Source: Patescibacteria group bacterium (GTDB lineage: Bacteria > Patescibacteriota > Minisyncoccia > Phycocordibacterales > 21-14-all-36-13). Taken from it: a stretch of DNA of 51,831 nucleotides. The stretch covers positions 1-51,831 of the forward strand of contig JAHIHZ010000011.1 in assembly GCA_018899555.1 (NCBI GenBank), given 5' to 3'. The number at the start of each line of letters is the position of its first letter. Positions within the stretch are counted from its first letter, which is position 1. Below are positions 1-51,831 of the stretch, piece after piece. The notes below the pieces were generated by a model that was not told where the DNA came from, did not search any database, and saw only the letters and a list, made by a program, of their open reading frames with translations. The position numbers were made by a program, and so were the translations under genes.

Positions 1-148
1 AATTTAAATAATCCTGCCCTGATTTAAAACTATCTTTATCCCTCACAACAAATTCTTTATCTTTTTGAAAAAACAAAAAATACAAACCGATTACAATTAC
101 TATTATTAAAATAATCGTGACCCAAATTAAATTTTTTTTATTATTCAT
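1..148 (-). CDS. hypothetical membrane-anchored protein, N-terminal fragment (gene runs off window start)
   Basis: ATG at 146-148 (minus) opens a frame reading MNNKKNLIWVTIILIIVIVIGLYFLFF..., a short basic N-terminus followed by one hydrophobic helix. The frame stays open to the window edge. Confidence 0.3.
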   Translation of the reverse strand, partial: MNNKKNLIWVTIILIIVIVIGLYFLFFQKDKEFVVRDKDSFKSGQDYLN

Positions 149-438
149 ATTTTTAGATTAAAAACTTTAACCCCCACTTGGAGGCTTCGCCTCCAAGTTA
201 AATTAAAATCAAAAATTAATTACAAAAATTATACAAAAAATTCCGCGCTAAATACACAGAATTTTAGTGGATAACTTTTTTTTACACCTCCTGTCGCTAT
301 AGCGACAGGAGGTGTAAAAATGATTTGAAGATTTGTTTTAATCCTTGAATAAAAATATTATGGATGAAAAATGTCCTTAGGGACATTTTCCCAAAAAACA
401 AAAAATTGTGGATGAAAATTGCCGCTTAGTGACAATTT

Positions 439-2352
439 TCATTTATTTTTATTTTTATTGTCTACTTTCAAAACACTTCTTAAAACTTCTTCTGGAATTT
501 CTTTTTGTTCGGTTTCGGGCTTTTTACTTGCCCCGAGTGTGGTCGAGAGATTTTCTTCTTTTATTTCAGTTTCTTTTTCTCTTTTGTAATCTTGTTCAGT
601 TTTATTTTGAGCTGTTTCTGTTACATCTGTATTTTTATTTGAAATGGTTTCTTCCCCGCTAACATTGTTAGAGATTAACATCTCACCATTTTTTTTGGTT
701 TCACTAAGAATTTCGCTTAGTGCCTCTCTGAGAGCAAAAACATTTTCCTCCGACATTTTTTTCTTTCTTTCAATTGACCTTTTTGCCTCTTCAACCGGCT
801 TTAAGTAATTAAGCGAAATAGCTTTTCTAAATTCTTCTTCATTGCTTTGTGTTTTAAATGGTTTATAAAAATTATTCTTTTTAAAATTATCGCGACGATC
901 ATTATTTTGTTTAAAATTATTCTTTTCTGTCAAATTTTTGTCTTCGTTTTTATTTTCAATTTTTTTGTTTTCAGTTTTATTTTCTGTTTTATCATTTAAA
1001 AAATTATTTTTTCGAAAATTACTAGAATTAGTTGGTTGACTGTTTTTTCTTTCCGCTTTATTTGTACTCGTGTGCCATTCAATAATATATTTCTCAACTT
1101 CAGCGCGCGGTTTAGCAAATCTTTTTCTTGAGTTTTCAATTATTCTTTCCCTATAAGAAACCGGTGGTGCTGTTATCGGTGGCATGGTTCTAGCAGAAAA
1201 CGGCTGTGAGCTTATACCGTCTATTAATAATTTAAGATAAACCTGTGCAAATCCAAGATTAACCAAATCTTCTGGAGTAAATTGCGGAGCAAATTCTTTT
1301 TCTAATTCTTTTGCATCATTCGCGCCAATACGAAAAACTATCATAGTTCCAACATTGCCAAATACCGCCGCCTTTACTTCATCTTGCATTTGTTCTATAT
1401 ATTGATGCGCAATATTCAAATTCAATTTGTATTTTCTCGCCTCTGATAAAATATTCGCAAATGATTCGTTGGCGAAGGACTGGAACTCATCAACATGAAG
1501 ATAAAAATTTGGAAGTTTTTTTAATTCTTCTTGTGAAACATCGGCGCGAGACATTGATGCTAAATAAATTTTTGTTATTAACATCCCGCCTAAAAGATTT
1601 GCATTTGCCTCACCCACTTTTCCTTTTGATAAGTTTATTATTACTATTTTCTTGTTGTCTTCCATTTCTCTGAAATCAAAACTTGAGTGTGGTTGGCCTA
1701 TTATATTTCTTATAAGCGGGTTCGATATAAACTGGCCAACCTTGTTTTGTATCGCAGCACCAGCTTCTTGCATATATCTATCATTATATTTTGCAAACTC
1801 ATCTAACCAAAATGCCTTTACTGATACATCGCTCACATTATCAACAACCATTTTTCTATATTCTCTGTCCGCTAACATTCTATTAACTCCGAGAAGTGTT
1901 GCCTCTGGGTACTCTAAAAGAGCCAATAAAATATTATTTAAAATATATTCCATTCTTGCAGACCATGCGTCAATCCATATTTTTTTAAACGCGCTCATTA
2001 GACCATTAGCAACAAGATGCCTTTTATCAATGCCAACATCTTCCATTACATTAAATGAAATTGGGTAATCTAAATCAAAAGGAGCAAAATAAAGAACATC
2101 ATTAATCCTATTTTCTGGAACATAATCAAGAAGTAGTTCAGCTGATTTCCCGTGTGGGTCGACAAAGGCGATTCCGTTCCCATTTTGAATATCCTGAATA
2201 GCCATATTTTCAAGGAGAGTGGATTTGCCGGTTCCTGTTTTTCCTATTACATAAACATGTCTTATTCTATCTGCCTCTTTTATACCAAATCTAGTTTTAT
2301 TATTTCTATAATCGGTCTCAGCAAAATATGTAATTTTATTTTCATTTGCCAT
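439..2352 (-). CDS. VirD4/TraD-like (type IV secretion coupling-protein family) P-loop NTPase with K/N/E-rich low-complexity C-terminal tail
   Basis: 637-aa ORF. Walker A motif VIGKTGTGKST. The overall pattern (FVDPHG..., HVDEFQ Walker B-like, TraM-recognition-type core) is typical of T4SS DNA-binding coupling ATPases. The last ~200 aa are lysine/asparagine/glutamate repeats. Confidence 0.7.
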   Translation of the reverse strand: MANENKITYFAETDYRNNKTRFGIKEADRIRHVYVIGKTGTGKSTLLENMAIQDIQNGNGIAFVDPHGKSAELLLDYVPENRINDVLYFAPFDLDYPISFNVMEDVGIDKRHLVANGLMSAFKKIWIDAWSARMEYILNNILLALLEYPEATLLGVNRMLADREYRKMVVDNVSDVSVKAFWLDEFAKYNDRYMQEAGAAIQNKVGQFISNPLIRNIIGQPHSSFDFREMEDNKKIVIINLSKGKVGEANANLLGGMLITKIYLASMSRADVSQEELKKLPNFYLHVDEFQSFANESFANILSEARKYKLNLNIAHQYIEQMQDEVKAAVFGNVGTMIVFRIGANDAKELEKEFAPQFTPEDLVNLGFAQVYLKLLIDGISSQPFSARTMPPITAPPVSYRERIIENSRKRFAKPRAEVEKYIIEWHTSTNKAERKNSQPTNSSNFRKNNFLNDKTENKTENKKIENKNEDKNLTEKNNFKQNNDRRDNFKKNNFYKPFKTQSNEEEFRKAISLNYLKPVEEAKRSIERKKKMSEENVFALREALSEILSETKKNGEMLISNNVSGEETISNKNTDVTETAQNKTEQDYKREKETEIKEENLSTTLGASKKPETEQKEIPEEVLRSVLKVDNKNKNK

Positions 2353-2380
2353 TGTGTTAATTATAGAATGTTTATAGAAA

Positions 2381-2409
2381 TAAAAAAAGCCGTTTATAAC
2401 AAACGGCTT
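2381..2409 (-). terminator. rho-independent terminator after small ORF 2419-2619
   Basis: On the minus strand, AAGCCGTTT-loop-AAACGGCTT is followed by a T-run. It lies 10 nt after the stop of the upstream ORF. Confidence 0.6.
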
Positions 2410-2418
2410 AATAAAATA

Positions 2419-2619
2419 TTAGGAACCCTCCCATGATTCTAAATAATATCCGCCATCTTCTTTGGAGAAAACCGGACATAAACCAACACTACCTATTAAA
2501 AAATCCGACAGTTGGTCTATGCTTTCTTCTCCTTTGTATCCAAATTCATTGGCGGATTTTAAAAAGAGTTCTTCTCTAGTCAACCACGATCTATTTTTTT
2601 TGTTTTTTCCACTTTCCAC
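2419..2619 (-). CDS. small hypothetical protein (66 aa)
   Basis: Intact ORF with non-repetitive composition and its own terminator hairpin. No recognisable family. Confidence 0.45.
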   Translation of the reverse strand: MESGKNKKNRSWLTREELFLKSANEFGYKGEESIDQLSDFLIGSVGLCPVFSKEDGGYYLESWEGS

Positions 2620-2852
2620 TCCATTTTTTATTAATAGAATTCATAATCCAGAGATGGGATATCACTGAAAGAAATTAGTGTCAAATTTTATTTCCGGTTT
2701 AAAATAACATTATACTTCTGCTATCATGGGGATACGACATCATTTCTGTTTTTATGATTTAGTGATTTAGTGATTTTTAAAATACAAAACATTATGGATT
2801 CAAATGCTCATTATAGAGCATTTGAATTTAGTGATTTAGTGATTTAGTGATT

Positions 2853-4136
2853 TTATTCTTTGAGTAATGCGTTTTCTGTATATGTATTAGCCGCGTCCCA
2901 CAACATCCAGCTTGTTAAACCGGAGTCATATGTCGCTTGAATTTGTTTTCTAACCATTTCTGCAGTATATGTGGCGCCCAAATCAAAATCCTGGAGCCAA
3001 GGACGAAGTTTTTTTACACTTTTACTTGTTTCCTTTGTAAATTTGGTTGTAGCCATTGTCGCTGTTGCCGTTGTTGTCGCAACCCCAATGTTATCAAATT
3101 CTACGGCTCTTTTAACTGCAAAATCCATTGAATATTTAACAACTCCATATGGATACGCGGCCGGATTAGAAAGGCCTAAAAAAGTTTTTGGATAGTGAGA
3201 TGGATAAACCATTGGCGCAATAAAATCAAAATATGGTAGGGCCCTTTCCAAAACTTGACCGATATTTAAATCATCTGAATTTGTTGTCACCATTCCAAAT
3301 AAATCCGCAGACAAGGTTACCCCTGTTGTTTTCTTGAGTTTTTTTGAAAGATACCTAAAAAAGTTTTCTATAACTATCGCTTTTCCATTTTCTTCATCTG
3401 CCAAAATTTTTTCTTCACTAAGCGGATAATATATATCATTCATATTTCCGTCCGAAGGAAATCTTATGTAATCAAAATTTAATTCATCAAAACCAATACG
3501 ATAGCTCTCCTGCCCTATTGCTATAACATAATCCCAAACTTCTTTTGAGCCGGCATCTAGCCAACTTATTCCTTTGTGATCTTTCCAGACAGAACCATCA
3601 CTCGCTCTTTTTACTGCAAGGTCAGGACGTTTTTTAACCAAATAAGAATCTTGAAAAACTGAGATTCTTCCTATTACATAAATATTTTTTTTGTGAAGTG
3701 TTTTTATAAATTCTTTTATATCAGGAATTCTATTTTCTGATGAACCAATATCTTTTAAAAAAGGATCCTCTACCTCAAAAGAGATTCTTCCAGTGTAATC
3801 TTTTATATCTATAATTATTGAATTTATTTCAGTTCTATCAATAATATCTATAACTTTTTTTCTAAGACCCGGGGTACCGGCAACCCAGCTTGTCATATAA
3901 ATTGCCTTGACCGGTTCAGGGGTTTTAATATGGGTAGCAACAAAAATGTCCTTTGCTACTTTTATTTCGTGGGTCCCTTTCTCTGTAAAAACATTCACAA
4001 TACTGTCTGAGTTATATTTTGTATGTATAAAAAGAGGAATAAAAAAATATATAACAATAAAAATCACTAATAAAAAAACCAGCAATATTACAAGTTGGTT
4101 TTTAAAAATAGACTTATTTATATTTTTAAGCGACAT
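2853..4136 (-). CDS. membrane-anchored putative glycoside hydrolase-like TIM-barrel protein (DUF4015-type)
   Basis: 427-aa ORF with an N-terminal TM helix. Motifs GFDELNFDYIRFPSDG and WLDAGSKEVWDY resemble the DUF4015/GHL family. Confidence 0.6.
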   Translation of the reverse strand: MSLKNINKSIFKNQLVILLVFLLVIFIVIYFFIPLFIHTKYNSDSIVNVFTEKGTHEIKVAKDIFVATHIKTPEPVKAIYMTSWVAGTPGLRKKVIDIIDRTEINSIIIDIKDYTGRISFEVEDPFLKDIGSSENRIPDIKEFIKTLHKKNIYVIGRISVFQDSYLVKKRPDLAVKRASDGSVWKDHKGISWLDAGSKEVWDYVIAIGQESYRIGFDELNFDYIRFPSDGNMNDIYYPLSEEKILADEENGKAIVIENFFRYLSKKLKKTTGVTLSADLFGMVTTNSDDLNIGQVLERALPYFDFIAPMVYPSHYPKTFLGLSNPAAYPYGVVKYSMDFAVKRAVEFDNIGVATTTATATMATTKFTKETSKSVKKLRPWLQDFDLGATYTAEMVRKQIQATYDSGLTSWMLWDAANTYTENALLKE

Positions 4137-4144
4137 TTTATATC

Positions 4145-4537
4145 TTACTTTTCAATTTCTAAACTATTATTCTCTTCCGCCTGTTTCTCATACACAGTCA
4201 TGATAGGCGAGTCTTCCTTTTTTTCTTTTATCTTCAACGAGAAGGCGTCTTTATTTTTATATAATTTAGTTTTCTTTTTTTCAATTCCTACTCCTATTAG
4301 TTTAGTAATAATATCATTTAGTGTTCTTTCAGAAAGAAATGATAGTAATGCAACCCAAAGTCCTAAAATAATAATAAAAAAATATTTCCACCCTATTGGA
4401 ATACCCAAAAGTGGGACAAGGAAGATAATAATTCCGAGAGTTATAAATAATTTTCTTTTTTTGTTCATCCCTACACTAATCTTAATTTTAATAATATTGA
4501 CCTTGTTTGTTTTTTTGTCTACCTCAAAATCCACCAC
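4145..4537 (-). CDS. hypothetical small membrane protein
   Basis: 130-aa ORF with two hydrophobic helices (LFITLGIIIFLVPLLGIPIGW, FFIIILGLWVALLSF). The true start may be the internal MNKKRK. Confidence 0.45.
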   Translation of the reverse strand: MVDFEVDKKTNKVNIIKIKISVGMNKKRKLFITLGIIIFLVPLLGIPIGWKYFFIIILGLWVALLSFLSERTLNDIITKLIGVGIEKKKTKLYKNKDAFSLKIKEKKEDSPIMTVYEKQAEENNSLEIEK

Positions 4538-4629
4538 CCGTCCTAATTTATAAACTAATCTGTTTTAAACGAAATTAAGATTAGTGTGGGGATTCATATT
4601 GCTTATATTATACACTATTTTCACAATTT

Positions 4630-5349
4630 TTAAACTTTGCTTTTTGAAACCACAACAACAAATTCTCCTTTTATTTTATCCTCGTTTTCGTTAAAATATT
4701 TTAAAATTTCTTCTGGGTTTCCAGATACAATTTGTTCATAAATTTTTGTTAATTCACGAGCTAAAACAATTTTACATTCATTGCCCAAATGCAGTTTTAA
4801 AGATTCTAATGTTTTTATAATTCTATGTGGCGATTCATAAAACACAACTGTTCTTTCCGATTCAGCGATTTCCTTAAATAAAGTTTCTCTGCCTTTTTTG
4901 TGCGGTAAAAATCCTAAAAATAAAAAATCTGATGCTGGTACGCCTGCACCAGAGAGAGCTGTTATGACAGCACTTGCTCCGGGAATAGGAATTATTTGTA
5001 TGCTGTCTCCAAATTTTTCTTTAATTTTAGAAACAAGAAACGAGCCTGGGTCTGAAATACATGGCGTTCCTGCATCAGAAATAAGCGCTAAAGTTTTTCC
5101 ACTTTCAATTTCCTTAAAAATCGTTTGTAATTTGTGATTTGTGTTTTGTGATTTGGAGCGTCCTGATTTTGGATTATCTGCGGGATAACTTAAAAGTGGT
5201 GTCTTTATCTCGTACTTGTCTAATAACCTTCTGCTGACTCGTGTATCTTCACACAAAATCAAATCAATCTCTTTTAAAATCCGCAGAGCGCGCAGGGTTA
5301 TATCCTCTAAATTTCCTATTGGTGTAGCTACTATATAAAATTTATTCAT
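4630..5349 (-). CDS. rsmI: 16S rRNA (cytidine1402-2'-O)-methyltransferase RsmI
   Basis: N-terminus FYIVATPIGNLEDITLRALRILKEIDLILCEDTR plus SDAGTPCISDPG are the tetrapyrrole-methylase-fold RsmI signature. Carries an in-frame repeat-derived insert at 5123-5156. Confidence 0.9.
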   Translation of the reverse strand: MNKFYIVATPIGNLEDITLRALRILKEIDLILCEDTRVSRRLLDKYEIKTPLLSYPADNPKSGRSKSQNTNHKLQTIFKEIESGKTLALISDAGTPCISDPGSFLVSKIKEKFGDSIQIIPIPGASAVITALSGAGVPASDFLFLGFLPHKKGRETLFKEIAESERTVVFYESPHRIIKTLESLKLHLGNECKIVLARELTKIYEQIVSGNPEEILKYFNENEDKIKGEFVVVVSKSKV

Positions 5350-5413
5350 GATTAAATTGTTAAATTATTTTATTGATTTTTATTCACTTACAATCCCCAC
5401 AATGGGGCAAAAC

Positions 5414-5914
5414 TTACTTTTGAACACACACATGAGTTGTAATATCAGCCGTTCCAAGTATTTCTAATAAATCTTCCATGGAAAAAGCAATGCAACCTGC
5501 GGTAGGAGAATACTCTTCGCGTGCAAGATGTATAAATATGGCGCTACCTTTTCCAGCAACCGGGGGATTGTCGTTGTATCCCAAGATTACAATGATGTCA
5601 TATATATAATCGTCTCGCCAAAGTTTTTCGTGTGAACCACCATAAGGAAGTCTAACCAGTGTATTGTATTCTGAGGAATTTGCATCATCACTCCAACCGT
5701 CGCTCTGTGAAAGAGGTCTTGTAGGAAAAACTGTTTGGGGTGCTTTTTCAAATCTATCCGGTCTGTACAAAACTAGTCGTATAGGAAAACATCCTGCAGG
5801 TGTGAATCCATCACCTTCTTTTTTACTTGTGCTCACCCCACTTTTGCCTAATGTGCAACGATACTGCTTTCCTTTAAAAAAAGCCCCGTTTGAATTAATT
5901 ATAATATTATTCAT
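5414..5914 (-). CDS. L,D-transpeptidase (YkuD-fold) family protein
   Basis: 166-aa ORF. The C-terminal GSAIFIHLAREEYSPTAGCIAF matches the His...Cys catalytic motif of YkuD domains. Confidence 0.8.
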   Translation of the reverse strand: MNNIIINSNGAFFKGKQYRCTLGKSGVSTSKKEGDGFTPAGCFPIRLVLYRPDRFEKAPQTVFPTRPLSQSDGWSDDANSSEYNTLVRLPYGGSHEKLWRDDYIYDIIVILGYNDNPPVAGKGSAIFIHLAREEYSPTAGCIAFSMEDLLEILGTADITTHVCVQK

Positions 5915-6061
5915 AAATTGTGCGACTACATGGACTCGAACATTTTTTAAATAGGACTTCTGACTGGTTGCCGAGTTTCGCGTGCGGAAACCCTGTCCTG
6001 CTGTACCTTGCGGCGCAACGCACCGCTAAATCAATCGACAAAATTCCTGAAAGTTTAATTC

Positions 6062-6136
6062 TGGTGCGTGTGGATGGGATCGAACCATCGGCCTCCATTT
6101 TATCAGAATGGCGTTCTACCACTGAACTACACACGC
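6062..6136 (-). tRNA. tRNA-Ile (anticodon GAU), CCA encoded
   Basis: The reverse complement folds as a cloverleaf by hand: acceptor GCGTGTG/CACACGC, D arm GTTC/GAAC, anticodon arm CCATT-CTGATAA-AATGG, T arm GATGG-TTCGATC-CCATC, then ACCA. Confidence 0.95.
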
Positions 6137-6344
6137 AAAATAACAATAAAAATATATCAAAAAACTCGCTACAAGGCGAATTTTATAACAAATTATTATT
6201 TATTTAAAAACACAAAAACCACCATTGTGGCGGTTTTTAATTTTTTTGCAATTTGGAATTTGCAATTTGTGATTTGTGATTTGTGATTTGTGATTTGGAA
6301 TTTTCAAGTTTAAAAACTTTGTTTTTAAACTTGATATTACCCTC

Positions 6345-6362
6345 TCTTTTGTTTCGTTCAAC
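6345..6362 (-). promoter_or_regulatory. 3' half of 16S precursor processing stem (pairs with 10138-10155)
   Basis: TCTTTTGTTTCGTTCAAC at 6345-6362 is the exact reverse complement of 10138-10155. This gives an 18-bp helix bracketing the 16S gene, as in RNase III processing stems. Confidence 0.6.
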
Positions 6363-6625
6363 TGTCAGTTTCGCGCATCCGACAAAAAGCGAATGTATTT
6401 TTAAGATACAACATTATTATCTCTAACTCTGCTTTTAGCATAGTAGATCAACCTTTTCAATCTTGCTTCCTTGAGTGAAACAAGAAAATTTTAATTTAAA
6501 ATAATCCACGGCCACCTTCCGGTAGCCGTACCTTGTTACGACTTACTCCCTGTTACCGAATTTACCTTAGTTCGTCAAAGACGAGCTTCGGGTACCCCCG
6601 GCTCCCTTGAGTTGACGGGCGGTAT

Positions 6626-7583
6626 CGCATTACACAATGATTTCAATATATGTCAATAGTGTATGCACACCACTGGGCAAGCAGTTTTCCTGCACCCTAG
6701 CGGTTTCCATAGGTTTTCGCTTTTTTCCCTCTCTTCCTAATCTCATCACGAAGTCTAACAATTTTATTAAAACCCCTGTCTGTAAGATGTTCTTTTTTAG
6801 ACATCATTAAAACAATTTTTTTAAAAATTTTATAAACTTCCGCTTTTTTGGCTTGTAATGGATTTTTATCAAGAAAAGGGAAAAGTTTCGTTGTTAAATC
6901 TTTTAAATTATTTATCTTATATTTTGAATGAGGAAACCATCCATATCTATCATAAGACAGATCATAAATTCTTCCACACCCAATTGTTATAAGAATTCTC
7001 TCTAAAATTTTTTGATCATCGGCACGAAGTTCTATTTCAAATTCCGGTCGAATTTCAAATCTTCTTTTAAGAGTTTTATGTTTCCCTATGCTTATAGAAA
7101 AAGATCCCTCTCCGTCTATAAAACCAGAAACATAATTTGGATTTAATTTTTTCCTATGAATTTGTTCCTTCCCAATTGGTTTTTTTAACTTCTTGGTACT
7201 ATGAACTCTGCTGACTTCTTGCATAACATTTAAAAAAGATTGCTCTTTTATATACCTCGATGTTATCACACACCGAGGATTATGCAAGATCTCCTGTGGT
7301 AACTATATAGACCATTTGTTTTCATCTCGATATCACTACACGCAATATGTTTACTTTGACACAGTAGGCTTCTCCATATACTCGCAGGATGACCTACATA
7401 TTGCGCCACAGACTGATATTCAAGCTAAAAACTGCTAATTTCTCCCTTCACTGAATTTCCTCACGGAAAACAGCTGAGATTTCGCTTCAAAACACTGTGA
7501 CTTATTTTGGCCTGATTTCCAAAAACTTTTTTTAAAAAAGAAGTTGGGCACAGACTGGCTTATATAATCGCACAGCGACCCGA
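6626..7583 (-). mobile_element. 958-nt intron-like insertion in 16S between E. coli C1395 and A1396, carrying a LAGLIDADG gene; ribozyme class not assignable by eye
   Basis: Exon sequence GCCTTGTAC stops at 7584 and resumes as ATACCGCCCGTCAACTC at 6625. Joining the two restores the universal CCUUGUACA(C/U)ACCGCCCGUC. The insertion ends in G. The group I core motif seen in the other introns is absent. Confidence 0.7.
6697..7287 (-). CDS. LAGLIDADG homing endonuclease (single-motif type)
   Basis: Contains YVSGFIDGEGSFSISI. About 190 aa, located inside the rRNA insertion. Confidence 0.8.
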   Translation of the reverse strand: MHNPRCVITSRYIKEQSFLNVMQEVSRVHSTKKLKKPIGKEQIHRKKLNPNYVSGFIDGEGSFSISIGKHKTLKRRFEIRPEFEIELRADDQKILERILITIGCGRIYDLSYDRYGWFPHSKYKINNLKDLTTKLFPFLDKNPLQAKKAEVYKIFKKIVLMMSKKEHLTDRGFNKIVRLRDEIRKRGKKAKTYGNR

Positions 7584-7615
7584 GTACAAGGCTCGAGAAC
7601 GTATTCACCGCAGTA

Positions 7616-7651
<36 letters not shown>

Positions 7652-7804
7652 GGGTCGAGTTGCAGACCCCAATCCGAACTAGGACCGATTTTTAGGATTG
7701 GCTCAGGATTGCTCCGTCGCGACCTATTGTATCGGCCATTGTATTACGTGTGTAGCCCAGGGCATCAAAGGGACATGCTGACCTGGCGTCATCCTCTCCT
7801 TCCT

Positions 7805-7885
7805 CCCCTCCCTAAAAGAATTTTCAAACAAGAAGTTCGGCTTCTCAAGAGGAAGCCAAACTTCGAAAATTCACTTAGGGAGGGG
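7805..7885 (-). other. expanded 16S helix (about E. coli 1160-1175 region)
   Basis: CCCCTCCCTAAG ... CTTAGGGAGGGG encloses a second hairpin (GTTTGGCTTCCTCTTGAGAAGCCGAAC). E. coli has only about 15 nt at this position. Confidence 0.6.
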
Positions 7886-8235
7886 CAGTCTCGTCTGAAA
7901 TTTATAACAGACAACAAGGGTTGCGTTCGTTTCCCTACTTAAAGGAACAGCTCAAGCCACGAACTGACGACGGCCATGCATCACCTGCCTATCCGTTAAG
8001 ATTTTCTGTTTCTAGAAAAACATAAGATAGGTTTCAAGCCCTGGTGAGGTTCTTCGGTTAGTATCGAATTAAACCACATAATCCACCGCTTGTGCGAGCC
8101 CCCGTCTATTTCTTTGAGTTTTAACCTTGCGATCGTACTACCCAGGCGGTTCTCTTAATGCGTTAGCTTCGCCTCTCAGAGGGTCGATACTCCGAAAAGC
8201 TAGAGAACAACGTTTACGGCGTGGACTACAGGGGT

Positions 8236-8795
8236 CACTTTTGTTACGAAGTAACAAAAAAATTAAAAATGTAAAAATCAAAATGAAAAATTACAATTTA
8301 AAATTCAAAAGTTACCGGATACAACATTTCTGTGTATCTCTCTATGTCGCCATAGAGGTCGGACTATATCTTCACCCGGCACTTTCTGAAAGTGCTGGGG
8401 TTTGGCATGTAGTCTCTGAGGAGCCTTGCGTGCTATAAAATGCGGGCAACAGCACCTTTAACACACAAGTTTCCTGCTGATTGTCTGCATCGGTTTGAGA
8501 TTGTTACTATAATATATCAATAGTACTCGAACATTCGCAGAGTTTCCAGCATATAGCCAAATTACAATCTACTGTTGCCAGTAGAAGAGACACTGTTCGC
8601 ATTCTCTCACCTACTTGAGTGAGCATTTTCTTTTTTAAAACATATGCAGGAGATGAAATAAAAATCAAGGAGTCGCATAGGAAAATGAAACTGTTTGAGT
8701 CCTGCAAGGCAGGATGAGTTTTTCATTTTCCGTCATAAGACGATTATGATTTTTTTCATCGAAACATCGTTTTGAAAAAGAAGATGCGAACGTTT
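8236..8795 (-). mobile_element. group I intron in the 16S 790 loop (between U793 and A794), no ORF
   Basis: Splicing restores GGAUUAGAU|ACCCCUGUAGUCC. Core elements CCTCAGAGACTAC (P7 5' side) and GAAGATATAGTCCGAC (J8/7-P7', compare Tetrahymena AAGAUAUAGUCGGACC) are present at 8345-8425. The last intron nt is G and the last 5' exon nt is U. Confidence 0.8.
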
Positions 8796-9111
8796 ATCTA
8801 ATCCCTTTCGCTCCCCACGCTTTCGTGTTTCAGTGTCAGGAAATGTGCTAGTTTATTGCCTTCGCTTTTGGTGTTCCCCATAATATCAACGGATTTCACC
8901 CCTACACTATGAGTTCCATAAACCCCTCACACCCTCTAGTTGTACCGTTTCTTTTGCAGTTCTTCGGTTGAGCCGAATGTTTTAACAAAAGACTAATACA
9001 ACCACCTACACACCCTTTACGCCCAATGATTCCGGATAACGCTTGGGGCCTCTGTATTACCGCTCCTGCTGGCACAGAGTTAGGAGCCCCTTATTCATGA
9101 TCTGATGTCAA

Positions 9112-9230
9112 TCGCTCCGCGATTCCCACGCGGATAAACGCAGACAACAATGCGGATAGACGCGGATAAAAAATATCTGCGAAAATCTGCAAAAATATCT
9201 GCGAAAATCTGCGAAGAAATCGCAAAGCGA
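9112..9230 (-). repeat. V3-region expansion of 16S built from ATCTGCG/ATCCGCG-type repeats
   Basis: About 120 nt lie between ...GATTGAAGAAG and TTGACATCAGATCATG... The segment consists of tcgcagattttcgcagatatttttgcagattttcgcagat... and tatccgcgtctatccgc... Confidence 0.65.
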
Positions 9231-9466
9231 CTTCTTCAATCATAAAAGATCTTTACGTCCCTAAGGACTTCATCAATCACGCGATGTCGCTCCGTCAGGC
9301 TTTCGCCCATTGCGGAAGATTCTCGACTGCTGCCACCCGTAGGTGTATGGACCGTGTCGCAGTTCCACCGGTGGAGGTCAGGCTCTCACCTCTCCTAGAC
9401 GTCATAGCCTTGGTAAGCTTTTACCTTACCAACTAGCTGATATCCCGCAGGCCGATCCCAAAGCGC

Positions 9467-9518
9467 CCAGCACATATTTTGATTTTTGAACAATTTCAAA
9501 AATCAAAATATGTGCTGG
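9467..9518 (-). repeat. 52-nt near-perfect hairpin inside 16S V2
   Basis: CCAGCACATATTTTGATTTTTGAA-loop-TTCAAAAATCAAAATATGTGCTGG. Confidence 0.7.
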
Positions 9519-9532
9519 ACTTTACTCAACAC

Positions 9533-9825
9533 TTTTTTTATTTTACAAGAGATTCTTTAATTCGCTTTTTTATATATGTTCGAGCATTGCCATAATGTTT
9601 TAATCCTTTCTCCCGAGCTCTTGCATCTTCTTCGGATCTATATGATTCGCAATATACCAAAATCCACGGTATTCCAAATTTAGTTGATTGATTTATTCCA
9701 TCATTATGATGTTTAAGTCTCTCGGATAAATTTGTTGTAAATCCGAAATATAAATCTTTCGTTTTTTTGCTTTGAATCACATACACCGTATAAAGTTTCA
9801 TGAAGCTAATTATAAAATAAAAAAA
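9533..9825 (-). mobile_element. 293-nt insertion in a 16S V2 hairpin loop consisting almost only of a GIY-YIG ORF
   Basis: Bounded by an 8-bp inverted repeat, CTCAACAC (9525-9532) and GTGTTGAG (9826-9833). No group I core is visible. Confidence 0.65.
9538..9801 (-). CDS. GIY-YIG nuclease domain protein (87 aa)
   Basis: The N-terminus YTVYVIQSKKTKDLYFGFTTNLSERLKHHN is the GIY...YIG/R/E pattern of GIY-YIG domains. Confidence 0.8.
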   Translation of the reverse strand: MKLYTVYVIQSKKTKDLYFGFTTNLSERLKHHNDGINQSTKFGIPWILVYCESYRSEEDARAREKGLKHYGNARTYIKKRIKESLVK

Positions 9826-9925
9826 GTGTTGAGACTATCAGGTATTATCCCGCCTTTCGACGGATTATCCCTGACTTTGGGGGTCGTTCCTACGTGTTAC
9901 TACCTCGTTTGCCATGTTTTCTCGT

Positions 9926-10064
9926 CTACGGCGAGAACGCTGATGTTCGCAGATGGGGCTCGCTTGCGCTCGCCTTCGCAGATGTTCGCTGATATTTAAA
10001 AATTATATCTGCGTTAATCTGCGTTTTTTATCTGCGTTAATCTGCGGTCTTGTCGTAGACAAGA
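9926..10064 (-). repeat. 139-nt module expanding 16S helix 6 (V1); near-identical copy inside 23S (49169-49366)
   Basis: CTACGGCGAGAACGCTGATGTTCGCAGATGGGGCTCGCTTGCGCTCGCCTTCGCAGATGTTCGCTGATATTTAAAAATTATATCTGCGTTAATCTGCG... ...GGTCTTGTCGTAGACAAGA is shared with the 23S copy. Confidence 0.85.
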
Positions 10065-10137
10065 TACATTCGACTTGCATGCCTAATCCACATCGCCAGC
10101 GTTCATCCTGAGCTAGAATCAAACTCTAACTTAAAAA

Positions 10138-10155
10138 GTTGAACGAAACAAAAGA
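10138..10155 (-). promoter_or_regulatory. 5' half of 16S precursor processing stem
   Basis: Exact complement of 6345-6362. Lies just upstream (minus sense) of the 16S 5' end. Confidence 0.6.
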
Positions 10156-10596
10156 ATTGATAACTTGCCCCGTAAAATAAAAATTCTGAAAGAATTCTTA
10201 TTTTGCCAAAGGCAAAATATTTCACTGGGGTTTCCTTTTCTTTTATACTAAAAAATATTTTCAAAAAAATAGATAGGTTTCTATATTATTATTTCAAAGT
10301 TCGGTCATTCAGATAACTATGCTTCACTTTTAGTGAGTGAGAATGTAATTATATACAAAGGAAATTAAAAGTCAAAGTTTCAAAAAAGTTTACCCCGTAG
10401 CTTCGCGAAGCGAATGGTATGGGGCAAGAAAACAAAAAAACATCCCATTAGAAGTTCACCGAGAGTAAGTATTTTAATAGTGTGCGAAAGAGAATTCGCC
10501 TAACGGCTTTCTGTCTCAATCAAAAAGATTTCAGTATTAAACTTCTAACGGGACAAGCAAAAACAACCGAAAAAGAAGGGTTTTAACCCCACACTT

Positions 10597-11004
10597 ATGA
10601 AATTAATTGTGGGGTTGACAAAATTAAGGAAAAATGTCATGTATACCTCTGAATTGACACTGGAGAAAGTCGATGAGTTTCTTAAAGAACTCGAAGAAAA
10701 CGAAGAAAACCATTTAGTCTTCGGTTGTTACACAAAAGTACAAGGTAGGTGTGTTGATTTGTACTACCCCGCAATTAAATGCGAGGAAAAAAAATTCAAA
10801 TTTGTAGAAATAATTGAGGAACAAAATGGAATGGGGTGGGTGATGAGTGTAAAAATAAAAAAAGAAGGTTGGGCATCTCACACATACCATCGCGATTTAG
10901 CACTTGGCGTTGTCATATCAAAGCAAGAAATCCAAAAATTCCTCATGAAGATGGTGGATATTAGATTATGTGGAATCTATATAAAAACCACGAGACCAAG
11001 ATAA
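10597..11004 (+). CDS. hypothetical protein (start possibly at internal Met, 10639)
   Basis: 135-aa ORF with non-repetitive composition, followed by a strong terminator. Confidence 0.5.
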   Translation: MKLIVGLTKLRKNVMYTSELTLEKVDEFLKELEENEENHLVFGCYTKVQGRCVDLYYPAIKCEEKKFKFVEIIEEQNGMGWVMSVKIKKEGWASHTYHRDLALGVVISKQEIQKFLMKMVDIRLCGIYIKTTRPR

Positions 11005-11016
11005 GAATTCTTATCG

Positions 11017-11045
11017 ACCCCGGCATCTGTCGGGGTTTTTATTTT
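11017..11045 (+). terminator. rho-independent terminator
   Basis: ACCCCGGCATCTGTCGGGGT followed by a T-run. A second similar hairpin (AACCCCGACATCGTCGGGGTTTTT) lies at about 11123-11150. Confidence 0.7.
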
Positions 11046-11159
11046 TATTTTTTATCTCAGATTTTAATAGTCGCCTTATCTCTGCTATAGCAGAGGTAAG
11101 GCGACACTTTTATTTTTTCAATGGTTAACCCCGACATCGTCGGGGTTTTTATTTTTATG

Positions 11160-11282
11160 TCCGCGTTAAGTCCGCGTTAAGTCCGCGTTAAGTCCGCGTT
11201 AAGTCCGCGTATAGTCTGCATATTTAGTCCGCAATTTGTTATCTGCGTTCATCTGCGGTTTTTTATCTGCGTTTATCTGCGA
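11160..11282. repeat. tandem 11-mer AGTCCGCGTTA (about 4.5 copies) merging into ATCTGCG-type repeats
   Basis: gtccgcgttaagtccgcgttaagtccgcgttaagtccgcgttaagtccgcgta... then atctgcgttcatctgcggttttttatctgcgtttatctgcg. Confidence 0.9.
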
Positions 11283-11299
11283 ATTTTGCGAAAGCAAAA

Positions 11300-11878
11300 T
11301 TAAAGGTATTCAAACTCTTTAAAAACCGCTTCGTATAAATCTATTATCCTACTTGCCTCTCTGTGGGTCACAACAAAACTTGAACCGCCATGGGCTATGT
11401 CATTTCTAAATTTGTGCGCCTCCCATGCTTTCTCTATTGTATTGAAATCACTTTTTTCAACTGATTTTAGTTTTTCTCCTATATTTTCCTGTGTGTGCCC
11501 TATCTTTGTTAACATCTCTCCTAAAATTATGTCTGCTTCTAATATCGCAAGTTTCCAATCATTTTCATTTGTAGATTCAATGTGTCTCATTATTTGAGCC
11601 CACCTCTGATTCGTAGGATTACCTTGAGTATCAAGAAGCGCTTTCTCTGTAAGTTCATCTAATTTTATTTTTTCTTCTTTTCTTATTTGATTTATTCTGT
11701 TAACAACATAAACAATCCCAACAAGAAGCGCCAAAGAAAAAATCGCGGCAAATATTTTATAAATCTCCCAGAATTTCAAGAAATATTCGTAAGCAATTCT
11801 GTAATGCCCCACATCAAATAAAAGAAGATAGATTAATCTAAAAATATATTCAACATTTAAAAAATCAATTGATTGCAT
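11300..11878 (-). CDS. hypothetical membrane-anchored protein
   Basis: The ORF track runs to 11908, but the first 10 codons are CACAAAT-family repeat sequence, so the start is more likely MQSIDFLN at 11878. One TM helix, then a soluble helical domain ending ...NDIAHGGSSFVVTHREASRIIDLYEAVFKEF. Confidence 0.55.
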   Translation of the reverse strand: MQSIDFLNVEYIFRLIYLLLFDVGHYRIAYEYFLKFWEIYKIFAAIFSLALLVGIVYVVNRINQIRKEEKIKLDELTEKALLDTQGNPTNQRWAQIMRHIESTNENDWKLAILEADIILGEMLTKIGHTQENIGEKLKSVEKSDFNTIEKAWEAHKFRNDIAHGGSSFVVTHREASRIIDLYEAVFKEFEYL

Positions 11879-12020
11879 AAGCAATAAATTACAAATTACA
11901 AGCACCAAATCACAAATAAATCCTAAATAAAAAACCTAAAAACTACTTAGATATTTTAACATTTTATTAGAAATTAGAAACTGATAATTGAAAATTATTT
12001 TAATATTCTATATTAAAATT

Positions 12021-13472
12021 TTATTCTTCTCCAAGAAAGTTTTTGCCTATTTCAAACAAAACACTTTCGTCCATCTGCGGAGCAATTACTTGAAGGCCGA
12101 GTGGAAGTCCCCCATCAAAACTTCCGTCTAATTTTTTGTTTGAAGGAATTGAAATAGCCGGTAACCCAGCGTGGTTTGCCGGAACAGTAAAAATATCTTC
12201 CAAATACATTTTAATTGGGTCGTTTATTTTTTCTCCTATTTTAAAAGCGGGGCCTGTGGTTGTAGGAGTAATAATTGCATCTACCCCTGTCTCACCATTA
12301 GACGGATTAAATACATCTTCAAAATCTTTTTTTATCAACTCACGAACGGTTTGGGCCTTACCATAATAAGCATCATAATATCCGGCAGATAGGACATATG
12401 TTCCTAAAATAATTCTCCTACGAACTTCTTTCCCAAACCCGGCTCCGCGAGTTTTAAAATAATCATCTATTCCGTTTTCTCCATCTTTGTGTAATCCATA
12501 TCTAACTCCATCAAATCTTGCAAGATTTGCAGATGCCTCCGCCGGGAGAATTATGTAATATGAGGGAACAGCATACTTTATGTTTGGCAGAGAAATTTTT
12601 TTAATTTTATACCCCAAGCTTTCTAATTTTTTAATAGATTCATTAAAATTATTTTTTGCAAAATTATCTAATCCGTCTGTTTCATTTACAAAACTCGGCA
12701 CTCCAATAATTTTGATTTCTTGTTTTTTTGTTTTTTTGTTTTCTTCTATAGTTGTGCTATCCAATTCATCTTTTCCTTTTATTGCTTCAAATATTATTTC
12801 AACATCACTTATGGTTTTTCCCATAGGTCCAATCACATCAAGAGACGAGCCAAGCGCTATCAAGCCGCTTCGTGAAACAGAACCATATGTTGGTTTTAAT
12901 CCTACAAGACCACAAAATGACGACGGTTGTCTTATTGAACCTGCCGTATCGGAGCCCAGCGCCCCCATACAGCTATTCATCGCAACTGCAGATGCAGAAC
13001 CGCCTGAAGAACCCCCAGGGACCCTTTTTACATCAAGTGAATTTTTTGTAATACCAAAAGCAGATGTTTCTGTTGATGACCCCATTGCAAATTCATCCAT
13101 ATTTGTTCTACCTAAAAATACCGCGCCCGCATCTTTAAGTTTTTTTATTACAGTTGAATCGTAAGTTGCAGTGTAGTTCTCTAAAATTTTTGAACCAGCA
13201 GAAACTTTCTGTCCTTTTATTAAAATATTGTCTTTTATTGCTAAAGGAATTCCAGTAAGTTCCGAATATTTTTTTTCTTTTATTCTTTTGTCTGCTTCCC
13301 TTGCCTGCTCCAATGCCGTTTTTTCAAAAACTTCAATATAAGCATTTATATCTTTGTTTTTTTCTTTTATCGCATTTAGACATTCTTGAGTTAATTCCTG
13401 CGCAGAAAAATCACCATCTATGAGATGTTTATGTGTGGACTTAATATTTAAGTTTTTTATATCAATACTCAT
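12021..13472 (-). CDS. gatA: Asp/Glu-tRNA(Asn/Gln) amidotransferase subunit A
   Basis: 483 aa. Amidase signature GGSSGGSASAVA and overall GatA-like sequence. Confidence 0.92.
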   Translation of the reverse strand: MSIDIKNLNIKSTHKHLIDGDFSAQELTQECLNAIKEKNKDINAYIEVFEKTALEQAREADKRIKEKKYSELTGIPLAIKDNILIKGQKVSAGSKILENYTATYDSTVIKKLKDAGAVFLGRTNMDEFAMGSSTETSAFGITKNSLDVKRVPGGSSGGSASAVAMNSCMGALGSDTAGSIRQPSSFCGLVGLKPTYGSVSRSGLIALGSSLDVIGPMGKTISDVEIIFEAIKGKDELDSTTIEENKKTKKQEIKIIGVPSFVNETDGLDNFAKNNFNESIKKLESLGYKIKKISLPNIKYAVPSYYIILPAEASANLARFDGVRYGLHKDGENGIDDYFKTRGAGFGKEVRRRIILGTYVLSAGYYDAYYGKAQTVRELIKKDFEDVFNPSNGETGVDAIITPTTTGPAFKIGEKINDPIKMYLEDIFTVPANHAGLPAISIPSNKKLDGSFDGGLPLGLQVIAPQMDESVLFEIGKNFLGEE

Positions 13473-13483
13473 AAAATTACAAA

Positions 13484-14674
13484 TTAAATTATCACAAGAT
13501 TTGATATATTTTGTGATAATTTAATCTTCAAATCGTTTAAAAAAGATGGCTCATTATAATCTTTATAGGATATACCATAATGTTTCTTTATAAGTTGTTT
13601 CTGTTCAACCGAGAGTTTTTTCCCCAAACCTGAATCCACAATAGAAAACACAATATAGTCCTTTTTAAAATCTTCCAATGATTTATCTAAAAGTGGCGAA
13701 AGATTGCCATAAATCCATAAATTTTGCGGATTAAACAACTTTTTAAAAGTATACAAATAAGAATACTTATATAAATTTTCTAAAGAAATAGAAATACTAT
13801 TATAATTTGGTTCCAAAACGAAATCCCTATTTCTTTTTAAAGAATTAATGTCCCGAAAAGTGTAATAATACAAATCAAGTGATGAAGGATTTTTTTTAAG
13901 AATTTTTGATGGATATTTATCAATAAAACCATCTGTGGTTAAGAAATTTTTTAAAATAAAACTTTTATTATTATTAAATATAGAAAAATCAAAATTTCTT
14001 ATATAATCATAATCCATTCCTTGTCCTCTTTGATATAAAGCCATAACTATTGGAAATTTTGTTTTTCCTGTTCCATTAAATAATTCGCTAGAAAAAATTT
14101 CACCTTTAACTAATTTATAATTGTCTTTAAAATTTTTAAATCTATTAAAATTTGTTTGCTTAATAAGATACGACAAGGGATGAATAATACAAACTAAATC
14201 CGACTCAAGTTTATTGAAAGATTTTATAAAAGTAATACCAAGGTCTCTATCAAAAAGATCCGTGTCACAATCAAAAATACCCTTTTTACCCTGTTTAATT
14301 TCAGAAGTTATATCATTATACGGAGGGTTACCAACATTTATCAAAAAAGATTTTGAAGATATGTTAAATTTTTTTCTACTAACATCTTTTATGGAATTCG
14401 TACATACTATATTTCGGATACTAAAATTATTTTTCATAAAATCAACAGCTCGTTTATCAATATCCGCCAAAATAAAATTTCTATTTTCTTTATAAAAAGC
14501 CCCACAACCACAGGCATTATCGAAATAAACTATGTTGGATTTTTTAATATTTTGTTTAGATAAAAAACTGTCAATAAATTCATAAATTTTATCGACTATA
14601 ATTTCTGGCGTGTAAAAACTTCCGAGCTCTATTTTCTTATCTTTATTAAGATGAACTGAAACATTTTTATTCAT
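13484..14674 (-). CDS. N6-adenine DNA methyltransferase (gamma-class, TaqI/Eco57I-like motif order)
   Basis: Motif X GSFYTPEIIV, motif I YFDNACGCGAF and motif IV NVGNPPYND, in that order. Confidence 0.8.
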   Translation of the reverse strand: MNKNVSVHLNKDKKIELGSFYTPEIIVDKIYEFIDSFLSKQNIKKSNIVYFDNACGCGAFYKENRNFILADIDKRAVDFMKNNFSIRNIVCTNSIKDVSRKKFNISSKSFLINVGNPPYNDITSEIKQGKKGIFDCDTDLFDRDLGITFIKSFNKLESDLVCIIHPLSYLIKQTNFNRFKNFKDNYKLVKGEIFSSELFNGTGKTKFPIVMALYQRGQGMDYDYIRNFDFSIFNNNKSFILKNFLTTDGFIDKYPSKILKKNPSSLDLYYYTFRDINSLKRNRDFVLEPNYNSISISLENLYKYSYLYTFKKLFNPQNLWIYGNLSPLLDKSLEDFKKDYIVFSIVDSGLGKKLSVEQKQLIKKHYGISYKDYNEPSFLNDLKIKLSQNISNLVII

Positions 14675-15416
14675 AAGATTGTTCCAAAATTAGTTTTAAA
14701 ATTTGAATAATGTCATAATTGTGTCTTTTTGAACACATCGCAAATATCTTAACCAAATCAAATAAAACTTGGGCACTGTCTTTATTAAGTTCATAAATTA
14801 AAATATCGGTTTGAGCTGATGGTCTACCCAACAAATCTTTATAATTACGAAAAGTTTCAATTGGTATACAAAAATAGACCATTGGTTGTGTCCCAGATGC
14901 ATTTTGCTGTTGTTTTATGTGTATTTCAACCTGTGTCCCATCAACCGTTTCTGTCATAAAAAATGCGGGTAATTTTATACTTGTTTCCTCAAAGAGAATG
15001 TCATTTATTTTAACTTTTTTAGGATTTCCAACTTCAATTTTTCTTTCATCAATAAAATTAGAATAATTTTCTATCTCTTTTAACAAATTAGACATTTTTG
15101 TTTTTGGTATCAAACCAATTTTAATAGCCTCATATACTAATTCAGATAACTCATAAAGATATTTCTCTTTTCTGTTATCTCCTATAAAAGAAAATTTTTT
15201 TAGTTGAGTCTCTTTTTTGCCAGCTTTTATATCTGAAATAGTAGCATCATAACCAAGTTGCCATTCCAAATAAATTTTTTCATTAAAATTTTTACTTCTA
15301 GTTGCAAAAATTTCTCCAAAACCAAGGCCTGTTTCTCTTGTTTTGAATTGAAATTTTCCGGCATTTGTTGCTGGAATATTTATTATTATTTTGTTGTTTT
15401 TAACTTCAAAATTCAT
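14667..15416 (-). CDS. hypothetical protein, candidate cognate restriction endonuclease
   Basis: 249-aa ORF overlapping the methyltransferase start by 8 nt. No recognisable family. Possible D...EXK-like stretch in FIGDNRKEKYLYELSE. The assignment rests on position only. Confidence 0.4.
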   Translation of the reverse strand: MNFEVKNNKIIINIPATNAGKFQFKTRETGLGFGEIFATRSKNFNEKIYLEWQLGYDATISDIKAGKKETQLKKFSFIGDNRKEKYLYELSELVYEAIKIGLIPKTKMSNLLKEIENYSNFIDERKIEVGNPKKVKINDILFEETSIKLPAFFMTETVDGTQVEIHIKQQQNASGTQPMVYFCIPIETFRNYKDLLGRPSAQTDILIYELNKDSAQVLFDLVKIFAMCSKRHNYDIIQILKLILEQSYE

Positions 15417-15447
15417 ATTTTATACTAATTTAATTATACAATATTTT

Positions 15448-15777
15448 TCAAAGTATCTTTTTTACTTTCACATATCCATCTTTTGTGTTGGGCGCTTCTT
15501 TTAATAAGTCGCCACTAAATTCCCCCGCTTCTTGTGGGTTCTTATCTTCTCTCATTACATTCCTCAAATTTTTATCTGCGCCTGCCCCCACACCAAAAAT
15601 TTTGGTGTGGGGGCCTGCCCCGTAGGAAATTTGTTTTCCTTCGGGGTTAATCTGCGATACTTGTCCAACATAGTCAAGAATTGAATTTATGTCTTTGTTT
15701 AGACCACTAAATTCTTCCTCGGATATTTCAATCCTCGCGAGTTTTGAGAGTTTTTTTAATTCTTCGCTTGAAATCAT
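15448..15777 (-). CDS. gatC: Asp/Glu-tRNA(Asn/Gln) amidotransferase subunit C
   Basis: MISSEELKKLSKLARIEISEEEFSGLNKDINSILDYVGQVSQI is typical GatC. It carries a palindromic insert at 15574-15625. Confidence 0.85.
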   Translation of the reverse strand: MISSEELKKLSKLARIEISEEEFSGLNKDINSILDYVGQVSQINPEGKQISYGAGPHTKIFGVGAGADKNLRNVMREDKNPQEAGEFSGDLLKEAPNTKDGYVKVKKIL

Positions 15778-15862
15778 TTAGTAATGATAACATTTTAAAG
15801 CCGTATATTTAATAGTTGTCTTATATAGTTATAAAGTATCTATAACCGCTTTTAATCTATTA

Positions 15863-17926
<2,064 letters not shown>

Positions 17927-18066
17927 CTAAATCTCGAAGTGAAAAATGACAATGCAAAATGTTAAAATCGTTAAGCAAATTTTCTTTTAGAAAATTTGCA
18001 TCTAATTGTCCGTTCGCTTTCGGCGAACTCCACAATTTTGAATTTTGACTTTTAAATTTTGAATTT

Positions 18067-18531
18067 TTAATATGTTATCCTCATACCTCTTTCAACCCTA
18101 CGGGCATTTGCCAAATCACAGGTATTGTATCCCCGAGATTCAATTATTGTTTTTGTATCAGATTTGTTGACTGTTACTGTGGCGCAAAATGGTTCGGGAG
18201 AAAAATCTATATTAAATGTAGAAATGGGCTCGCCACCAACATTTTCTATAGTTTTGCCATCGCACTCTATTGTTGATGGCGTAGTGGTTGAAAATGCGTT
18301 CTTTTTTATATCCCAATAAAGCGCGCATTCTAATCCGGTATCAGCGGCATAAAAAGCAAACTGGGAATTCCTGCCATGAGATGACAAAATTAATTCTTTT
18401 AATGTTATGCTATAGATTGAAATTCCTATAGATAATAATAGAGAGGAAATAATCATCGCCATCAATAATGTGAAACCGTGTTTCTGGTTCTTGTTTGTGT
18501 TTTTTTTATTTTTTGTTATTGATGGATACAT
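18067..18531 (-). CDS. pseudopilin / minor type IV pilin-like protein
   Basis: Prepilin-type N-terminus ...KHGFTLLMAMIISSLLLSIGISIY. Confidence 0.6.
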   Translation of the reverse strand: MYPSITKNKKNTNKNQKHGFTLLMAMIISSLLLSIGISIYSITLKELILSSHGRNSQFAFYAADTGLECALYWDIKKNAFSTTTPSTIECDGKTIENVGGEPISTFNIDFSPEPFCATVTVNKSDTKTIIESRGYNTCDLANARRVERGMRITY

Positions 18532-18780
18532 GTTTATAATTCTAATTTAAAATGCAAATCTCAAAATGCCTGCCCGCCAATGCCAGAGCGATAATGTTTG
18601 TAATCTATATAATGTGGCATATTGTCAATATTATTTATATAACCATACAATTGTGCATTAGGCGATGGCAGGCGGGCAAAATGGCAGTTAAAAATGTAAA
18701 AAATAATAAATTTTTAAATTATCCTATTTTGAATTTTACATTGTCATTTTTAATTTTGATTTTTTAACTTTCAATTTTTA

Positions 18781-19338
18781 TTATTGCCAATTAAATAAAT
18801 TTTCTCTAACAGAAAATTCTTTTGTAAAAACTCCGCTCTTCCAAAATATTGTAACAAGTATGGATAATTCCTCTTCGTTTATACTCTTTATTTCCACAAC
18901 TCTATTAAATATAGAATCCTCCCAATTTGAATCATATCCGTAAAAACCGTTTATAGAATCAAATTGCAAATTTGGACAATTTTCACTACATTGAGATATT
19001 GTGTCGTTTACAGTATCAACCGCGCATTTTTTATCAATACACTCAGACAAGCCATTGATCCAACTTACCCCGCTTAATGTGTTTCCATCTCTTTTATTTC
19101 TTATATATTCTATAGCTTCCCCTGCGAGATGAAATGAGATTATTTGGCTCTTAGCAAAATTTGCAGATGATAAACTTTTTTGGACCACAACCATTGGGCC
19201 AACAATCGCTGATACTAAAATCGTTATAGCTATTAAGGTTTCCACCAATGTGAACCCGCTATTGTGGTCATTGTTGGCATCTGTTTTATTTTTTATTATT
19301 GGTGAATGCATGTTGTTTAAAAAATTTCCAATTCTCAA
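18781..19338 (-). CDS. pseudopilin / minor type IV pilin-like protein
   Basis: Prepilin-type N-terminus ...NSGFTLVETLIAITILVSAIVG. Confidence 0.7.
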   Translation of the reverse strand: MRIGNFLNNMHSPIIKNKTDANNDHNSGFTLVETLIAITILVSAIVGPMVVVQKSLSSANFAKSQIISFHLAGEAIEYIRNKRDGNTLSGVSWINGLSECIDKKCAVDTVNDTISQCSENCPNLQFDSINGFYGYDSNWEDSIFNRVVEIKSINEEELSILVTIFWKSGVFTKEFSVRENLFNWQ

Positions 19339-19452
19339 TTTCTAATTTCTAATGAAATATTAAATGTTAAATGTTAAATGTTAAATGTTAAATGTTAAAT
19401 GTTAAAAATCTGCGTTAATCTGCGGTTTCTATCTGCGCCTATCTGCGTTTTA

Positions 19453-20049
19453 CTAAAAATCTAAAATCCTTTGGCTCACCATGGTTTGAATATTAAAATT
19501 TGATTTTGTTTTTTCATTTTCTCCAGCGTGACCAGACAATACAATTAAAACTTTCGGTTGTTTATTATCACCTTCGCCTATGGTCTCTGACCCCTGAACA
19601 TAAAATGATAATGATTCTATTGTTATTTCTGGGGCAGTAATTGCAATAAAACTATTATTTACTCCACCACTTGTTGATTTTTCAATTTGAGTTCCATTTA
19701 ATCTATATACGACTTGGTCATTTGTAGAATCTGGATCGCCCCCCGTTGGTTCAAATGCAACATAGTTGCTTCCACCATTACAGTCTTTTGGTTCCCTTAT
19801 ATCACCAGAACCACAATGGTAATTTGTACCAACTCTCATTGTTCTTGTTATGTCCTCAATGGCAAAGCCAAGGTTGCTCATAACAAGTTGCAAAGATTGT
19901 GATTTTTTATTCGCACTAATCATACTTAGAAGCGAACCAACCCCTATAACCATAACCACAGAAAATAACGCAACAGCAACCATCATTTCTACCAAGGTGA
20001 ATCCTTTATTATAATTTTTACTACTGTTTTTTCCACTTTTTTGTTTCAT
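19453..20049 (-). CDS. pseudopilin / minor type IV pilin-like protein
   Basis: Prepilin-type N-terminus ...NKGFTLVEMMVAVALFSVVMVIG. Confidence 0.75.
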   Translation of the reverse strand: MKQKSGKNSSKNYNKGFTLVEMMVAVALFSVVMVIGVGSLLSMISANKKSQSLQLVMSNLGFAIEDITRTMRVGTNYHCGSGDIREPKDCNGGSNYVAFEPTGGDPDSTNDQVVYRLNGTQIEKSTSGGVNNSFIAITAPEITIESLSFYVQGSETIGEGDNKQPKVLIVLSGHAGENEKTKSNFNIQTMVSQRILDF

Positions 20050-20095
20050 TTTATTTCACTTTAATTATGGATGAAAAAGCTCTCCCAGAGCTTTT

Positions 20096-20827
20096 TCATT
20101 CTACAGATATTTGCCCAACAAATTTAACTAATACAGATTTTTCATCTCCGGTCGTTGAAGAAATATAAATACGCGCTGACTCATTCAAACCAAGAATAAT
20201 GTCTGACGATATTATCGCGTTGTGACTAGGTCTTTTAAAAAGAATATCCAATTTAGATCCACTATCACTACATGTTTCATTTCCCTTTAATGAAAATACG
20301 CAAAATTTACTTATAAAATTATTGCCCCTTATATTAATAATCTCAATTATCTCAGGTGTCCCGTCATATATATTATTTTTATTCGCATCGGCAAAAAAAA
20401 TGAAAGATTTATTATTTGCCGTATCAAAATGAACGCCATAGCCGACATTAAAATCTCCCGAACCGTATTCCCTTACCCCTGTTCCAAAAATTTGGGCCTG
20501 GCGTACAACAAGCGCAACTTCATAAGTTAAGTTGCTCAACCTAATAGTATTATTAAATTGGGCATCTCTTACCAGTATTATTGATGTTATTAGAGCAAAA
20601 ATTCCGGTTGTAACTATAAGTTCAACTATTGTAAACCCACACACTAATTTTCTTTTTGTTTTACCTGTATATTTTTTATAAAATATCTTGTTCAATTTAT
20701 TAAATATTATATTAAAAAACAAAATGCTAAATTTATTTGAAACCAGATTTAGTGTGTGGGTAAAGCCCGTTAGAAATTTTTTTCTATTGGTTGTATTCTT
20801 CTGGAAATCTGTTTTCATTTTTCTCAT
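20096..20827 (-). CDS. pseudopilin / minor type IV pilin-like protein with long leader
   Basis: CGFTIVELIVTTGIFALITSI sits about 70 aa from the ORF start, so the true start is uncertain. Confidence 0.6.
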   Translation of the reverse strand: MRKMKTDFQKNTTNRKKFLTGFTHTLNLVSNKFSILFFNIIFNKLNKIFYKKYTGKTKRKLVCGFTIVELIVTTGIFALITSIILVRDAQFNNTIRLSNLTYEVALVVRQAQIFGTGVREYGSGDFNVGYGVHFDTANNKSFIFFADANKNNIYDGTPEIIEIINIRGNNFISKFCVFSLKGNETCSDSGSKLDILFKRPSHNAIISSDIILGLNESARIYISSTTGDEKSVLVKFVGQISVE

Positions 20828-21180
20828 TTTTTGAAATATTAAACTTTCTTCTTTTTGTTGATTTTTAATGGGGCAGGCCCTCTTTTGGTTTTGCTTGCCC
20901 CACCTGCCTACCGCAGGCAGGTAAAATTTTTATCCCGTGAAATTTGGAAACTATTTCACTGGGGTGGATTTAAATTAACTGGGATATATTGTGGATTCAA
21001 ATTAACTGAAATATATTATGGATTCAAATGGTCTCCCAGACCATTTGAATTCTCCCAGAGCATAACACAAAAAAATAATTATGGATTTAAAAGCTCAAAA
21101 TATTATGGATTCAAAATTAACTAAAACATTGTGGATTCAAATGGTCCCCCAGACCATTTGAATTCCCGGAGGTTTTGAAT

Positions 21181-21972
21181 TTACATTGGAAATAAATTTA
21201 TTCCTGTAAAAAAAACTATCATAAAACCAATTATTATGAACGGGGCAAACGGAACTTCACTCTTCATTGTAATTCGTTTTCCATTTAAACTCAATTCTTT
21301 TTCATTCAAAATCTTATTTAAGAATATCAACCCAAGACTAAAAATTGCCCCAACCCAAAAAGCTAAAGCGAGGGCAGATAACCCACCAAAAACCCCCAAC
21401 AAAAAACCAATCCCCAATAAAAGTTTGCTGTCTCCTAGCCCTATCCATTTCCCCCCTGAGATAAACCACAAAAAGAAAAGTGGGAAAGCGACTATCGGAC
21501 CAGAAATAATGTTGTAAATGTTTGGTATTCTAAAAATCAATTCGTTCATATCAAAAAAGATGAATAAAAATGAAAATAAAATAAATAAATAAACAACACC
21601 TTCTGGAATAATTTTATGTCTAAAATCGTAAATTGTAATAATCAAAAGCAAACAAAATATAAATATGAAATAAAATGTCTCCAGAGATAAACCAAATTTT
21701 ATAAATAACAAAAACGACAAAATGGCCATTGTAAATTCAACTATAGGATATTGTATAAAAATTTTACTTTTACATTTAGAACATTTTCCTCTAAGAAAAA
21801 TAAAACTAAAAATTGGAATTAATTCAAAAAAATGAAGAGTTTTGGAACAAGAAAAACATTTGGAACGACCAGAAAGATTAAGGCCTGTATTATATCTAAG
21901 AGATACAACATTTATAAAACTTCCCAAAATTGCGCCAAAAACAAAAAATGATATTGAAAATAGAATGTCCAT
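21181..21972 (-). CDS. pilD: prepilin peptidase (A24 family)
   Basis: Polytopic membrane ORF. N-terminal FGAILGSFINVVSLRY and a Cys cluster CFSCSKTL...RGKCSKCKSKI are typical of PilD. Confidence 0.85.
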   Translation of the reverse strand: MDILFSISFFVFGAILGSFINVVSLRYNTGLNLSGRSKCFSCSKTLHFFELIPIFSFIFLRGKCSKCKSKIFIQYPIVEFTMAILSFLLFIKFGLSLETFYFIFIFCLLLIITIYDFRHKIIPEGVVYLFILFSFLFIFFDMNELIFRIPNIYNIISGPIVAFPLFFLWFISGGKWIGLGDSKLLLGIGFLLGVFGGLSALALAFWVGAIFSLGLIFLNKILNEKELSLNGKRITMKSEVPFAPFIIIGFMIVFFTGINLFPM

Positions 21973-22202
21973 AAAATTATTTAAAGGATTTGCCCAATAT
22001 CACTTTTGTAAAAATACAAAAATGATACTGAGTAAATTATACCATCAAATTAAAAAGCTCTAAATCAAAACTCTCTAACTTTAAAATCTCTCAATGAGAT
22101 TTTAAAGAGTCGTGCTGGATTTTAATCCTACCTCGAGAGTTTTGATCCATAATTTTTTTTAGTTTAGAGAGAGCTTTTTAATCCATAATGTTTTTATATA
22201 AT

Positions 22203-22228
22203 AAAAACCCCGCTTAAGCGGGGTTTTT
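22203..22228. terminator. palindromic (bidirectional) terminator after the major pilin gene
   Basis: AAAAACCCCGCTTAAGCGGGGTTTTT. Confidence 0.75.
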
Positions 22229-22249
22229 AGAAAATCATTTCTAGAATTA

Positions 22250-22690
22250 TTACGGTTTAACATCATAAACAGGATCTGTCCCAGCGAAATCTGTCCCGCC
22301 ACCAGTACATGCCGTACCGGCCGCAGCGTCTGCATCACCTTTAAAAGCTTGATGACCTGTGTCTTCAAGCGTTGCTCCCAAGTGATAACTTGAGCATGTT
22401 GTCCCTGAACCTAATGCTGCATATTTGTATGCTGCGCTGGTTTGTGGGTCCGTTGGCAATGTTGGTATAAAGCTAGGGGCAAGCGCGCTTAGGGCTGTAG
22501 GGTAGTTTGCATTTGAATCAAAATATAATTCAAGCGCCAACTGAAGCTGTTTTACATCAGCTATTCTTCTTGCATCTCGCGATTTTTGTCTAGCACTATT
22601 CAATGACGCAAGAACAACTGATGACAAAATACCAATTATTGCGATAACGACAAGAAGTTCAATAAGTGTAAAACCTTTATTTTTTTTCAT
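22250..22690 (-). CDS. pilA: major type IV pilin
   Basis: MKKNKGFTLIELLVVIAIIGILSSVVLASLNSARQKSRDARR is the canonical class III signal peptide plus alpha-1 helix. Confidence 0.88.
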   Translation of the reverse strand: MKKNKGFTLIELLVVIAIIGILSSVVLASLNSARQKSRDARRIADVKQLQLALELYFDSNANYPTALSALAPSFIPTLPTDPQTSAAYKYAALGSGTTCSSYHLGATLEDTGHQAFKGDADAAAGTACTGGGTDFAGTDPVYDVKP

Positions 22691-23145
22691 AATTTTATAC
22701 AGAAAGTTACTAAATATTTAGTATGCAGAAAACTCTGCATGGTCTTGAAATAGCTTTTATAAACTATATTCAAGTATTTACATCAATAAACATAAGAGTA
22801 ATTCGACCTTATCTCTTATATATACATTCGTATGTATTTACATTATAAACTAATAACACAAAACAAAAAAGGAACTTGTGGATAACCCCGTTAGAAGTCG
22901 CGGGCGTAGTACGCCCTACTTCTAACGGGGCAGGCCCCTAAACAAAATCGCGGGCGTAATACATCCTCCTGAAAATTCTTGTTTGAAATGCAACTTATAT
23001 ATAAGATTAAAATATGAGAAAAACATTTAAATATTTGGACTTTCATATAAATTGTCAAGTCTAAAATTAAAAAACCGCTCTGTTGAGCGATCTTTATACT
23101 CATCTGCGTACATCTGCGGTTGTTATCTGCGTACATCTGCGGTTA

Positions 23146-24351
23146 TCAGACGCCGGCTGAAATGTTATAGATTGGGATAAGAACGGACGCCAAAAGCAAA
23201 CCAACACCAACGGCCAATATAACAATCATTACGGGTTCTATCAAACTAACCAATGTATCCACCGCGTTTATAACTTCTCTTCTGTAAAAATTTGATAGAG
23301 TTTTTAAAATACTGCCAAGTTCTCCGGTCTCTTCCCCAACTTTCATCATCTGAACCATAATACTTGGAATTTCTTCATGTTTTGAAAAAGATTCGGAAAC
23401 AGATTTCCCCGCCTTTATAGATTCTGCCGCTTCTTTTATTATATTTTCATAAACTTTATTCCCAACAACCGTCCCGGTGACCTCTATTGACCTAACCATT
23501 GATATACCGCTCGCAAGCATTGTGTGCATATTGTCAGATATTCTTGAAAGGTATAATTTTCTATAAAGACCACCAATAAAAGGTATGGAAATTTTTAATC
23601 TTGATAAATAAAGTTTACCCGCTTCTGTTTTGGCATATTTCCAAAGAAAGAATGCCCCTATTATTAACAATATAATTAAAAATACCCCATAATTTACGAG
23701 TAGATCACTTATCCCAACAACGGCTCTCGTATAAAAAGGCATCGTCTGGCCTGATTCTGCAATAATTGAGCTTATTCTTGGGATAACTGTTGTGAGCATT
23801 AATATCATCACTGACACAAATGTAAATATAATAAAAATTGGATAAACAAGAGCATTTTTTGCCTTTGAAGTCAGCTCGTATGATCTATCTAAATAATCTG
23901 CAAGATACAAAAATGTTTGTTCAAGTTTTCCTGATTCTTCCCCAGAACGAACCATATTTATATAAAAATCAGAAAAAACATCCGTATGTTTTCCCATTGA
24001 TTTTGAAACCGAATTCCCGGCCTTAAGGTCAGAAGAAATTTCTGCTAATTTGCTTCTTAAAACTGGATTCTCTGTTTCAACTGCTAAAAGATTAAATATT
24101 TTTAATGCAGAAACTTGCGCGTCAAAAAGAGTCGCTATCTGACGAGAAAGTATCACAACATCTTTGTTAGAAACTTTATCAAAAAAAGAAATTTTCTTTT
24201 CAAAAAAAGGCACTTTACTTGCACTATCTACTGACACAACAACAAAACCCCTTCTTTGCAGAGAATTTATTGCGACATCAACATTTATCGCGTCTATCTC
24301 TCCACTTTTTTGGAGTCCTTCAGCATCAATTACTTTATATTTGAATAACAT
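23146..24351 (-). CDS. pilC: type IV pilus platform protein (GspF/PilC family)
   Basis: 401 aa with two GspF-type repeats and three TM segments. Confidence 0.88.
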   Translation of the reverse strand: MLFKYKVIDAEGLQKSGEIDAINVDVAINSLQRRGFVVVSVDSASKVPFFEKKISFFDKVSNKDVVILSRQIATLFDAQVSALKIFNLLAVETENPVLRSKLAEISSDLKAGNSVSKSMGKHTDVFSDFYINMVRSGEESGKLEQTFLYLADYLDRSYELTSKAKNALVYPIFIIFTFVSVMILMLTTVIPRISSIIAESGQTMPFYTRAVVGISDLLVNYGVFLIILLIIGAFFLWKYAKTEAGKLYLSRLKISIPFIGGLYRKLYLSRISDNMHTMLASGISMVRSIEVTGTVVGNKVYENIIKEAAESIKAGKSVSESFSKHEEIPSIMVQMMKVGEETGELGSILKTLSNFYRREVINAVDTLVSLIEPVMIVILAVGVGLLLASVLIPIYNISAGV

Positions 24352-24534
24352 GATATAAATGTAAAATTAAAATCTCAAAGTGTAAAATGATAATGTAAAA
24401 TTTTAAAGTTGTTGTGCAAATTTTCTAAAAGAGAATTTGCAATAAATGGTTGTTCTTGATTGTTAAAAATTATGTATCAACAAAAGGTTGGCTATGTGCT
24501 TTGGCGGGTAGGTTGATTTTTACATTTTTAACTT

Positions 24535-25593
24535 TTACAACAATTTTTCTAAATTTTGTATCTTTGTGGAATATTTCCTCGCATCATCAAGAGTTATTTC
24601 GCCCGCTCTTACAAGTTCGGCTAAAGAACGATTCATATCAACCATTCCCAATTCTGAGCTAGTTTCAATAACCGAGTCAATTTCGTGGGTTCTCCCTTCT
24701 CTTATTAAATTAGAAACAGCATTATTGTTTATTAAAAGCTCGTACGCAGGAACAACCCCCCCAGAAATCCTAGGAATAAGTCTTTGCGAAAAAATTCCAA
24801 TTAAACTTCCGGCCAACTGTGTTCTAATTTGAACCTGACTCTCGCTCGGAAATGAATCAATAATTCTATCCATTGTCTGTGATGCATTGTTTGTATGAAG
24901 TGTTGACAGCACTAAATGCCCGGTCTCCGCCGCCGTCACCGCGGTTGAAATTGTTTCGGTCCCGCGCATTTCTCCTATCATAACAACATTCACATCCTGT
25001 CTGAACATACTCTTTAGGGCCGTTTGGAAGTCGGCAGTATCAATTTTAACTTCTCTCTGGTCTATTATAGATTTTTTCTCTTCAAATAAATATTCTATAG
25101 GGTCTTCTATGGTAATTATGTGTTCAGCTCTTGTCTCGTTTATTATTTCAATCATTGAAGCAAGCGTTGTAGTTTTTCCATGACCTACTGGGCCAACAAC
25201 AAGAAAAAACCCCTGTTTTCTGCCCGCAAATGATTCAAGTACTTCAGGAAGATTAAGCTGTTGAAGTGTTTTTATCTTTTTAGGTATCAAACGCATTGCA
25301 ATAGCGATTGTTCCTTTTTGAAAATAACAATTACATCTAAATCTCATTTCGCTATATGAATAAGAAAAATCTATTTCTTTATTTTTTAAAAATTCTTTTT
25401 TTTGTTCTTCGTCTAATAGAGCAGACATTAAACTAAGGGTGTCACTCTCCTTCAAAATATTTTCTTTTTCAAGACCTATTAACATCCCCGATACCCTTAT
25501 GGTTGGTTTTTTGCCGACAGAAATATGGAGGTCTGACGCTCCCTCTTTAATTACTATCGCTAATAAATCTTCAAGTTGTTTTTTTTGTTCCAT
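24535..25593 (-). CDS. pilT: type IV pilus retraction ATPase
   Basis: 352 aa. Walker A GPVGHGKTT and the PilT-like region GHLVLSTLHTNNA. Confidence 0.88.
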   Translation of the reverse strand: MEQKKQLEDLLAIVIKEGASDLHISVGKKPTIRVSGMLIGLEKENILKESDTLSLMSALLDEEQKKEFLKNKEIDFSYSYSEMRFRCNCYFQKGTIAIAMRLIPKKIKTLQQLNLPEVLESFAGRKQGFFLVVGPVGHGKTTTLASMIEIINETRAEHIITIEDPIEYLFEEKKSIIDQREVKIDTADFQTALKSMFRQDVNVVMIGEMRGTETISTAVTAAETGHLVLSTLHTNNASQTMDRIIDSFPSESQVQIRTQLAGSLIGIFSQRLIPRISGGVVPAYELLINNNAVSNLIREGRTHEIDSVIETSSELGMVDMNRSLAELVRAGEITLDDARKYSTKIQNLEKLL

Positions 25594-25676
25594 GGTTTTA
25601 ATTACGAATTAAAATTAACACCCCTCTTAAAAAGCTCAACACCATAGATTAAAATCTAGCGCCATTCTTTAAAAGC

Positions 25677-26114
25677 TCATTGGGGGCTTTTTAAGTTAGA
25701 GAGTTTTGATATATTTTCTTTCGCTATACTCAAAACCTCTTTCAACACTTCGGATGGTATTGTACTCGCCTTTACTATATATCCATGAATGCCATACTTC
25801 TTTGCTTTATCAATATCTGATGCCTGTCCCTGATTACTTAAAATCACAATGACAGCTTTTGGAGCAAGATTTTCTGCTTTCTTTTTTTCAAGAAAAGCAA
25901 AGCCGTCCATTACGGGCATTACAATATCAAGTAATAAAATATCATAATTTTTATTTTCCCTTAGTTTTTCAAGCGCCTCCTCTCCCCCGATTGCGGTATC
26001 AACAACAAGGCCATTCTCTTTAAATTTTACAGTATAAATATCAAGAAGAAATTTATCATCGTCAATAATTAAAACTTTATATTTATCATTTTCCATATCT
26101 TTATATTTTAACAC
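25677..26114 (-). CDS. stand-alone response regulator receiver domain (CheY-like)
   Basis: VLIIDDD..., LLLDIVMPVMDG and a conserved K in GYIVKA. No output domain. Confidence 0.8.
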   Translation of the reverse strand: MLKYKDMENDKYKVLIIDDDKFLLDIYTVKFKENGLVVDTAIGGEEALEKLRENKNYDILLLDIVMPVMDGFAFLEKKKAENLAPKAVIVILSNQGQASDIDKAKKYGIHGYIVKASTIPSEVLKEVLSIAKENISKLSNLKSPQ

Positions 26115-26149
26115 AATGAACTAAATTTTAATAAACACAATTTGAAGCT

Positions 26150-27877
26150 TTATAACTTATTGGCCTCTTCAAAGGGAATTTCCCCCCTAAATGCCTTTAA
26201 AAGCGCATCTTCCCGCATAGTGAGCATCCCATTTTTTCTTGCAATTTTATATATTCCACTTTCACTCGGGTCTTTCAAAATAACCTCCTCAATTTCTTTA
26301 TTCATTTCCATAATTTCAAATACCGCAGTTCTTCCTCTCGTCCCATTTGGACAATCAGACGACGAACCAGCCGTATAAATATTATCGGGAATTTTTATAT
26401 CTTTTTTAAATTCATTAGGTAAATCGCTAAATTGTTTTTCTAACATAATTTTCAAAGCGCCGTCAATCGGTATGGCCTTGCCAGAGTTCGGACAAAGTAG
26501 TTTTACTAACCTTTGGGCTATGGTCATTATTAGTGTTGGGGGTATTAAAAATGGATCAACTCCCATATCTATAAGACGAGGAATAACGCCAACGGCATTG
26601 TTTGTGTGTATTGTTGATAAAACAAGGTGTCCGGTAAGGGCTGCTTGAATAGCAAGTTTTGCAGTATCTTTGTCCCGAATCTCACCAACCATTATTATAT
26701 CTGGGTCTTGTCTTAGCGTTGTTCTAAGACCTGTAGCAAATGTATACCCTATCTCCGGTCTTATTTCTGATTGGCTGACACCGGGAATATTATATTCTAT
26801 TGGATTTTCCAAACTGAGAACATTATTGGTTTCCCTGTCTAATTGTTCAAGCATTGAATACAGCGTCGTTGTTTTACCAGAACCCGTTGGCCCAGATATC
26901 AAAATTAATCCATACGACTTACTTATTGCATTTTTAATAATTTTTAAATTTTTCTCACTTATACCCAAATTATCCAAACCAACAACGCCAGTATTTGGGT
27001 CAAGAATCCTCATAACTACTTTTTCACCATAATAAGTGGGAAAAGTTGAAACCCTAAAATCTATTTTTCTGTTATCAACATGAGCCGAAAACCTGCCATC
27101 TTGTGGTTTTCTTTTTTCATCCAACTTCATATTAGATAATATCTTTATTCTGGCCGTAACTGCATTATGAATTTTTTTAGGAAGTTTTAAACTCGTATTC
27201 ATTTCGCCATCTACTCTAAATCTGATGCGCACTTCCTCGTCAATCGGTTCTATATGAATATCCGACGCTCTACCCTCTGTCGCATATCTCAATATGGTCG
27301 CAACAATTTTTGTTACGGGCGCATCTTCAATTATTCTTGTAGTAATGCCTTTTTTTGATATTTCCGAAACTTCTTTTGATAATTTCTGTTCTTCAATTGA
27401 TAATTCTGTTTCAAGTTCTGTTAGGGCCTTGCCAACTTCGCCAGATAATCCGTCGTATGATTCTTTTATTTTTTTGAAATCTCTCTCAGAGATAACATAT
27501 ATTTTAAAAGATAAATGATTTTTAGATGCTATAAATGATACAGCGTCTCTCGCTTCCATATCATCAGGATTAACAAAACCAATTTCAAGTACTCCGTCCT
27601 GAATCTCCAAAGGAACAATTTTATAATAATCAGCGGATTTTTCAGGTATATATTTCAACATTTCAAAGGGAATCGGAGTATTTTCTAAGTTTTTAAAAGG
27701 AACATTGTAATAACTACTTTTCGCCTCTATTATTTCCGACATCGTAATTCCTCTTTTCATTAAAACATTTTCAATATCTCCGCCTATTTCTTTTATTTCT
27801 TTTTCTAAAACAGAAATATCTTCCTTGTTTATAAGTTTTTTATTTAACAATATATTTAAAAAATTTTGTAGATTCAT
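26150..27877 (-). CDS. pilB: type IV pilus assembly ATPase (GspE/PilB family)
   Basis: 575 aa. N-terminal GSPII domain, Walker A GPTGSGKTT, GHLVLSTIHTNNA and a tetracysteine-like region. Confidence 0.9.
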   Translation of the reverse strand: MNLQNFLNILLNKKLINKEDISVLEKEIKEIGGDIENVLMKRGITMSEIIEAKSSYYNVPFKNLENTPIPFEMLKYIPEKSADYYKIVPLEIQDGVLEIGFVNPDDMEARDAVSFIASKNHLSFKIYVISERDFKKIKESYDGLSGEVGKALTELETELSIEEQKLSKEVSEISKKGITTRIIEDAPVTKIVATILRYATEGRASDIHIEPIDEEVRIRFRVDGEMNTSLKLPKKIHNAVTARIKILSNMKLDEKRKPQDGRFSAHVDNRKIDFRVSTFPTYYGEKVVMRILDPNTGVVGLDNLGISEKNLKIIKNAISKSYGLILISGPTGSGKTTTLYSMLEQLDRETNNVLSLENPIEYNIPGVSQSEIRPEIGYTFATGLRTTLRQDPDIIMVGEIRDKDTAKLAIQAALTGHLVLSTIHTNNAVGVIPRLIDMGVDPFLIPPTLIMTIAQRLVKLLCPNSGKAIPIDGALKIMLEKQFSDLPNEFKKDIKIPDNIYTAGSSSDCPNGTRGRTAVFEIMEMNKEIEEVILKDPSESGIYKIARKNGMLTMREDALLKAFRGEIPFEEANKL

Positions 27878-28114
27878 ATTTAACTGTGTTTACAAATGTT
27901 TACCCTGTTAAATCCCGCGTAGCGGAAAATTTGCTTCGACAAATTTATTTAACAGGGCGAGCAAAAATATTACCTGCCCCGTGAAATTCAAAGAATATTT
28001 CACTGGGGTGGATTGAAACGCTCAAAAAAATTATGGAATAGAAAGCTCAAAACATGAATCAATTCTGACACTTTACTTAAAAAGTTCATTTAGAACTTTT
28101 TAAGTTAGAGCTTT

Positions 28115-28426
28115 TTATTTCAATTCAAGTGGAGCAAATGGGTTGGTCCTACCGACTTCTTGCGGTTCTATCTTTATACTATAATCGCTCAAACTTTGAA
28201 ATACAGCGGAGTTAAATAATTTTTCATCTAATTTGATTGATTTCATTTCCAAAAGAAGCGTTATAAGTGATTTATCAACGGCTGAAGTTTTGCCGGCAAC
28301 TGGTTCAATATAAAGTCCAGAATCATTATCTAACCCACTCCCTCTAAAAAAGAAAAAGTACAAAGCAAAAACCAAAATAATAATTGCTATTGTAATAATT
28401 ATATTTTTTATAAATTTTTTGTTCAT
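28115..28426 (-). CDS. hypothetical membrane-anchored pilus-cluster protein (PilP-position)
   Basis: The ORF track extends to 28570, but 28430-28565 is intergenic-type repeat sequence. The start is therefore taken as MNKKFIKNIIITIAIIILV (28426). Confidence 0.5.
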   Translation of the reverse strand: MNKKFIKNIIITIAIIILVFALYFFFFRGSGLDNDSGLYIEPVAGKTSAVDKSLITLLLEMKSIKLDEKLFNSAVFQSLSDYSIKIEPQEVGRTNPFAPLELK

Positions 28427-28566
28427 GTTTAAATTAAAAAAATAAATAAATTTTGAATTATGGATAAAAAATCTGACACTACTCTTGGAAACCTCTCCCA
28501 GAGGTTTCCAAGTATGGATGAAAAATCTGGCACTACCCTTCAAAAGCTCATTTAGAGCTTTTGAAG

Positions 28567-29109
28567 TCATTCTACCCAGTATGTTTCAACGCTAACTCTA
28601 TATTCATTAAAATCTGAATCGGACGCCTTAAATGCAATTCTAGATACATCAACTATTCTTAATTTATTCTCAAGGTCTTCTATAAATTTAACAAAATTGG
28701 CATAAGAAGAAGACACTGAAAAACTTAATGTTATTGTATAAAAATCTTTCGCGGTGGCTTCAACTATATTTTTACCCGCGGTCTCGGTCCCGCCAGAAAC
28801 AGACACATCTCTCAAATTCATCCCATATTTTGAAGCCGTATTATCTATTTCCAAAATTAAACGAACATTATCAACATTATCTGGTAAAAGTTTTTCCAGT
28901 TTTTCTATGTCTGCAGAACTGAAAGTATTATATTTAGATAAAAGCGAATCTCTTATTATTTGTAATTCGCGGGATTTATTTAACGCTTCATCATACTGAA
29001 CTTCATCTTTTTCTGCGATTTTTATTTTATTATAAGCGGGGTCCGTGTAGGTAAGAAAAACCGCAATTGACACAATTATTAAAATTATTGGTGTTATAAT
29101 TCCTTTCAT
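28567..29109 (-). CDS. pilO: PilO-like pilus assembly protein
   Basis: 180 aa with N-terminal TM, a coiled-coil and a ferredoxin-like C-terminal part. Sits after the pilN-like gene. Confidence 0.6.
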   Translation of the reverse strand: MKGIITPIILIIVSIAVFLTYTDPAYNKIKIAEKDEVQYDEALNKSRELQIIRDSLLSKYNTFSSADIEKLEKLLPDNVDNVRLILEIDNTASKYGMNLRDVSVSGGTETAGKNIVEATAKDFYTITLSFSVSSSYANFVKFIEDLENKLRIVDVSRIAFKASDSDFNEYRVSVETYWVE

Positions 29110-29110
29110 A

Positions 29111-29722
29111 TTATTTCTCTATATTATTTTCGTATAGAATTAAAGACCTATCTATAACCGCGGAAAAATCAAATAAAACATTTCCACTAGGGTTTAACTT
29201 AAAATTTGAAAAAATCGGTTCCTGTATAAATTTATTTCCACCAAACATATCCGACTGTAATGCAACCGAAGAATAGCTATTAGCTTCTCCCTTCATAAAT
29301 ACACTAAACGAACCGTCATCTCTTTTTACAAATTCAAACTCGCTAAATCTTACAGTTTTAAGTGTGAGCTTTTCCAAAAGTTTCAAAAATATAGAGACAG
29401 AAATGTGATTATTTAAAACTTTTTTTGCTGAATTAATACGAGTATCAAGTTTTGAAAGTTTTTCAATAAGCGCCGGTTCAAACGACCCTTTTGCTCTTTC
29501 AAGCGAGGCAACTTTATTTTGTATTGCTTTTGTTTTATATTCACCCAAAAGAAACACCCCGCCGGCGAGGACAATAGATATTATAAACATTATTATTGAT
29601 AAGAGCGATAGTAAACCAATCTTACTAGATTTTTTATTTCCGGAATCAAAAGAGTCCGTTAATTTCGTCCTTGGTATAAAGGATGTATTATTGTTCATAA
29701 TTAGTATATAAATTATATACAA
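29111..29722 (-). CDS. pilN: PilN-like pilus assembly protein
   Basis: 203 aa with a single TM (LLSLLSIIMFIISIVLAGGVFLL) followed by a coiled-coil. Assigned by position. Confidence 0.55.
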   Translation of the reverse strand: MYIIYILIMNNNTSFIPRTKLTDSFDSGNKKSSKIGLLSLLSIIMFIISIVLAGGVFLLGEYKTKAIQNKVASLERAKGSFEPALIEKLSKLDTRINSAKKVLNNHISVSIFLKLLEKLTLKTVRFSEFEFVKRDDGSFSVFMKGEANSYSSVALQSDMFGGNKFIQEPIFSNFKLNPSGNVLFDFSAVIDRSLILYENNIEK

Positions 29723-30544
29723 TAAACAAGAAAAAGTATAAATGATATGTTAATAACCCCCAAGAAAAAAATCAAGGAATTTAATAGCGGTAAAAATATT
29801 CTGTGCAACATCCGATGTTGCACAGATTGACTTTGTCAAACACTGTCAAACACTCGGTGTTTGACATATTGAGTCTGGTTTCAATTTTAAACGGAGGCAA
29901 GGCCTCCGTGGAAAAATCACTTGGGTGCGGAGCACCCAAGTGAAGAAAAAGAGAAAGGCCAAAGAAAGGTTCCTGACACCTTTTCCTGACATCTTTTCCA
30001 AAGAAAGGTTCCTGACACCTTTTCCTGACACCTTTTCTGACATCTTTTCTTGTTTTGGGTTTGCTAACACTCTGCCAAACACTGTCAAACACTCGATGTT
30101 TGACATAGTAAATCTGGAAGCATTTGAGGGTTGAATTAGATTCGGCCTTTTTTATTTTTTATAAACCTACACGCAACTCTGCTATCGCAGAGTTGCGTGT
30201 AGGTTTATATTTTTTTTAGTAACCGAGCTTCCAAGTGAGGTTTTAAAAAAAATAATTATGAATGAAAAAGCAAAAAAATAATTGTGGATGAAAAATGTCC
30301 TTAGGGACATTTTCCCAAAAAACAAAATAATTGTGGATGAAAATTGTCGCTTGACGACAATTTTCATTTATTGTTTCTTTTTTTATTTTGTGCCTTTGTC
30401 GTACGGAGGCGTTGTGTACGGAGGCGTTGCCTCCGTAATTATACCAAGGCTTACCCTTGGTAATTTTCCTTGTTTTCTTGTTTTTTTGCTTTTTTATTTT
30501 TGTCCGCGTTTAGTCCACATTGTTAGTCTGCGTTCGATCCGCGT
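29723..30544. repeat. 822-bp repeat-only spacer splitting pilM from pilN-pilO
   Basis: Contains TGTCAAACAC iteron-like clusters (29834-29866 and 30073-30105), a roughly 39-bp tandem duplication (29960-30050), several unique hairpins, ATTGTGGATGAAAA+hairpin units (30280-30368) and GTCCGCG-type repeats (30502-30552). Confidence 0.85.
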
Positions 30545-31666
30545 TCAGTCCATTTCTTCTAATTTTCTTAAAGCAATCCCAACCGCAACGGCAAATTCTG
30601 GACCCGCCCTTTTTAAAACCTCCTCCAAAAATGCAGGCGCCTCAACTTTTCTAAATGGATTTGCCAATTCAACTTCAATTTTGAATTTTTCAGATGTTCT
30701 ATCAACAATGTTTTTTAAAAGCATACCCCCGCCGGTTAATATAATTTTAACTATACTTTTGTTATATCTGATTTGATAACCTATTATTGTTTTTTCAACT
30801 TCAGAAAAAATATATTCCATAATAGCCGATGTGCTTTCAGAAACATCTTCTTCGTTATCTGTTTCTCTTGTTAAACCAGTTGTTCGTTTTGACCCCTCAG
30901 CTTCATCAAAAGAAATACCTAATGATTTTGATAACGCGAGAGTTAAATCTTGCGACCCTCTATTTACAATATGAGATTCTCTAATAATTCCTCCTTCTAC
31001 TACATATAGTTTTGTTGTGCTAACCCCAAAATCAAAAATCATTACAGGCCTTATCCCCCTGCTTAGTACAGACCTTGTAGTAGCAAAAAGTTCTATTTCA
31101 AAAAAGGAACTCTCTAAGTTGTTTTGCGACAGAACATCCGTGTACATATTTATTATCTCCTTATGTATGGCAACTATCATCACTTCAATCTTATCTGCTT
31201 TTTGAGCTTCACCTTCTTCAGAATAGCTGGTTTCTTTTGGTATAATATTCCAATCCAAAAGAACCTCAGTCGCGGGCACTGGGATATATTTTCTTGCCTC
31301 TATGGGAACTATCTCTTTTAGTTGTCTTTCGCTTACAGATGGGATTTTAATAATCTTCAATAGACTTGAACTAAGCGGGACGGCCACCCCGCATTTTTTT
31401 GCAGTTACTTTTGATTCTCTTAACAAATCTGATAACGCCTCTGTTATTTTTTGAGTTGATAATTTCGTCGCTCTTCCATTTTCCACATTTGCATACGCGC
31501 CAAGGGATATTTCTCCGTATGTTTCGAGAATTGCCTTACCTCTTTTCTTTCTTAATTGAACTACCTTAATAGAAGAAGAGCTTATATCAATACCCAAAAC
31601 ACTCTCTTCTTTTTTATTAAAATAATCTTTTACCGATTTTATTATATTATTTAAAAACTCACTCAT
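30545..31666 (-). CDS. pilM: type IV pilus assembly protein PilM (actin-like ATPase)
   Basis: 373 aa with LGIDISSSSIKVVQL and an actin/FtsA-like fold pattern. Confidence 0.85.
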   Translation of the reverse strand: MSEFLNNIIKSVKDYFNKKEESVLGIDISSSSIKVVQLRKKRGKAILETYGEISLGAYANVENGRATKLSTQKITEALSDLLRESKVTAKKCGVAVPLSSSLLKIIKIPSVSERQLKEIVPIEARKYIPVPATEVLLDWNIIPKETSYSEEGEAQKADKIEVMIVAIHKEIINMYTDVLSQNNLESSFFEIELFATTRSVLSRGIRPVMIFDFGVSTTKLYVVEGGIIRESHIVNRGSQDLTLALSKSLGISFDEAEGSKRTTGLTRETDNEEDVSESTSAIMEYIFSEVEKTIIGYQIRYNKSIVKIILTGGGMLLKNIVDRTSEKFKIEVELANPFRKVEAPAFLEEVLKRAGPEFAVAVGIALRKLEEMD

Positions 31667-39649: not shown

Positions 39650-41089
39650 ATGACCGCGAATAAAGAAAAAATTAAGGAATATATCAACGACCAAATTGCC
39701 CAAGCCGATTTCCGCGGACGGGCGTATGTTTTTGACGCGCAAAACAAAAAACGCCCCAACAGGAATATTTTTATCAGAATCCAGTCGCATTTGGACCAAT
39801 TTCTTGCCGGAAACAAATCTTATCGCTGGGTAACTCTTACGGGTTTGCGCGGAGCCGGCAAAACGACGATTATGTATCAGCTGTATCATGCCAGAAAAAA
39901 TATTGACGGATATTTTTTAATTCTTTCGGTTGATGAAATCACACAAACTCTCGGAAGCAACATCAATGAAGTTGTCGGTATTTTTGAAGAAATTATCGGA
40001 AGGCCTATTACAAATTTAGACAAGCCGTTATTTTTATTTTTGGATGAGGTGCAATACGATGAAAAATGGGGCGCAACTCTTAAAACTGTTTATGACCGAA
40101 GCCATAATGTTTTTATGTTTTCAACCGGTTCGGCGGCGGCGCTTCTGAATAGCAATCCCGACATTGCTCGGCGCGCCATTTACGAAAAAATTTATCCGCT
40201 TTCGTTCACGGAATTTATTAAAATTAAAAAAGATAAATATGAAATTAAGGGGTTGTCGCAAGAATTAAGAGAAATAATTTTTGGCGGGCGAAATGCCCAA
40301 GAGGTGTTCAACGCGTTGAAAAAACAAGAACAGAAAATAAGCGGATATTATCATGGAATCAGCCGTTTGGATTTTGAAAATTATCTCTTTTACGGGTCGT
40401 TGCCGTTTATGATTGCGCTGGAAAATGAGGCGTTGGTTTATGACCAGATAAATAAATCTCTGGAACGGGTAATCAATAAAGATATTCCACAAATGCGCGG
40501 ATTATCATCGGAAATTATCGGAAGAATTTCTGCGATTTTATACGCCGTGGCGGATATGGATGTTTTGAATTTCACGACGCTGGCGGAAAAATTCGGCATA
40601 TCCCGTCCCAAGATAGCGGAAATTTTTTCAGCGCTGGAACAAGCGGAAGTTTTGCATCGCGTATATCCGCACGGGTCCCATTTCAAGCAGGTGACGCAAA
40701 AGCCGTCAAAATACCTCTTTTCATCGCCGGTGTTTCGCGCGATGTATTATAAAACCATTGGAAATATTATTACAGAACAGAACGCGCGCGGAAAACTTTT
40801 GGAAGATTTGGTTGGTATGTATCTTTATCGTTTATGCGACAAAAAGCCGTCTTTTTCTTTAACCTATGATAGCGCGAAAGGAGGAGCTGATTTTATATTG
40901 AGCGCAGGAGAAAATAAAATCGTAATTGAAGTTGGAGTGAACAAAAAAGAATATAAGCAAGTAGTGCAAACGGTGGAGAAAATAAAGGCAAATTGCGGTA
41001 TTATTATTTCAGAAGGAATTGACGCTTTAGAATATAATCAGGAAGCAAACGCATTGAAGATGCCGTTAAAATTTTTTCTTTTAATGTGA
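39650..41089 (+). CDS. AAA-type ATPase (AAA_14 + DUF4143-like architecture)
   Basis: Walker A GLRGAGKTT and Walker B LFLDEVQY. The C-terminal part resembles the DUF4143 / restriction-endonuclease-like tail of this widespread family. Confidence 0.7.
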   Translation: MTANKEKIKEYINDQIAQADFRGRAYVFDAQNKKRPNRNIFIRIQSHLDQFLAGNKSYRWVTLTGLRGAGKTTIMYQLYHARKNIDGYFLILSVDEITQTLGSNINEVVGIFEEIIGRPITNLDKPLFLFLDEVQYDEKWGATLKTVYDRSHNVFMFSTGSAAALLNSNPDIARRAIYEKIYPLSFTEFIKIKKDKYEIKGLSQELREIIFGGRNAQEVFNALKKQEQKISGYYHGISRLDFENYLFYGSLPFMIALENEALVYDQINKSLERVINKDIPQMRGLSSEIIGRISAILYAVADMDVLNFTTLAEKFGISRPKIAEIFSALEQAEVLHRVYPHGSHFKQVTQKPSKYLFSSPVFRAMYYKTIGNIITEQNARGKLLEDLVGMYLYRLCDKKPSFSLTYDSAKGGADFILSAGENKIVIEVGVNKKEYKQVVQTVEKIKANCGIIISEGIDALEYNQEANALKMPLKFFLLM

Positions 41090-41164
41090 TTTATGCTCTA
41101 CGACGAATTTAATTCATATAAAAACTTTACCGGAATAAAATTTATGAGAAAACAATCAAAAAGT

Positions 41165-41420
41165 GAAAGTTGTGAGGCAAGACCTCACAACTTTCCAAAT
41201 GAAAAAACTATTCCCTTATTTAGCTAAATAAGGGAATAGTTTTTATAAGCGATATTTTAAGATATGAGATTAATCGAGAGGAGAATTTCCAGCGGTTCAA
41301 CCGCTGGAAACTACTGAAATTATGGATAAATTTATTTCAAAAAAAGTTCGGATTTCATCTAAAAAAATTCTCGCAAAGATGAATGAAAGAATAACTTAAA
41401 AAATCAGTATTAAAAAAGGC
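41165..41420 (+). repeat. island repeat A, copy 2
   Basis: Collinear with 36211-36496, minus about 30 nt. Confidence 0.9.
41322..41399 (+). CDS. 25-codon ORF MDKFISKKVRISSKKILAKMNERIT (paralog of 36398-36475); coding status unproven
   Basis: Same length and frame as copy 1, with 5 amino-acid differences. Confidence 0.3.
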   Translation: MDKFISKKVRISSKKILAKMNERIT

Positions 41421-41488
41421 TTTTAATGAGGAGTTGTAGGTCAATATCGTTAAAACCAATGTTTTTTCTTACATTTTAACGGTATTGA

Positions 41489-41516
41489 TTGACATTATCG
41501 TTAAGTTGAGTATAAT
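41489..41516 (+). promoter_or_regulatory. consensus sigma70 promoter TTGACA-N16-TATAAT implying a leaderless fic mRNA
   Basis: TTGACA at 41489-41494 and TATAAT at 41511-41516. The ATG at 41523 is 7 nt after the -10 box. Confidence 0.5.
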
Positions 41517-41522
41517 AGAGAT

Positions 41523-42410
41523 ATGGCGAACACATTAAAAGTATACAAAAAAATACAAAGTTTACGGGAAAGATACTACAAGGCCATCGTGGGTAAAGAG
41601 TCTCTTTTGAAAATACTTGCAGAAGCAGAAGTTTCCGATCAGGTTTATAACTCAAACGCTATTGAAAACAGCACTCTTACACTTGAAGAAACTGATAAAA
41701 TTCTTCTTCAAATAGAGCTTGATAGATATATAACAGAGCGAGAAATTTTTGAAGCCAAAAATCTTGCTCGAGTTGTGTTATATATAGAAACCAAATCAAA
41801 AGAAAGTGAATTAAATTTTGATATTATTTTGTCTTTACATAAAATGCTTATTTCTAATATTCGTGATGATATAGCTGGTAGATTTAGAAAAGAAGATGAA
41901 TGGGTACGAGTTGGTGATTATGTTGCACCAAATTCATTAGAAGTTACCGATCGTTTACAAAAAGTTCTGACAGAATATAATTCAAATGGTTCAGAGTCTA
42001 TAATAAAAAGAATTGCTAAATTTCATTTAGGTTTTGAGTATATACACCCATTTTGTGACGGGAATGGTCGTATTGGACGCGTCTTGAACAATTATCTTTT
42101 AATGCGGGGCGGATATGTGTCCATAAACATTAAATTTATTGATAGAGCTTTGTATTATGATGCCTTTAGAGAATTTCAGACGAAGGGTAGTACAAAAATT
42201 ATGGAAACTATTGTTGCAAAAGCACTTACAAACAGTTATCACAGACACCTTGCGTATTTAGAAAATAAAACAGTAATGAATTTATCTGATTATGCCAAAG
42301 AGCATAGTTTTTCTCATGCAAATTTAATAAATAAAGCAAAGCGTCAAACCATTGAAGCTTTTTTGGAAAAAGGTGTGTGGAAAATTGGCGTTGATAGTGA
42401 GAAAAAATAA
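41523..42410 (+). CDS. fic: Fic-domain protein (class II, N-terminal inhibitory helix)
   Basis: Active-site motif HPFCDGNGRIGR. The N-terminal SNAIEN fits the (S/T)xxxE(G/N) autoinhibition motif. Confidence 0.88.
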   Translation: MANTLKVYKKIQSLRERYYKAIVGKESLLKILAEAEVSDQVYNSNAIENSTLTLEETDKILLQIELDRYITEREIFEAKNLARVVLYIETKSKESELNFDIILSLHKMLISNIRDDIAGRFRKEDEWVRVGDYVAPNSLEVTDRLQKVLTEYNSNGSESIIKRIAKFHLGFEYIHPFCDGNGRIGRVLNNYLLMRGGYVSINIKFIDRALYYDAFREFQTKGSTKIMETIVAKALTNSYHRHLAYLENKTVMNLSDYAKEHSFSHANLINKAKRQTIEAFLEKGVWKIGVDSEKK

Positions 42411-42493
42411 TATGAATAAATCGGAAACACGAGCAGGATATAATTTCCAGCGGTTGAACCGCTGAAAATCAACCACTGAAAATTACTGAAATT

Positions 42494-43321
42494 ATGAATA
42501 TCTTTCTTCCAAAAAAAGTTTTAGTTGCAGGATTTGGAATTTTGATATTGTTTATTGGGGTTCTGATTGGAATGCAATTTAGAAACACTGCTGGGCAATC
42601 GCCAGTATTGTCAAAGTCAAAAATTACCAACGAAAAAACAAATGAGGCAAATGTTCAAAATGTATTAGAACCTCAAAATAAATTACAAACTGAAACATAC
42701 AAAGTCACCCGTGTTGTTGACGGTGATACCATTGATATAGAAATAGGCGATAAGATAGAGCGAGTACGATATATCGGCATTGATACTCCAGAAACAGTTG
42801 ACCCAAGAAAGCCAGTGCAGTGTTTTGGCATTGAAGCTTCAAAGAAAAATAAGGAATTAGTTGAAGGAAAAATGGTGCGATTGGAAAAAGACATCACTGA
42901 CCGTGATAAATATAACCGACTTTTGAGATATGTTTTTGTTGATGATGTTTTTATAAATCTTGAATTGGTTAAACAAGGTTTTGCTTATTCGTATTCATAT
43001 CCGCCAGATATAAAACATCAAGATGAATTTCTCAAAGCTCAACAAGAGGCCGAAAAGACAAAGCAAGGGTTATGGAGCGCCTGTCCAACAGAACAAGAAC
43101 AAACTATTTCAACACCAACACCAACTCCAACTATAGAAAATAATAATGGGGAATGTTTAATTAAGGGTAATATAAGTTCCACAGGTGAAAAGATTTATCA
43201 TATGATAGGATGTGGTTCATATAGAAAAACTCAAATTGACGAGAGCCGAGGAGAAAAATGGTTCTGTACTGAAGCGGAAGCTCAATCTGCCGGTTGGCGC
43301 AAGGCGTTGAATTGCAAATGA
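42494..43321 (+). CDS. membrane-anchored secreted thermonuclease (SNase fold) with Cys-containing C-terminal extension
   Basis: N-terminal TM VLVAGFGILILFIGVLIG. SNase core VTRVVDGDTI...RYIGIDTPE...NRLLRYV...NLELVKQGFA. The C-terminal 80 aa contain 5 Cys. Confidence 0.85.
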   Translation: MNIFLPKKVLVAGFGILILFIGVLIGMQFRNTAGQSPVLSKSKITNEKTNEANVQNVLEPQNKLQTETYKVTRVVDGDTIDIEIGDKIERVRYIGIDTPETVDPRKPVQCFGIEASKKNKELVEGKMVRLEKDITDRDKYNRLLRYVFVDDVFINLELVKQGFAYSYSYPPDIKHQDEFLKAQQEAEKTKQGLWSACPTEQEQTISTPTPTPTIENNNGECLIKGNISSTGEKIYHMIGCGSYRKTQIDESRGEKWFCTEAEAQSAGWRKALNCK

Positions 43322-43924
43322 GACACGGGACAAATACCCTGTTTCTGTGTCTCATTTGTCTCTTTGTCTCATTTACTAAAACACTACTCTAACCTACATA
43401 CATAAATTTGCAACACCAAAATATGTAAAATACCTTTATGACACTTGGAGTTGTTTCCCAGCGGTTTAACCGCTGTAAATGTTTAAATAAAAGAAAAAAC
43501 CCGCATATGGTGCGAGTTGAACTTCCCCCACATTTGTGGGGTGTGTTTAGTTATAAATATAAATTAAGTAAAAAGCAAAAGTATTTTTCACCTAGCAGAA
43601 TAAAAATCCATAAGAAATTTACCCTGTTAAATTCCGCCGAAGGCGGACCTGCATAGCAGGATTTAATAGGGTTGTAGTTTAATAGCTCCCAACAGGAAGT
43701 ATTACTTGATTAAATTAGTACTTCTCGGCTGAACGCATTACTGCGCTTACACCTAAAGCCTATCAACCTGATCATCTCTCAGGAATCTTAAATGATTTCT
43801 AATCTTGGAGTTGGTTTCCCGCTTAGATGCTTTCAGCGGTTATCCATTCCCGACATAGCTACCCTGCGATGCTCTTGGCAGAACAGCAGGTACACCAGAG
43901 GTCAGTTCACTTCGGTCCTCTCGT

Positions 43925-44752
43925 CACATATTTCTTAATCTTTTTAATTGATTTAGAATTTTACCCCCTATTTCTAGGAGTGTAGACTATATCTTCATCC
44001 GTCAGCTTCTGGCTGATTAGGATGTTGGCGTATTACAAGTATAAATCTGTCCCAATATATGTCGGAACTTTTCAATGTTATACAAGTCTGTTTGTTCAAA
44101 TTAAATTGAACAAAACAAGTCGTTACGGGGTCAAATCTAATAATTTTAGCAATTCATTTCTGTCTCTTTTTTTCTTAGTGACATAATTTTCTTTTTGTAT
44201 TTTAAGAATTAAATCTACAAGCATTATAAGTTCTTTCTTTTTCAAAAGATTTATTGATTTTTGTAAAATTTTACAAGAATTATATAATGCCTTAGCTTGT
44301 ATTTTTTTGAATTTTATATAAGGAATAAGATTTTTCAAAATTTTTTCTATTTTTTTAAATCCATTTATTCTCAATTCAGTCATCCCGTCTTTTCTTTTTG
44401 AAATATAACCTATATTTAATTCCTTTCTTATCCAATACAAAGGTTCATCATGGCGAGTGTCTTGATAAAAACACATCGTCGCCATAAAACGAATTCCTCT
44501 TTTGTTGTCGCTTCTTTTCTTTATCTGGAGCATTAAACTTCCATCTCCATCAAGAAAACCCGCGATATATGCTAAATTTATTTTTGATCGACTTCCCACG
44601 GTATTGTCTTAAAAATTATCTGGTCCTCAAGTAATTTTATCATAATTAACGGACCGCGTTAATTATTTTTCCACTGCCAGATATTTTATGAAGATTTCAC
44701 CGTTATTAGCCAAATTGTCATCTCATATTACTATGAGAAGTAGCAATTATTT
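43925..44752 (-). mobile_element. group I intron in the sarcin-ricin loop (between about U2656 and A2657) with LAGLIDADG gene
   Basis: Splicing restores CUAGU|ACGAGAGGACC. P1 is UAGU(A) with UGCUA. The intron ends in G. Core element GAAGATATAGTCTAC at about 43985-44000. Confidence 0.8.
44123..44599 (-). CDS. LAGLIDADG homing endonuclease (single motif, 158 aa)
   Basis: LAYIAGFLDGDGSLML. Its size is typical of homodimeric enzymes of this family. Confidence 0.85.
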   Translation of the reverse strand: MGSRSKINLAYIAGFLDGDGSLMLQIKKRSDNKRGIRFMATMCFYQDTRHDEPLYWIRKELNIGYISKRKDGMTELRINGFKKIEKILKNLIPYIKFKKIQAKALYNSCKILQKSINLLKKKELIMLVDLILKIQKENYVTKKKRDRNELLKLLDLTP

Positions 44753-44815
44753 ACTAGAAGCAAATCTCCTCAAAAATCGACGCCTGCAACAGATAGGAGA
44801 CCAACCTGTCTCACG

Positions 44816-45341
44816 CACTTTTGTTACTTCGTAACAAACGCAGATTCACGCAGATTATACGCGGATTTACGCAGAAGTTACGAGGACAAATCATTTCTGT
44901 TTATCTCTCCGTGTTACCACAGAGTGTCGGACTATACCTTCATCCAGCTGTAGTTTTTGTAAACTACGGCTGGAGACTGACATGTAGTCTCTACGGGGTC
45001 AAGCGCTTTGCTAAATTTAAAATGTAAATATCAAAGTTTAAAATTGTCGCGTCCGCCAAAGGCGGACAATTTAATTCACCACAAATTTTTCAAAGAAAAA
45101 TTTGTTCAACAATTTTGCATTTTGCATTTTGATTTTTCAATTTAGTGTTTCGCAATGCGAAACACGCAAACTTCCCTCGGTATTATCTTTTATTGGTCAA
45201 TAAAAAAGATTTCACCGATATGAGTCAGTTTAATATCAATCACGATTACTCGTGAAAGCCGCCGTGTTTTTCTCTTTTAGCTCTTTTAAACGTTTATGGA
45301 TTCAGAATACTTTGTAATCCGAAATAAATTTCAGATTACAA
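44816..45341 (-). mobile_element. group I intron at about L2593, ORF-less, with repeat modules in peripheral loops
   Basis: 5' exon ...UCAGACCGU|, 3' exon |CGUGAGACAGG, intron ends ...AAAAGUG. The internal guide CACG-GCGG can pair with both exons. Core at 44925-45000. Confidence 0.8.
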
Positions 45342-45350
45342 ACGGTCTGA

Positions 45351-46209
45351 CATTTCTTCCATTATTACTAAATGGTACTGACTATACCTTTTCCAAATTT
45401 TCCACCTTTGGAACTGACGTGTTAGCCCCGACTTTATTATGTCGGAACTCTGCCGATTTAATCGACAAGTCGATACGGGGATTATCAATCTTATATGCCA
45501 TTGCTTTTAGAATAAACGGAGCAACAATTGAGAGAAAATAATTATAATCTTTTCTTCCAATCGCGATTTTCCATTGATTTCTATCTTTTACAATTGTTGG
45601 AGATATTTGATACTTTTTCTTTAAAAAATCAACAATTATTTTTTGATCTTCTAAAGAAAATGAATGCGTGTTCAAAGTTATGTTTCCGTGATTATTTGAA
45701 CCATCATCCATATACCAAACTGCCAACATTCTGTCAGAGAAAATTGAAAGTATTTCTATTGGAAATTTTTTCACTTCATTTTTATAAAAAATTTCATGAA
45801 TGATTCCAAAGTTTTTTAGACTTTTTGTGTGAAAATACCAAGATACTTCGTGTAAATTTCTTTTTTTATTTATGCAAGAAATTTCTTTTGGTTCACAAGA
45901 TACCAAATTTTTTAGTATTTCGTACTTCCACCAGACATACTCTTTTTGTTTCTCTCCGTGATGAACTCGAAAGCGAGCGGTATAAGAAGTTCGTATTCCT
46001 TTCGATCGGCATTCAAGCCGAGCATCACCAAGCAATGACCCTATAATCACATCAAGTTGATGTGATGGAAATGTAGATTGTAATCTTCCCACGATATTAT
46101 CCATTGCATATATTTTAACATACACAATCGGACTTCACCGTTATGAGTCAGTTTACTATTCCTTTTTTATTTTATTCTCGATGAGAATTTGCTGGGCTCA
46201 TGAATCCTT
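45351..46209 (-). mobile_element. group I intron at about L2584 with double-motif LAGLIDADG gene
   Basis: P1 is GCUGGGU (exon) with GCCCAGC (intron). The intron ends ...GAAGAAAUG. Core at 45374-45480. Confidence 0.8.
45382..46125 (-). CDS. LAGLIDADG homing endonuclease (two motifs, 247 aa)
   Basis: [12 protein letters not shown] and [11 protein letters not shown]. Confidence 0.85.
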
Positions 46210-46293
46210 ACCCAGCTCACGTGACTTTTTAATTGGCGAACAGCCAAACCCTTGGGAGCTTCTACACCCCCAGGATAAGTCGAGCCGACATCG

Positions 46294-46644
46294 CAATATC
46301 ATTTTTCTCCTGTTACCAGGAGGATCGGACTATATCTTCTTCCTTCTACAACAATCAAATTGTAGTGAGGAGTTGGCGTATTAATATTTCGTTTGTGAAA
46401 TACTCTCTGCTTTCGCATCAGTCTCTACGGGGTCAATCCAGCACCTAATTTTTATTAATTAATTAATAAAAATTAGGTGCTGGACGACTTCCCACGGTAT
46501 TGTCCATAATAAAAATTATATCATGGAGTTCACCGTTATAAGCCAATATTTTAATCAAAACATATTCTCCTACAAATATGTTTTTTGATTCCAGGCTATA
46601 TGATTTCTCATATCGCACCCCGATTTAAATGTAAATTTACTTTA
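46294..46644 (-). mobile_element. group I intron at L2500, ORF-less (351 nt)
   Basis: Splicing restores GGCACCU|CGAUGUCGGCUC. P1 is GCACCU with GGGUGC. Core GAAGATATAGTCCGATCC and CCCCGTAGAGACTG at 46325-46430. Confidence 0.85.
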
Positions 46645-46687
46645 AGGTGCCGAACTCCGCCGTCGCTCTGAACGCTTAGGCGGAACC

Positions 46688-46720
<33 letters not shown>

Positions 46721-46884
46721 AATCTCCGGCCACATCTAATGTGTGCCGTCGGTTCACTATGTTCTGCTTTCGCATCTGCTTGACATGTCCGTCTTGCAGT
46801 TAAGCCAGCTTATGCCATTACACTATCGGCACGGTTTCCATTCGCGCCTAGCTGACCTTATAAACTCCTCCGTTACTTTTTAGG

Positions 46885-47289
46885 CATCATTGTTACCAAA
46901 TCGCAGATTCTCGCGGATTTTAAAACGCGGATTATGCAGATTGGGGCAAATATTTCTATGTGCCTCTCATTGTCGCCAATGAGATCGGACTATATCTTCT
47001 AAATCGTTTTTAAACAATTTAGTTCAGCGTGTAGTCTCTGGGGCTCTCTACTATTAGTAGATTGCCTGCTAGTTGTCCGCACCAAACAAATTTTTACTTT
47101 TTTTCAAGCAAGTATTGTTGGATACACCGGATTTTCTAGCATATAGCTGAATCCTATTTTATAAATTTTAATTAAATTTATAAAATACCCCCTCATTTAT
47201 TTATTTTGAAGTGGATTAAACTTCTGGAGGCGCCATAGTTTCAAGATACAGATTCTTACAGATTAAAATACTGATTTTCTGCACCCTGA
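46885..47289 (-). mobile_element. group I intron at about L2262 (just 3' of the P-loop), ORF-less
   Basis: Splicing restores GGGGCGCUAUCCU|CCUAAAAAGUAACGGAGGAG. Core at 46985-47045. The intron ends ...AAUGAUG. Confidence 0.75.
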
Positions 47290-47618
47290 AGGATAGCGCC
47301 CCACTAAAACTGTCCACCACGCAATGTCTCTCATCGTTTTTGCCGCTGAGGTTAGAATATACATCACAAAAGAATGGTATTTCACTGACGACTCCATCTG
47401 TTCCGAAAAACAAACTTCAAAGTCTCCCATCTATGCTACGCAGATGAAACATATATTCAATGCGAAGTTACAGTAAAGCTCCCGGGGTCTTTTCGTCCCG
47501 TTGCAGGTAACCGGCATCTTCACCGGTACTGTATTTTCACCGAGCTGTTCCCCGAGACAGTCCCCCAGTCGTTACGCCATTCGTGCACGTGTGAACTTAC
47601 CACACAAGGAATTACGCT

Positions 47619-48082
47619 CAACTTTGTTACTTTGTAAGAAACGCAACTTATGTTAATTACACATATTCGCGCAAATACAAGGTAAGAACATTTCTGTCTC
47701 ACTCTTTGTGTCGCCACAAAGTTCGGACTATATTTTCTAAATTATTTTTGTGTTTAATTTAGTTTGACTTTTAGTCTCTGAGGATGTTGCGAACTTTTTT
47801 TCTTTTAAAAAGTTCTCAACTTTCCTGCTGATTTTCCGCATCACCTTAAAGATTATTACTGTTTAAAAAAATTAAACGAGTACTCAAGGATACATTGCGG
47901 GTTTCCCAGCATATGGTCAAAATTTAAAGACATTTCACTTAATGTGAAATAGGCAACAACCTTTTTATTACCAAATTATTTATAATCGTCCCAGTCCTTC
48001 TACACTAGAAGTTAGAAACCAGAAACTAGAAAAATAAATTTTCCAGAAATCCAGCGTCTTAGTAATCAGCCTCCAGTGCAAA
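47619..48082 (-). mobile_element. group I intron at L1931, ORF-less
   Basis: Splicing restores CCUAAGGU|AGCGUAAUUCC. Core at 47720-47785. The intron ends ...AAAGUUG. Confidence 0.8.
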
Positions 48083-48096
48083 ACCTTAGGACGATT

Positions 48097-48844
48097 CATA
48101 AACGTTATCACTGCTCTCAAGCAGCTCCTCATGGTCGCCCATGAGATCGGACTATCTCTTCCAAATCCGATTTCTCGGATTAGGTCTAGCGTATAGTCTC
48201 TGAGGATTTTCTGATAAAGAGTTTCTATAATCTTCTATATTATATTTTCTCTTTCTTCCTCTCCCTTCATTCAATTTTTCTCTTAATTTTACTATTTTAG
48301 ACATCCCTTCGTTGTTTAAATGTTCTTTTTTATAAACTATTTCTGTAATTTGTGAAAAAATTGAGAAATTTTTTTTTTACTTGAAGAAAGAAAAGAATAT
48401 TTTTTGAAGAAAGGTATTATCCTCTCTTGAATTGCGTTTGGGTTTGAAATTACATAGTACCAAACTCCATCTTTTCGTTCTTGCAATCTGCCACATTTTA
48501 AATATTGTTTCATTAAAGCAAGAATCGTTTTGTCGCGTTGAGCGACATTTAAAGTCAACACTATTTGCCAACCGAGAGAATGATCTTCGCGTTTTCTTAA
48601 AGAAACATTGAAGCTTCCCTCTCCGTCAACAAACCCTGAAATATAGTTTCCTATATTTTGGGGTATTAATTTAAGCCACGAATAATCTTTATTCATAAGT
48701 TTTATTCGTTACTTTGTCAGAATCTTTCCTGCGGATTGTCTGCACCGTTGCATTGTTACTATCCTTTCGACAAGAATGAGTAGCAAACGGATACACCAGA
48801 GTTTCCCGCATATAGCTAGATTTTTTAACTACAATCGTCACCTT
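48097..48844 (-). mobile_element. group I intron at L1917 (inside helix 69 loop) with disrupted LAGLIDADG gene
   Basis: P1 is AACUAU (exon) with GUAGUU (intron). Splicing restores GGCGAUAACUAU|AAUCGUCC, a helix 69 of the same length as in E. coli with compensatory stem changes. Core at 48145-48215. Confidence 0.85.
48152..48696 (-). pseudogene. LAGLIDADG homing endonuclease gene interrupted by a frameshift in an A10 run
   Basis: The 119-aa ORF (48337-48696) contains YISGFVDGEGSFNV. After the T10 run at 48369-48378 the homologous C-terminus (..KKEHLNNEGMSKIVKLREKLNEGRGRKRKY..) continues in another frame. Compare the 16S enzyme ..KKEHLTDRGFNKIVRLRDEIRKRGKK... Confidence 0.7.
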
Positions 48845-48889
48845 ATAGTTATCGCCGACATTCACCAGGGCTTACACAATCCAGCCATT

Positions 48890-49040
48890 TGCATCACGCT
48901 ATGCGCGATGCTCAAAATTAAATATAAAATATCAAAGATAAAAAATATTGAAGTCAAAATTTTCTTTGAAAATTTTGACACCTAAATTTTACATTTTGAT
49001 TTTTGAATTTTGAATTTCATCACACGCAGTGTGATGCAAA
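48890..49040 (-). other. 23S domain IV helix expansion (three-way junction with AT-rich arm)
   Basis: TCATTTGCATCAC...GTGATGCAAATGG encloses two GC hairpins and an AT-rich module. E. coli has a short hairpin at this position. Confidence 0.6.
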
Positions 49041-49168
49041 TGACCCCCCGTGTTTAACCTTCTGGCATTGGTCAGGCGTCACCCCCTATACATCCTCTTA
49101 CGAGTTCGCAGGGAGCTGTGTTTTTGGTAAACAGTCGCCAGGGGTACTTTCGCTGCGTCCTTTCTCGC

Positions 49169-49366
49169 CTACGGCGAGAACGCTGATGTTCGCAGATGGG
49201 GCTCGCTTGCGCTCGCCTTCGCAAATGTTCGCTGATATTTAAAAATTATATCTGCGTTAATCTGCGTTTTTATCTGCGTTAACCCTGTTAAATAATTTTG
49301 CCTTCGGCAAAATTCCTGCAAGGCAGGATTTAACGGGGTGAATCTGCGGTCTTGTCGTAGACAAGA
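49169..49366 (-). repeat. copy of the 16S helix-6 module inside 23S, with a nested 58-nt ACCCTGTTAAAT-type module
   Basis: Collinear with 9926-10064 except for 1 substitution, 1 T indel and the nested insert at 49282-49339. Confidence 0.85.
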
Positions 49367-49924
49367 AGGGAAAGCCTTATTCCAAAGTTACGGCTGCTTT
49401 TTTGCCGAGTTCCTTGGGGAACACTCACTCATTCGCCTTAGTCTTCTCGACCTGATCACCTGTGTCGGTTTGCGGTACGGTTTTCATTTATTTAATCTTA
49501 GAGGTTTTTCTTGGAAGCTTGCTTTATTTGATTCCCTTTGGCGAACCTCCGGTTCTCCACTTCGCTTGAAATTAACATTAAAGTTAGGTGCCCGGATTTG
49601 CCTAAACACCTTTCTCACGAAGCAGACGCAAATCCAATAATGCGCCAAATATACTAAACTTCGTCACCCCATCGAAATAAATGAAAGTCACGGAATATTA
49701 ACCGTGTGTCCATCGGCTTCGACTTTCGTCATAACCTTAGGACCGACTAACCCTTGGATGATTCTCATTGCCAAGGAAACCTTGATCTTTCGGCGTCCCA
49801 CCTTTTTAGTGGGATTGTGGTTACTCGTGCCAACATTATCTCTTCCGTACGCTCCACCATGGGTCACCCCTTTGGCTTCACAGCAGAACGGAATGCTCTC
49901 CTACCGCTCATGCTACGCACGAGC

Positions 49925-50030
49925 AAGTCGAAAGTAAAAAGTCAAAAGTTGAAAGCAAGAACAAAAAGATGAACATAGCTTTTGACTTTATAGACTTTAT
50001 AGACTTTTAACTCGCTTGTGCGAAGCACAA
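49925..50030 (-). other. expansion at 23S helix 45 (classical IVS site)
   Basis: About 100 nt of AT-rich sequence plus the CTTGTGCGAAGCACAAG hairpin lie between ACCGAAACTGAGGG and GGTAGGAGAGCATTCC. Confidence 0.6.
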
Positions 50031-50181
50031 GCCCTCAGTTTCGGTACTACACTTAGCCCCGATTATTTATGGCGCAAAATCTCTTAACGAGTGAGCTGTT
50101 ACGCTTTCTTTAAAGGATGGCTGCTTCTAAGCCAACCTCCTCGCTGTCGGAGAAATTCCACCTCCTTATTAGCACTTAGTG

Positions 50182-50236
50182 TCTCCGATTTCCTTTAGGA
50201 AATCGAGAGTCCGCGATTCTGTAAACAGAATCGGGA
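50182..50236 (-). other. two-hairpin insertion in 23S domain II
   Basis: CGATTTCCTTTAGGAAATCG and CGATTCTGTAAACAGAATCG interrupt ...AAGGTCCCTAAATTTTC / CACTAAGTGC... Confidence 0.55.
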
Positions 50237-50321
50237 AAATTTAGGGACCTTAACTTGAGATCTGGGCTGTTTCCCTTTTGACCGACGGAGCTTAGCCCCC
50301 GTAGTCTGACTGTTTAGAATT

Positions 50322-50458
50322 CTCTCGCCTCCGGCGAGAACGCTGATGTTCGCAGATTTACCCTGTTAAATTCTGTGAAGCAGAAAATTTGCTTTAGCAA
50401 ATTTATTTAACAGGGTGAATCCGCATTTTTATAATCCGCGATCTTGTCGGAGACAAGA
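50322..50458 (-). repeat. third, partial copy of the CGGCGAGAACGCTGATGTTCGCAGAT module inside 23S
   Basis: CTCTCGCCTCCGGCGAGAACGCTGATGTTCGCAGAT, then an ACCCTGTTAAAT...TTTAACAGGGT module, then GAATCCGC...TCTTGTCGGAGACAAGA. Confidence 0.75.
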
Positions 50459-50780
50459 CGTTCTGGTATTCGGAGTTTGATTGGTCTAGTGAGATTGCTC
50501 CCTATCCAGACCATCCAGTGCTCTACCCCCAGAAGGTAATCTAAACGCTAGCCCTAAAGCTATTTCGGAGAGAACCAGCTATTACCAGGTTCGATTAGCT
50601 TTTCACTCCTACCCACAACTCATCCGATGGTTTTGCACGGCCAACCGGTTCGGGCCTCCCTCTATCTTTCGACAGAGTTCACCCTGGTCATAGGTAGCTC
50701 ACCTGGCTTCGGGTCTTACATATACTACACCTGCAATAAAGCAGAACGCGCTTTTGACACTCGGTTTCCCTTAGACTCCA

Positions 50781-50855
50781 CCCAGCCGTAGTTTTCGAAA
50801 ACTTATGAGGTAGTAATAAAAACAAATCAAAACTACTTCAAAAACTACGGCTGGG
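50781..50855 (-). other. expansion at 23S helix 25 (classical IVS site)
   Basis: CCCAGCCGTAGTTTT...AAAACTACGGCTGGG is a long hairpin in the position of helix 25. Confidence 0.6.
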
Positions 50856-50911
50856 CTTAGTCAAGCAATATATATAAACTCGTTGGCTCATTCTTCAATA
50901 GGCACACCGTC

Positions 50912-51171
50912 GCCGTTGCATCTCGCTAGGCAATATGCAACGGAAAATCACAAACCACAAGCACCAAAACACAAATTTATCCCGCCTGCCTGCAGTAGGC
51001 AGGTAGCTTCACGAAGTGAATGGTATGGGACAAAACATAATTACCAAAATTCAAAAATCAAAACTCAAAACTTTTTTATTTGAAATTTGGAAATTAGAAT
51101 TTAGAATTTATTTGTAATTTGGGATTTGTTTATTGGAATTTCCGTGCATCTCACACAGTGAGATGCAACGG
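50912..51171 (-). repeat. 260-nt composite expansion in 23S domain I/II (AC-rich arm, GC module, GU-rich arm)
   Basis: Contains AATCACAAACCACAAGCACCAAAACACAAA, the TTATCCCGCCTGCCTGCAGTAGGCAGG...GGTATGGGACAAA module (also intergenic at 32520-32577), and TTTGTAATTTGGGATTTGTTTATTGG. Confidence 0.75.
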
Positions 51172-51222
51172 CTCCGATTCCTTGTAGACATATGGTTTCA
51201 GGTCTATTTCACTCCCCTCTCC

Positions 51223-51265
<43 letters not shown>

Positions 51266-51506
51266 ATCTCTAAGAGTATTTAGCCTTACCAGTTAGTTCT
51301 GGCAGATTCTCTCAAGCCATTCGTGTCTTGAGATACTCAGGAACATCAACAAAGAAGTATATGAAATTTCGTTTAAGGGGCTATCACTCTCTAGGGCCAA
51401 GCTTTCCAGCTTGTTCAACTATTTCACATATTTATAACTTCTCTTGCATAAATGCAACATTAATGTCCTACAACACCAGCCATACCTCACTAAGTTCGGT
51501 CTGTCT

Positions 51507-51668
51507 GGAAATCACAAATCACAAGCACCAAAACACAAACAAAACACAATTACCAAAATTCAAAAACCAAAACCTTTTTGTTTGAGATTTGAAAATTAGA
51601 ATTTAGAATTTATTTGTAATTTGGAATTTGTTTATTGGAATTTCCGTGCTGAACACAGTGAGGCACGG
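51507..51668 (-). repeat. 160-nt long imperfect hairpin expansion in 23S domain I, paralogous to 50912-51171
   Basis: An AAATCACAAATCACAAGCACCAAAACACAAAC... arm faces a ...TTTGTAATTTGGAATTTGTTTATTGGAATTT arm. It closes with CCGTGCTGAACACAGTGAGGCACGG. Confidence 0.75.
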
Positions 51669-51831
51669 CCGGTTTGGGCTTCTCCCGTTTCGCTCGCCGC
51701 TACTAAGGGAATCGCGAGCTTTGCTTTTTGCCCGCTGTAAAGAAAAGACAATATTTATTTCTTTATTTCTAAAGAAAAAATAATATTAATTCCTTTACCT
51801 ATTGCCTGTTCGCTTTTTAAAAATAAAAAGC

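Follow-up and report, generated by a model that had tools for sequence, protein, structure and literature searches.

The window analysed here, a whole stretch of 51,831 nt from contig JAHIHZ010000011.1 of a Patescibacteria group genome (assembly of 625 kb in 33 contigs, 33% G+C), carries on its minus strand an intact rsmI gene. The product of this ORF matched the equivalog model TIGR00096 with 243.1 bits against a cut-off of 167.9 (E 3.6e-72), the Pfam TP_methylase family PF00590 (E 2e-32) and, using HMMER, the E. coli RsmI structure PDB 5hw4 (E 4e-51). In an alignment of 54 sequences it kept all invariant columns, and the PIGN, EDTR and SDAGTP motifs of the SAM and RNA sites are invariant in that alignment. 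An AlphaFold2 model made with an input of 54 sequences (mean pLDDT 83) showed the tetrapyrrole-methylase fold, with TM values of 0.85-0.90 against 5hw4 and 9pzg. The features discussed below are the following.

4630..5349, minus strand: rsmI, 16S rRNA (cytidine1402-2'-O)-methyltransferase, 239 aa (matches to TIGR00096, PF00590 and PDB 5hw4)
5123..5157, minus strand: five heptads, TCCAAAT CACAAAA CACAAAT CACAAAT TACAAAC, coding S65-T76 (the last loop residue and the first ~3 turns of helix α3)
5158..5184, minus strand: loop extension codons P56-R64 (PADNPKSGR), which with S65 make +10 aa; non-heptad DNA, predicted disordered
5265..5296, minus strand: second mosaic patch in rsmI, codons 18-29; 16 of its 32 nt differ from the 98%-identical sister strains
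6213..6239, minus strand: terminator-like hairpin, directly after the array of the next line
6244..6306, minus strand: nearest intergenic heptad array and candidate template, 8-9 units in the spacer from 16S to tRNA-Ile

The C-terminal three-helix domain is absent from this RsmI, as the TIGR00096 match covers model positions 2-222 of 275 and the protein stops at residue 239. The Paceibacteria RsmI homologues P0002-P0120 (about 224-253 aa) likewise do not have it. E. coli RsmI requires this domain for h23b binding and for activity (PMC13037946).

The initial annotation had described a CACAAAT-family repeat that is translated inside an intact RsmI, and this description was borne out. The minus-strand sequence of 5123-5157 is TCCAAATCACAAAACACAAATCACAAATTACAAAC, in which Tandem Repeats Finder detected (at 5124-5155) a period of 7 with 4.6 copies and 88% matches, although only two of the units are perfect tandem copies. 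The string previously given for 5123-5156 is correct; it starts one base later than the tract. Translation of ORF 4630..5349 confirmed that the tract, read as S65 K S Q N T N H K L Q T76, lies between the conserved N-terminal PIGN/EDTR blocks and SDAGTP without breaking the frame. When the surrounding 90-nt region was compared with the genome by BLAST, similarity to other loci was restricted to the 34-nt heptad part. The array cited earlier for comparison exists (at 6244-6299) and shares 32/34 bases with the tract at 6266-6299, while a second copy at 5495-5525 of contig C9 is identical at 30/31 bases. Scored against NNCAAAT x5, the tract reaches 23/25 in the present genome and 24/25 in the sister strains. 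In 25 other rsmI genes the best windows score 13-16/25 and none of them coincides with the position of the tract.

Could this likeness be due to composition? According to such an account, an A-rich helix start coding for Lys, Asn, Gln and Ser would only resemble the repeat. The native sequence is indeed A-rich and holds one unit, and by hand count the orthologous 35 nt of P0002 agree with the consensus at 19/35 positions. However, the other rsmI genes remain at or below 16/25, shuffles of the whole genome gave no array, and the tract is identical to intergenic copies at 30/31 and 32/34 bases. Since the tract is 94-97% identical to the intergenic copies and 55-67% identical to orthologous coding DNA, convergence by point mutation is not credible and we consider that the sequence was copied from a template; chance resemblance can be given hardly any weight.

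The tract belongs to a family that is dispersed through intergenic as well as coding DNA, its coding copies being those in rsmI and leuS. In the window, CACAAATCACAAAT with at most 2 mismatches was found 13 times against 1.3 expected, a count reached in 0 of 100 shuffles. Genome-wide, 36 arrays match (NNCAAAT)x4 at 18 or more of the 20 specified positions and local-composition shuffles (n=5) gave 0. All except three of the arrays (33/36) lie outside ORFs of at least 150 aa, which occupy 70% of the genome. In this count we treated as intergenic a 7-unit array at 5091-5139 of contig C1, inside a 264-aa ORF, because it falls within the first 21-37 codons and the true start probably lies downstream of it. 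That array (minus strand) contains a perfect (CACAAAT)x6, placed where a methyltransferase ORF is extended at its 5' side, and is flanked by the recurring modules ...CCCCATACCATTCGCTTCGCAAAGCTACGGGGCA and TTATCCCGTAGCCAACTTGTTGTGGTACTGGGACAA, the latter identical at three loci; the loci noted are this one, C4 6391 and C13 3155. The family is sparse in three genomes of the same genus (3, 0 and 2 strict pattern matches against 17 here) and is almost missing from 17 other families of the order.

The intergenic copies are parts of a larger element. A 28-nt module, TCCAAACCACAAATTCCAAATTACAAAC, is identical at four loci and is typically followed by AATATCTAAATTCTAA... and then by an ATTTG-rich inverted arm, the full element forming a long imperfect hairpin with z of -4 to -5.6 relative to shuffles. 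Of the 33 intergenic arrays, 17 have a candidate start codon on the opposite strand at a distance of 6-27 nt, so that ATTTGGA-type units stand directly upstream of ATG, for example at C17 3893-3927, C4 10243-10277 and C9 3401-3435. Near 5123-5157, by comparison, no ATTTG partner arm was found; the inverted repeats there do not rise above noise, and the minimum-free-energy fold leaves the tract unpaired. A pair of inverted repeats flanking the variable segment (5099-5111 and 5187-5199, 85% complementary) was set aside as noise, since three other pairs in 300 nt are equally good.

The nearest array, 6244-6306, shares the strand of the rsmI tract, from which it lies 1.1 kb upstream, and consists of TCCAAAT (CACAAAT)x4 TGCAAAT TCCAAAT TGCAAAA. 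The neighbouring 16S rRNA gene (7537-10134) holds a group I intron at 8340-8618. Closely downstream of this gene there is a LAGLIDADG endonuclease ORF (6697-7287) together with a group II intron D1-D4 match at 7165-7254 (minus strand).

The initial annotation had raised the idea that the segment is an insertion in the protein, and only a part of this proposal stood. At this place the present RsmI exceeds that of 25 relatives, three of them from the same genus at 75-78% identity, and that of E. coli by 10 aa, the gap of the relatives at the DNA level being 30 nt. However, the extra residues lie upstream of the repeat-coded K66-T76 according to MAFFT, HMMER and AlphaFold2. In MAFFT they are PADNPKSGRS, and KSQNTNHKLQT is aligned with the genus-standard HSQSKLSKIDK. 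HMMER against 5hw4 pairs SQNTNHKLQTIFKEI with DHNEQQKAETLLAKL and leaves over ADNPKSGRSK. In the AlphaFold2 model residues 57-68 are disordered (pLDDT <50) and helix α3 spans 66-82. In this model the extension is a disordered loop, and the repeat-coded residues form the first turns of helix α3, which all orthologues have. The repeat-coded peptide itself is not an inserted segment: it is collinear with the native HSQSKLSKIDK at the start of that helix, pairs with native residues one-to-one, and adds nothing to the length of RsmI, the +10 aa being upstream.

This collinearity is drawn mainly from equal length, from anchor residues and from the fold model, the DNA being A-rich and the column identity being the 55-67% given above. 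The native HSQKINPTIQKVL of P0002 and the present KSQNTNHKLQTIF are both 13 aa long, and their DNA is identical at 20/30 positions by a hand column count. The residues kept by the tract are S67-Q68 (native TCA CAA, itself one repeat unit), K73 and I77, and the last two are almost invariant across the RsmI family. A compensated frameshift was considered and rejected, as neither of the remaining frames of the 75-nt segment resembles native HSQSKLSKIDKILDL and one of them has a stop.

The loop extension can be followed in other lineages. Among the 120 best RsmI homologues, the standard β3-α3 loop is 15 aa (YHSQSK...), and at least 8 scattered lineages have Y-P-[SAF]-D extensions, with loops of 17-34 aa (2 to 19 extra residues). 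Examples are PSDNLKPGADKSNPKVEKIF, PSDDIVGKNNSQSNKLVKIF, PFDKLRTSHSQKINPTIQKVL (P0002) and PSDSLRAGHSPAKSSKIDKIL (P0011), with further variants in P0015, P0016, P0104 and P0113. PADNPKSG of the present genome equals PSDNLKPG at 5/8 positions. The initial annotation had held that its proposal would be refuted if orthologues free of the DNA repeat had an equally long, similar peptide, and this is largely what we observed: P0002, P0011, P0014, P0015, P0016 and others have similarly long P-[SAF]-D peptides, and in the three orthologues whose loop DNA was read (P0002, P0011 and P0014) heptad periodicity is missing. The extended-loop proteins do not form one clade and are scattered in a loop-masked FastTree tree and in pairwise identities, an informal comparison; P0002, which is extended, and P0008, with a standard loop, are 90% identical outside the loop. 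This scatter and this identity suggest that the extension of the RNA-contact loop has been gained, lost or laterally exchanged more than once. Outside the loop, the present RsmI is at most 82% identical to any protein beyond its own cluster. The insertion of P0002 resembles a small hairpin at C17 34495, with 2 weak matches genome-wide, and was discarded as a sign of a repeat family.

Did the extension and the heptads arrive together? In the manner of a Rickettsia palindromic element (RPE), a single piece of ~61 nt (CCGCAGAT... plus the five heptads) may have replaced ~31 native nt and brought in the heptads together with the +10 aa. The present species is the only one of the genus clade that has both the +30 nt and the heptads, and these adjoin each other; moreover, the LeuRS gene described below shows that in-frame insertion of heptad-rich DNA is possible in the genus. 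The upstream part also holds one CGCAGAT unit (5176-5182, minus strand, in the codons of P-A-D-N) of the abundant ATCTGCG family, which has 238 copies genome-wide. This unit is possibly a coincidence, since orthologues code PSDN as CCA TCC GAT AAT, which is 2-3 changes away. A composite insertion would be betrayed by an intergenic copy in which CCGCAGATAATCCAAAATCAGGACGC is joined to heptads. Searches with blastn-short and fuzzy matching, however, gave no second copy of the 26-nt extension DNA, and thus no possible donor, in the genome. PADNPKSG also resembles PSDNLKPG, PSDSLRAG and PFDKLRTS of orthologues with heptad-free DNA, and the one-to-one pairing of heptad-coded with native helix residues also speaks against this reading. 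We consider a single event unlikely.

Instead, we are inclined, with moderate confidence, towards a separate loop extension and a length-neutral overwrite by a heptad copy through template switching, tolerated at an RNA-facing edge. On this reading the protein has, as have many Paceibacteria RsmI proteins, a Y-P-x-D-N...G-type extension, PADNPKSGRS, unconnected with the repeat. Directly beside it, ~23-35 nt of native codons after the extension would have been overwritten by an NNCAAAT heptad copy with length unchanged. The ancestral codons at the start of helix α3 were presumably ...CAY TCA CAA AGT AAA TTA TCA AAA ATT GAT AAA..., in which the native TCACAAA, being one repeat unit, could have primed a replication template switch or a short ectopic conversion. 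These two mechanisms are favoured because the tract is exactly as long as the native helix start. The template may have been a heptad array such as 6244-6306, on the same strand and 1.1 kb away, and the return point would lie at ...CAAA(T/C)G ATT TT. It is likely that the product survived because the CAAAT strand is free of stops, because length and frame were kept, because S-Q, Lys73 and Ile77 were retained by chance, and because the solvent- and RNA-facing edge is permissive. As to the stops, (CACAAAT)n reads H-K-S-Q-I-T-N in all three frames with none, whereas the reverse strand has TGA.

The sister strains bear on the donor. Two of them, independent assemblies with a protein 98% identical to ours, have TCCAAAT CACAAAA CACAAAT CACAAAT TGCAAAT, then G. 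Once one CACAAAT unit is dropped from array 6244-6306, this allele agrees with it at 34/35 bases, including the rare CACAAAT TGCAAAT junction; CAAATTGCAAAT occurs at 3 sites in the genome, and this array is the only one of them within a heptad array. A sister-strain contig ends within the same intergenic array. Since two intergenic copies match the rsmI tract equally well, array 6244-6306 is a candidate donor only. None of the compared genomes falls between 82% and 98% identity to the present one, and with this gap more than one order and number of events on the lineage would fit.

A local origin was weighed as well, in which the Ser-Gln codons of the native TCACAAA seed expanded in situ through slippage, the length and frame being regained by compensating deletions, with no other locus involved. 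TCACAAA is kept in the genus orthologues (CAC TCA CAA A), and according to the literature summarised in PMC4679880 no class of repeat slips more readily than heptamers. Against such an expansion, the tract has variant end units in the order of the family, opening (5') with TCCAAAT and closing (3') with TACAAAC or TGCAAAT, and TCCAAAT sits upstream of the seed. Several compensating indels would be needed as well, and the near-identical proteins of the RsmI cluster, five in number and drawn from several sources, show no length variation, all being 239 aa. Local slippage thus appears quite improbable to us.

A related idea is that the heptads form a contingency tract that switches rsmI on and off, gain or loss of 7 nt shifting the frame. 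The unit is not a multiple of 3, and heptanucleotide tracts do drive phase variation in some pathogens (e.g. HMW1A). However, rsmI is a housekeeping gene, the tract has two perfect units only, and neither the five 239-aa cluster proteins nor the two sister-strain alleles gave any sign of phase variation. These alleles are equal in tract length, and the only differences within the tract are a T/M replacement and a synonymous TTA to TTG change. A switch of this kind is very improbable.

The leuS copy offers a parallel. LeuRS carries, after its CxxC motif, a heptad-rich in-frame insertion of ~35 aa (KKRVGNSKFQIPNSKKIPNSKLQIQNQEFNKGELLNP; NSKFQIPNSKKIPNSKLQIQNQ...) at 14960-15110 of contig C1 (minus strand). 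The insertion is common to the present genome and 2 of the 3 same-genus genomes; the third lacks it, as do 7 genomes from other families of the order. At its beginning the native codons just before it are repeated as a perfect 16-nt inverted copy, which forms an 18-bp hairpin, and TCCAAAT heptads follow. Read from its sequence, this inverted copy is a template-switch signature, and the structure of the insertion makes template switching plausible in the present lineage. The QINADNK/GADNK stretches of LeuRS look as if coded by the CGCAGAT family.

Rickettsia palindromic elements are the closest known system of in-frame repeats. They are palindromic units of ~150 bp that add 30-50 residues (Ogata et al. 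2000, as far as cited in PMC10969869). The heptad family is like them in being dispersed, mostly intergenic and also found in frame in housekeeping genes at fold-compatible surface sites, as far as RPEs are treated in PMC10969869, and LeuRS is a good parallel. In contrast, the rsmI copy is 35 nt long, a single arm with no inverted partner, and adds zero residues. It thus shows neither the residue gain nor the palindrome of RPEs, while LeuRS does gain residues and the intergenic copies form long hairpins. We saw no conserved peptide domain encoded by the element, nor any target-site duplication or transposition machinery. In-frame repeat families such as RPEs are already known (PMC10969869), and what is specific to the present case is a length-neutral overwrite that adjoins an unconnected loop extension.

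Heptanucleotide repeats have been described elsewhere, as TAACTGA in marine Beggiatoaceae (PMC4679880) and as GGGAATC/GGGGATT in Xanthomonas and Nostoc (PMC4692102). The present family shares with these, and with the cyanobacterial STRR repeats, 7-nt units in tandem arrays of 3-9 copies, variant units and an overwhelmingly intergenic location. Like the TAACTGA repeats, for which a role in translation initiation has been proposed (PMC4679880), many of its arrays (the 17/33 noted above) lie a few nt upstream of a start codon. It differs in its unit, NNCAAAT / ATTTGNN, and in that its arrays are modules of long imperfect hairpins. For the Beggiatoa genome, PMC4679880 describes a few ORF-internal repeat sets in reverse orientation and reports no in-frame replacement of conserved protein segments.

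What might the altered site do? The protein has the same fold as E. coli RsmI (5HW4; 30S complex 9PZG, PMC13037946), with 42% identity and the PIGN, EDTR and SDAGTP motifs, and differs in being without the C-terminal domain and the H-x-H motif and in having +10 loop residues. The E. coli counterpart of the altered site is the H66-DHNE-K73 loop and helix start, which touches C1400/G1401. Within the RsmI-30S complex of E. coli, H68 of this loop contacts C1400/G1401 along with D45, T46 and R47 (PMC13037946), and substitution of H68 alone did not significantly reduce activity (PMC13037946). Given this contact and the harmless substitution, the site of the tract is RNA-facing but permissive, and in our analysis the rsmI patch, which is small, is probably neutral. 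A bolder proposal would be that NNCAAAT is an actively propagating template-switch repeat that rewrites essential genes of this ultra-small bacterium besides inserting into them, and that the rsmI patch and the basic extended loop have been co-opted as a new 16S h44 contact aiding substrate recognition by an RsmI without its C-terminal domain. We find this very doubtful.

The overwrite favoured here opens up the possibility that repeat DNA finds its way into an essential gene of a streamlined CPR genome through the replacement of codons, besides adding a loop as in the Rickettsia model. An overwrite of this type leaves no length signature and would be missed by insertion-based screens. The β3-α3 loop of RsmI, which touches C1400/G1401 beside the methylation target, would in turn be an evolutionary hot spot in a clade without the C-terminal domain on which 30S recognition depends in E. 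coli.

The second mosaic patch, at codons 18-29, is found only in the present genome, while the two 98%-identical sister strains keep the genus-typical sequence. It changes LRAIRTLKEVN to LRALRILKEID by way of the GC-rich codons CTG CGC GCT CTG CGG. A donor was not found within the present genome. The peptide LRALRILKE is present in other lineages (P0011 and P0016), so that the patch more likely came in by recombination with a short piece of a foreign allele.

Follow-up and report, generated by a model that had tools for sequence, protein, structure and literature searches.

The 16S rRNA gene in the 51,831-nt stretch of DNA analyzed here (referred to as a whole as the window) is split in its decoding-centre strand by a 958-nt insert that we identify, with a probability of about 0.9, as a compact group II intron of class C (IIC)-like type whose domain IV holds a single-motif LAGLIDADG endonuclease instead of a reverse transcriptase (RT). 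Judging from its sequence, this intron is most likely spliced out of the pre-16S rRNA and spread by endonuclease-driven homing. Elements of this kind have already been catalogued and published as insertions at site 16IS9 of the 16S rRNA genes of CPR bacteria; the intron in the window thus represents one more case of a pairing of group II ribozyme and LAGLIDADG protein that is rare in general and common in CPR 16S rRNA genes.

The interrupted gene is found on the minus strand of the window (roughly 10134-6500). In 11 intron-less relatives from the same order, the corresponding sequence is unbroken (CCUUGUACUC-ACCGCCCGUC) and reads GUACUC|ACCGCC across the insertion point; the intron-less site of a relative is CCTTGTACTCACCGCCCGTCA. 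No other register fits this contiguous alignment, and the insert therefore comprises window positions 6624-7581. Its junctions are ...GUACUC | GGGUCGCUGUGCG ... AAUGCGAU | ACCGCCCGUC (in a longer view, ...GUACUC | GGGUCGCUGUGCGAUU ... GUGUAAUGCGAU | ACCGCCCGUC), and the last base of the intron is a U, not a G. When numbered according to Table S4 of Liu et al. (2026; PMC13190283), in which GUACA|C corresponds to 1396, the insertion point falls between 16S positions 1397 and 1398. A preliminary description of this region, made from the sequence alone, had rightly recognized an insertion of about 958 nt in the decoding-centre strand and a 5' exon ending in C, both of which are supported by the alignment with the intron-less relatives. 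The junctions it gave (GUAC|...G|AUACC, with bounds at 6626-7583) were displaced by 2 nt because the canonical GUACAC had been assumed where the order possesses GUACUC. The bounds of the intron and its flanking exon elements are:

6624..7581, minus strand: the whole group II intron, 958 nt, delimited by the contiguous alignment of the intron-less relatives
7582..7587, minus strand: IBS1, the last six nt of the 5' exon (GUACUC, 16S 1392-1397), from the intron-less relatives and the complementarity to EBS1
6614..6623, minus strand: start of the 3' exon, ACCGCCCGUC, 16S position 1398 onward, from the intron-less relatives

The host assembly (625 kb in 33 contigs, 95% complete) contains this 16S copy only, and the insert must therefore come out if a working ribosome is to be made. 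The 16S exons flanking it are intact. With respect to the surroundings of the intron, we observed that the 23S and 16S rRNA genes (window regions 46211-51831 and 6062-10134) are located on the same strand about 36 kb apart, and that the latter is followed by tRNA-Ile only. The 16S 3' end after helix 45 (window 6495-6520, minus strand) reads GGAUUAUUUUAAAUU and is devoid of a CCUCC anti-Shine-Dalgarno sequence. Elsewhere within the 16S rRNA gene, a near-perfect hairpin of about 80 nt (window 7803-7888, minus strand), which appears as an insertion of 71 nt when set against the Rfam SSU model, attracts spurious matches to microRNA precursors.

Searches with Rfam covariance models connect the insert to group II introns. 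With a score of 54.9 bits (gathering score 35), model RF01998 (group-II-D1D4-1) matches the minus strand at positions 7165-7254, while neither the group I model RF00028 nor RF00029, the Rfam model for domains V and VI, matched the insert region even at E<=10. The silence of RF00029 is presumably caused by the extra bulged A and the pentaloop present in domain V of this intron. For comparative purposes, we assembled homologous introns from two genomes of the same order, from 21 named CPR genomes that were found via the endonuclease, and from metagenomes (66 complete copies), which resulted in a comparison set of 89 homologous introns, 75 of them distinct. All 89 are inserted at exactly GUACUC|ACCGCC, with ACUGCC in a few copies. 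The named genomes among their sources are those of Nomura-, Kaiser-, Vogel-, Yanofsky- and Moraniibacteria and of Paceibacterota; these names, together with the size of the host assembly, mark the host of the window intron as a member of the CPR (Patescibacteria). Of 20 homologous loci, 17 were matched above threshold by RF01998 and one by RF02001 (group II D1-D4-3); among 150 genomes sampled evenly across the phylum, RF01998 found a match in six (4%). A full-length comparison of the window intron with that of genome G023 gives 72% identity. As a canonical comparator we used L127, an RT-encoding intron from the Anoxybacillus amylolyticus plasmid NZ_CP015439.1 (RF02001, 143 bits; RF01998, 79 bits); a search for such a comparator in E. 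coli genomes yielded no match. The elements of the intron are as follows:

7576..7581, minus strand: 5'-terminal motif GGGUCG, replacing GUGYG; it adjoins the 5' side of helix I(i) and aligns with GUGCG of L127
7294..7575, minus strand: domain I, with helices I(i) (7571-7575/7294-7298), I(ii) (7558-7568/7302-7312), Ia, Ib, Ic and Id, from covariation
7378..7383, minus strand: EBS1, GAGUAU, in the loop of the Id3 hairpin (7373-7389); 6 bp with GUACUC, one of them G.U
7213..7293, minus strand: domain II, with basal stem UCUUGCAUA/UAUGCAAGA and two inner hairpins, from covariation; RF01998 aligns an inner hairpin
7164..7212, minus strand: J2/3 (AGCAGA) and domain III (GUUCAUAGUACC...GGGAAGGAAC), from RF01998 and near-identity to L127
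6697..7224, minus strand: LAGLIDADG homing-endonuclease ORF, 175 aa plus stop (Pfam PF00961, E 1.3e-20)
6669..6704, minus strand: domain V, ACCGCU-A-GGGU GCAG GAAAA CUGC UU GCCC AGUGGU, from covariation, with which the single-sequence MFE fold agrees
6627..6666, minus strand: domain VI with a bulged A at 6631, predicted from the MFE fold of the window copy; layout as in L127

Folding of the 5' part by RNAalifold on 22 sequences yielded domains I-III with 94 pairs in 14 helices, and compensatory changes occur in 71 of these 94 pairs. Paired cells amounted to 96.2% in domains I-III, compared to 71.7% in column shuffles, none of which (0 of 500) reached the observed value; when the partners were slid against each other by 1-3 columns, this figure fell to 37-46%. 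The covariation score for the same domains was 0.71, as opposed to 0.22 in the shuffles. Domain I possesses one Ic arm that is capped by a GUGA tetraloop, and Id ends in a terminal hairpin; in domain II, compensatory changes are found in 6 of the 12 pairs of helix 12. Domains I-III together measure 418 nt, and domains V and VI about 80 nt. One homologous intron (L007:1173-2460 in genome G006) is 1288 nt long and has about 290 extra nt in the helix Ia loop of domain I, a segment that may be a nested element.

The loop of the Id3 hairpin provides the contact to the 5' exon. Its 6-bp pairing with IBS1 is kept in all 53 homologues whose exon is known, of which 39 carry GAGUAC, 10 GAGUAU, and 4 other variants that retain the pairing. 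Complementarity to the exon further upstream did not exceed that in shuffled controls, and we therefore assign no EBS2 to this intron. At the 5' end of the intron, GUGCG of L127 aligns to GGGUCG, and the latter is therefore a variant that occupies the position of GUGYG and departs from this consensus; GGGUG, GUGACG and GUGUCG are found as variants among the homologues. We also considered an internal GUGCG, located 8 nt into the intron, as a displaced GUGYG motif behind an 8-nt 5' linker, and rejected this arrangement because the bases in question form helix I(i), in which CUGUG pairs with CACAG just before domain II and two of the five pairs covary. The base that would be 'G1' of the internal GUGCG itself covaries (AU 13, GC 5, UA 4), and the exact motif is present in a minority of the homologues only. 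A 5' hairpin (nt 1-7 with nt 11-17) was likewise set aside; it is weakly supported and conflicts with better-supported helices. The loose GGTCTATATAGTTACC of the preliminary description is not a degenerate group I core but the 3' strand of helix I(ii) together with the conserved UUAC that precedes I(i).

For the 3' part of the intron, RNAalifold was run on the last 85 nt, with 23 sequences for domain V. This domain is a 36-nt hairpin of 14 pairs, six of which show compensatory changes and none of which is broken in any of the 23 sequences. The CGC triad, whose G is engaged in a G.U wobble, is followed by 5 bp and then by a 2-nt UU bulge on the 3' strand. Domain V deviates from the canonical form in two respects: an extra bulged A on its 5' strand (window 6698), which none of the 75 distinct introns lacks, and a loop that is a GAAAN pentaloop. 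The canonical 34-nt register was tried for this domain and gave no pairing, whereas the register with the bulged A pairs with covariation. Domain VI starts two nt downstream of domain V. Its bulged A is located 8 nt from the 3' splice site, and four more pairs and then GAU (6624-6626) complete the intron; we regard this nucleotide as the putative branch-site A, which the window copy thus appears to have retained. A bulged A is present at -7 to -10 in 37 of 71 homologues, and domain VI looks degenerate in one clade (L007, L025, L027 and relatives).

The LAGLIDADG ORF noticed in the preliminary description is confirmed by its match to Pfam PF00961 (74.6 bits). Its product carries a single LAGLIDADG motif (GFIDGEG) and is expected to act as a homodimer. 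Among solved structures, the closest are the fungal mitochondrial enzymes I-SmaMI, I-OnuI and I-LtrI (E about 1e-36), a likeness that agrees with the LHE2 clade of Liu et al. (2026; PMC13190283). The database contains 584 homologues of the endonuclease; the best 120 of these 584 cover 93-100% of the query, and one homologue has been annotated as a 'putative maturase' by its source. The ATG (window 7224) lies within the 3' strand of domain II, from where the reading frame crosses J2/3 and domain III (MQEVSRVHSTKK...) and then domain IV, and it terminates inside domain V at a UAG codon (6699-6697) that is formed partly by the extra bulged A. Consequently, the sequence of catalytic RNA elements also specifies the first ~22 residues of the protein and its final four (YGNR). 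No start codon upstream of the LAGLIDADG helix is positioned beyond intron nt 358. In 72 of the 75 distinct introns, J2/3 is preceded by an ATG from which the frame stays open despite the variable length of the domain III loop, and RNA and protein constraints therefore overlap in these elements.

The CPR introns at GUACUC|ACCGCC might be viewed as a structurally distinct, undescribed IIC-like sub-lineage, a proposal that we make tentatively and consider rather doubtful. Its features would be a GGGU(C)G 5' end, an invariant bulged A between the triad and the 2-nt bulge of domain V, a GAAAN pentaloop, and dual coding, with the endonuclease ORF occupying the same sequence as J2/3, domain III and the domain V 5' strand. 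If this proposal were true, the sequences of the catalytic RNA and of the protein would constrain each other.

Our analysis directly establishes how the RNA is built and that its pairs covary, that the ORF is intact, and where exactly the intron is inserted. We infer that the insert is removed, because it splits the universally conserved 1392-1400 strand of the only 16S rRNA gene; splicing, the chemistry of its first step, and the activity of the endonuclease are predictions. According to the mechanism that we propose, the intron would be transcribed within the pre-16S rRNA, and its ribozyme would fold such that the EBS1 loop GAGUAU pairs with the exon sequence GUACUC, thereby fixing the 5' splice site. 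A core composed of domain V and J2/3 would then catalyze two transesterifications, the first of them involving either the bulged A of domain VI (yielding a lariat) or water (yielding a linear intron), and the joining of the exons would restore GUACUC-ACCGCCCGUC in the decoding centre. The endonuclease would be translated from the intron RNA and, probably as a homodimer, would cut intron-less 16S rDNA at the insertion site, whereupon repair would copy the intron into the cut site (homing). In vitro, self-splicing of IIC introns is often inefficient and proceeds by hydrolysis, and help by a protein may be needed.

How far the ribozyme can act by itself is at the heart of an alternative that we consider unlikely: the insert could descend from a group II intron but have lost the ability to self-splice, so that its excision would depend entirely on a cofactor, be it the LAGLIDADG protein in the role of a maturase or a factor of the host, or the 16S copy that carries it could be non-functional. 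Its non-canonical domain V (extra bulged A, GAAAN pentaloop, no match to RF00029), the 5' motif GGGUCG, the degenerate domain VI of some clades, and the maturase annotation of one homologue speak in favour of this alternative. However, these odd features are either invariant or covarying across 75 distinct introns, which points to purifying selection on the function of the RNA and hence argues for a functional element. A non-functional copy is difficult to reconcile with the fact that this is the sole 16S rRNA gene of a 95%-complete genome and has intact exons, and a need for a cofactor would fit the group II intron that we propose without introducing a separate mechanism.

The preliminary description had found no recognizable group I core, had considered a divergent group I subclass, a different excision mechanism, or an insertion that is retained or processed by RNases, and had suggested scans with group I and group II covariance models, with a good group I fit as the outcome that would overturn it. 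We regard it as very improbable that RNase III or another RNase of the host cuts out the insert and the exons stay unjoined, which would leave a fragmented 16S rRNA. Fragmenting intervening sequences are known from bacterial rRNA genes, as cited in PMC11270868, and other inserts in the same 16S rRNA gene resemble helix-loop expansions; the ends of the intron, however, are no more complementary to each other than shuffled sequences (-21.7 versus -22.5 +/- 3.8 kcal/mol) and form no terminal stem, and the element is located in the single-stranded, universally conserved 1392-1400 strand of the decoding centre, not at the tip of a helix. Processing or retention of this type would also leave the conserved ribozyme architecture unexplained. 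That the insert is a highly divergent group I intron is an idea to which we attach next to no probability, even though group I introns are the usual carriers of LAGLIDADG genes and are present elsewhere in the window. With regard to these introns, matches above the threshold of the Rfam group I model are confined to three places (8340-8618, 46966-47196 and 47704-47976; 55-83 bits), in contrast to the eight clear group I introns that had been counted before. The scan at E<=10 gave no group I fit in the region of the insert; moreover, the 5' exon does not end in U but in C, the intron ends in U and consequently has no omega-G, and the fold supported by covariation is that of a group II intron. 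A group I core was rightly reported as lacking, and it is absent because the insert is a group II intron; the suggestion of a different excision mechanism has thus proved apt, given a group II match above the curated cut-off (54.9 versus 35 bits) and the group II architecture recovered by comparison.

The class C-like character of the group II intron rests on its CGC triad, the lack of Ic2 and EBS2, its small size, and its match to L127, and we make this assignment, with corresponding reserve, from one comparator and published descriptions; the latter list a CGC triad, a compact domain I without Ic2, the absence of EBS2, and a ribozyme of about 400-450 nt as features of class C (PMC13190283). 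In a block alignment, L127 reads GUGCG-UCCGG(I(i))-CA ... UUAC-CCGGG-GAGGUCUG ... CAGAAGUCAGCAGAGGUCAUAGUACC ... GGGAAGGAC, and the window intron GGGUCG-CUGUG-CG ... UUAC-CACAG-GAGAUCUU ... AAGAAGUCAGCAGAGUUCAUAGUACC ... GGGAAGGAAC. Identical stretches comprise UUAC + I(i) + GAGRUCU and AGAAGUCAGCAGAG.UCAUAGUACC...GGGAAGGA, and the 3' parts have in common the base of domain V (AACCGC...GUGGUGU), the CGC triad, J5/6, the bulged A, and the 3' GAU. The two introns differ in that the one studied here has a 175-aa LAGLIDADG ORF where L127 and class C encode an RT of about 420 aa, starts with GGGUCG and not with GUGCG, and carries the extra bulged A and the pentaloop in domain V. Typical class C introns encode an En-less RT, insert after terminator or attC hairpins, and recognize a short IBS1, none of which applies to the window intron with its 6-bp IBS1 and its target in the 16S decoding-centre strand, where there is no terminator hairpin. 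In view of its LAGLIDADG ORF, its 6-bp IBS1 and its 16S target, we therefore regard it as a IIC-like ribozyme but not as a typical class C retroelement, and its mobility is presumably DNA-based.

Group II introns that carry LAGLIDADG genes are also known from fungi, where they were reportedly studied by Toor and Zimmerly in 2002, Mullineux et al. in 2010, and Li et al. in 2011. Those residing in fungal mitochondrial rRNA genes possess a IIB1 backbone and mostly encode double-motif, monomeric enzymes; many of them have 1-33 extra nt at their 5' end and have lost the branch A, and 5' terminal linkers have been described both for fungal rRNA introns and for C.te.I1 (PMC4424553). The window intron shares with them the combination of a group II ribozyme and a LAGLIDADG ORF in an rRNA gene, and the endonucleases are related. 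It differs from them by its single-motif enzyme, its IIC-like backbone, and a branch A that appears to be retained.

Closer to the window intron is the rns-1396 intron family of Thiomargarita and other Thiotrichaceae, which reportedly goes back to work by Salman et al. in 2012. The members of this family in Thiomargarita and the Thiotrichaceae have been classed as IIC-LHE (Liu et al., 2026; PMC13190283), and a comparison based on the descriptions and Table S4 of that study shows that they are a sister family or close analogue of the window intron. Both are located in the 16S decoding centre and combine a IIC-type backbone without EBS2 and Ic2 with a single-motif LAGLIDADG gene in domain IV, and both endonucleases are related to fungal mitochondrial ones. 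The rns-1396 introns, however, are inserted at A1396/C1397 (GUACA|CACCGC), whereas the GUACUC|ACCGCC site of the window intron is one nt downstream; EBS1 differs as well, and a 5' terminal linker precedes the GUGYG-like motif in the rns-1396 introns (PMC13190283), while GGGUCG adjoins helix I(i) directly in the window family. Because of the shifted site, the different EBS1 and the reported linker, we do not file the window intron under rns-1396.

A second family of insertions, 461-903 nt in length (L004 in G003, L006 in G001, L008 in G020 and L014 in G034), uses the sites GUACUCA|CCGCC or GUACUCAC|CGCC, which are 1-2 nt downstream of that of the window intron, and includes two genomes of the window's genus. 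No Rfam family matched these insertions above threshold, and two of the copies are ORF-less. Inspection by eye of a J2/3-domain III motif (AGAAGUCAGC..GUAGUAC..GGAAGGAC) and of a domain V that lacks the extra bulged A suggests that they may be group II introns as well. In this second family, AUGCG directly precedes I(i) and 6-7 extra nt are found upstream of it; these represent a true 5' terminal linker, unlike the situation in the window family.

Insertions in CPR 16S rRNA genes of the type to which the window intron belongs are said to have been first seen by Brown et al. in 2015. The survey by Tsurumaki et al. (2024; PMC11270868) lists 53 group II-like insertions in CPR 16S rRNA genes, all at site 16IS9 (~1400), of which 39 encode LAGLIDADG_1 and none an RT, and reports that transcripts lack the insertions of CPR rRNA genes. 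The window intron has every feature of this class and no essential difference from it: a CPR host (with a genome of 0.6 Mb), the same region of the 16S rRNA gene, a match to a group II model, a single-domain LAGLIDADG_1 ORF, and no RT. It splits the 1392 universal primer site, and organisms with such introns can therefore escape amplicon surveys. In the text of the 2024 survey consulted here (PMC11270868), insertions are classed by their Rfam match, without domain-level structure. The GGGUCG 5' end, read as a 5' motif and not as an 8-nt linker, the bulged A of domain V, and the overlap of the ORF with the catalytic core (J2/3, domain III and domain V) may add to the description of 16IS9, and together with the exact bounds of the intron they are what the window copy contributes for specialists in group II intron structure.

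Follow-up and report, generated by a model that had tools for sequence, protein, structure and literature searches.

The DNA analysed here is a stretch of 51,831 nucleotides from the genome of an ultra-small Patescibacteria (CPR) bacterium, called the window below, and the locus of interest lies within its 16S rRNA gene. This gene is found on the minus strand at positions 7537-10134, recognized by the Rfam model RF00177 with 1084.7 bits and model positions 1-1533 covered. A search of the whole genome (625 kb in 33 contigs, 95% complete, labelled G000 in the same-genus comparisons) detected a single 16S copy. According to the RF00177 alignment, the gene has 2598 nt against the 1533 positions of the model and has taken up several insertions, one of which is a group I intron (8340-8618); it should be annotated as an intact 16S gene, its 2.6-kb size being due to the inserts. 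The rRNA genes of the window carry real group I and group II signals at the gathering threshold of the Rfam scan, with RF00028 matches at three places of the window away from the locus. In the 16S alignment, an insertion of 288 nt is placed at model position ~188 and a second one, of 48 nt, about 25 positions after it. The host hairpin corresponds to helix 9 (E. coli ~184-193), judging from the conserved UAAAG following it, and the neighbouring hairpin to helix 10, with numbering after the E. coli and B. subtilis layout. Helix 9 is also the location of the expansion segment ES3 in eukaryotic 18S rRNA.

At the tip of the helix 9 hairpin lies a GIY-YIG cassette of 309 bp on the minus strand (9525-9833), composed of a 5' arm, a TATAAT hexamer, an ORF and a 3' arm. 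The ORF (9538-9801, minus strand) encodes 87 amino acids in 264 nt including the stop, with the ATG at 9801-9799 and the TAA at 9540-9538, and has the same sense as the rRNA. The arms, both located by repeat search, form a terminal inverted repeat: the 5' arm at 9810-9833 (minus strand) reads CTCAACACTTTTTTTATTTTATAA in the RNA sense, and the 3' arm at 9525-9548 (minus strand) reads TTGTAAAATAAAAAAAGTGTTGAG, with the stop codon (9538-9540) and the final codons of the ORF inside it. An inverted repeat of 8 bp had been described in the initial annotation; each arm is actually 24 nt long, with 23 of 24 positions complementary (96%), the sole non-Watson-Crick position being a U.G in the RNA sense. 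At the very ends, CTC/GAG may represent the 3-bp stem of the host hairpin. Between the outer ends, 45 nt lie outside the ORF, with 32 nt preceding it and 13 nt following it.

In the minimum free energy fold, the ORF is closed by this 24-nt stem, with -111 kcal/mol compared to -66 +/- 5 kcal/mol for shuffles (z = -9), and among 300 random 260-nt windows drawn from the genome, 1% have a bracketing repeat of such quality. The initial reading, in which the ORF is in effect the loop of a hairpin situated at the tip of an rRNA helix, is supported. In the span first given to the insert, 9467-9833, the start at 9467 takes in a separate palindrome (9467-9518), treated below. The TATAAT hexamer (9809-9814, minus strand), read from the sequence, lies at the inner edge of the 5' arm and precedes the ATG by 7 nt. 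A -10 box is one possibility; the hexamer could also be no more than the complement of the Leu-stop codons in the opposite arm. The same hexamer, 6-13 nt before the ATG, is present in G003 and at the homologous loci L041, L043, L051 and L052. It was not called as a promoter by a sigma-70 consensus scan, because the -35 box is absent, and a promoter role for it is a guess.

The protein matches Pfam PF01541 over residues 4-74 with E=7e-13 (49 bits, the cut-off being 22.6), having no second domain, and no DNA-binding domain was found in its 87 residues besides the catalytic one. TIGR01453 scored 16.5 bits, below its cut-off of 56. Across 17 homologues, Y7, Y18, G20, R28, H32, N33, E52, E64 and N72 are invariant, the catalytic residues among them, and pN is 0.17-0.32 compared to a pS of 0.63-1.0 per site, with synonymous sites saturated; this pattern indicates that the ORF is under purifying selection. 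The AlphaFold (AF2) model shows one GIY-YIG domain with a pLDDT of 84, whose best PDB fold matches are UPF0213 BH0048 and Slx1, a structure-specific nuclease (TMq 0.64-0.66 to Slx1), while I-TevI and UvrC are poorer; UPF0213 BH0048 is also the best PDB sequence match (E=1e-3). Moreover, an ENA metagenome contig of 89.8 kb is completely identical to the window from 8038 to ~11188, so that the ORF is also undisrupted in that assembly. As judged from the sequence, the gene is functional and kept intact by selection, with a predicted nuclease role.

The comparison with the 16S genes of relatives, proposed in the initial annotation as a way to define the empty site, was carried out. Fifteen such genes were recovered, 11 of them from other genera of the order, and all 11 have only a 3-4-bp stem with a tetraloop at the cassette site, such as AGTCTC-GCGA-GAGTAAAG, AGTCCC-TTCG-GGGTAAAG and AGTCCC-TTCG-GGGTAAAGATTTATCGC. 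At the RNA level, the empty-site hairpins of these same-order relatives are CCC-UUCG-GGG or CUC-GCGA-GAG. Meanwhile, the four genomes of the same genus (G000-G003) present four states at the tip of helix 9. G002 lacks the cassette and carries an unrelated 52-nt perfect hairpin; along 226 nt its downstream flank shows 100% identity, and its next helix is free of the palindrome. G001 carries an insert of ~100 nt without an ORF; and G003 has a GIY-YIG cassette closed by a 20-bp stem, CCAGCACTTAATTTTGTTTA / TAAACAAAATTAAGTGCTGG. Since four states occur within one genus, one of them next to the identical flank of G002, turnover at the tip is fast relative to rRNA divergence.

The cassettes of G003 and G000 were also considered as independent insertions, their proteins being 50% identical and their rRNA flanks 92-97% identical; this comparison is indecisive, because small proteins diverge fast, and the G002 comparison is the stronger evidence of turnover.

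Homologous cassettes were found at other loci, likewise in Patescibacteria. The closest public homologues have 61-76% protein identity and are all bracketed by (A)CCCAGCACYTTYTT... / ...AARAARGTGCTGGG(T), and the same ends are seen in the eleven class-A homologues, with 50-76% identity. The consensus ends of the family are CCCAGCAC.../...GTGCTGGG, and the cassette's own ends, CTCAACAC/GTGTTGAG, correspond to this consensus with two changes, each compensated in the other arm. The class-A homologues occupy six kinds of site, among them the same 16S hairpin in sense orientation (G003, L043, L045 and L052), this hairpin with the cassette running antisense to the rRNA (L048-50), 16S helix 17 (L041/42), the region upstream of rplJ (L038-40 and L054) and intergenic DNA (L051 and L055). 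A 23S copy (L065) has the related ends TCCCGCACC. The length between the ends is constant across the homologues, at 287-314 bp. In addition, 16 of the 17 homologous loci have their stop codon within the right arm or at its edge.

These loci bear directly on the nature of the stem, which had been regarded as an rRNA helix. The same 20-24-nt arms surround homologous genes that lie outside rRNA, as well as one that runs antisense to the rRNA, and the site of the relatives holds only the short hairpin; consequently, the stem is the terminal inverted repeat of a ~300-bp cassette and not a helix of the rRNA. It also follows from the antisense case that an rRNA transcript is not always needed for the gene.

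Regarding the repeat itself, a bracketing score of at least 13 is reached by 16 of the 17 homologous loci from species genomes and by 32 of 40 further loci from the order, compared to a baseline of 1% of random 260-nt windows. The repeat classes follow the protein clades, with CCCCCTCACTCGAAAAT, GCCCGGTAGTAGA, ACCCGCACACTAA and TCCCGTTAGAGA as examples. Across 18 elements and 24 pairs, 93% of the cells are paired in the arms, compared to 72% in shuffles and ~45% in slid controls, and 18 pairs are changed on both sides, a number reached by none of 500 shuffles. A strand-asymmetry test of RNA-level against DNA-level pairing, over 53 distinct repeats, gave 53 G.T to 34 A.C mismatches (p = 0.053), which is at most suggestive. 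The complementarity of the arms might come from a copying mechanism instead of selection at the RNA level. The repeat class CCCGGTAGTAG... presents conserved asymmetries of both kinds.

As seen by cmscan over 9440-9860 at E<=10, no intron family is matched, and the only matches obtained are spurious ones of miRNA type or to snoRNAs on the neighbouring palindrome. Any removal of the insert cannot be by self-splicing, since the cassette has only 45 nt of non-coding sequence and matches no intron model; the initial annotation was therefore right that there is no ribozyme scaffold around the ORF and that excision, if any, would not be of this kind. Compared to group I introns of the I-TevI type, the cassette has no P3-P9 core and no RF00028 match, and its protein lacks the linker and DNA-binding domain. 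A novel or undetected self-splicing intron, with its core hidden in or around the ORF, could be imagined, as introns are common in the rRNA genes of the window, with several real signals of groups I and II. Against it stand the empty cmscan at this permissive threshold, the scarce non-coding sequence and the homologous cassettes lying in non-RNA contexts and antisense to rRNA, for which splicing would be meaningless, and the likelihood left to a hidden intron is negligible.

The palindrome wrongly included in the first span of the insert is a gene-less relative of the cassette. Located by repeat search at 9467-9518 (52 nt), it has 24-nt arms that are 100% complementary, with CCAGCAC...GTGCTGG ends, and replaces AUUUAU in the next rRNA hairpin. 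G001, G002 and G003 all lack it and show TAAAGATTTATCGC in its place. Counting this palindrome, the genome possesses 11 hairpins that have CAGCAC...GTGCTG ends and whose perfect arms measure 15 bp or more, compared to none in 20 simulated genomes, and none of the 11 is inside an ORF of at least 90 aa. The CTCAACAC ends of the cassette differ from the CCAGCAC ends of these hairpins at two paired positions, and no gene-less hairpin with CTCAACAC ends was found in the genome. One of the 11 is directly 5' of GGAGGAAAGTCCGAA on contig C23, where a weak RF00010 match is seen, and is at the P3 position of RNase P RNA. A further one is in the 23S gene (46438-46483); no simple empty site for it was found among the sister genomes, and it sits in a 351-nt block absent from G001 and present in G002. 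Moreover, the ~100-nt form is multi-copy in all three sister genomes, with 89-93% identity.

Of the order's 151 genomes, 122 are matched by the protein profile, some with as many as 11 copies. Approximately five of the 150 copies listed are in 16S genes, all five in sense orientation, and residence in 16S is thus a minority state of a widespread cassette; among the distinct rRNA-resident copies, ~10 of 11 are sense. At least six distinct lineages (G000, G003, G125/L052, L043, L045 and L048) carry a cassette at this same 16S hairpin. The present genome has five GIY-YIG genes, and three of the four other paralogues lie immediately upstream of same-strand tRNA genes, as do 7 of 40 surveyed copies. 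Several copies in relatives carry in-frame stops. Our preferred explanation, probable when taken as a whole, is a family of ~300-bp CPR cassettes made of a 20-24-bp terminal inverted repeat and one GIY-YIG gene of 84-87 aa, with the stop codon in the right arm.

The prevalence in the order would also fit a gene of benefit to the host. It could then be a domesticated nuclease of the YhbQ/UPF0213 type, with a role in repair for example, parked in highly transcribed stable-RNA and ribosomal-protein operons, the repeat serving as a signal for mRNA processing or stability and the unit being immobile. The copy number, the purifying selection, the sequence match to UPF0213, the position of paralogues and surveyed copies before tRNA genes and the prevailing sense orientation in rRNA are all consistent with that role. 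However, the positions are not conserved, a single clade occupying at least six kinds of site, and presence differs between genomes with identical rRNA flanks. Gene-less hairpins and ~100-nt derivatives sharing these ends are scattered and occur in multiple copies in sister species, and several copies of relatives are interrupted by stops. From the unfixed positions, the differing presence, the dispersed derivatives and the in-frame stops, a selfish cycle of gain and decay is indicated instead, and an immobile host gene appears rather improbable.

The recurrence of the cassette at the same 16S hairpin also recalls a free-standing homing endonuclease gene similar to the Seg genes of phage T4, which would cut the cassette-free 16S duplex (...GATAGTCCCTTCGGGGTAAAG...) and be copied by repair, the repeat being incidental. 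Besides the occupation of this hairpin in at least six lineages, GIY-YIG is a known fold of homing endonucleases. Even so, the 87-aa protein is a bare catalytic domain without the DNA-binding domain needed by Seg and I-TevI, with a fold nearer to Slx1 and UPF0213. In addition, near relatives are found in unrelated sites, where the repeat and not the flank is conserved, and the rRNA region is poorly conserved; Tsurumaki et al. are equally negative about homing (PMC11270868). Such a gene is very improbable here.

As described by Tsurumaki et al. (2024, J Bacteriol, PMC11270868), GIY-YIG ORFs occur in non-intron insertions of CPR rRNA genes, so that a GIY-YIG insertion in CPR rRNA is already known at the level of the finding. 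Those insertions share with the present one the CPR host, the rRNA gene, the poorly conserved stem-loop tip and the Pfam GIY-YIG match, as well as the lack of similarity to group I or II introns and the sparse, scattered distribution. In its accessible sections, that survey leaves the mechanism of the GIY-YIG class open and does not describe a terminal inverted repeat, copies outside rRNA or gene-less hairpins. A literature search found no published description of these three features either.

The nearest characterised system is Ssn/SRM (Chenal 2025, Nat Commun, PMC11893778), where single-domain GIY-YIG nucleases of 94 aa are flanked by hairpin repeats and cut adjacent ssDNA. Both systems present a bare GIY-YIG protein (87 aa here and 94 aa in SsnA), repeats on both sides of the gene, co-variation of repeat and protein and an IS-like architecture. 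Dispersed gene-less hairpins may be a further likeness, with 11 copies here compared to hundreds in Ssn and with ends that differ from those of the cassette at two paired positions. Besides these similarities, a single hairpin supplies both flanks here, one half on each side of the gene, compared to two self-contained hairpins in Ssn; and neither CPR bacteria nor stable-RNA genes are mentioned in the Ssn report. The SRM motif, searched as HGTCWY N0-2 YYVSBRH N0-5 WNVSBRG N0-2 RNCYNB, is not enriched genome-wide, with 2 matches compared to 0-2 in simulations (~1 expected), and none of the five GIY-YIG genes has a match within 500 bp. The absence of the motif and the flanks being halves of a single hairpin argue against simple membership of the Ssn family.

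A further likeness is with REP/RAYT systems (REPtrons), in which a small nuclease gene also stands between inverted copies of a dispersed palindromic repeat. The resemblance is architectural only, as the nuclease is GIY-YIG here and an HUH/Y1 (IS200/IS605-like) transposase there; moreover, REPs are extragenic, whereas the present repeats are found at helix tips of stable RNA genes. Following both systems, the nuclease would recognise its own repeat when folded as a hairpin or cruciform, in the way that Ssn nucleases recognise SRM hairpins and RAYT transposases REPs. Through this recognition the cassette would be copied into gene-less hairpins cognate to it or into other small hairpins of a similar kind. 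Such a role in its own copying is proposed tentatively, at slightly less than even chances, from the resemblance to these systems.

Regarding the fate of the rRNA, the cassette is at a hairpin tip in sense orientation, so the arms would pair on the precursor, lengthening the host hairpin (helix 9) by 24 bp with the ORF as its loop. Due to the position of the insert at the helix tip, the core of the ribosome would be left undisturbed. A long, near-perfect duplex is the classic substrate of RNase III, as in rRNA intervening sequences, and this enzyme is encoded in the genome by a 233-aa ORF (C13:32699-33088; PF14622, E=1.5e-42). RNase III would then cut the stem, and the insert would be removed without religation, like a classical intervening sequence, resulting in a nicked but functional 16S rRNA and in an ORF released as a stem-closed RNA. 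CPR rRNA insertions are also reported as missing from transcripts, in the part of PMC11270868 that cites Brown 2015. Together with the stem of the RNase III type and the presence of the enzyme, this report favours excision, for which we estimate about an even chance.

The insert could instead be kept in the ribosome as an expansion segment, the mature 16S rRNA then having a 24-bp helix extension with an AU-rich loop of 260 nt, protruding from the body of the subunit, and the ORF, if expressed, depending on a promoter of its own. The tip of this helix varies in length among bacteria and is the ES3 site of eukaryotic 18S rRNA. Relatives of the same genus tolerate extensions of 52 nt and ~100 nt at the site, and the TATAAT before the ATG and the cassette antisense to rRNA would suit independent expression. 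However, a 24-bp duplex would be exposed to the RNase III encoded in the same genome and a long unstructured loop of a stable RNA to RNases, and the reported absence of CPR insertions from transcripts also speaks against it; retention is therefore considered unlikely.

The excision proposed above has precedents in 23S rRNA, where the intervening sequences of Salmonella and Leptospira are, in addition to that of Coxiella, examples cut by RNase III. In these, as here, a helix tip is replaced, a long complementary stem closes an ORF and the occurrence among close relatives is sporadic. [quoted passage not shown] The differences are the location, which is 16S helix 9 here and 23S helices 25 or 45 there, and the cargo, a nuclease here and an S23p-family protein there; moreover, the present cassette is also found outside rRNA, and its excision is what we infer. 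At the L043 locus, a 23S_rRNA_IVP ORF adjoins the GIY-YIG ORF.

In annotation, the appropriate label for the insert is a GIY-YIG cassette bounded by terminal inverted repeats, and neither an intron nor an rRNA helix. It provides a clear example of a protein gene lodged at the helix tip of an essential single-copy rRNA gene, belonging to the class that the published survey of CPR rRNA insertions left unexplained. Its defined empty site and the differing states of sister genomes make questions of rRNA handling and repeat mobility directly testable, namely whether rRNA is fragmented by RNase III or inserts are retained in CPR ribosomes, and whether Ssn/UPF0213-like domains move their own repeats.

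In a more speculative form, considered rather unlikely, the cassette would be an autonomous mini mobile element. Its bare Slx1/UPF0213-like GIY-YIG nuclease would recognise its own extruded repeat and copy the cassette into small hairpins, the sites in rRNA, in RNase P RNA and next to tRNA genes being those tolerated. Palindromes such as 9467-9518 would be its MITE-like offspring, and the ORF would be freed from the rRNA precursor by RNase III. If true, a good share of the odd helix extensions of CPR rRNA would represent one undescribed class of hairpin transposon or homing element, and a selfish gene would be expressed from the strongest promoter of the cell by means of its release by RNase III.

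The 16S rRNA hairpin that adjoins the GIY-YIG cassette carries a second insertion, a perfect palindrome with 24-bp arms (CCAGCACATATTTTGATTTTTGAA / TTCAAAAATCAAAATATGTGCTGG) at window 9467-9518, which stands in the place of the AUUUAU of the hairpin and is missing in all three of the same-genus sister genomes. The termini of this palindrome match the consensus of the cassette family, and it looks like a gene-less derivative of that family. Another perfect palindrome, of 46 nt and with CCAGCACC ends, is located at window 46438-46483, inside a 351-nt block of the 23S rRNA; G001, one of the sister genomes, is without this block, and G002, another, has it at 83% identity.

A longer gene-less element with CCAGCACC ends, of 101 nt, is found on the minus strand of contig C23 of the genome under study (10916-11016, corresponding to positions 617-717 of locus L076), directly 5' of GGAGGAAAGTCCGAA, at the place expected for helix P3 of RNase P RNA. 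The Rfam match to RNase P near this position is weak and partial, with 25 bits, and this same element of about 100 nt is multi-copy in the three sister genomes, at 89-93% identity.

Regarding the stems of the ORF-bearing cassettes, pair 21/32 of the stem alignment places the left-arm T of TATAAT opposite the right-arm G of TTGTAA, which encodes Leu-stop; in the sense RNA this pair reads U.G. In L048, the sole copy lying antisense to the rRNA, the ORF strand has C.A at this position, equivalent to G.U on the rRNA strand.

Three further GIY-YIG paralogues of the same genome, at C3:1901-2149, C17:7450-7680 and C22:893-1066, are situated directly 5' of tRNA-Gly(GCC), tRNA-Glu(CUC) and tRNA-Cys(GCA), respectively, on the same strand as the tRNA. 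The ORF on C17 extends into its tRNA, and the DNA upstream of this ORF repeats the opening 17 nt of the tRNA with one mismatch. In this duplicate, an inverted-repeat sequence, TCCCGATTTT...AAAATCGGGA, is inserted between nt 11 and nt 12. The CCGTTAGAG repeat class, which brackets another paralogue at C16:27154-27387, also forms the ends of two elements of 119 nt (C8:18521-18639 and C13:13659-13777). At locus L043, from another MAG, a GIY-YIG cassette in the 16S 5' region (2501-2755) is preceded, at a distance of about 150 nt, by a 23S_rRNA_IVP (S23p-type) ORF (1962-2345), and the Rfam match to the 16S in this region is fragmentary only.

The 16S gene of the window also has insertions of 128 nt in helix 6 (about 9930-10060) and 108 nt in helix 17 (about 9095-9235), composed of ATCTGCG-type repeats that recur outside the gene at 11140-11300. 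These repeats are a separate family and not that of the cassette.

Shorter hairpins are dispersed in the genome. Five of them, of 25 nt, with CCCACACC ends and arms of 11-12 bp, occur at window 15587-15611, C8:12180, C13:32363, C14:332 and C19:1238. The GIY-YIG cassettes at loci L090 and L094, in other genomes, have CCCCCACACC as their repeat class. The window copy is a palindrome within gatC. Another four, of 32-34 nt (CAGCACTTATTTT..AAAATAAGTGCTG), are found at window 32670-32703, C11:7353-7384, C16:23095-23126 and C22:3323-3354; TTGAC comes within 2-3 nt after three of the four, as if these three were positioned just upstream of a -35 box.

Follow-up and report, generated by a model that had tools for sequence, protein, structure and literature searches.

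[quoted passage not shown]

Insert-laden rRNA genes and three copies of a cassette

The stretch of DNA analysed here (hereafter the window) comprises positions 1 to 51,831 of contig JAHIHZ010000011.1 from a Patescibacteria group bacterium (assembly GCA_018899555.1). It has a G+C content of 34% and carries type IV pilus genes, gatCA, ligA, and rRNA genes. CPR bacteria are known to carry many inserts in their rRNA genes, and those of the window, which lie on the minus strand, are riddled with introns and inserts (Table 1). The 16S gene reads CAGCAGGAGCGGUAAUAC at the 515 region, and the GatA protein is identical to proteins deposited at NCBI as 'Patescibacteria group bacterium' (MBU3968653.1 and two others). 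Both features place this ultrasmall groundwater organism among the Patescibacteria (CPR), on the Parcubacteria side. Rfam places the 3' end of the 16S gene at 7537, which is an artefact of the group-II-like intron; this intron is found at about model position 1390 and contains a LAGLIDADG ORF, and the true end of the gene lies near the limit given in Table 1. In the 23S gene, two group I introns were detected (46966-47196 and 47704-47976), with LAGLIDADG ORFs nearby. An exact look-up of the 119-aa intron endonuclease gave no record.

Table 1. Host rRNA genes, cassette copies, nested modules, and repeat arrays in the window
Feature	Position	Strand	Length	Remarks
16S rRNA gene	6495..10134	(-)		many inserts, one group I intron, one group-II-like intron
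16S insert, h17 region	9129..9217	(-)		four CGCAGAU, then four AUCYGCG; basal stem differs from that of the cassette
Copy A	9920..10064	(-)	145 nt	takes the place of the 16S helix 6 tip
Copy A, 3' end	9920-9936			UCUCGCCGUAGACGAGA
Copy A, 5' end	10048-10064			UCUUGUCUACGACAAGA
Intergenic array, four CGCAGAT	11240..11297	(-)		directly 3' of the stop codon of ORF 11300-11908
Array in frame within ligA, four CGCAGAT	17167..17233	(-)		E. coli LigA has a 10-residue gap there
Intergenic array, four CGCAGAT	19403..19449	(-)		just 3' of the stop codon of ORF 19453-20049
Intergenic array, four CGCAGAT	23101..23144	(-)		just 3' of the pilC-like gene 23146-24351, then a terminator-like hairpin
Two-hairpin module, intergenic	27903..27957			strand unassigned
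Two-hairpin module, intergenic	43622..43671			strand unassigned
23S rRNA gene	46211..51831	(-)		5' end beyond the window; 46211 is not a mapped 3' end
Copy B	49163..49366	(-)	204 nt	23S helix 63 tip (E. coli ~1711-1741)
Nested module in copy B	49282..49339	(-)		closing stem ACCCYGUUAAAU/AUUUAACAGGGU around two inner hairpins
Copy C	50323..50458	(-)	136 nt	23S at ~E. coli 930, inserted sideways
Nested module in copy C	50361..50415	(+)		orientation opposite to that in copy B

Within these genes lies a cassette of about 145 nt that has no ORF. It is present in three copies in the window, all on the minus strand, which is the rRNA strand. A three-way alignment of the copies reveals a common element with sharp borders, surrounded by unrelated rRNA sequence. 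The cassette is a discrete element: its borders are identical at five distinct rRNA sites in two genomes, and the flanks of these sites are unrelated to each other. The original prediction held that the 16S and 23S copies are collinear and nearly identical, and the alignment of all three loci bears this out. Positions 9918-10028 and 49161-49271 are 98% identical over 111 nt. Within the interval first considered, the differences between copies A and B are a G/A substitution, a one-T indel, and a nested module of 56-58 nt at about 49282-49339, as had been described; copy B is copy A plus this nested module of about 58 nt. The element stands as predicted but its start does not, having been set at 9926 instead of 9920, and the six clipped nucleotides hold an additional T/C difference. 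Likewise, a third copy had been proposed as a partial one at 50322-50458. It is present, but both of its ends are complete and it is the interior that has been replaced. The last 37 nt of copy C at the 3' end are as in copies A and B, while its remodelled middle consists of degenerate CGCGGAT units and a second nested module in place of the interior of the other two copies. The pair at the centre of its ends is C-G instead of A-U.

The 26-mer ATCTGCGAACATCAGCGTTCTCGCCG, which belongs to the 3' part of the cassette, occurs exactly three times, at 9929, 49172, and 50332, always on the minus strand. None of 100 shuffles matched it, even with three mismatches tolerated. The near-identity between the 16S and 23S loci is best explained by copying between sites. 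The peptides shared by the two loci (...TARTLMFADGARLRSPSQMFADI) had been regarded as spurious, and rightly so, as they are by-products of the ORF finder on the antisense strand. A protein-level search with a 52-aa spurious ORF derived from the module returned no candidates, and spurious ORFs of 75 and 79 aa are absent from the protein collection in which they were looked up.

Where in the ribosome do the copies lie? Copy A, at the tip of 16S helix 6, corresponds to 128 nt that the Rfam model leaves unaligned at its positions ~79-83; at the tip of 23S H63, copy B corresponds to 189 unaligned nt at about model position 1762. Copy C is read here as lying close to the base of H38 on its 3' strand, with an intact H39 downstream. 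It is a lateral branch and not a helix tip, whereas the H63 and h6 copies, together with an H45 copy found in a relative (see below), fit the replacement of a variable surface helix. In E. coli, rRNA tolerates engineered insertions at sites that include the h6 tip, 23S 266-275, H25, H45, and H63 (PMC2441807). The cassette sites coincide both with places where insertions into E. coli rRNA are functional and with the eukaryotic expansion segments labelled es1, ES5L, ES15L, and ES27L (PMC2441807). The cassette occupies surface positions of both rRNAs where tolerance to insertion is known; solvent-exposed, insertion-tolerant positions of this kind are also those expected of an expansion segment.

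Is the cassette itself an intron? Neither the cassette nor the nested module gave an Rfam match that reached the gathering score. No group I or group II intron model matched the cassette, the sole Rfam match being a sub-threshold miRNA model with E = 0.17; true introns elsewhere in the same 16S and 23S genes were detected.

The fold of the rod and its mini-repeats

In all three window copies, the 5' end of the cassette (UCUUGUCUNCGACAAGA) and its 3' end (UCUCGCCGNAGRCGAGA) are palindromic and 17 nt long. The two ends, TCTTGTCTNCGACAAGA and TCTCGCCGNAGRCGAGA, are also imperfect inverted repeats of each other. When folded with its flanks, each copy forms one long rod in which the outer arms pair together. 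The minimum free energies are -63.5, -87.3, and -60.7 kcal/mol for copies A, B, and C, with z-scores of -7.5, -8.2, and -8.0, respectively, and none of 200 shuffles was as stable. The basal stem was aligned for eight distinct cassette copies from two lineages, and 21 of 21 pairs are formed in all eight. The centres of the terminal palindromes covary, being A-U in four copies and C-G in four, and there is one change from G.U to A-U in the basal stem of a 16S copy. Because the copies found come from two cassette-bearing lineages and from near-identical strains, the covariation rests on one double change. The covariation of the two centres favours end-to-end pairing over separate local hairpins, and the local-hairpin model for the ends was ruled out on this ground. 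The copies had been described as bounded by small hairpins; the ends are palindromes, and folding and covariation indicate instead that they pair with each other. In the folding models, the paired ends of the rRNA transcript form a basal stem of ~21 bp that prolongs the host helix. This stem does not vary from site to site or between the two lineages, and the interior is freely remodelled, which suggests that the basal stem is the part under selection.

The interior of the rod contains four CGCAGAU units (spacing 10, 13, and 10) that face AUCUGCG/AUCAGCG units across an AU-rich loop. The idea that these stems are complete only on the antisense strand, with G.U there and A.C in the rRNA sense, was dropped. 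In copy C the reverse is seen, CGCGGAU pairing with AUCUGCG in the rRNA sense. The fold energies of the rod are alike on both strands (z = -7.5 versus -7.0).

The CGCAGAT unit is not restricted to the cassette. There are 38 occurrences in the window, against about three expected from base composition, and arrays of CGCAGAU lie within several predicted mRNAs or at their 3' ends (Table 1). A related genome, L013 (GCA_007376805.1), has a four-unit CGCAGAT array in frame in gatC. In gatC of the window, two perfect hairpins are nested between two CGCAGAT units and the reading frame is kept. A module of two hairpins, about 60 nt long, has the layout TTTACCCTGTTAAAT, hairpin, hairpin, ATTTAACAGGGTAAA; besides the intergenic modules of the window, one is found in frame in gatA of L013, where it adds 15 residues. 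The modules nested in copies B and C align with a score of 31 when one is reverse-complemented and of 18 in the same orientation. Thus, the small units occur in both orientations and as both intergenic and in-frame coding copies, and on these grounds they seem to behave as DNA-level mobile hairpins. The smaller hairpin modules seem to use the CGCAGAT array as a landing pad. Palindromic units that occur between genes, in variable regions of rRNA, and in frame within genes are the mark of repeats of the Rickettsia palindromic element (RPE) and repetitive hairpin-forming element (RHE) types; the nested sub-modules fit this description but the whole cassette does not.

A second family of rods, unrelated to the cassette, is present in the 23S gene of the window at 51480-51660 (the E. 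coli 272 site) and 50945-51170 (H25). Nearly every aligned column is identical over the stretches that these two rods share, and one of them contains a nested insert of ~55 nt. With a second family present at two other 23S helices, rods shared among helices appear to be commonplace in this genome.

Copies in related genomes and their concerted evolution

How widely is the cassette distributed? Scanning 185,579 species genomes for an exact 20-mer from its 3' end, a search that diverged or non-rRNA copies could escape, gave cassette-bearing matches in two contigs, one 16S and one 23S, of a single MAG. This MAG, JBBTPZ01, is Patescibacteria bacterium H52-bin030_1 from Hainich groundwater. In a metagenome collection, the cassette was carried by rRNA contigs of Hainich groundwater and by a single JGI contig, and the viral contigs scanned with the 20-mer gave zero matches. 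Four further sequences were treated as chance matches to the 20-mer: L002-L004, with 56-64% GC, have no BLAST match to the window, and L009 (50% GC) was read directly and lacks the cassette. A search for further copies had been proposed together with the original prediction. A profile search of all the sequence gathered for this analysis found full-length matches at rRNA sites only, every one of them in the rRNA orientation, while matches outside rRNA sites were partial and confined to the array part. As regards DNA other than rRNA genes, the search covers exact-match public scans, a MAG of uncertain completeness, and ~54 kb of the window's genome.

In JBBTPZ01, the cassette is found at five sites: 16S h6, 23S H63, the H38 site at ~E. 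coli 930 (L001:6126-6288), H45 (E. coli 1165-1181), and just after E. coli 272. In the window, unrelated rods take the place of the cassette at two of these, H45 and the E. coli 272 site, and so the same rRNA site can hold differing inserts in sister genomes. The two genomes are well diverged. Their coding DNA is ~74-79% identical in aligned blocks, their GatA and LigA proteins are 84% and 79% identical, respectively, and, leaving the inserts aside, most rRNA blocks share 91-98% identity. The cassettes are 95-97% identical between the genomes, a figure that could reflect selection, homogenisation, or transfer. The common occupancy suggests that the cassette has occupied several sites since at least the split of two lineages with ~80% GatA/LigA identity. 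Since the h6, H63, and H38 sites are also occupied in this diverged relative, the copies in the window are not recent first insertions. Of the earlier suggestion that they arose by recent transposition or gene conversion, the copying between sites by gene conversion is retained and the word 'recent' is not; classical transposition is poorly supported.

An empty site in relatives, which had been suggested as a check, was found at h6. Where the window has AUGUA, the cassette, and AAACAU, helix 6 of both L013 and L015 (a JGI contig) is plain, reading GUGGGU-UUAG-ACCCAC; both retain the neighbouring gene order ligA-gatC-gatA-x-x-16S. A neighbour-joining tree of two proteins is star-like and groups JBBTPZ01 with L013, the lineage of the empty h6. 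The tree and the pattern of empty h6 sites are compatible with loss, with independent or repeated gain, and with transfer between lineages alike. A close relative of the window, L010 (JGI), has a 16S gene that is ~99% identical outside the inserts and an identical h6 cassette, together with two other 16S inserts that are completely different. Among the remaining contigs, L025 (an EF-G neighbourhood) ends before the 23S gene, L027 is not adjacent to a 23S gene, and L026 carries a distant 23S gene in which a GIY-YIG insert lies close to the E. coli 272 site.

Within each genome, the copies resemble each other in ways that do not follow the site. The terminal loop is AUAUAAUUUUUAAAUAU in copies A and B of the window and AUAUAUUAUUUAAUAU in the JBBTPZ01 copies; similarly, an internal segment reads GCGCAAGCGAGCCCC in copies A and B and GCGAAAGCGAGCCC in the JBBTPZ01 copies. 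The mini-hairpin UUUAUCCCGCCAAGGCGGGAU is found in four of the five JBBTPZ01 copies and in no copy of the window. The 16S h6 and 23S H38 copies of JBBTPZ01 are 100% identical over 163 nt, and the sole difference between these and its H63 copy is the compensatory centre pair. This centre pair is also the signal that follows the site, being C-G at the H38 site and A-U at H63 in both genomes. Copies that share genome-specific characters missing at the same site elsewhere point to concerted evolution, by gene conversion or by re-copying. The simplest reading of the high identity within genomes is continuing homogenisation, in which sites that have long been occupied undergo repeated non-reciprocal copying of the interior.

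Origin, role, and known systems

What is the cassette, and how did it come to occupy several helices? It is probably a rod of the intervening sequence (IVS) type that is old at several rRNA sites, has been homogenised by gene conversion, and has been invaded by mini-repeats. Like known IVSs, it sits in a variable surface helix of rRNA, has complementary termini in a long stable stem, and is sporadic among relatives. As a bacterial IVS, the rod would be cut from the precursor by RNase III, leaving a fragmented rRNA; alternatively, it may be tolerated as an expansion segment. Copying between sites that is non-reciprocal, that is, gene conversion, would keep the copies within a genome alike. By analogy with characterised IVSs, the most likely role of the cassette in RNA appears to be that of an IVS-type extension that is either excised by RNase III or kept. 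CPR bacteria retain the rnc gene (PMC12641178). Gene conversion without flanking homology cannot explain the first arrival of the rod at a new helix.

Several other explanations were weighed. That collapse or mis-joining at the repeat produced any of the copies as an assembly artefact is extremely improbable. The 23S contig of JBBTPZ01 does break off inside its H63 cassette, but every copy is flanked on both sides by correct, collinear rRNA, and an 89.8-kb MEGAHIT contig (ENA) that spans both rRNA genes has all three copies base for base the same. The NCBI JAHIHC01 contigs also reproduce the window copies base for base, identical copies are present in a JGI contig from another dataset, and the copies of JBBTPZ01 recur in three to four separate assemblies. 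Copy A is identical in L010, L021, and L022, and copy B in L018 and L019. Thus, the artefactual copy that would have undone the original prediction gives way to identical junctions in independent assemblies. An ordinary non-autonomous transposon with its transposase encoded elsewhere, either a MITE or a palindrome-associated element of the IS200/IS605 type, might have made recent jumps into rRNA hairpins. The sharp ends and the 17-nt imperfect terminal inverted repeats, themselves hairpins, are as expected of a MITE, the cassette is found at no fewer than five different sites, the nested smaller modules do behave as DNA-level mobile repeats, and one rRNA site can carry different inserts in sister genomes. 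This origin is nevertheless unlikely. No bases are duplicated in the flanks of the five sites, and their left flanks (UGUA, CCCU, AACG/AAAA, AAAU, and AAUA) share no motif of the kind expected of IS200/IS605 or REP-RAYT elements. Full-length copies are confined to rRNA in the rRNA orientation, and the dispersed, mostly intergenic copies in either orientation that characterise MITEs were not seen in exact 20-mer scans of public data that include partial genomes. In the window, none of the 40 ORFs of at least 100 aa encodes a transposase, a RAYT, or a matching parent insertion sequence, and there is no match to Y1_Tnp. Furthermore, three sites in common with a distant relative argue for old insertions.

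The confinement to rRNA, the single orientation at five sites, and the lack of target-site duplications would also be expected if the cassette spread as RNA, with a hairpin, either excised or still in the precursor, inserting into another rRNA helix and being fixed by reverse transcription or recombination. In such a scheme, the basal stem would be a candidate processing signal, and it is the most conserved part of the cassette. This route is very improbable: no candidate reverse transcriptase or ligase was seen, there is no ribozyme signature (no Rfam family at gathering score, best E = 0.17), the orientation bias amounts to only about p = 0.06 with five sites, and selection for tolerated sites combined with gene conversion yields the same picture. 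It is also rather improbable that the cassette is a novel type of mobile IVS confined to rRNA, with the basal stem as a shared excision signal, which reaches helices of both rRNAs by a route that is tied to rRNA and free of transposase. Such a route could be RNA-mediated or coupled to processing. From the complementarity of the sequences, it can be imagined that an excised rod could act in trans on mRNAs, its AUCUGCG units being complementary to the CGCAGAU arrays of those mRNAs. The rod might instead be a functional expansion segment of mature ribosomes, conserved for the binding of protein or RNA, for example via its CGCAGAU/AUCUGCG units; this is unlikely, though far from negligible. In its favour are the conservation of the cassettes between genomes, well above that of the coding DNA, and the fact that other rRNA inserts are completely different even between near-identical strains. 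The sites also coincide with the positions of eukaryotic expansion segments, and the orientation is constant. However, the interior is dispensable: most of it is missing from copy C, and nested modules break into it at differing points. At H45 and at the E. coli 272 site, the cassette of one genome corresponds to unrelated rods in the other, a plain h6 suffices in two relatives, and homogenisation is equally able to give conservation.

The cassette offers an example of how rRNA can grow. One self-contained rod can be copied among the same helices that gave rise to expansion segments in eukaryotes, and its copies are then homogenised and invaded in turn by smaller hairpins. At least some of the short ORF-less inserts, a class left uncharacterised in CPR bacteria, here form sequence families that span 16S and 23S rRNA and are built from the mini-repeats of their own genome. 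A small, streamlined genome evidently tolerates tiny mobile hairpins in frame within ligA, gatC, and gatA. There are also practical consequences. Repeats such as the cassette break rRNA contigs in metagenome assemblies or can mis-join them, inserts lengthen amplicons, and spurious ORFs that arise from repeats could be miscalled as genes.

Among bacteria, IVSs occur in the 23S H25 and H45 of Salmonella, Leptospira, Coxiella, and Campylobacter, in H9 of alphaproteobacteria, and in the 16S rRNA of a few genera. The IVSs described at H9, H25, and H45 are stem-loops with complementary termini that are removed by RNase III without re-ligation (PMC4990558). The cassette resembles them as an insert that is small or without an ORF and that replaces the tip of a surface helix, in the stem formed by complementary termini, in its sporadic distribution, and in the use of H45 (PMC4990558). 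Unlike IVSs, one cassette is present at up to five helices of both 16S and 23S rRNA and is homogenised among them; H63, the base of H38, and E. coli ~272 are not classical IVS sites, and excision by RNase III would here be presumed from the likeness.

The 2024 survey by Tsurumaki and colleagues is, to our knowledge, the only systematic one of CPR rRNA inserts. In this survey, short ORF-less inserts were presumed to be IVSs and left uncharacterised (PMC11270868, Tsurumaki et al. 2024). Those inserts come from the same phylum-level group as the window and, like the cassette, are shorter than 200 bp, match no intron model, contain no ORF, and lie at the tops or bases of stem-loops. The sharing of one cassette sequence between helices and between 16S and 23S rRNA, its construction from genome-wide mini-repeats, and its concerted evolution go beyond that description, and the words 'repeat', 'hairpin', and 'palindrom' are absent from the main text (PMC11270868). 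The new part of the present finding is a single cassette that is common to several helices in the two rRNAs and whose copies undergo concerted evolution; no description of this was found in a literature search of broader aim.

Repeat-built hairpins are known from other systems. The RHEs, double-hairpin elements, and palindromic repeats of organelles, described in sponge mtDNA and Volvox mtDNA, are small hairpins, often doubled or tripled, that occupy intergenic DNA as well as variable regions of both rns and rnl and now and then enter protein genes (PMC2800124, PMC2670323). The cassette differs from these in its bacterial, non-organellar host and in that the composite cassette, as opposed to its sub-modules, is confined to rRNA. 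The RPEs of Rickettsia are small palindromic repeats inserted in frame in essential protein genes (PMC10969869), and similar insertions are seen here in ligA and gatC of the window and in gatA and gatC of a relative. By contrast, RPEs are ~100-150 bp long and form defined families, whereas the in-frame units here measure 40-60 nt and the rRNA cassette itself lies outside coding DNA. A further parallel is provided by P6b of the group I intron in the tRNA-Leu of Nostoc, a peripheral stem-loop that is built from repeats and is replaced wholesale between lineages (PMC4476775). As in the cassette, side stem-loops insert into P6b at a recurrent position (PMC4476775), but P6b belongs to a single intron site and the cassette to several sites in two rRNAs. 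Set beside these systems, the cassette extends the known insertions of bacterial rRNA and creates no new category.

A second rod cassette and repeats in the 23S region

Two other 23S helices of the window have in common a second rod cassette (GGAAAUUCCAAUAAACAAAU...AUUUGUGAUUUCC), which is unrelated to the first, the ORF-less hairpin rod of about 145 nt. In the stretches shared by both copies, nearly all aligned columns are identical; nested in the H25 copy is an insert about 55 nt long. Its units of the CAAAT/ATTTG type are found in intergenic DNA as well (table below).

How do such elements affect assembly? The 23S contig of the relative from Hainich groundwater (JBBTPZ010000020.1) ends within its H63 copy of the first cassette (L001:7216-7279), which shows that these repeats interrupt rRNA assemblies in MAGs.

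The DNA adjoining the window's 23S gene contains several direct-repeat segments of 156-300 nt each, 90-95% identical and spaced about 4.8-5 kb apart. The region, which encodes a nuclease (SNase), an Eco57I/TaqI-type methylase, an AAA ATPase and Fic, resembles a defence or mobile island that has been duplicated.

Coordinates of repeat elements (window positions unless a contig is named)
Feature	Coordinates	Strand	Location
Second rod cassette, E. coli 272 site	51480-51660	minus	23S
Second rod cassette, H25	50945-51170	minus	23S
CAAAT/ATTTG-type units	5124-5157, 6252-6313, 11886-11942, 32489-32545		intergenic
Direct-repeat segments	36204-38228 / 41158-43020		adjoining 23S
Two-hairpin element	10168-10229; L010:1356-1417; L015:13351-13407		upstream of 16S, three lineages
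Tandem 11-nt array	11144-11219		adjoins CGCAGAT array and terminator-like hairpin
(AACAUUU)n array	19340-19400		
DnaA-box-like word and hairpin units	348-403, 20059-21165, 30272-30327		scattered between pilus genes

The 16S gene and intergenic arrays

The 16S gene (minus strand) extends past its Rfam end through the region 6495-7537, with the 3' exon ending near 6495. It is split at about model position 1390 by a group-II-like intron (D1-D4 match at 7165-7254) that contains a LAGLIDADG ORF (6697-7287). No canonical anti-Shine-Dalgarno sequence was seen at the 3' terminus of the window's 16S, because this terminus reads GGAUUAUUUU where the E. coli counterpart reads GGAUCACCUCCUUA.

The strain represented by JGI contig L010 has a 16S about 99% identical to that of the window outside the inserts. 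Two sites hold wholly different inserts (window 9465-9816 and 7820-7877 versus L010:1773-2078 and 3670-3840), so the turnover of inserts is very fast relative to the stable h6 cassette. An additional LAGLIDADG-containing intron lies near the 3' end of the L010 gene.

The 16S 5' end is preceded, at a distance of roughly 35-95 nt, by a two-hairpin element (CCCCAGUGAAAU...AUUUYACRGGG) of the same design as the two-hairpin module of about 60 nt; this element possibly belongs to the rRNA leader.

The 3' regions of several window genes are filled with short arrays that repeat about every 10-11 nt. The tandem 11-nt array has five or six units (GCGGACUUAAC, minus sense). In other repeated units, a perfect terminator-like hairpin accompanies a word that resembles a DnaA box, either TTATGGAT or TTGTGGAT.

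In-frame inserts in gat and ligA genes

The mini-repeats also occur within protein-coding genes. In the window's gatC ORF (15448-15777, minus), two CGCAGAT units flank two perfect hairpins at about 15570-15660, and the whole insert is in frame (QINPEGKQISYGAGPHTKIFGVGAGADKN). The same loop of gatC in GCA_007376805.1 (L013:5951-6002) has an uninterrupted 4x CGCAGAT array (QITQINADKEPQMNADK); in JGI contig L015 the loop is short. The gatA gene of GCA_007376805.1 contains an in-frame two-hairpin module of about 60 nt (TTTACCCTGTTAAAT...ATTTAACAGGGCA; L013:6868-6927), from which its GatA gains 15 residues over that of the window.

The ligA ORF (15863-17923, minus) contains a full 4x CGCAGAT array at 17167-17233, translated in frame as a 16-residue peptide. 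The same loop of the Hainich relative's ligA holds another insert, of the double-hairpin type (L006, about 790-860). The loop that holds the array corresponds to a 10-residue gap in E. coli LigA (2owo).

Follow-up and report, generated by a model that had tools for sequence, protein, structure and literature searches.

The 23S rRNA gene in the window, the whole stretch of 51,831 nucleotides analysed here, is interrupted within the sarcin-ricin loop (SRL) by an insertion that bears the sequence characteristics of a group I intron. With a probability of about 0.88 we regard it as a mobile IA-type group I intron that is located after U2656 in 23S genes of the Candidate Phyla Radiation (CPR; Patescibacteria/Parcubacteria), that splices, and that homes by means of an I-CreI-like enzyme. 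The SRL belongs to the most conserved RNA sequences, and the ribosome is non-functional without it. No ribosome can function unless an intron at this place is precisely removed and the exons are rejoined. The abundance of the element in CPR means that even the SRL tolerates a selfish element, which is already part of a survey published in 2024.

Position and boundaries of the insertion

The insertion comprises 828 nt (44752..43925, minus strand) and lies between U2656 and A2657 in E. coli 23S rRNA numbering, three nucleotides ahead of the ricin target A2660. The position was derived from a BLAST comparison of the E. coli 23S gene (L001:545-3448) with the minus strand of the window, complemented by sequence reading. 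BLAST aligns E. coli 2594-2618 to window 44815-44790 and E. coli 2657-2884 to window 43924-43714 (E 1e-18), the remainder of the 5' exon up to U2656 (44753) was read from the sequence, and the landmarks A2654, A2660, and G2661 were verified in the E. coli reference. The 5' exon segment (E. coli 2594-2656, 44753..44815, minus strand) ends with ...CUUCUAGU; its terminus at 44753 reads ...GAUUUGCUUCUAGU and, with more upstream sequence, ...GAGAUUUGCUUCUAGU. The 3' exon (E. coli 2657-2884, 43714..43924, minus strand) begins with ACGAGAGGACC, has A2657 at 43924 and A2660 at 43921, and its opening at 43924 is ACGAGAGGACCGAAGUG. The intron starts with an A at 44752 and ends with the omega-G at 43925. 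Rejoining the exons gives CUAGU|ACGAGAGGACC, by which the sarcin-ricin loop is restored, and the ligated-exon junction predicted from the sequence is CUAGU-ACGAGAGG or, in its longer form, CUAGUACGAGAGG. The original prediction had described an 828-nt intron at U2656|A2657 inside the SRL, with this exon join and three nucleotides from the ricin/sarcin target, and all of this is borne out. The Rfam matches identify the gene as 23S rRNA of the bacterial type. It occupies the minus strand between the end of the window and about 43714, and the 16S gene lies 33 kb apart from it. The genes neighbouring the 23S gene are ordinary bacterial genes.

A scan of one genome per species revealed 28 loci with a related endonuclease, all of them in CPR MAGs. 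Both flanks are readable in 26 of these, and there an insertion of 724-841 nt is found at the same place with the pattern ...YUAGU|A......G|ACGAGAGGACC. One of the other two loci, L017, has the same 3' junction on a contig that stops before the 5' splice site, and the other, L015, stops before the 3' exon. At least 32 further copies were found on metagenome contigs by a scan with the 5' intron pattern, in which about two thirds of the 120 matches listed are chance matches so that an abundance figure is not derivable from it. The boundaries are the same in all 58 copies (26 from genomes and 32 from metagenomes). A chance alignment is excluded because these 58 independent loci share the exact insertion point, and all 58 start with A and end with G. 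An intron-less relative at the SRL, L029, contains the contiguous sequence CUCUAGUACGAGAGGACC, the site also being given as GGTCGTCTCTAGTACGAGAGGACCGAGACG. A junction one base later would be possible given that the intron and the 3' exon both start with A. The reading U2656|A2657 was chosen because only there does a U precede the intron and a G end it, as required for group I splicing.

Distribution and prior description

The endonuclease has 2875 related proteins at E<=1e-3. The best 120 of these 2875 have 63-100% identity over 76-100% of the query, nearly all are about 159 aa long, and the named sources among them are Zambryski-, Nomura-, Harrison-, and Vogelbacteria, Minisyncoccia, and similar groups. 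The nearest genome loci belong to two MAGs, one from the 'Patescibacteria group' with an endonuclease of 87% identity and one from the 'Parcubacteria group' with 85%, and in both the flanking exon is identical to that of the window over the about 75 nt examined. As all related genome loci are from CPR assemblies, the window represents a piece of a bacterial CPR genome and not organellar DNA.

Insertions in the 23S genes of CPR have been surveyed by Tsurumaki et al. (2024, J Bacteriol; PMC11270868), who describe 14 frequent insertion sites in 348 CPR 23S genes. LAGLIDADG_1 proteins are mainly found at positions 1917, 1931, 1952, 2593, 2604, and 2657, corresponding to 23IS6-8 and 23IS12-14, and the group I introns at 23IS9, 23IS10, 23IS11, 23IS13, and 23IS14 had been unreported from other bacteria (PMC11270868). 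The site 23IS14 is 23S position 2657, mostly contains group I introns with LAGLIDADG_1, and is widespread across the CPR phyla (same source). This site is U2656|A2657, and the number differs by naming convention only. The insertion in the window lies at about E. coli 2657, contains a LAGLIDADG_1 ORF, and has its relatives in CPR. Compared with the 23IS14 class, it has the same gene and position, is likewise group I-like with a single-domain LAGLIDADG_1 protein, and nothing essential differs. The window element is thus an ordinary member of a published, abundant CPR class, whose kind is already described. The original prediction correctly supposed that classical lists of LSU intron sites in bacteria do not include this position: a compilation from 2007 contains only L1917, L1931, L1951, and L2593 (PMC1995217). 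For archaea, group I introns are reported at 1923, 1931, 2500, and 2593 (PMC6125680). The novelty that it implied does not hold, because 23IS14 has been published as a frequent CPR site (PMC11270868) and because at least 58 copies were recovered at the same site. The window adds one example but no new kind, and only the loop-exon structural detail described below may be new.

The combination of 'L2656' with 'intron' gave no match in the literature searched, and nothing relevant was found there that links the sarcin-ricin loop with group I introns. The main text of PMC11270868 does not contain the word 'sarcin', and no secondary structure, target-symmetry analysis, or endonuclease assay for the 2657 site was seen in its available parts.

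Ribozyme fold and group I membership

Judged by its sequence, the insertion belongs to the group I introns: a U·G pair marks the 5' splice site, the last nucleotide is a G, and both the P3-P8 core with the P3/P7 pseudoknot and the J8/7-P7 motif are present. The fold was evaluated on a MAFFT alignment (A1) of 26 copies from which the ORF interior had been removed. In this alignment, the corrected model of 54 pairs has standard pairs in 97.1% of 1403 cells compared to 34-44% in a control with the partners slid by one to three columns. Compensatory changes are present in 24 of the 54 pairs (155 cells), which is reached by none of 500 shuffles. P8 is under-counted and P5a/P5b are outside the formal count, as MAFFT partly misaligned P8 and P5a. 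P4, P7, and much of P6 are invariant, and their pairing is derived from homology to the Rfam alignment and not from covariation.

All elements of the ribozyme are on the minus strand. The internal guide UUGCUA (44741..44746) pairs with the exon UAGU and the intron AA to form P1 (UAGU|AA/UUGCUA) with a 4-nt loop. The U2656·G pair is present in 26/26 sequences, and P1 contains only four exon base pairs. The tetraloop that closes P1 leaves no segment of the guide from which a classical P10 could be formed. The P2 hairpin UCUCAUA-GUAA-UAUGAGA (44721..44738) shows compensatory changes in all seven of its pairs. It is followed by the 5' strand of P3 (UUGGC), J3/4 (UAAUAA), and the 5' strand of P4 (CGGUG), which together cover 44698..44713; the partners are at 44025-44029 for P3 (UUGGC/GCCAA) and at 44599-44603 for P4 (CGGUG/UACCG). 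P5 bears an extension, and the P5b hairpin (44642..44666) has the loop CGGUCC at 44656..44651 that is kept in 52 of the 58 homologues. The ORF forms the loop of the long P6/P6a stem. The 5' part of this stem, consisting of the 5' strands GGG[AA]GUC of P6 and AUCAAAAA of P6a (44581..44597), coincides with codons 2-7 of the ORF, and its 3' part, consisting of the 3' strands UAUUAGAU of P6a and GACCCC of P6 (44127..44142), with the last ORF codons. P6 covaries in four sequences, in which a change from GUC to GUU is paired with a change from GAC to AAC, and P6a of the window copy has two mismatches in eight pairs. The 5' strand of P7 (GACU, 44118..44121) lies within the invariant CCCCGUAACGACU and has the partner AGUC at 43988..43985; this pairing was taken from the Rfam alignment of an ORF-less homologue and is present in 26/26 sequences. 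Between P7 and P3' (44035..44116) the sequence folds into the hairpins P7.1 (44116..44090) and P7.2 (44089..44035), which are variable in sequence but hairpin-forming in all aligned homologues. The 3' strand of P3 (GCCAA) and the P8 hairpin (43997..44029) precede J8/7 and the 3' strand of P7, which together form the invariant GAAGAUAUAGUC (43985..43996). The 3' end of the intron consists of the P9 hairpin CUCCUA-GAAA-UAGGGG and a 3' extension hairpin (43926..43980 together), the extension being found only in the window, L002, and L003.

Because P7.1 and P7.2 lie between P7 and P3', which is a hallmark of subgroup IA, the intron was assigned to the IA-type. It is IA3-like and, judged by P7.1/P7.2 and likeness, closest to the L2593/IA3 kind.

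A first model with P6 as AAGUCG/CGACUU and P7 as AGACU further downstream was dropped in accordance with the Rfam alignment of the ORF-less copy. It is also ruled out by the covariation of GUC->GUU with GAC->AAC, which gives GGG[AA]GUC/GACCCC for P6 and GACU within AACGACU for P7.

The Rfam group I model RF00028 does not match the window copy even at E<=1, and neither does it match the ORF-containing copy of L005. We attribute this to the 477-nt ORF inside P6. The ORF-less homologue L058 (292 nt) is recognised with 50.5 bits against a threshold of 50 (E 4.6e-12), and the ORF-less copy of L139 obtains 36.4 bits.

The predicted endonuclease and its DNA target

The intron contains, as originally predicted, a 158-aa LAGLIDADG gene (44123..44599, minus strand), which is located in the P6a loop and whose GUG start overlaps the P4/P6 junction. 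The protein matches Pfam LAGLIDADG_1 (PF00961) with 46.5 bits against a cut-off of 23.1 and has a single LAGLIDADG motif. By sequence, the closest solved relatives are I-MsoI, I-CvuI, and I-CreI, which act as homodimers and belong to L2593 introns of chloroplasts. In 21 homologues, for which the mean column identity is 73%, the motif GFLDGDGS is invariant, as are Q46, R49, and K98, which align with the active-site Gln, Arg, and Lys of I-CreI. The AlphaFold model (pLDDT 89.6) has an alpha-beta-beta-alpha-beta-beta-alpha core, for which Foldseek gives TM values of 0.79-0.82 to I-CvuI, I-CreI, and I-MsoI. The 158-aa protein is therefore predicted to be a single-motif LAGLIDADG endonuclease of the I-CreI family.

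The target sequence in the window, TCTAGT|ACGAGA, is self-complementary at 10 of 12 positions and is centred on GTAC. The positions ±1, ±2, and ±4 are complementary in 58/58 loci and ±5 is complementary in 79%; of the first 8 such positions, 6 are complementary in the window. This symmetry fits a homodimeric enzyme, and a dimer is predicted. The original prediction was right in expecting a recognition site that spans the SRL, and the predicted target is near-palindromic around the insertion point. In having its palindrome centre at the insertion point, it differs from that of I-CreI, whose site centre is 3 bp off its insertion point. By analogy to the I-CreI enzymes, it is inferred that the protein cleaves intron-less 23S genes. 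The family to which the protein belongs has many, strongly conserved members and should recognise universally conserved DNA centred on GTAC. The only CPR endonuclease known to have been assayed biochemically is I-ShaI from site 23IS7 (PMC11270868). It is similar to the L2656 enzyme in being a LAGLIDADG_1 single-domain protein from a group I-like insertion in a CPR 23S gene, acts as homodimer, and cuts its own insertion site, but it comes from a different site and lineage (same source).

Both strands of P6/P6a are contributed by the endonuclease gene, the first about seven codons pairing with the last about six (window 44581-44599 and 44127-44142; A1 columns 265-302), and compensatory changes in this pairing are found in L008, L013, L025, and L016-L022. 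Because the GUG start overlaps the P4/P6 junction, translation of the endonuclease and folding of the ribozyme should be mutually exclusive.

A possible helix between the L5b loop and the 3' exon

The L5b loop CGGUCC is complementary to G2663-G2668 of the 3' exon (GGACCG, +7 to +12, 43913..43918, minus strand), which is the 3' strand of the sarcin-ricin stem; the rest of the P5b hairpin is variable. A fully complementary 5-mer is present in 50 of the 56 scored copies, and to exons with GGACC the loops GGUCC (35 copies), GGUUC (6), and GGUCU (5) correspond. Exons with U2667 have an A opposite in 4/4 copies (AGUCC in three, AGUUC in one) compared to 1/52 for exons with C2667 (Fisher 1.4e-5). These four copies span at least three separate lineages as judged by endonuclease similarity and, where the flanks are long enough, by exon similarity. 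The sixth pair, which was not used in choosing the loop, is formed in 50 of 52 copies, with A-U in the U2668 copies L026 and L079 and U-A in the A2668 copy L130; in L091, the third copy with U2668, the U·U stays unpaired. Immediately outside the helix, pairing is no more frequent than expected by chance (18/52 and 16/52). In a formal count 98.1% of the cells are paired with seven double-change cells, to which 0 of 500 shuffles come up, with the provisos that the loop was chosen by complementarity for five of the six positions, that the exon is nearly invariant, and that the counts ignore phylogeny. The raw count of introns with a 5-mer complementary to GGACC is uninformative, as it ranks at about 131 of 1024 and A/U- and G/U-rich 5-mers score equal or higher.

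A pairing of the CGGUCC loop with the intron's own GAGGACC was considered and dropped. The GAGGACC is the 3' strand of P5a and covaries with ..UGGUC(U), it is absent in L002, L033, L058, L098, L100, and L109, and in L121 it stays GGACC despite the changed loop.

From these sequence patterns we slightly favour the view that the L5b loop pairs with G2663-G2668 in the 3' exon over 6 bp, in place of a classical P10. Such a helix may have a role in exon alignment and thus stand in for P10. If true, recognition of the exon in splicing, and perhaps in reverse splicing, would depend to a large part on this distal helix, given that P1 contacts the exon with only 4 bp. The covariation between loop and exon thus offers a simple explanation, open to testing, of exon recognition by a ribozyme with such a short P1 contact. 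The classical P10 and the EBS-IBS pairings of group II introns are similar in that an intron-exon pairing holds the exon for ligation, but this is an analogy only: the proposed partner in the L2656 intron is a peripheral P5b loop and not the guide, and it would bind +7 to +12 and not the first exon bases. No description of a pairing between a peripheral loop and an exon was found in the literature searched.

Members of a CPR L2593 subfamily (L093, L121, L074, L025, L009, L021, L098, and L029) have L5 loops in which 8-11 nt can pair with the 3' exon of the respective intron, at +6 to +16. In L093 and L121 the loop AUCAACCUGUC matches the exon GACAGGUUGGU over 11 bp, five other L2593 introns have matches of 8-9 bp, and the L2593 intron of L029 has the exon AGUUUGGU and the loop ACCAAACU. 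Another subfamily, consisting of short ORF-less L2593 introns, is without an exon-matching L5 loop.

Predicted splicing and homing, and probable origin of the element

At the 5' splice site, the exon UAGU and two intron bases pair with the guide UUGCUA in a short P1 with the U·G pair. The RNA would then remove itself by two transesterifications initiated by guanosine, by which the exons would be religated. Religation is required because an unligated break between 2656 and 2657 would destroy the loop needed by the elongation factors. By analogy to I-CreI, the 158-aa enzyme would cut intron-less 23S genes at TCTAGT|ACGAGA as a homodimer, and repair of the cut would copy the intron into the 23S gene, resulting in homing.

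Copies without an ORF are found in L058 (292 nt), L139 (331 nt), and L033 (379 nt). The endonuclease gene has been cleanly lost in L058 (4913-5204) and in L139 (1086-1416), where only the P6a hairpin from the former ORF ends is left. L055 (6971-7588) contains the same intron with a decayed endonuclease gene. Full, decayed, and ORF-less forms thus coexist, as is expected if gain and loss of a homing element alternate repeatedly.

It could be that the ribozyme is not self-sufficient and that the LAGLIDADG protein doubles as a maturase, as is known for LAGLIDADG proteins of some fungal mitochondrial introns. This would be compatible with a splicing and homing intron, and it would be in line with the very short P1 of four exon base pairs, the unusual conservation of the protein (73% mean column identity over diverse CPR hosts), and the ORF ends being built into P6/P6a. 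However, the residues catalysing DNA cleavage are all retained, and a cis-encoded maturase is not obligatory because at this site introns with intact cores have been maintained without an ORF in L058, L139, and L033 and with a decayed one in L055, although a copy encoded elsewhere in these genomes might act in trans. Overall, we consider a maturase function as unlikely. Even less likely is that the window copy is dead and does not splice, either as part of an rRNA pseudogene or as an inactive intron. The failure of the Rfam model, the two mismatches in P6a, and the crowding of the 23S gene with at least seven introns might be read in this way, but all core helices of the window copy are intact, the exons retain the universally conserved sequence, the ORF has full length and aligns end-to-end with its homologues, and a single rRNA copy is typical for CPR genomes (PMC11270868). 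Finally, ribosomes are expected to become inactive if the rRNA is broken within a few nucleotides of the position cut by alpha-sarcin, which counts against an insertion that is excised without ligation. Such intervening sequences, which are removed by RNase III and leave a fragmented 23S rRNA, occur in bacterial 23S genes including those of CPR, but their known sites are elsewhere in the gene (23IS2 and 23IS4; PMC11270868). This explanation is almost negligible in view of the terminal G, the U·G pair with which the intron begins to be spliced, and a group I core supported by covariation.

The L2656 element resembles the L2593 introns (IA3), which occur in chloroplasts of green algae, in cyanobacteria, in DPANN archaea, and in CPR. 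Both share a short P2, P7.1/P7.2, and the core motifs, and the single-motif LAGLIDADG enzymes I-CreI, I-MsoI, and I-CvuI of the L2593 introns resemble the L2656 protein in their homodimer-type architecture (TM 0.79-0.82). In contrast, the L2656 site is 63 nt further downstream in helix 95 and not in the peptidyl-transferase centre, and the guide sequence and the exon-matching loop differ. In L029 the SRL is uninterrupted, and an endonuclease with 49% identity is encoded in an L2593 intron. The layout of this intron is as in the L2656 intron, with the ORF in P6, the motifs CCCCGUAACGACU and GAAGAUAUAGUC, and P7.1/P7.2. The SRL element is, on this sequence comparison, best read as the sister of the CPR L2593 element with a switched target. 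Thus, the element would most likely have arisen from a related CPR L2593 intron together with its endonuclease by a target-site switch, which agrees with the ectopic transposition suggested in PMC11270868.

Other insertions and neighbouring genes in the window

The 23S gene in the window contains at least seven group I introns (L1917, L1931, L2262, L2500, L2584, L2593, and L2656), and its 5' half has several non-intron insertions. Some of the introns are so close to each other that tiny exons remain between them. The 9-nt mini-exon UCAGACCGU (45342-45350, minus strand) corresponds to E. coli 2585-2593 including U2585 of the peptidyl-transferase centre, and is flanked by the group I introns L2584 (46209..45351), which contains a gene for a 247-aa LAGLIDADG_2 protein, and L2593 (45341..44816). 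The 9-mer UCAGACCGU is contiguous in intron-less CPR 23S genes, with three exact matches and close variants in 18 loci. A 14-nt mini-exon, AAUCGUCCUAAGGU (48083-48096, minus strand; E. coli 1918-1931), is located between the introns at about L1917 and at L1931, the former of which contains a 119-aa LAGLIDADG_1 ORF (48696..48337).

The 16S gene (10134..7537, minus strand) is located 33 kb from the 23S gene and has a group I intron at 8340-8618. Past the 3' end of the Rfam 16S match there are a match to group II D1-D4 (7165-7254) and a 196-aa LAGLIDADG_1 ORF (6697..7287). This pair resembles the LAGLIDADG-bearing group II-like insertions that have been reported at position 1400 of CPR 16S genes. 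A 5S rRNA was not detected within the window. Adjoining the 3' end of the 23S gene, a run of genes on the plus strand (36566-43321) resembles a defence or toxin island. It encodes a HATPase_c protein with DUF4325, an Eco57I/TaqI_C-type methylase with an N-terminal SNase fragment, an AAA_14/DUF4143 ATPase, a Fic/DOC protein, and a membrane-anchored homologue of staphylococcal nuclease.

Follow-up and report, generated by a model that had tools for sequence, protein, structure and literature searches.

Does the 23S rRNA gene of a Patescibacteria genome really contain an exon of only nine nucleotides in its peptidyl-transferase centre, and how would the two group I introns on either side of it then be removed? 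The gene lies on the minus strand of a 51,831-nt stretch of DNA, all of which was analyzed and is called the window here. Rfam searches of the window located a bacterial 16S gene (7537-10134), pieces of the 23S gene from 51831 downward on the minus strand, and several group I intron matches. The neighboring genes are bacterial (AAA ATPase, Fic protein and thermonuclease), and the G+C content of the window is ~33%. Exons were mapped by BLAST against the E. coli 23S sequence. The E. coli copy used runs at +3 relative to the standard numbering in this region, and the offset was fixed by the established landmarks A2451, Ψ2580, U2585, A2602 and Ψ2604/2605. In standard numbers, window 46293-46210 pairs with E. 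coli 2501-2584 and window 44815-44790 with 2594-2618, such that the exon stops at U2584 (46210) and restarts at C2594 (44815). Because one BLAST block ends at 2584 and the other begins at 2594, exactly nine rRNA positions, 2585-2593, are left over. The exon map of this part of the gene is as follows:

46210..46293, minus strand: 23S exon, E. coli 2501-2584 (BLAST; the Rfam LSU alignment stops at GGGU).
45342..45350, minus strand: nine-nucleotide micro-exon UCAGACCGU, 23S 2585-2593, with U2585 at 45350 (sequence, BLAST and 9-mer scan).
44753..44815, minus strand: 23S exon, E. coli 2594-2656 (BLAST), closing at U2656, the start of another intron.

Read along the minus strand, GAGCUGGGU (to 46210) is followed by an 859-nt insert (46209-45351, ending in GAAGAAAUG), by UCAGACCGU at 45350-45342, by a 526-nt insert (45341-44816, starting with UUGUAAUC and ending in AAAAGUG), and finally by CGUGAGACAGGUUGGUC from 44815. 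An earlier, sequence-only reading of this DNA had assigned the residues at 45342-45350, U2585 among them, to an exon between two group I introns, L2584 and L2593, of these same lengths and ends. The nine positions left over by BLAST are the ones that it named, and sequence, BLAST and covariation all agree with its two introns. When both strands of the 51.8-kb window were scanned with the degenerate 9-mer TYAGAMCGT, a single copy was found, ~1.0 being expected by chance. This copy falls within the 1394-nt gap and on the correct strand, for which the chance probability is ~1.4%. A search of the gap for a better exon assignment returned no alternative 9-mer with 1-2 mismatches. The micro-exon locus is also 99.98-100% identical in three public assembly records (ENA, NCBI and Logan), where the Fic-encoding contigs matching the window are ENA ERZ27247124, contig JAHIHC010000005.1 of NCBI GCA_018899895.1, and Logan SRR9644739.

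The upstream insert and the gene that it encodes have the following positions:

45351..46209, minus strand: group I intron L2584, 859 nt, IA-like with P7.1/P7.2 (sequence, ORF-less relatives and RNAalifold).
45382..46104, minus strand: LAGLIDADG_2 homing endonuclease gene (ORF list; Pfam E = 1e-40).

Judged by its sequence and that of its relatives, the L2584 insert is a group I intron. Its P1 pairs the last seven exon nucleotides, GCUGGGU (46216-46210), with the guide GCCCAGC (46197-46191), placing a U2584·G wobble at the 5' splice site. The L1 loop AAGGAUUCA and a UGA occupy 46209-46198, and this UGA, which immediately precedes the guide, forms a P10 of only 3 bp with UCA 2585-2587. P3 is formed by ACUGAC (46152-46147) and GUCAGU (45418-45413), the 3' strand of P7 (AGUC) is at 45383-45380, and the terminal G is 45351 (...AAAUG|UCAGACCGU). 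The GCUGGGU/GCCCAGC P1 with its U·G and the adjacent UGA recurs wherever the protein-retrieved set of relatives described below has an L2584 intron. RNAalifold analysis of 11 ORF-less L2584 relatives recovered P1, P3, P4, P5, P6, P8 and P9, with compensatory changes in 22 of 43 pairs (falling in P3, P5, P6, P8 and P9) and the P1 U·G kept in all 11 sequences. P7 (GACU/AGUC) is present and invariant; as a pseudoknot, it lies outside covariation scoring. The ORF-less relatives measure 221-369 nt and show P7.1/P7.2 hairpins, which are typical of group I subgroup IA. An initial assignment of the 3' hairpins of the L2584 intron as P4/P5 was rejected, as the ORF-less relatives identify them as P7.1/P7.2. 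The closest comparison is with the 298-nt ORF-less intron of locus L028, to which the window intron is 88% identical over the 5' 134 nt and the 3' ~145 nt. The Rfam model RF00028 gave no match to the L2584 intron of the window because the ORF splits its core. When Rfam was run on L028 alone, neither of its ORF-less introns reached the gathering score, and we read the missed matches as low sensitivity of the model for the L2584 subgroup.

The endonuclease ORF (723 nt) encodes 240 amino acids from an ATG, or 247 if translation begins at the GTG further upstream (46125). The ORF is intact and matches Pfam PF03161 (LAGLIDADG_2) over the full length of the profile (139.9 bits, profile positions 2-167 of 168, E = 1e-40). 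The ORF sits in the P6 loop: it begins in P5', spans P6', P7, P7.1/7.2, P3' and P8, and its stop codon, UAG, lies in J8/7. Overlap of an ORF with the ribozyme core of a similar kind has been described for cyanobacterial rRNA introns (PMC1995217). The predicted target of the enzyme is the intronless junction sequence GAGCTGGGTTCAGACCGTCGTGAG / GAGCTGGGTTCAGACCGTCGTGAGACAGG.

The downstream insert carries no comparable gene, its longest ATG ORF being 30 amino acids:

44816..45341, minus strand: group I intron L2593, 526 nt, without ORF (Rfam, RNAalifold and relatives).

The L2593 site is that of I-CreI, home of a classic intron family of chloroplasts and cyanobacteria. In a local search, the Rfam Intron_gpI model matched 44907-45169 (48.2 bits, E = 9e-11; the gathering score is 50). 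The intron opens with a 14-bp hairpin (45341-45312), and its guide CACG|GCGG is at 45266-45259, directly 5' of P2 (45254-45241). GCGG pairs with CCGU 2590-2593 to form a P1 of 4 bp in the window, with U2593·G at the splice site, and CACG pairs as P10 with CGUG 2594-2597, the first four nucleotides of the next exon. P3 consists of ACUGAC (45229-45224) and GUCAGU (44981-44976), P7 of GACUA (44989-44985) and UAGUC (44934-44930), and the terminal G is 44816 (...AAAGUG|CGUGAG). This guide had been proposed from the window sequence, and the relatives bear it out: (CA)CGGCGG stands next to P2 in nearly all of 38 non-identical L2593 introns, a few short ones keeping GGCGG alone, without the CACG part. 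In many of these relatives, the guide reads GCGGUC, which lengthens P1 to 6 bp with GACCGU. RNAalifold analysis of 12 compact relatives recovered P2, P3, P4, P5, P6, P8 and P9, with compensatory changes in 26 of 39 pairs; the P7 pseudoknot sequence does not vary among relatives and hence has no covariation signal to score. The Rfam alignment placed P3 at AAUUGUU. This placement was rejected, as ACUGAC/GUCAGU covaries among relatives in the RNAalifold analysis. From its sequence and covariation, then, the L2593 insert is likewise a group I intron.

Relatives of the locus were gathered in two ways. A scan for the endonuclease, covering one genome per species, yielded 30 loci with proteins at 31-96% identity, all in metagenome-assembled genomes; most are labeled Patescibacteria, Parcubacteria or Paceibacterota, and a few merely 'bacterium' or 'uncultured Candidatus Saccharibacteria'. 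By these relatives, the window belongs to a CPR (Patescibacteria, Paceibacterota-like) bacterium. Metagenomes were then searched with a DNA pattern for the L2584 P1 hairpin, which added 120 loci, roughly half of them real; the remaining matches were discarded as chance occurrences in unrelated GC-rich DNA, and a scan of viral contigs returned chance matches alone. Relatives were sorted by whether they have one, both or neither intron, and all four states are present. Counting non-identical loci from both scans, the occupancy is:

Both introns with the nine-nucleotide exon UCAGACCGU or UCAAACCGU: 40 loci.
Both introns, locus cut by a contig end: 6 loci.
L2584 intron alone: 21 loci.
L2593 intron alone (L029, L031): 2 loci.
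Neither intron (L032): 1 locus.

The four occupancy states are the pattern that mobile introns produce, and the two-intron arrangement with a nine-nucleotide exon is common within Patescibacteria. In all two-intron loci the micro-exon reads UCAGACCGU or UCAAACCGU, always matching the corresponding sequence of intronless relatives, and the ACCGU within this region is common to all the Patescibacteria relatives. Where just one intron is present (L014, L027, L029 and L031), the nine bases are contiguous with the neighboring exon, which settles the exon assignment. The nine-base exon is real and had been read correctly.

Taken together, these data make it highly likely that two separate group I introns at 2584 and 2593 of a single 23S gene leave a genuine nine-nucleotide exon between them, and that both are spliced out with ligation of the exons. 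Each intron would leave by the standard two-step, guanosine-initiated transesterification, and ligation of the three exon pieces would restore GAGCUGGGU-UCAGACCGU-CGUGAGACAGG in the peptidyl-transferase centre. [quoted passage not shown] 2015, summarized in PMC11270868). The micro-exon would be used twice without overlap. Its UCA (2585-2587) would enter the P10 of the upstream intron, and its (GA)CCGU (2588/2590-2593) would pair with GCGG(UC) of the downstream intron in a P1 with U2593·G. This predicted division of labor fits the dual role, as 3' exon of one intron and 5' exon of the next, that had been proposed for the micro-exon. With respect to mobility, 35 of the 36 partner L2593 introns in two-intron loci have no ORF, whereas a long ORF is found in 46 of 67 non-identical L2584 introns, and L091 has a decayed remnant. 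Since the two sites are 9 bp apart, co-conversion during homing should move the second intron too. The endonuclease of the L2584 intron would thus take the ORF-less L2593 intron along, and the pair would then spread as one unit.

Splicing of both introns need not be autocatalytic. In the window, the P1 of the L2593 intron is 4 bp and the P10 of the L2584 intron 3 bp, so self-splicing without a protein helper is not assured, and the predicted duplex of GCGG with the micro-exon amounts to -5.8 kcal/mol. It is thus possible, if on balance unlikely, that the introns are real and that their splicing depends on protein, with the LAGLIDADG_2 protein as a maturase, or a host factor, holding the short P1 and P10 in place. 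An intact, conserved endonuclease ORF would fit such a role. However, the ORF has been lost in at least 16 of the 67 L2584 introns, and several ORF-less L2584 introns (L028, L047, L088 and L102) adjoin an L2593 intron with the same micro-exon. The endonuclease is thus not needed in cis, although a host factor may still take part.

The order in which two ligating introns would be removed is a separate matter. The sequence-only reading had held that the tiny exon probably constrains this order. This goes further than the sequence does: the upstream P10 uses 2585-2587 and the downstream P1 2588/2590-2593, and because the two do not overlap, there is no competition for bases and base pairing alone sets no order. 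A candidate source of order was found instead in the 5' domain of the L2593 intron, which in many L2593 introns separates the splice site from the guide by 60-270 nt and consists of a long hairpin from +1 followed by the conserved ACAAUCUGAAUCC. The element and its predicted duplexes are:

45297..45306, minus strand: conserved element UCUGAAUCCA, 5' domain of the L2593 intron (7-mer conservation and duplex energies).
Element with ligated exon: predicted -14.6 kcal/mol.
Element with micro-exon alone: predicted -5.4 kcal/mol.
Element with L1 loop: predicted -11.0 kcal/mol.

In 32 non-identical L2593 5' domains, no words are better conserved than the 7-mers of the element. Its UCUGAAUCC(A) is complementary to (U)GGGU|UCAGA, that is, to exon positions 2580/2581-2589 across the ligated L2584 junction, and in MFE folding the long element-exon helix appears only in the L2584-spliced intermediate. 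Since the full 9-10 bp exon helix of the downstream element needs the upstream intron gone, L2584 would normally be removed first. The sequence comparisons and folding models suggest, but do not prove, that L2584 leaves before L2593. Shuffling of single sequences gave weak tests of the element-exon complementarity, as chance alone should yield runs of ~7 when G·U pairs are tolerated. The case for this helix comes instead from conservation of its register across introns and from what is probably one covariation event: where the exon has G2588 the element reads UCUGA in 28 of 28 loci, and in three loci with exon A2588 (L070, L074 and L155) it reads UUUGAAUCC (UUUGA), a change that probably reflects a single evolutionary event.

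The same element is complementary over 7-8 bp to GGAUUCA (46201-46207), which lies in L1 of the L2584 intron. This loop, which reads AAGGAUUCA in the window and AAGUGAUUCA in some relatives, resembles the ligated junction, and GAUUC-type L1 loops are confined to loci whose L2593 intron has the element, none being present in L2584-only loci. A permutation test gave a mean of -7.65 kcal/mol for L1 loops with elements of their own partners whereas permuted partners averaged -6.89 ± 0.33, and the observed value was reached in 70 of 5000 permutations; the test ignores relatedness, and the GAUUC-type loops probably share one origin. Counter-examples are L088, L091, L109 and L121, as well as L061, which has an L016-type loop without a partner intron. 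We regard the putative L1-element pairing as a lead. A more ambitious proposal would be that the introns form a co-evolved, co-mobilized and cooperatively splicing pair, in which UCUGAAUCC pairs first with GGAUUCA of L1 and then with the ligated exon, L2584 leaving before L2593. The contact with L1 would tether the two ribozymes and then pass to the newly ligated exon. We consider this proposal doubtful. Were the pairing between the introns real, then, to our knowledge, no other pair of group I introns has been described as coordinating splicing by RNA-RNA contacts.

Readings in which the exons are never joined fare worse still. Some bacteria do have 23S intervening sequences that remain unligated (PMC11270868), and the inserts could in principle be excised without ligation, giving a fragmented 23S as with RNase III-type sequences, or the gene could be a pseudogene copy, with the 9-mer a functionless leftover in either event. 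We judge this very improbable. A free nine-nucleotide RNA carrying U2585 could hardly be retained in the catalytic centre, each insert has a complete group I core supported by covariation, and dozens of species keep the 9-mer and both splice-site contexts (a preceding U, a G ahead of the next exon, and matching guides) although the interiors of their introns have diverged. The inserts also break the invariant single-copy core (2584/2585 and 2593/2594), not the dispensable hairpin tip in which RNase III-type sequences lie. Finally, a single composite insertion (a twintron or nested element) or an assembly chimera with a fortuitous 9-mer could draw on the degenerate 9-mer being expected about once per window, but is effectively refuted, since such a copy would fall in the gap on the right strand with just the low probability given above, two complete and different group I cores lie one on each side of it, three separate public records agree, and the contiguous nine bases of single-intron relatives exclude twintron, chance match and chimera alike.

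Ligation of all three exon pieces thus remains the favored reading, and its practical consequence concerns rRNA annotation. If gaps relative to E. coli were used to find insertions, this region would look like one insertion of ~1.4 kb, and nine bases of the catalytic centre would be lost, U2585 included; annotation of CPR 23S genes and reconstruction of their mature rRNAs accordingly need micro-exon-aware models. The locus also offers a natural system of ~1.5 kb, with many variants, for studying how two ribozymes share a nine-nucleotide substrate, and the same intron pair is suited to asking whether an ORF-less intron hitch-hikes on the endonuclease of its neighbor.

How unusual is such an exon? 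It had been called very rare on first inspection, which overstates the case: exons of 1 nt (PMC5436844), 14 nt (PMC1995217) and 34 bp (Coxiella, as cited in PMC11270868) have been published, the nine-nucleotide arrangement recurs in dozens of Patescibacteria loci, and another micro-exon, 14 nt long, lies between the L1917 and L1931 introns of the same 23S gene. The nine-base exon is neither rare in kind nor a new mechanism. In the CPR survey of Tsurumaki et al. (2024, PMC11270868), insertions, counted from a gap of 100 bp upward relative to E. coli, were found in 82% of CPR 23S genes; about half were group I-like, LAGLIDADG genes were common, and the sites included 1917, 1931, 1952, 2593, 2604 and 2657. 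The main text of that paper mentions neither 2584 nor 2585 and has 'exon' solely in a reference title, so the two-intron, nine-nucleotide-exon architecture is not described there. A literature search of partial coverage found no report of joint occupancy of L2584 and L2593. The upstream site itself is occupied by a group IA1 intron, mL2584, in the mitochondrial LSU rRNA of Cryptococcus (PMC5808193), a likeness by site and by type, the L2584 intron here being IA-like with P7.1/P7.2.

Among bacteria, the 23S gene of Synechococcus sp. C9 has group I introns at L1917, L1931 and L2593 (Haugen et al. 2007, PMC1995217). The two genes share several LAGLIDADG-encoding group I introns, ORFs that enter the ribozyme core and an occupied L2593 site, and the L1917 and L1931 pair with its implied 14-nt exon (PMC1995217) is also present in the window. 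Synechococcus C9 differs in having no L2584 intron, and hence no nine-nucleotide exon, and its L2593 intron has an endonuclease gene of its own, whereas here that intron is ORF-less and the gene is in its neighbor. In the Coxiella 23S gene, two group I introns are separated by an exon of 34 bp (2007 paper, as cited in PMC11270868), and the sites differ from those discussed here (L1951 is tabulated in PMC1995217). Coxiella too is a reduced-genome bacterium with two nearby 23S group I introns; its exon is 34 bp versus nine nucleotides here, and self-splicing was demonstrated by experiment there, going by the title of the paper, whereas here splicing is predicted. The partner intron in Coxiella is at L1917.

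The most extreme precedent is mitochondrial, where 'mini-exons' are said to 'occur regularly' (PMC10352661). In placozoan cox1, a micro-exon of 1 nt lies between two group IB introns (Osigus et al. 2017, PMC5436844), and RNA-seq finds both half-spliced intermediates, so that either intron can be removed first (PMC5436844). That exon belongs to a mitochondrial protein-coding gene, whereas the present one belongs to the catalytic centre of a bacterial rRNA. The single placozoan nucleotide is also too short to supply P1 or P10, whereas the nine nucleotides here supply both.

At three of the relatives' loci (L007, L010 and L012), the first ~10 nt of the intron at L2593 (GGAGGAUUCA or UGAGGGUUCA; intron sites follow E. 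coli 23S numbering) were found to be complementary to the conserved UGAAUCCU element in the 5' domain of the same intron, so that the element could pair in as many as three alternative ways: with the ligated exon, with loop L1 of the neighbouring L2584 intron or with its own 5' hairpin strand. Such an element could serve as a conformational switch.

In four related genomes (L015, L017, L026 and L095), the L2584 intron is followed by the 3' exon UCAGACCGU-UGUAAAACAGGUUGG, in place of the CGUGAGACAGGUUGG of other loci. Three changes (2594, 2597 and 2599) fall within the normally invariant sequence adjoining A2602, and the L2593 intron is absent from all four genomes. At another relative's locus, L091, the L2584 intron is 497 nt long and its endonuclease gene is reduced to a fragment (the LLGDARLE region plus ~60 codons), with the 9-nt exon and adjoining L2593 intron both intact. 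It represents an intermediate stage of the cycle in which the endonuclease gene is gained, decays and is lost.

The 3' tail of the window's L2593 intron (44840-44890) is filled with AUCUGCG repeats, the reverse complement of CGCAGAU. A ~123-nt CGCAGAU-repeat element that folds into a long hairpin is present in two expansions, in the 23S gene (49162-49283) and close to where the 16S gene begins at its 5' end (9918-10040). The copies are 97.6% identical, and a small element of the mobile or repeat type may be involved. At the other end of the 16S gene, the Rfam 16S match (7537-10134) stops ~280 nt short of a group II intron (D1-D4) match at 7165-7254, which lies outside it on the 3' side. A survey of insertions in CPR rRNA genes (PMC11270868) records position 1400 of the 16S gene as the place of group II-like insertions. 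The 3' end of the window 16S gene may be mis-assigned.

The window 23S gene holds at least seven insertions, including those at L1917, L1931, ~L2262, L2500 and U2656/A2657.

Further features of the window 23S gene.
48097-48844, minus strand, L1917 intron
48337-48696, LAGLIDADG_1 ORF inside the L1917 intron
48083-48096, minus strand, 14-nt micro-exon AAUCGUCCUAAGGU (23S 1918-1931), flanked by the L1917 and L1931 introns
47619-48082, minus strand, L1931 intron
46885-47289, insertion at ~L2262
46294-46644, insertion at L2500
43925-44752, minus strand, insertion in the sarcin-ricin loop at the U2656/A2657 boundary, CUAGU/...G/ACGAGAGGACC (slashes mark the boundaries)
44123-44599, LAGLIDADG_1 protein gene within the sarcin-ricin loop insertion

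This one gene contains two micro-exons, of 9 nt (2585-2593) and 14 nt (1918-1931). Compared with the E. coli sequence, the latter carries two changes, and these leave helix 69 paired. The sarcin-ricin loop insertion corresponds to the site listed as '2657' in the CPR survey, and L1917 and L1931 are both occupied in Synechococcus sp. C9 (PMC1995217), as they are in the window 23S gene.

Follow-up and report, generated by a model that had tools for sequence, protein, structure and literature searches.

A predicted 14-nt exon completing helix 69 between group I introns at L1917 and L1931 of a CPR 23S rRNA gene

Analysis of the window, by which we mean the whole 51,831-nt stretch of DNA under study, indicated that the 23S rRNA gene of this CPR bacterium very probably carries a group I intron at each of the classical homing sites L1917 and L1931, the two being independent and leaving between them a genuine 14-nt exon, with helix 69 (H69) restored by self-splicing. 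All computational tests agreed with the layout put forward in the initial annotation, in which introns at these sites flank a 14-nt exon that would supply the 3′ strand of H69. We infer splicing in this organism, and any order of the two reactions, from genomic sequence. Spliced as predicted, H69 and the B2a bridge would represent a further case of a critical ribosome element encoded in pieces.

Gene anatomy around helix 69

The minus strand of the window contains the 3′ part of a CPR 23S rRNA gene interrupted by introns, in the order ...GGCGAUAACUAU, 748-nt intron, AAUCGUCCUAAGGU, 464-nt intron and AGCGUAAUUCC... (Table 1), the last nucleotide of the 5′ exon (...GUCGGCGAUAACUAU) being 48845. 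Assignment of the host to CPR is supported by its LigA, which shares 100% identity with a protein from a 'Patescibacteria group bacterium'. E. coli (Ec) numbering was taken from blastn comparison with an E. coli 23S gene whose H69 begins at the expected position, 1906. Positions 48873-48845 mapped to Ec1889-1917 and positions 47618-47290 to Ec1932-2260, and the 14-mer between these flanks therefore corresponds to Ec1918-1931; its minus-strand letters were exactly those originally claimed. The 51.8-kb window contained a single perfect copy of the motif AANNGTCCTAAGGT; with one mismatch permitted, 0.21 matches would be expected there. Exon segments scored 945 and 272 bits against the bacterial LSU covariance model, and standard rRNA covariance models left nucleotides 1918-1931 of the window unplaced. 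The 16S and 23S genes were unlinked, and the 23S gene contained many insertions.

The mini-exon comprises the two final loop nucleotides of H69 (A1918, and A1919, which pairs with U1911), the 3′ strand to C1924, and C1925-U1931. The predicted spliced sequence across it is GGCGATAACTATAATCGTCCTAAGGTAGCGTAATTCC, in which H69 reads GGCGAUAACUAUAAUCGUCC. This helix had been said to match E. coli H69 in length and to differ by two compensatory stem changes, and both pairs were found (C1909G:G1921C and G1910A:C1920U), with the length equal and the predicted fold as in E. coli, namely a 6-bp stem and a 7-nt loop. Automatic pipelines that take no account of such exons would mis-model this rRNA, an issue expected to recur in many CPR genomes.

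Table 1. Coordinates of exon and intron features in the window
Feature	Position	Strand	Remarks
5′ exon end GGCGAUAACUAU	48845..48856	-	H69 5′ strand and loop, Ec1906-1917
L1917 intron	48097..48844	-	748 nt; begins AAGGUGACGAUUGUAGUU, finishes ...GAUAACGUUUAUG
L1917 internal guide	48826..48839	-	P10 and P1 strands
P10 guide GACGAUU	48839-48833	-	pairs with mini-exon AAUCGUC, 7 bp
P1 guide GUAGUUA	48832-48826	-	pairs with UAACUAU (final 7 nt of 5′ exon); U1917·G at splice site
L1917 P3	48820-48815 / 48190-48185	-	core element
L1917 P4	48809-48805 / 48735-48731	-	core element
Single-motif LAGLIDADG homing endonuclease gene	48152..48696	-	inside L1917 intron
L1917 P7	48199-48193 / 48155-48150	-	core element
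L1917 P9	48148-48127	-	core element
L1917 P9.1	48125-48110	-	in the list of core elements
L1917 3′ tail GAUAACGUUUAUG	48097..48109	-	earlier noted as exon mimic
L1917 omegaG	48097	-	terminal G of intron
Mini-exon AAUCGUCCUAAGGU	48083..48096	-	14 nt, Ec1918-1931
L1931 intron	47619..48082	-	464 nt, no ORF; finishes ...AAAGUUG
Long hairpin UUUGCAC...GUGUAGA	47999..48082	-	begins at intron nucleotide +1
Conserved block AGGAC-UGGGACGAUU	47984..47998	-	L1931 intron, 5′ region
Second guide UGGGACGAUU	47993-47984	-	complementary to mini-exon 1918-1927, 10 bp
L1931 P1 guide UGCCU	47955-47951	-	GCCU with AGGU 1928-1931; predicted U1931·G wobble
L1931 P2 hairpin	47950-47932	-	between GCCU and P3; 'P2' is a label given here
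GUCUU	47931-47927	-	can pair with AGGAC
L1931 P3	47922-47916 / 47768-47763	-	core element
L1931 P4	47910-47905 / 47831-47826	-	core element
L1931 P7	47777-47771 / 47731-47726	-	core element
L1931 P9	47721-47704	-	core element
L1931 terminal G	47619	-	last intron nucleotide
3′ exon start AGCGUAAUUCCUUG	47605..47618	-	Ec1932-1945

Each junction was uninterrupted in relatives lacking the respective intron. The sequence GGCGATAACTAT joined to AATCGTCC was unbroken in L019, L063 and dozens more, as well as in matches to an antisense ORF (P0121, P0123 and P0124), whilst AATCGTCCTAAGGT joined to AGCG was unbroken in L010 and L011. Identical junctions were present in three further assemblies of the same lineage (one ENA metagenome contig and two Logan SRA contigs), which excludes an assembly artefact. 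The ligated 48-nt exon sequence, searched exactly in JGI metagenome contigs to find spliced transcripts or an allele without introns, returned 0 matches. The antisense ORF, which would cross both spliced junctions, was translated and searched in a set of 5.8 billion proteins; this search yielded no spliced or intron-less copy of the window lineage and returned only relatives from other taxa, 54-79% identical, in which the junction was contiguous.

Predicted guide pairings of the two introns

Both insertions bear the sequence hallmarks of group I introns. The guide of the L1917 intron, GACGAUU-GUAGUU, complements the ligated exons over 13 nt without a break (computed energy −18.6 kcal/mol) and contains the GUAGUU that the initial annotation had paired with exon AACUAU. 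Among L1917 introns the P10 pairing covaries, with GACGAUU opposite AAUCGUC, GACAAUU opposite AAUUGUC and GACCGUU opposite AACGGUC. The P1 region folded alone was uninformative (z = −0.05), as expected of a 7-bp helix. When six L1917 introns were aligned, P3, P4, P6, P7, P8 and P9 were present, and P3 and P4 covaried. Covariance models had been proposed as a check on the intron boundaries. The L1931 intron scored 55.2 bits against Rfam Intron_gpI (RF00028; E = 2e-11, 47976-47704), above the gathering score of 50, whereas the L1917 intron of the window reached a sub-threshold 19.9 bits (E = 0.13) over its 3′ half only. The weak score is attributable to the ORF of ~470 nt that splits the core at P6. 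An ORF-less homologous L1917 intron in L029 scored 77.6 bits against RF00028, and stem 1 of the model in that alignment is the L1917 P1.

The LAGLIDADG gene encodes 181 aa if the A10 run at 48378-48369 is taken as A11; with the run as it stands in the window, the frame breaks after 119 aa. Residues 19-113 matched PF00961 (LAGLIDADG_1) with 75 bits, and 1,225 homologues were identified, among them an intact one that is 99% identical (P0001). All three sister assemblies have A11 and the intact 181-aa frame, the break being confined to the window, where it may reflect either a sequencing error or a true frameshift.

The L1931 intron displayed the architecture of its widespread subfamily, AGGACUGGGACNNUU ... 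GCCU - hairpin - GUCCU, and its 5′ hairpin is an enlarged form of the 11-13-bp hairpin found at the same place in other members. The second guide segment of the subfamily (UGGGACNNUU) pairs with exon 1918-1927 and covaries with it. Among 112 distinct L1931 introns, collected with AGGACUGGGAC fixed in the search pattern, exon 1918-1921 was fully paired with the guide in 103, with multiple compensatory types, whereas shuffled controls averaged 47.7 and never exceeded 63. In the window this segment is UGGGACGAUU, and the minimum-free-energy fold of the mini-exon plus intron 5′ region (z = −5.5) contained its 10-bp helix. The canonical P1 of the L1931 intron comprises only 4 bp. We infer U1931·G with GCCU as P1 by homology to the simpler introns L026 and L043, whose homologous GCCUUAG pairs with CUAAGGU, and from the conserved family guide UCGUU-GCCU, complementary to AGGU joined to AGCGA. 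In the pseudoknot-free fold GCC is tied up in a local hairpin, and the P1 architecture proposed for this intron would be pseudoknotted. The peripheral structure that marks subgroup IB4 is one without P2 and with a complex P5; the hairpin labelled P2 here lies between GCCU and P3. The P10 of the window L1931 intron is weak (UGUU, two G·U pairs). ACGCU in the enlarged hairpin (48057-48053) was considered as a lineage-specific P10 guide for AGCGU and set aside, a 5-mer in 84 nt having an estimated chance expectation of ~8%. Taken together, GCCU and the second guide could pair the entire mini-exon, and this two-part guide would explain how a 14-nt exon can stay held during splicing.

The 3′ tail of the L1917 intron had been described as partly mimicking the exon. 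The resemblance in GAUAAC stood, although full likeness was seen in only a few L1917 introns, and in the window the tail had negligible pairing potential. More generally, a UAAC/UAAU motif follows P9.1 in many L1917 introns. The tail was rejected as a pairing partner of either the guide or the mini-exon (only −2.0 and −1.4 kcal/mol, respectively), and as an alternative splice site nothing spoke in its favour. AUAAAU, the six nucleotides that follow the L1931 guide in the window, could pair with GUUUAU of this tail if the terminal G were bulged, but this complementarity was not conserved in sister assembly L002 and is therefore probably due to chance.

Proposed splicing and alternative readings

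Under the proposed mechanism, the L1917 intron would align both exons on its single 13-nt guide, with GUAGUU(A) as P1 and GACGAUU as P10. In the L1931 intron GCCU would bind AGGU (1928-1931), forming the splice-site U·G, and UGGGACGAUU would bind 1918-1927, such that both segments would cover the whole mini-exon and hold it after 5′ cleavage. Guanosine-initiated self-splicing would then join ...AACUAU, AAUCGUCCUAAGGU and AGCGUAAUU, restoring canonical H69 (bridge B2a) and the conserved 1925-1935 strand, and either order of removal would lead to the same product. Three partners, each excluding the others, would claim nucleotides 1918-1924: the P10 guide of the L1917 intron, the guide of the L1931 intron and the 5′ strand of H69, with predicted energies of −7.6 kcal/mol for L1917 P10, −13.5 for the L1931 guide with 1918-1927 and −7.1 for the H69 stem. 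Since the strongest of these pairings is predicted to be that of the L1931 guide, interaction between the two splicing reactions is probable. That the introns are not independent, and that splicing of the pair is ordered or coupled through their shared claim on 1918-1924, is conceivable, though we hold it to be unlikely. The evidence for it comes from other lineages found to have both introns. In L086, L091, L102, L110 and partly L029, the four nucleotides that follow the L1931 guide complement the 3′-terminal nucleotides of the preceding L1917 intron, its terminal G among them, rather than the ligated exon; in L114, L130, L174 and the lineage of the window they match the ligated exon. From this pattern, co-evolution of an L1931 intron with the 3′ splice junction of its neighbour seems possible. 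Such intron-intron crosstalk, if true, would fix the order of removal, and the second guide segment of the L1931 subfamily lends itself to tests of whether neighbouring ribozymes compete or are coupled.

Alternatively, the elements may be real and group I-derived with one or both remaining unspliced, such that the mature 23S rRNA retains them or is fragmented and the 14-mer is never joined; we regard this as improbable. The cores, terminal G and exon-matched guides appear intact in both introns, including at lineage-specific exon variants, even though P1 and P10 of the L1931 intron are short in the window and the endonuclease, a possible maturase, is frameshifted there. A 748-nt insert in the H69 loop together with 464 nt at 1931 would disrupt bridge B2a. 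Published reports point both ways: the L1931 intron of Simkania remains in mature 23S rRNA without being spliced, according to the title of Everett et al. 1999, as cited in PMC11270868, whilst passages of PMC11270868 itself describe CPR rRNA insertions as removed from transcripts. In favour of retention or fragmentation, spliced sequence of the lineage was found neither in the JGI contigs nor by the antisense-ORF search. Fragmentation would here mean cutting of the kind known for intervening sequences cleaved by RNase III.

That the locus is an rRNA pseudogene in decay, or a chimeric assembly, with the 14-mer as a functionless relic, is less probable still. The many insertions, the frameshifted endonuclease gene and the unlinked 16S and 23S genes would fit such decay, but CPR bacteria typically have unlinked rRNA genes with several introns (PMC11270868), the exons are highly conserved by their LSU model scores, and the same structure recurs in near-identical sequence in the three independent assemblies. 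Least probable of all is the use of other junctions, at the intron-internal GAUAACG mimic or at a U1926 site in the UGGGACGAUU helix, giving an exon different from the 14-mer. The L1917 tail and the 5′ exon do share GAUAAC, and a U1926·G wobble does lie inside the 10-bp helix; however, other junctions would destroy the universally conserved 1911-1935, the pairing of the mimic is negligible, and the proposed junctions equal intron-less relatives exactly. It is precisely these ligated junctions that the L1917 P1/P10 guides and the UCGUU-GCCU guides of the L1931 family complement. U1926·G was also rejected as the true splice site in its own right, as it would need AAGGU in the 3′ flank, where the genomic sequence lacks it, and the family guide fits AGGU joined to AGCGA. 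Self-splicing of two group I introns around a 14-nt exon remains the preferred reading.

Comparison with known systems

The combination of L1917 and L1931 introns is already published and not novel. Both occur in the 23S gene of Synechococcus sp. C9 (DQ421380; Haugen et al. 2007, PMC1995217), where group I introns at both sites of one bacterial 23S gene delimit the same 14-nt exon, on which the searched text of that paper makes no comment. The L1917 intron of Synechococcus sp. C9 is 743 nt long with a 181-aa single-motif LAGLIDADG ORF running from P6 through P7, P3 and P8 into P9; that of the window is 748 nt long, with a repaired ORF of 181 aa following the same course, but unlike its counterpart the endonuclease is frameshifted in the assembly. 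The hosts also differ, being a cyanobacterium and a CPR bacterium, as do the L1931 introns, that of the window measuring 464 nt, with an enlarged 5′ hairpin and no endonuclease gene, and that of Synechococcus sp. C9 666 nt.

Other systems share one or both sites. Bacterial 23S group I introns, a Coxiella L1917 intron among them, are reported to self-splice, according to titles cited in PMC11270868. The Coxiella burnetii 23S gene contains the introns Cbu.L1917 and Cbu.L1951 (Raghavan et al. 2007, cited in PMC11270868), so that the L1917 site is common to the window whereas the second site is 1951 rather than 1931, giving an exon of 34 nt as opposed to 14 nt. Cbu.L1917 has been assigned to IB2, and the title of the paper states that one of the two Coxiella elements has no terminal G. 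The Coxiella layout of L1917 plus L1951 was also found in Ca. Zambryskibacteria (L005 and L009). Introns at L1917 and L1931 have been labelled subgroup IB4 in the literature, for example at positions 1917 and 1931 of the plastid rrl of Navicula vanseea (PMC11019260), where the host is organellar and both introns carry endonuclease genes, in contrast to the ORF-less L1931 intron of the window. In the archaeal contig KP308720.1 an LSU/1923 intron ends at 21763 and an LSU/1931 intron starts at 21772 (Nawrocki et al. 2018, PMC6125680); by these published coordinates the exon of this archaeal host is 8 nt, shorter than the 14 nt of the window.

CPR rRNA genes often contain several insertions, which are removed from transcripts, and frequent 23S insertion sites with LAGLIDADG_1 are 1917, 1931, 1952, 2593, 2604 and 2657, as stated in passages of Tsurumaki et al. 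2024 (PMC11270868). The window fits the CPR pattern given in those passages, in which insertions were set by comparison with E. coli and not by splice junctions, and neither the mini-exon nor the guide pairings are described. The second guide segment of the L1931 subfamily, which covaries with the exon, is an addition of the present work and the most useful by-product of our analysis.

The 23S rRNA gene and its predicted mini-exon

A bacterial 23S rRNA gene lies on the minus strand at the right end of the window; within it, an Rfam search of the window gave two LSU matches and several to group I introns. Positions were numbered against an E. coli 23S gene with the expected helix 69 start at 1906; this reference copy is 3 nt short of the standard numbering past 1931, and later positions are about 3 too low. 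Alignment by blastn to the E. coli gene placed Ec1889-1917 at 48873-48845 and Ec1932-2260 at 47618-47290. The initial annotation had proposed a 14-nt exon between these blocks, flanked by introns after positions 1917 and 1931 (L1917 and L1931), and its coordinates and sequences were exact against the minus strand. The motif AANNGTCCTAAGGT matched the window only at this 14-mer, which the LSU covariance model left unplaced in the Rfam search of the window.

Features of the rRNA genes in the window
Feature	Position	Strand	Sequence or match
5' exon	ends 48845	minus	...GUCGGCGAUAACUAU
L1917 insertion, 748 nt	48844-48097	minus	AAGGUGACGAUUGUAGUU ... GAUAACGUUUAUG
LAGLIDADG ORF in L1917 intron	48696-48152	minus	PF00961, 75 bits
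Mini-exon, 14-mer	48096-48083	minus	AAUCGUCCUAAGGU
L1931 insertion, 464 nt	48082-47619	minus	UUUGCACUGG ... ACAAAGUUG
3' exon	from 47618	minus	AGCGUAAUUCCUUG
Group I	47289-46885	minus	70.9 bits
Group I, near Ec2500	46644-46294	minus	39.9 bits
LAGLIDADG_2 ORF and group I match	46209-44816	minus	48.2 bits
LAGLIDADG_1 ORF, near Ec2657	44751-43925	minus	
Group I intron in 16S gene	8340-8618	minus	83 bits
Group II intron domain match, just past 16S 3' end	7165-7254	minus	

GGCGATAACTAT and AATCGTCCTAAGGT were contiguous in many genomes without the L1917 intron (comparison loci L019, L063, L066 and others), and the same junction was unbroken in antisense-ORF 'proteins' (matches P0121, P0123 and P0124; ...KELRYLRTIIVIADI...), whilst AATCGTCCTAAGGT was contiguous with AGCG in L010 and L011. 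The predicted helix 69, GGCGAUAACUAUAAUCGUCC, differs from that of E. coli by two compensatory pairs, as first described, and retains the same 6-bp stem and 7-nt loop; because its junctions are uninterrupted in intron-less relatives, it is a natural variant. The mini-exon observation was confirmed, and sequence, structure and comparison with relatives all support the predicted splicing of two group I introns flanking a 14-nt exon.

A search with the intron endonuclease recovered L002, L003 and L004, three more contigs from this lineage that come from different samples, all three with exon-intron-mini-exon-intron junctions identical to the window and differing from it over the L1917 intron by one substitution and one homopolymer A. 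The same junctions in three contigs indicate that the arrangement is real DNA and rule out an assembly artefact. L002 additionally carries an insertion of approximately 540 nt near Ec2447-2449 (8040-8579, against window 46884-46645) that is absent from the window, and a peripheral hairpin in its L1931 intron is 37 nt longer; the lineage is thus polymorphic for intron content. The NAD-dependent DNA ligase of the window matched at 100 % identity a protein labelled 'Patescibacteria group bacterium', with Paceibacterota as its next relatives, and the remaining genes were ordinary bacterial ones.

Exon recognition by the L1917 and L1931 introns

The L1917 element, which ends in G, is by its predicted pairings a group I intron. 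Intron nucleotides 6-18 (GACGAUU-GUAGUU) form a contiguous complement to the ligated junction AACUAU-AAUCGUC: in P1 the 5' exon pairs with GUAGUU(A), as initially noted, with U1917·G as the splice-site pair, whilst in P10 nucleotides 1-7 of the mini-exon pair with GACGAUU, for a joint predicted energy of -18.6 kcal/mol. The P10 guide tracks the exon in other L1917 introns (GACAAUU with AAUUGUC; GACCGUU with AACGGUC). Alignment of the window intron minus its ORF with five further L1917 introns (three without an ORF) revealed P3, P4, P6, P7, P8, P9 and P9.1, with covariation in P3 (UCUAGC/GCUAGA, UUUGGC/GCCAAA, UCUAAC/GUUAGA) and likewise in P4. The ORF-less L1917 intron of L029 scored 77.6 bits (Rfam Intron_gpI), the model's stem 1 being the same P1; the window intron was matched in its 3' half alone (19.9 bits) because the LAGLIDADG gene sits in P6. 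This gene is frameshifted as assembled, at an A10 run (48378-48369, minus strand), and encodes 181 aa with A11, the state seen in all three sister contigs and protein P0001, so that the frameshift reflects either a sequencing error in the homopolymer or recent endonuclease decay.

The intron tail had also been described as partly mimicking the exon, and GAUAACGUUUAUG does have GAUAAC in common with the 5' exon. A UAAC/UAAU motif found straight after P9.1 in many L1917 introns is, on this comparison, a recurring intron feature and no local duplication, and computed energies gave the tail negligible pairing potential with guide or mini-exon. The mimic was rejected as a splice site, since its use would destroy universally conserved sequence.

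The L1931 element, ORF-less and with a terminal G, scored 55.2 bits against the Rfam gathering score of 50 and is, judging from sequence comparison, a group I intron whose guide to the exon has two parts. Among L1931 introns from GTDB genomes, two simple members (L026, L043) have a plain P1, GCCUUAG paired with CUAAGGU, and ahead of it a P10 guide that reads UCGUU or AGCU. The window intron belongs to a larger subfamily with a +1 hairpin and then a conserved block, AGGAC-UGGGACNNUU, followed by a linker, (U)GCCU, a hairpin, GUCCU-AAA and P3. UGGGACNNUU, the second guide, is the complement of exon 1918-1927.

At least 120 matches came from a metagenome scan whose pattern left exon 1918-1921 and the final four nucleotides of the guide unconstrained. 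Among the matches listed, all four free guide-exon pairs were formed in 103 of 112 distinct sequences, compared with a mean of 47.7 and a maximum of 63 in a shuffled control (2,000 shuffles). Pair types among these matches included AACG/UGUU (58), AAUC/GAUU (43), AACC/GGUU (7) and AAUC/GGUU (6), alongside AAUU/AGUU, AACU/AGUU and GAUU/AAUC, and the guide extended into 1914-1917 with at least three of four pairs in 80 of the 102 single-intron cases. The AGGAC/GUCUU and GCCU/AGGU pairings we only infer, because the search pattern fixed those nucleotides. In the window, the second-guide helix (AAUCGUCCUA with UGGGACGAUU, 47993-47984; -13.5 kcal/mol) was present in the minimum-free-energy fold (z = -5.5). 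Together with the predicted pairing of GCCU (47954-47951) to AGGU, it could allow the L1931 intron to pair all 14 mini-exon nucleotides, in a combined fold that is pseudoknotted. The present analysis thus adds a second guide segment, covarying with the exon, to the known features of L1931 introns of this subfamily.

Exons with AACG at 1918-1921 faced guide UGUU, with a G1921·U wobble, far more often than CGUU (58 vs 2 among the matches listed, L063-L182). One L1931 intron in the subset with a locatable second guide had ACCU for GCCU, and a few more were seen by eye among the listed metagenome matches; ACCU would give U1931-A at the splice site, replacing the usual U·G.

Predicted splicing and pairing between neighbouring introns

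Group I introns self-splice through a standard two-step guanosine pathway. Each intron here would most likely do the same, and removal of either L1917 or L1931 first would yield the same product. Bacterial 23S group I introns, Coxiella L1917 among them, are reported to self-splice in papers cited in PMC11270868. For mini-exon nucleotides 1918-1924, three pairings exclude one another: with the L1917 P10 guide at -7.6 kcal/mol, with the L1931 guide at -13.5 kcal/mol, and with the 5' strand of helix 69 at -7.1 kcal/mol. As its pairing is the strongest of the three, the L1931 guide probably holds the mini-exon in the precursor; helix 69 could form only once both introns were removed. After 5' cleavage, the long guide would retain the 5' exon fragment that terminates in the mini-exon. 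It did not evolve for such retention, because 102 of the 112 distinct introns listed carry it and lack an L1917 neighbour.

L1917 and L1931 introns occurred together in ten distinct sequences from approximately eight lineages, among the matches listed. In five (L029, L086, L091, L102 and L110), the 4 nt after the L1931 guide complement the final bases of the L1917 intron that precedes it, terminal G included (e.g. GCAG/CUGC, GAUG/UAUC, UAUG/CAUA), and do not pair with the ligated exon. The unspliced context was favoured by 7-8 kcal/mol in L086, L091 and L110, and the two contexts were about equal in L029 and L102. In the other five sequences (window lineage, L114, L130 and L174) the 4 nt pair with ligated exon CUAU, the window being almost neutral (ligated -17.4 vs unspliced -16.7 kcal/mol). 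These 4-nt complements, in a handful of lineages, hint that neighbouring introns co-evolve; possible coupling between adjacent introns is a further addition of the present analysis.

Other insertions and known systems

At least four further insertions lie downstream in the same 23S gene (43925-47289, minus strand). At 44816-46209 (minus strand), nine universally conserved nucleotides, UUAGAACGU (standard Ec2585-2593), are absent between exons ...GAGCUGGGU and CGUGAGACAG..., and no contiguous copy of them turned up in a simple search of this 1.4-kb insertion; they are presumably the 'micro-exon' of the initial annotation. The helix 68 region (Ec1855-1888; 48874-49053, minus strand) holds an AT-rich insertion of approximately 146 nt, flanked by GC-containing hairpins (GCAUCACACUGCGUGUGAUG... 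and ...GCAUCGCGCAUAGCGUGAUGC) and devoid of a group I signature, which looks like an intervening sequence or expansion. Comparable AT-rich insertions were evident further 5' in the Rfam alignment of the gene. The 16S rRNA gene (within 7165-10134, minus strand) shares its strand with the 23S gene at a distance of approximately 33 kb, and the two are therefore unlinked.

L1917 and L1931 are classical homing sites. Both are occupied in the Navicula vanseea plastid (PMC11019260) and, with L2593, in Synechococcus sp. C9 (PMC1995217). The L1917 intron of the latter, at 743 nt with a 181-aa endonuclease (P6 into P9), is essentially the same element as that in the window. For CPR 23S genes, PMC11270868 places 1917 and 1931 among frequent LAGLIDADG_1 insertion sites and states that rRNA insertions are removed from transcripts. 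Mini-exons are a known source of annotation trouble where they fall between organellar introns. In the archaeal contig KP308720.1, introns at LSU/1923 and LSU/1931 are 8 nt apart by coordinates (PMC6125680). A title cited in PMC11270868 describes L1917 and L1951 introns in Coxiella with a 34-bp exon between them; the CPR genome of Ca. Zambryskibacteria SZUA-15 (L005/L006/L009; L005 5783-6975), with L1917, L1951 and a 34-nt exon, matches this Coxiella burnetii layout.
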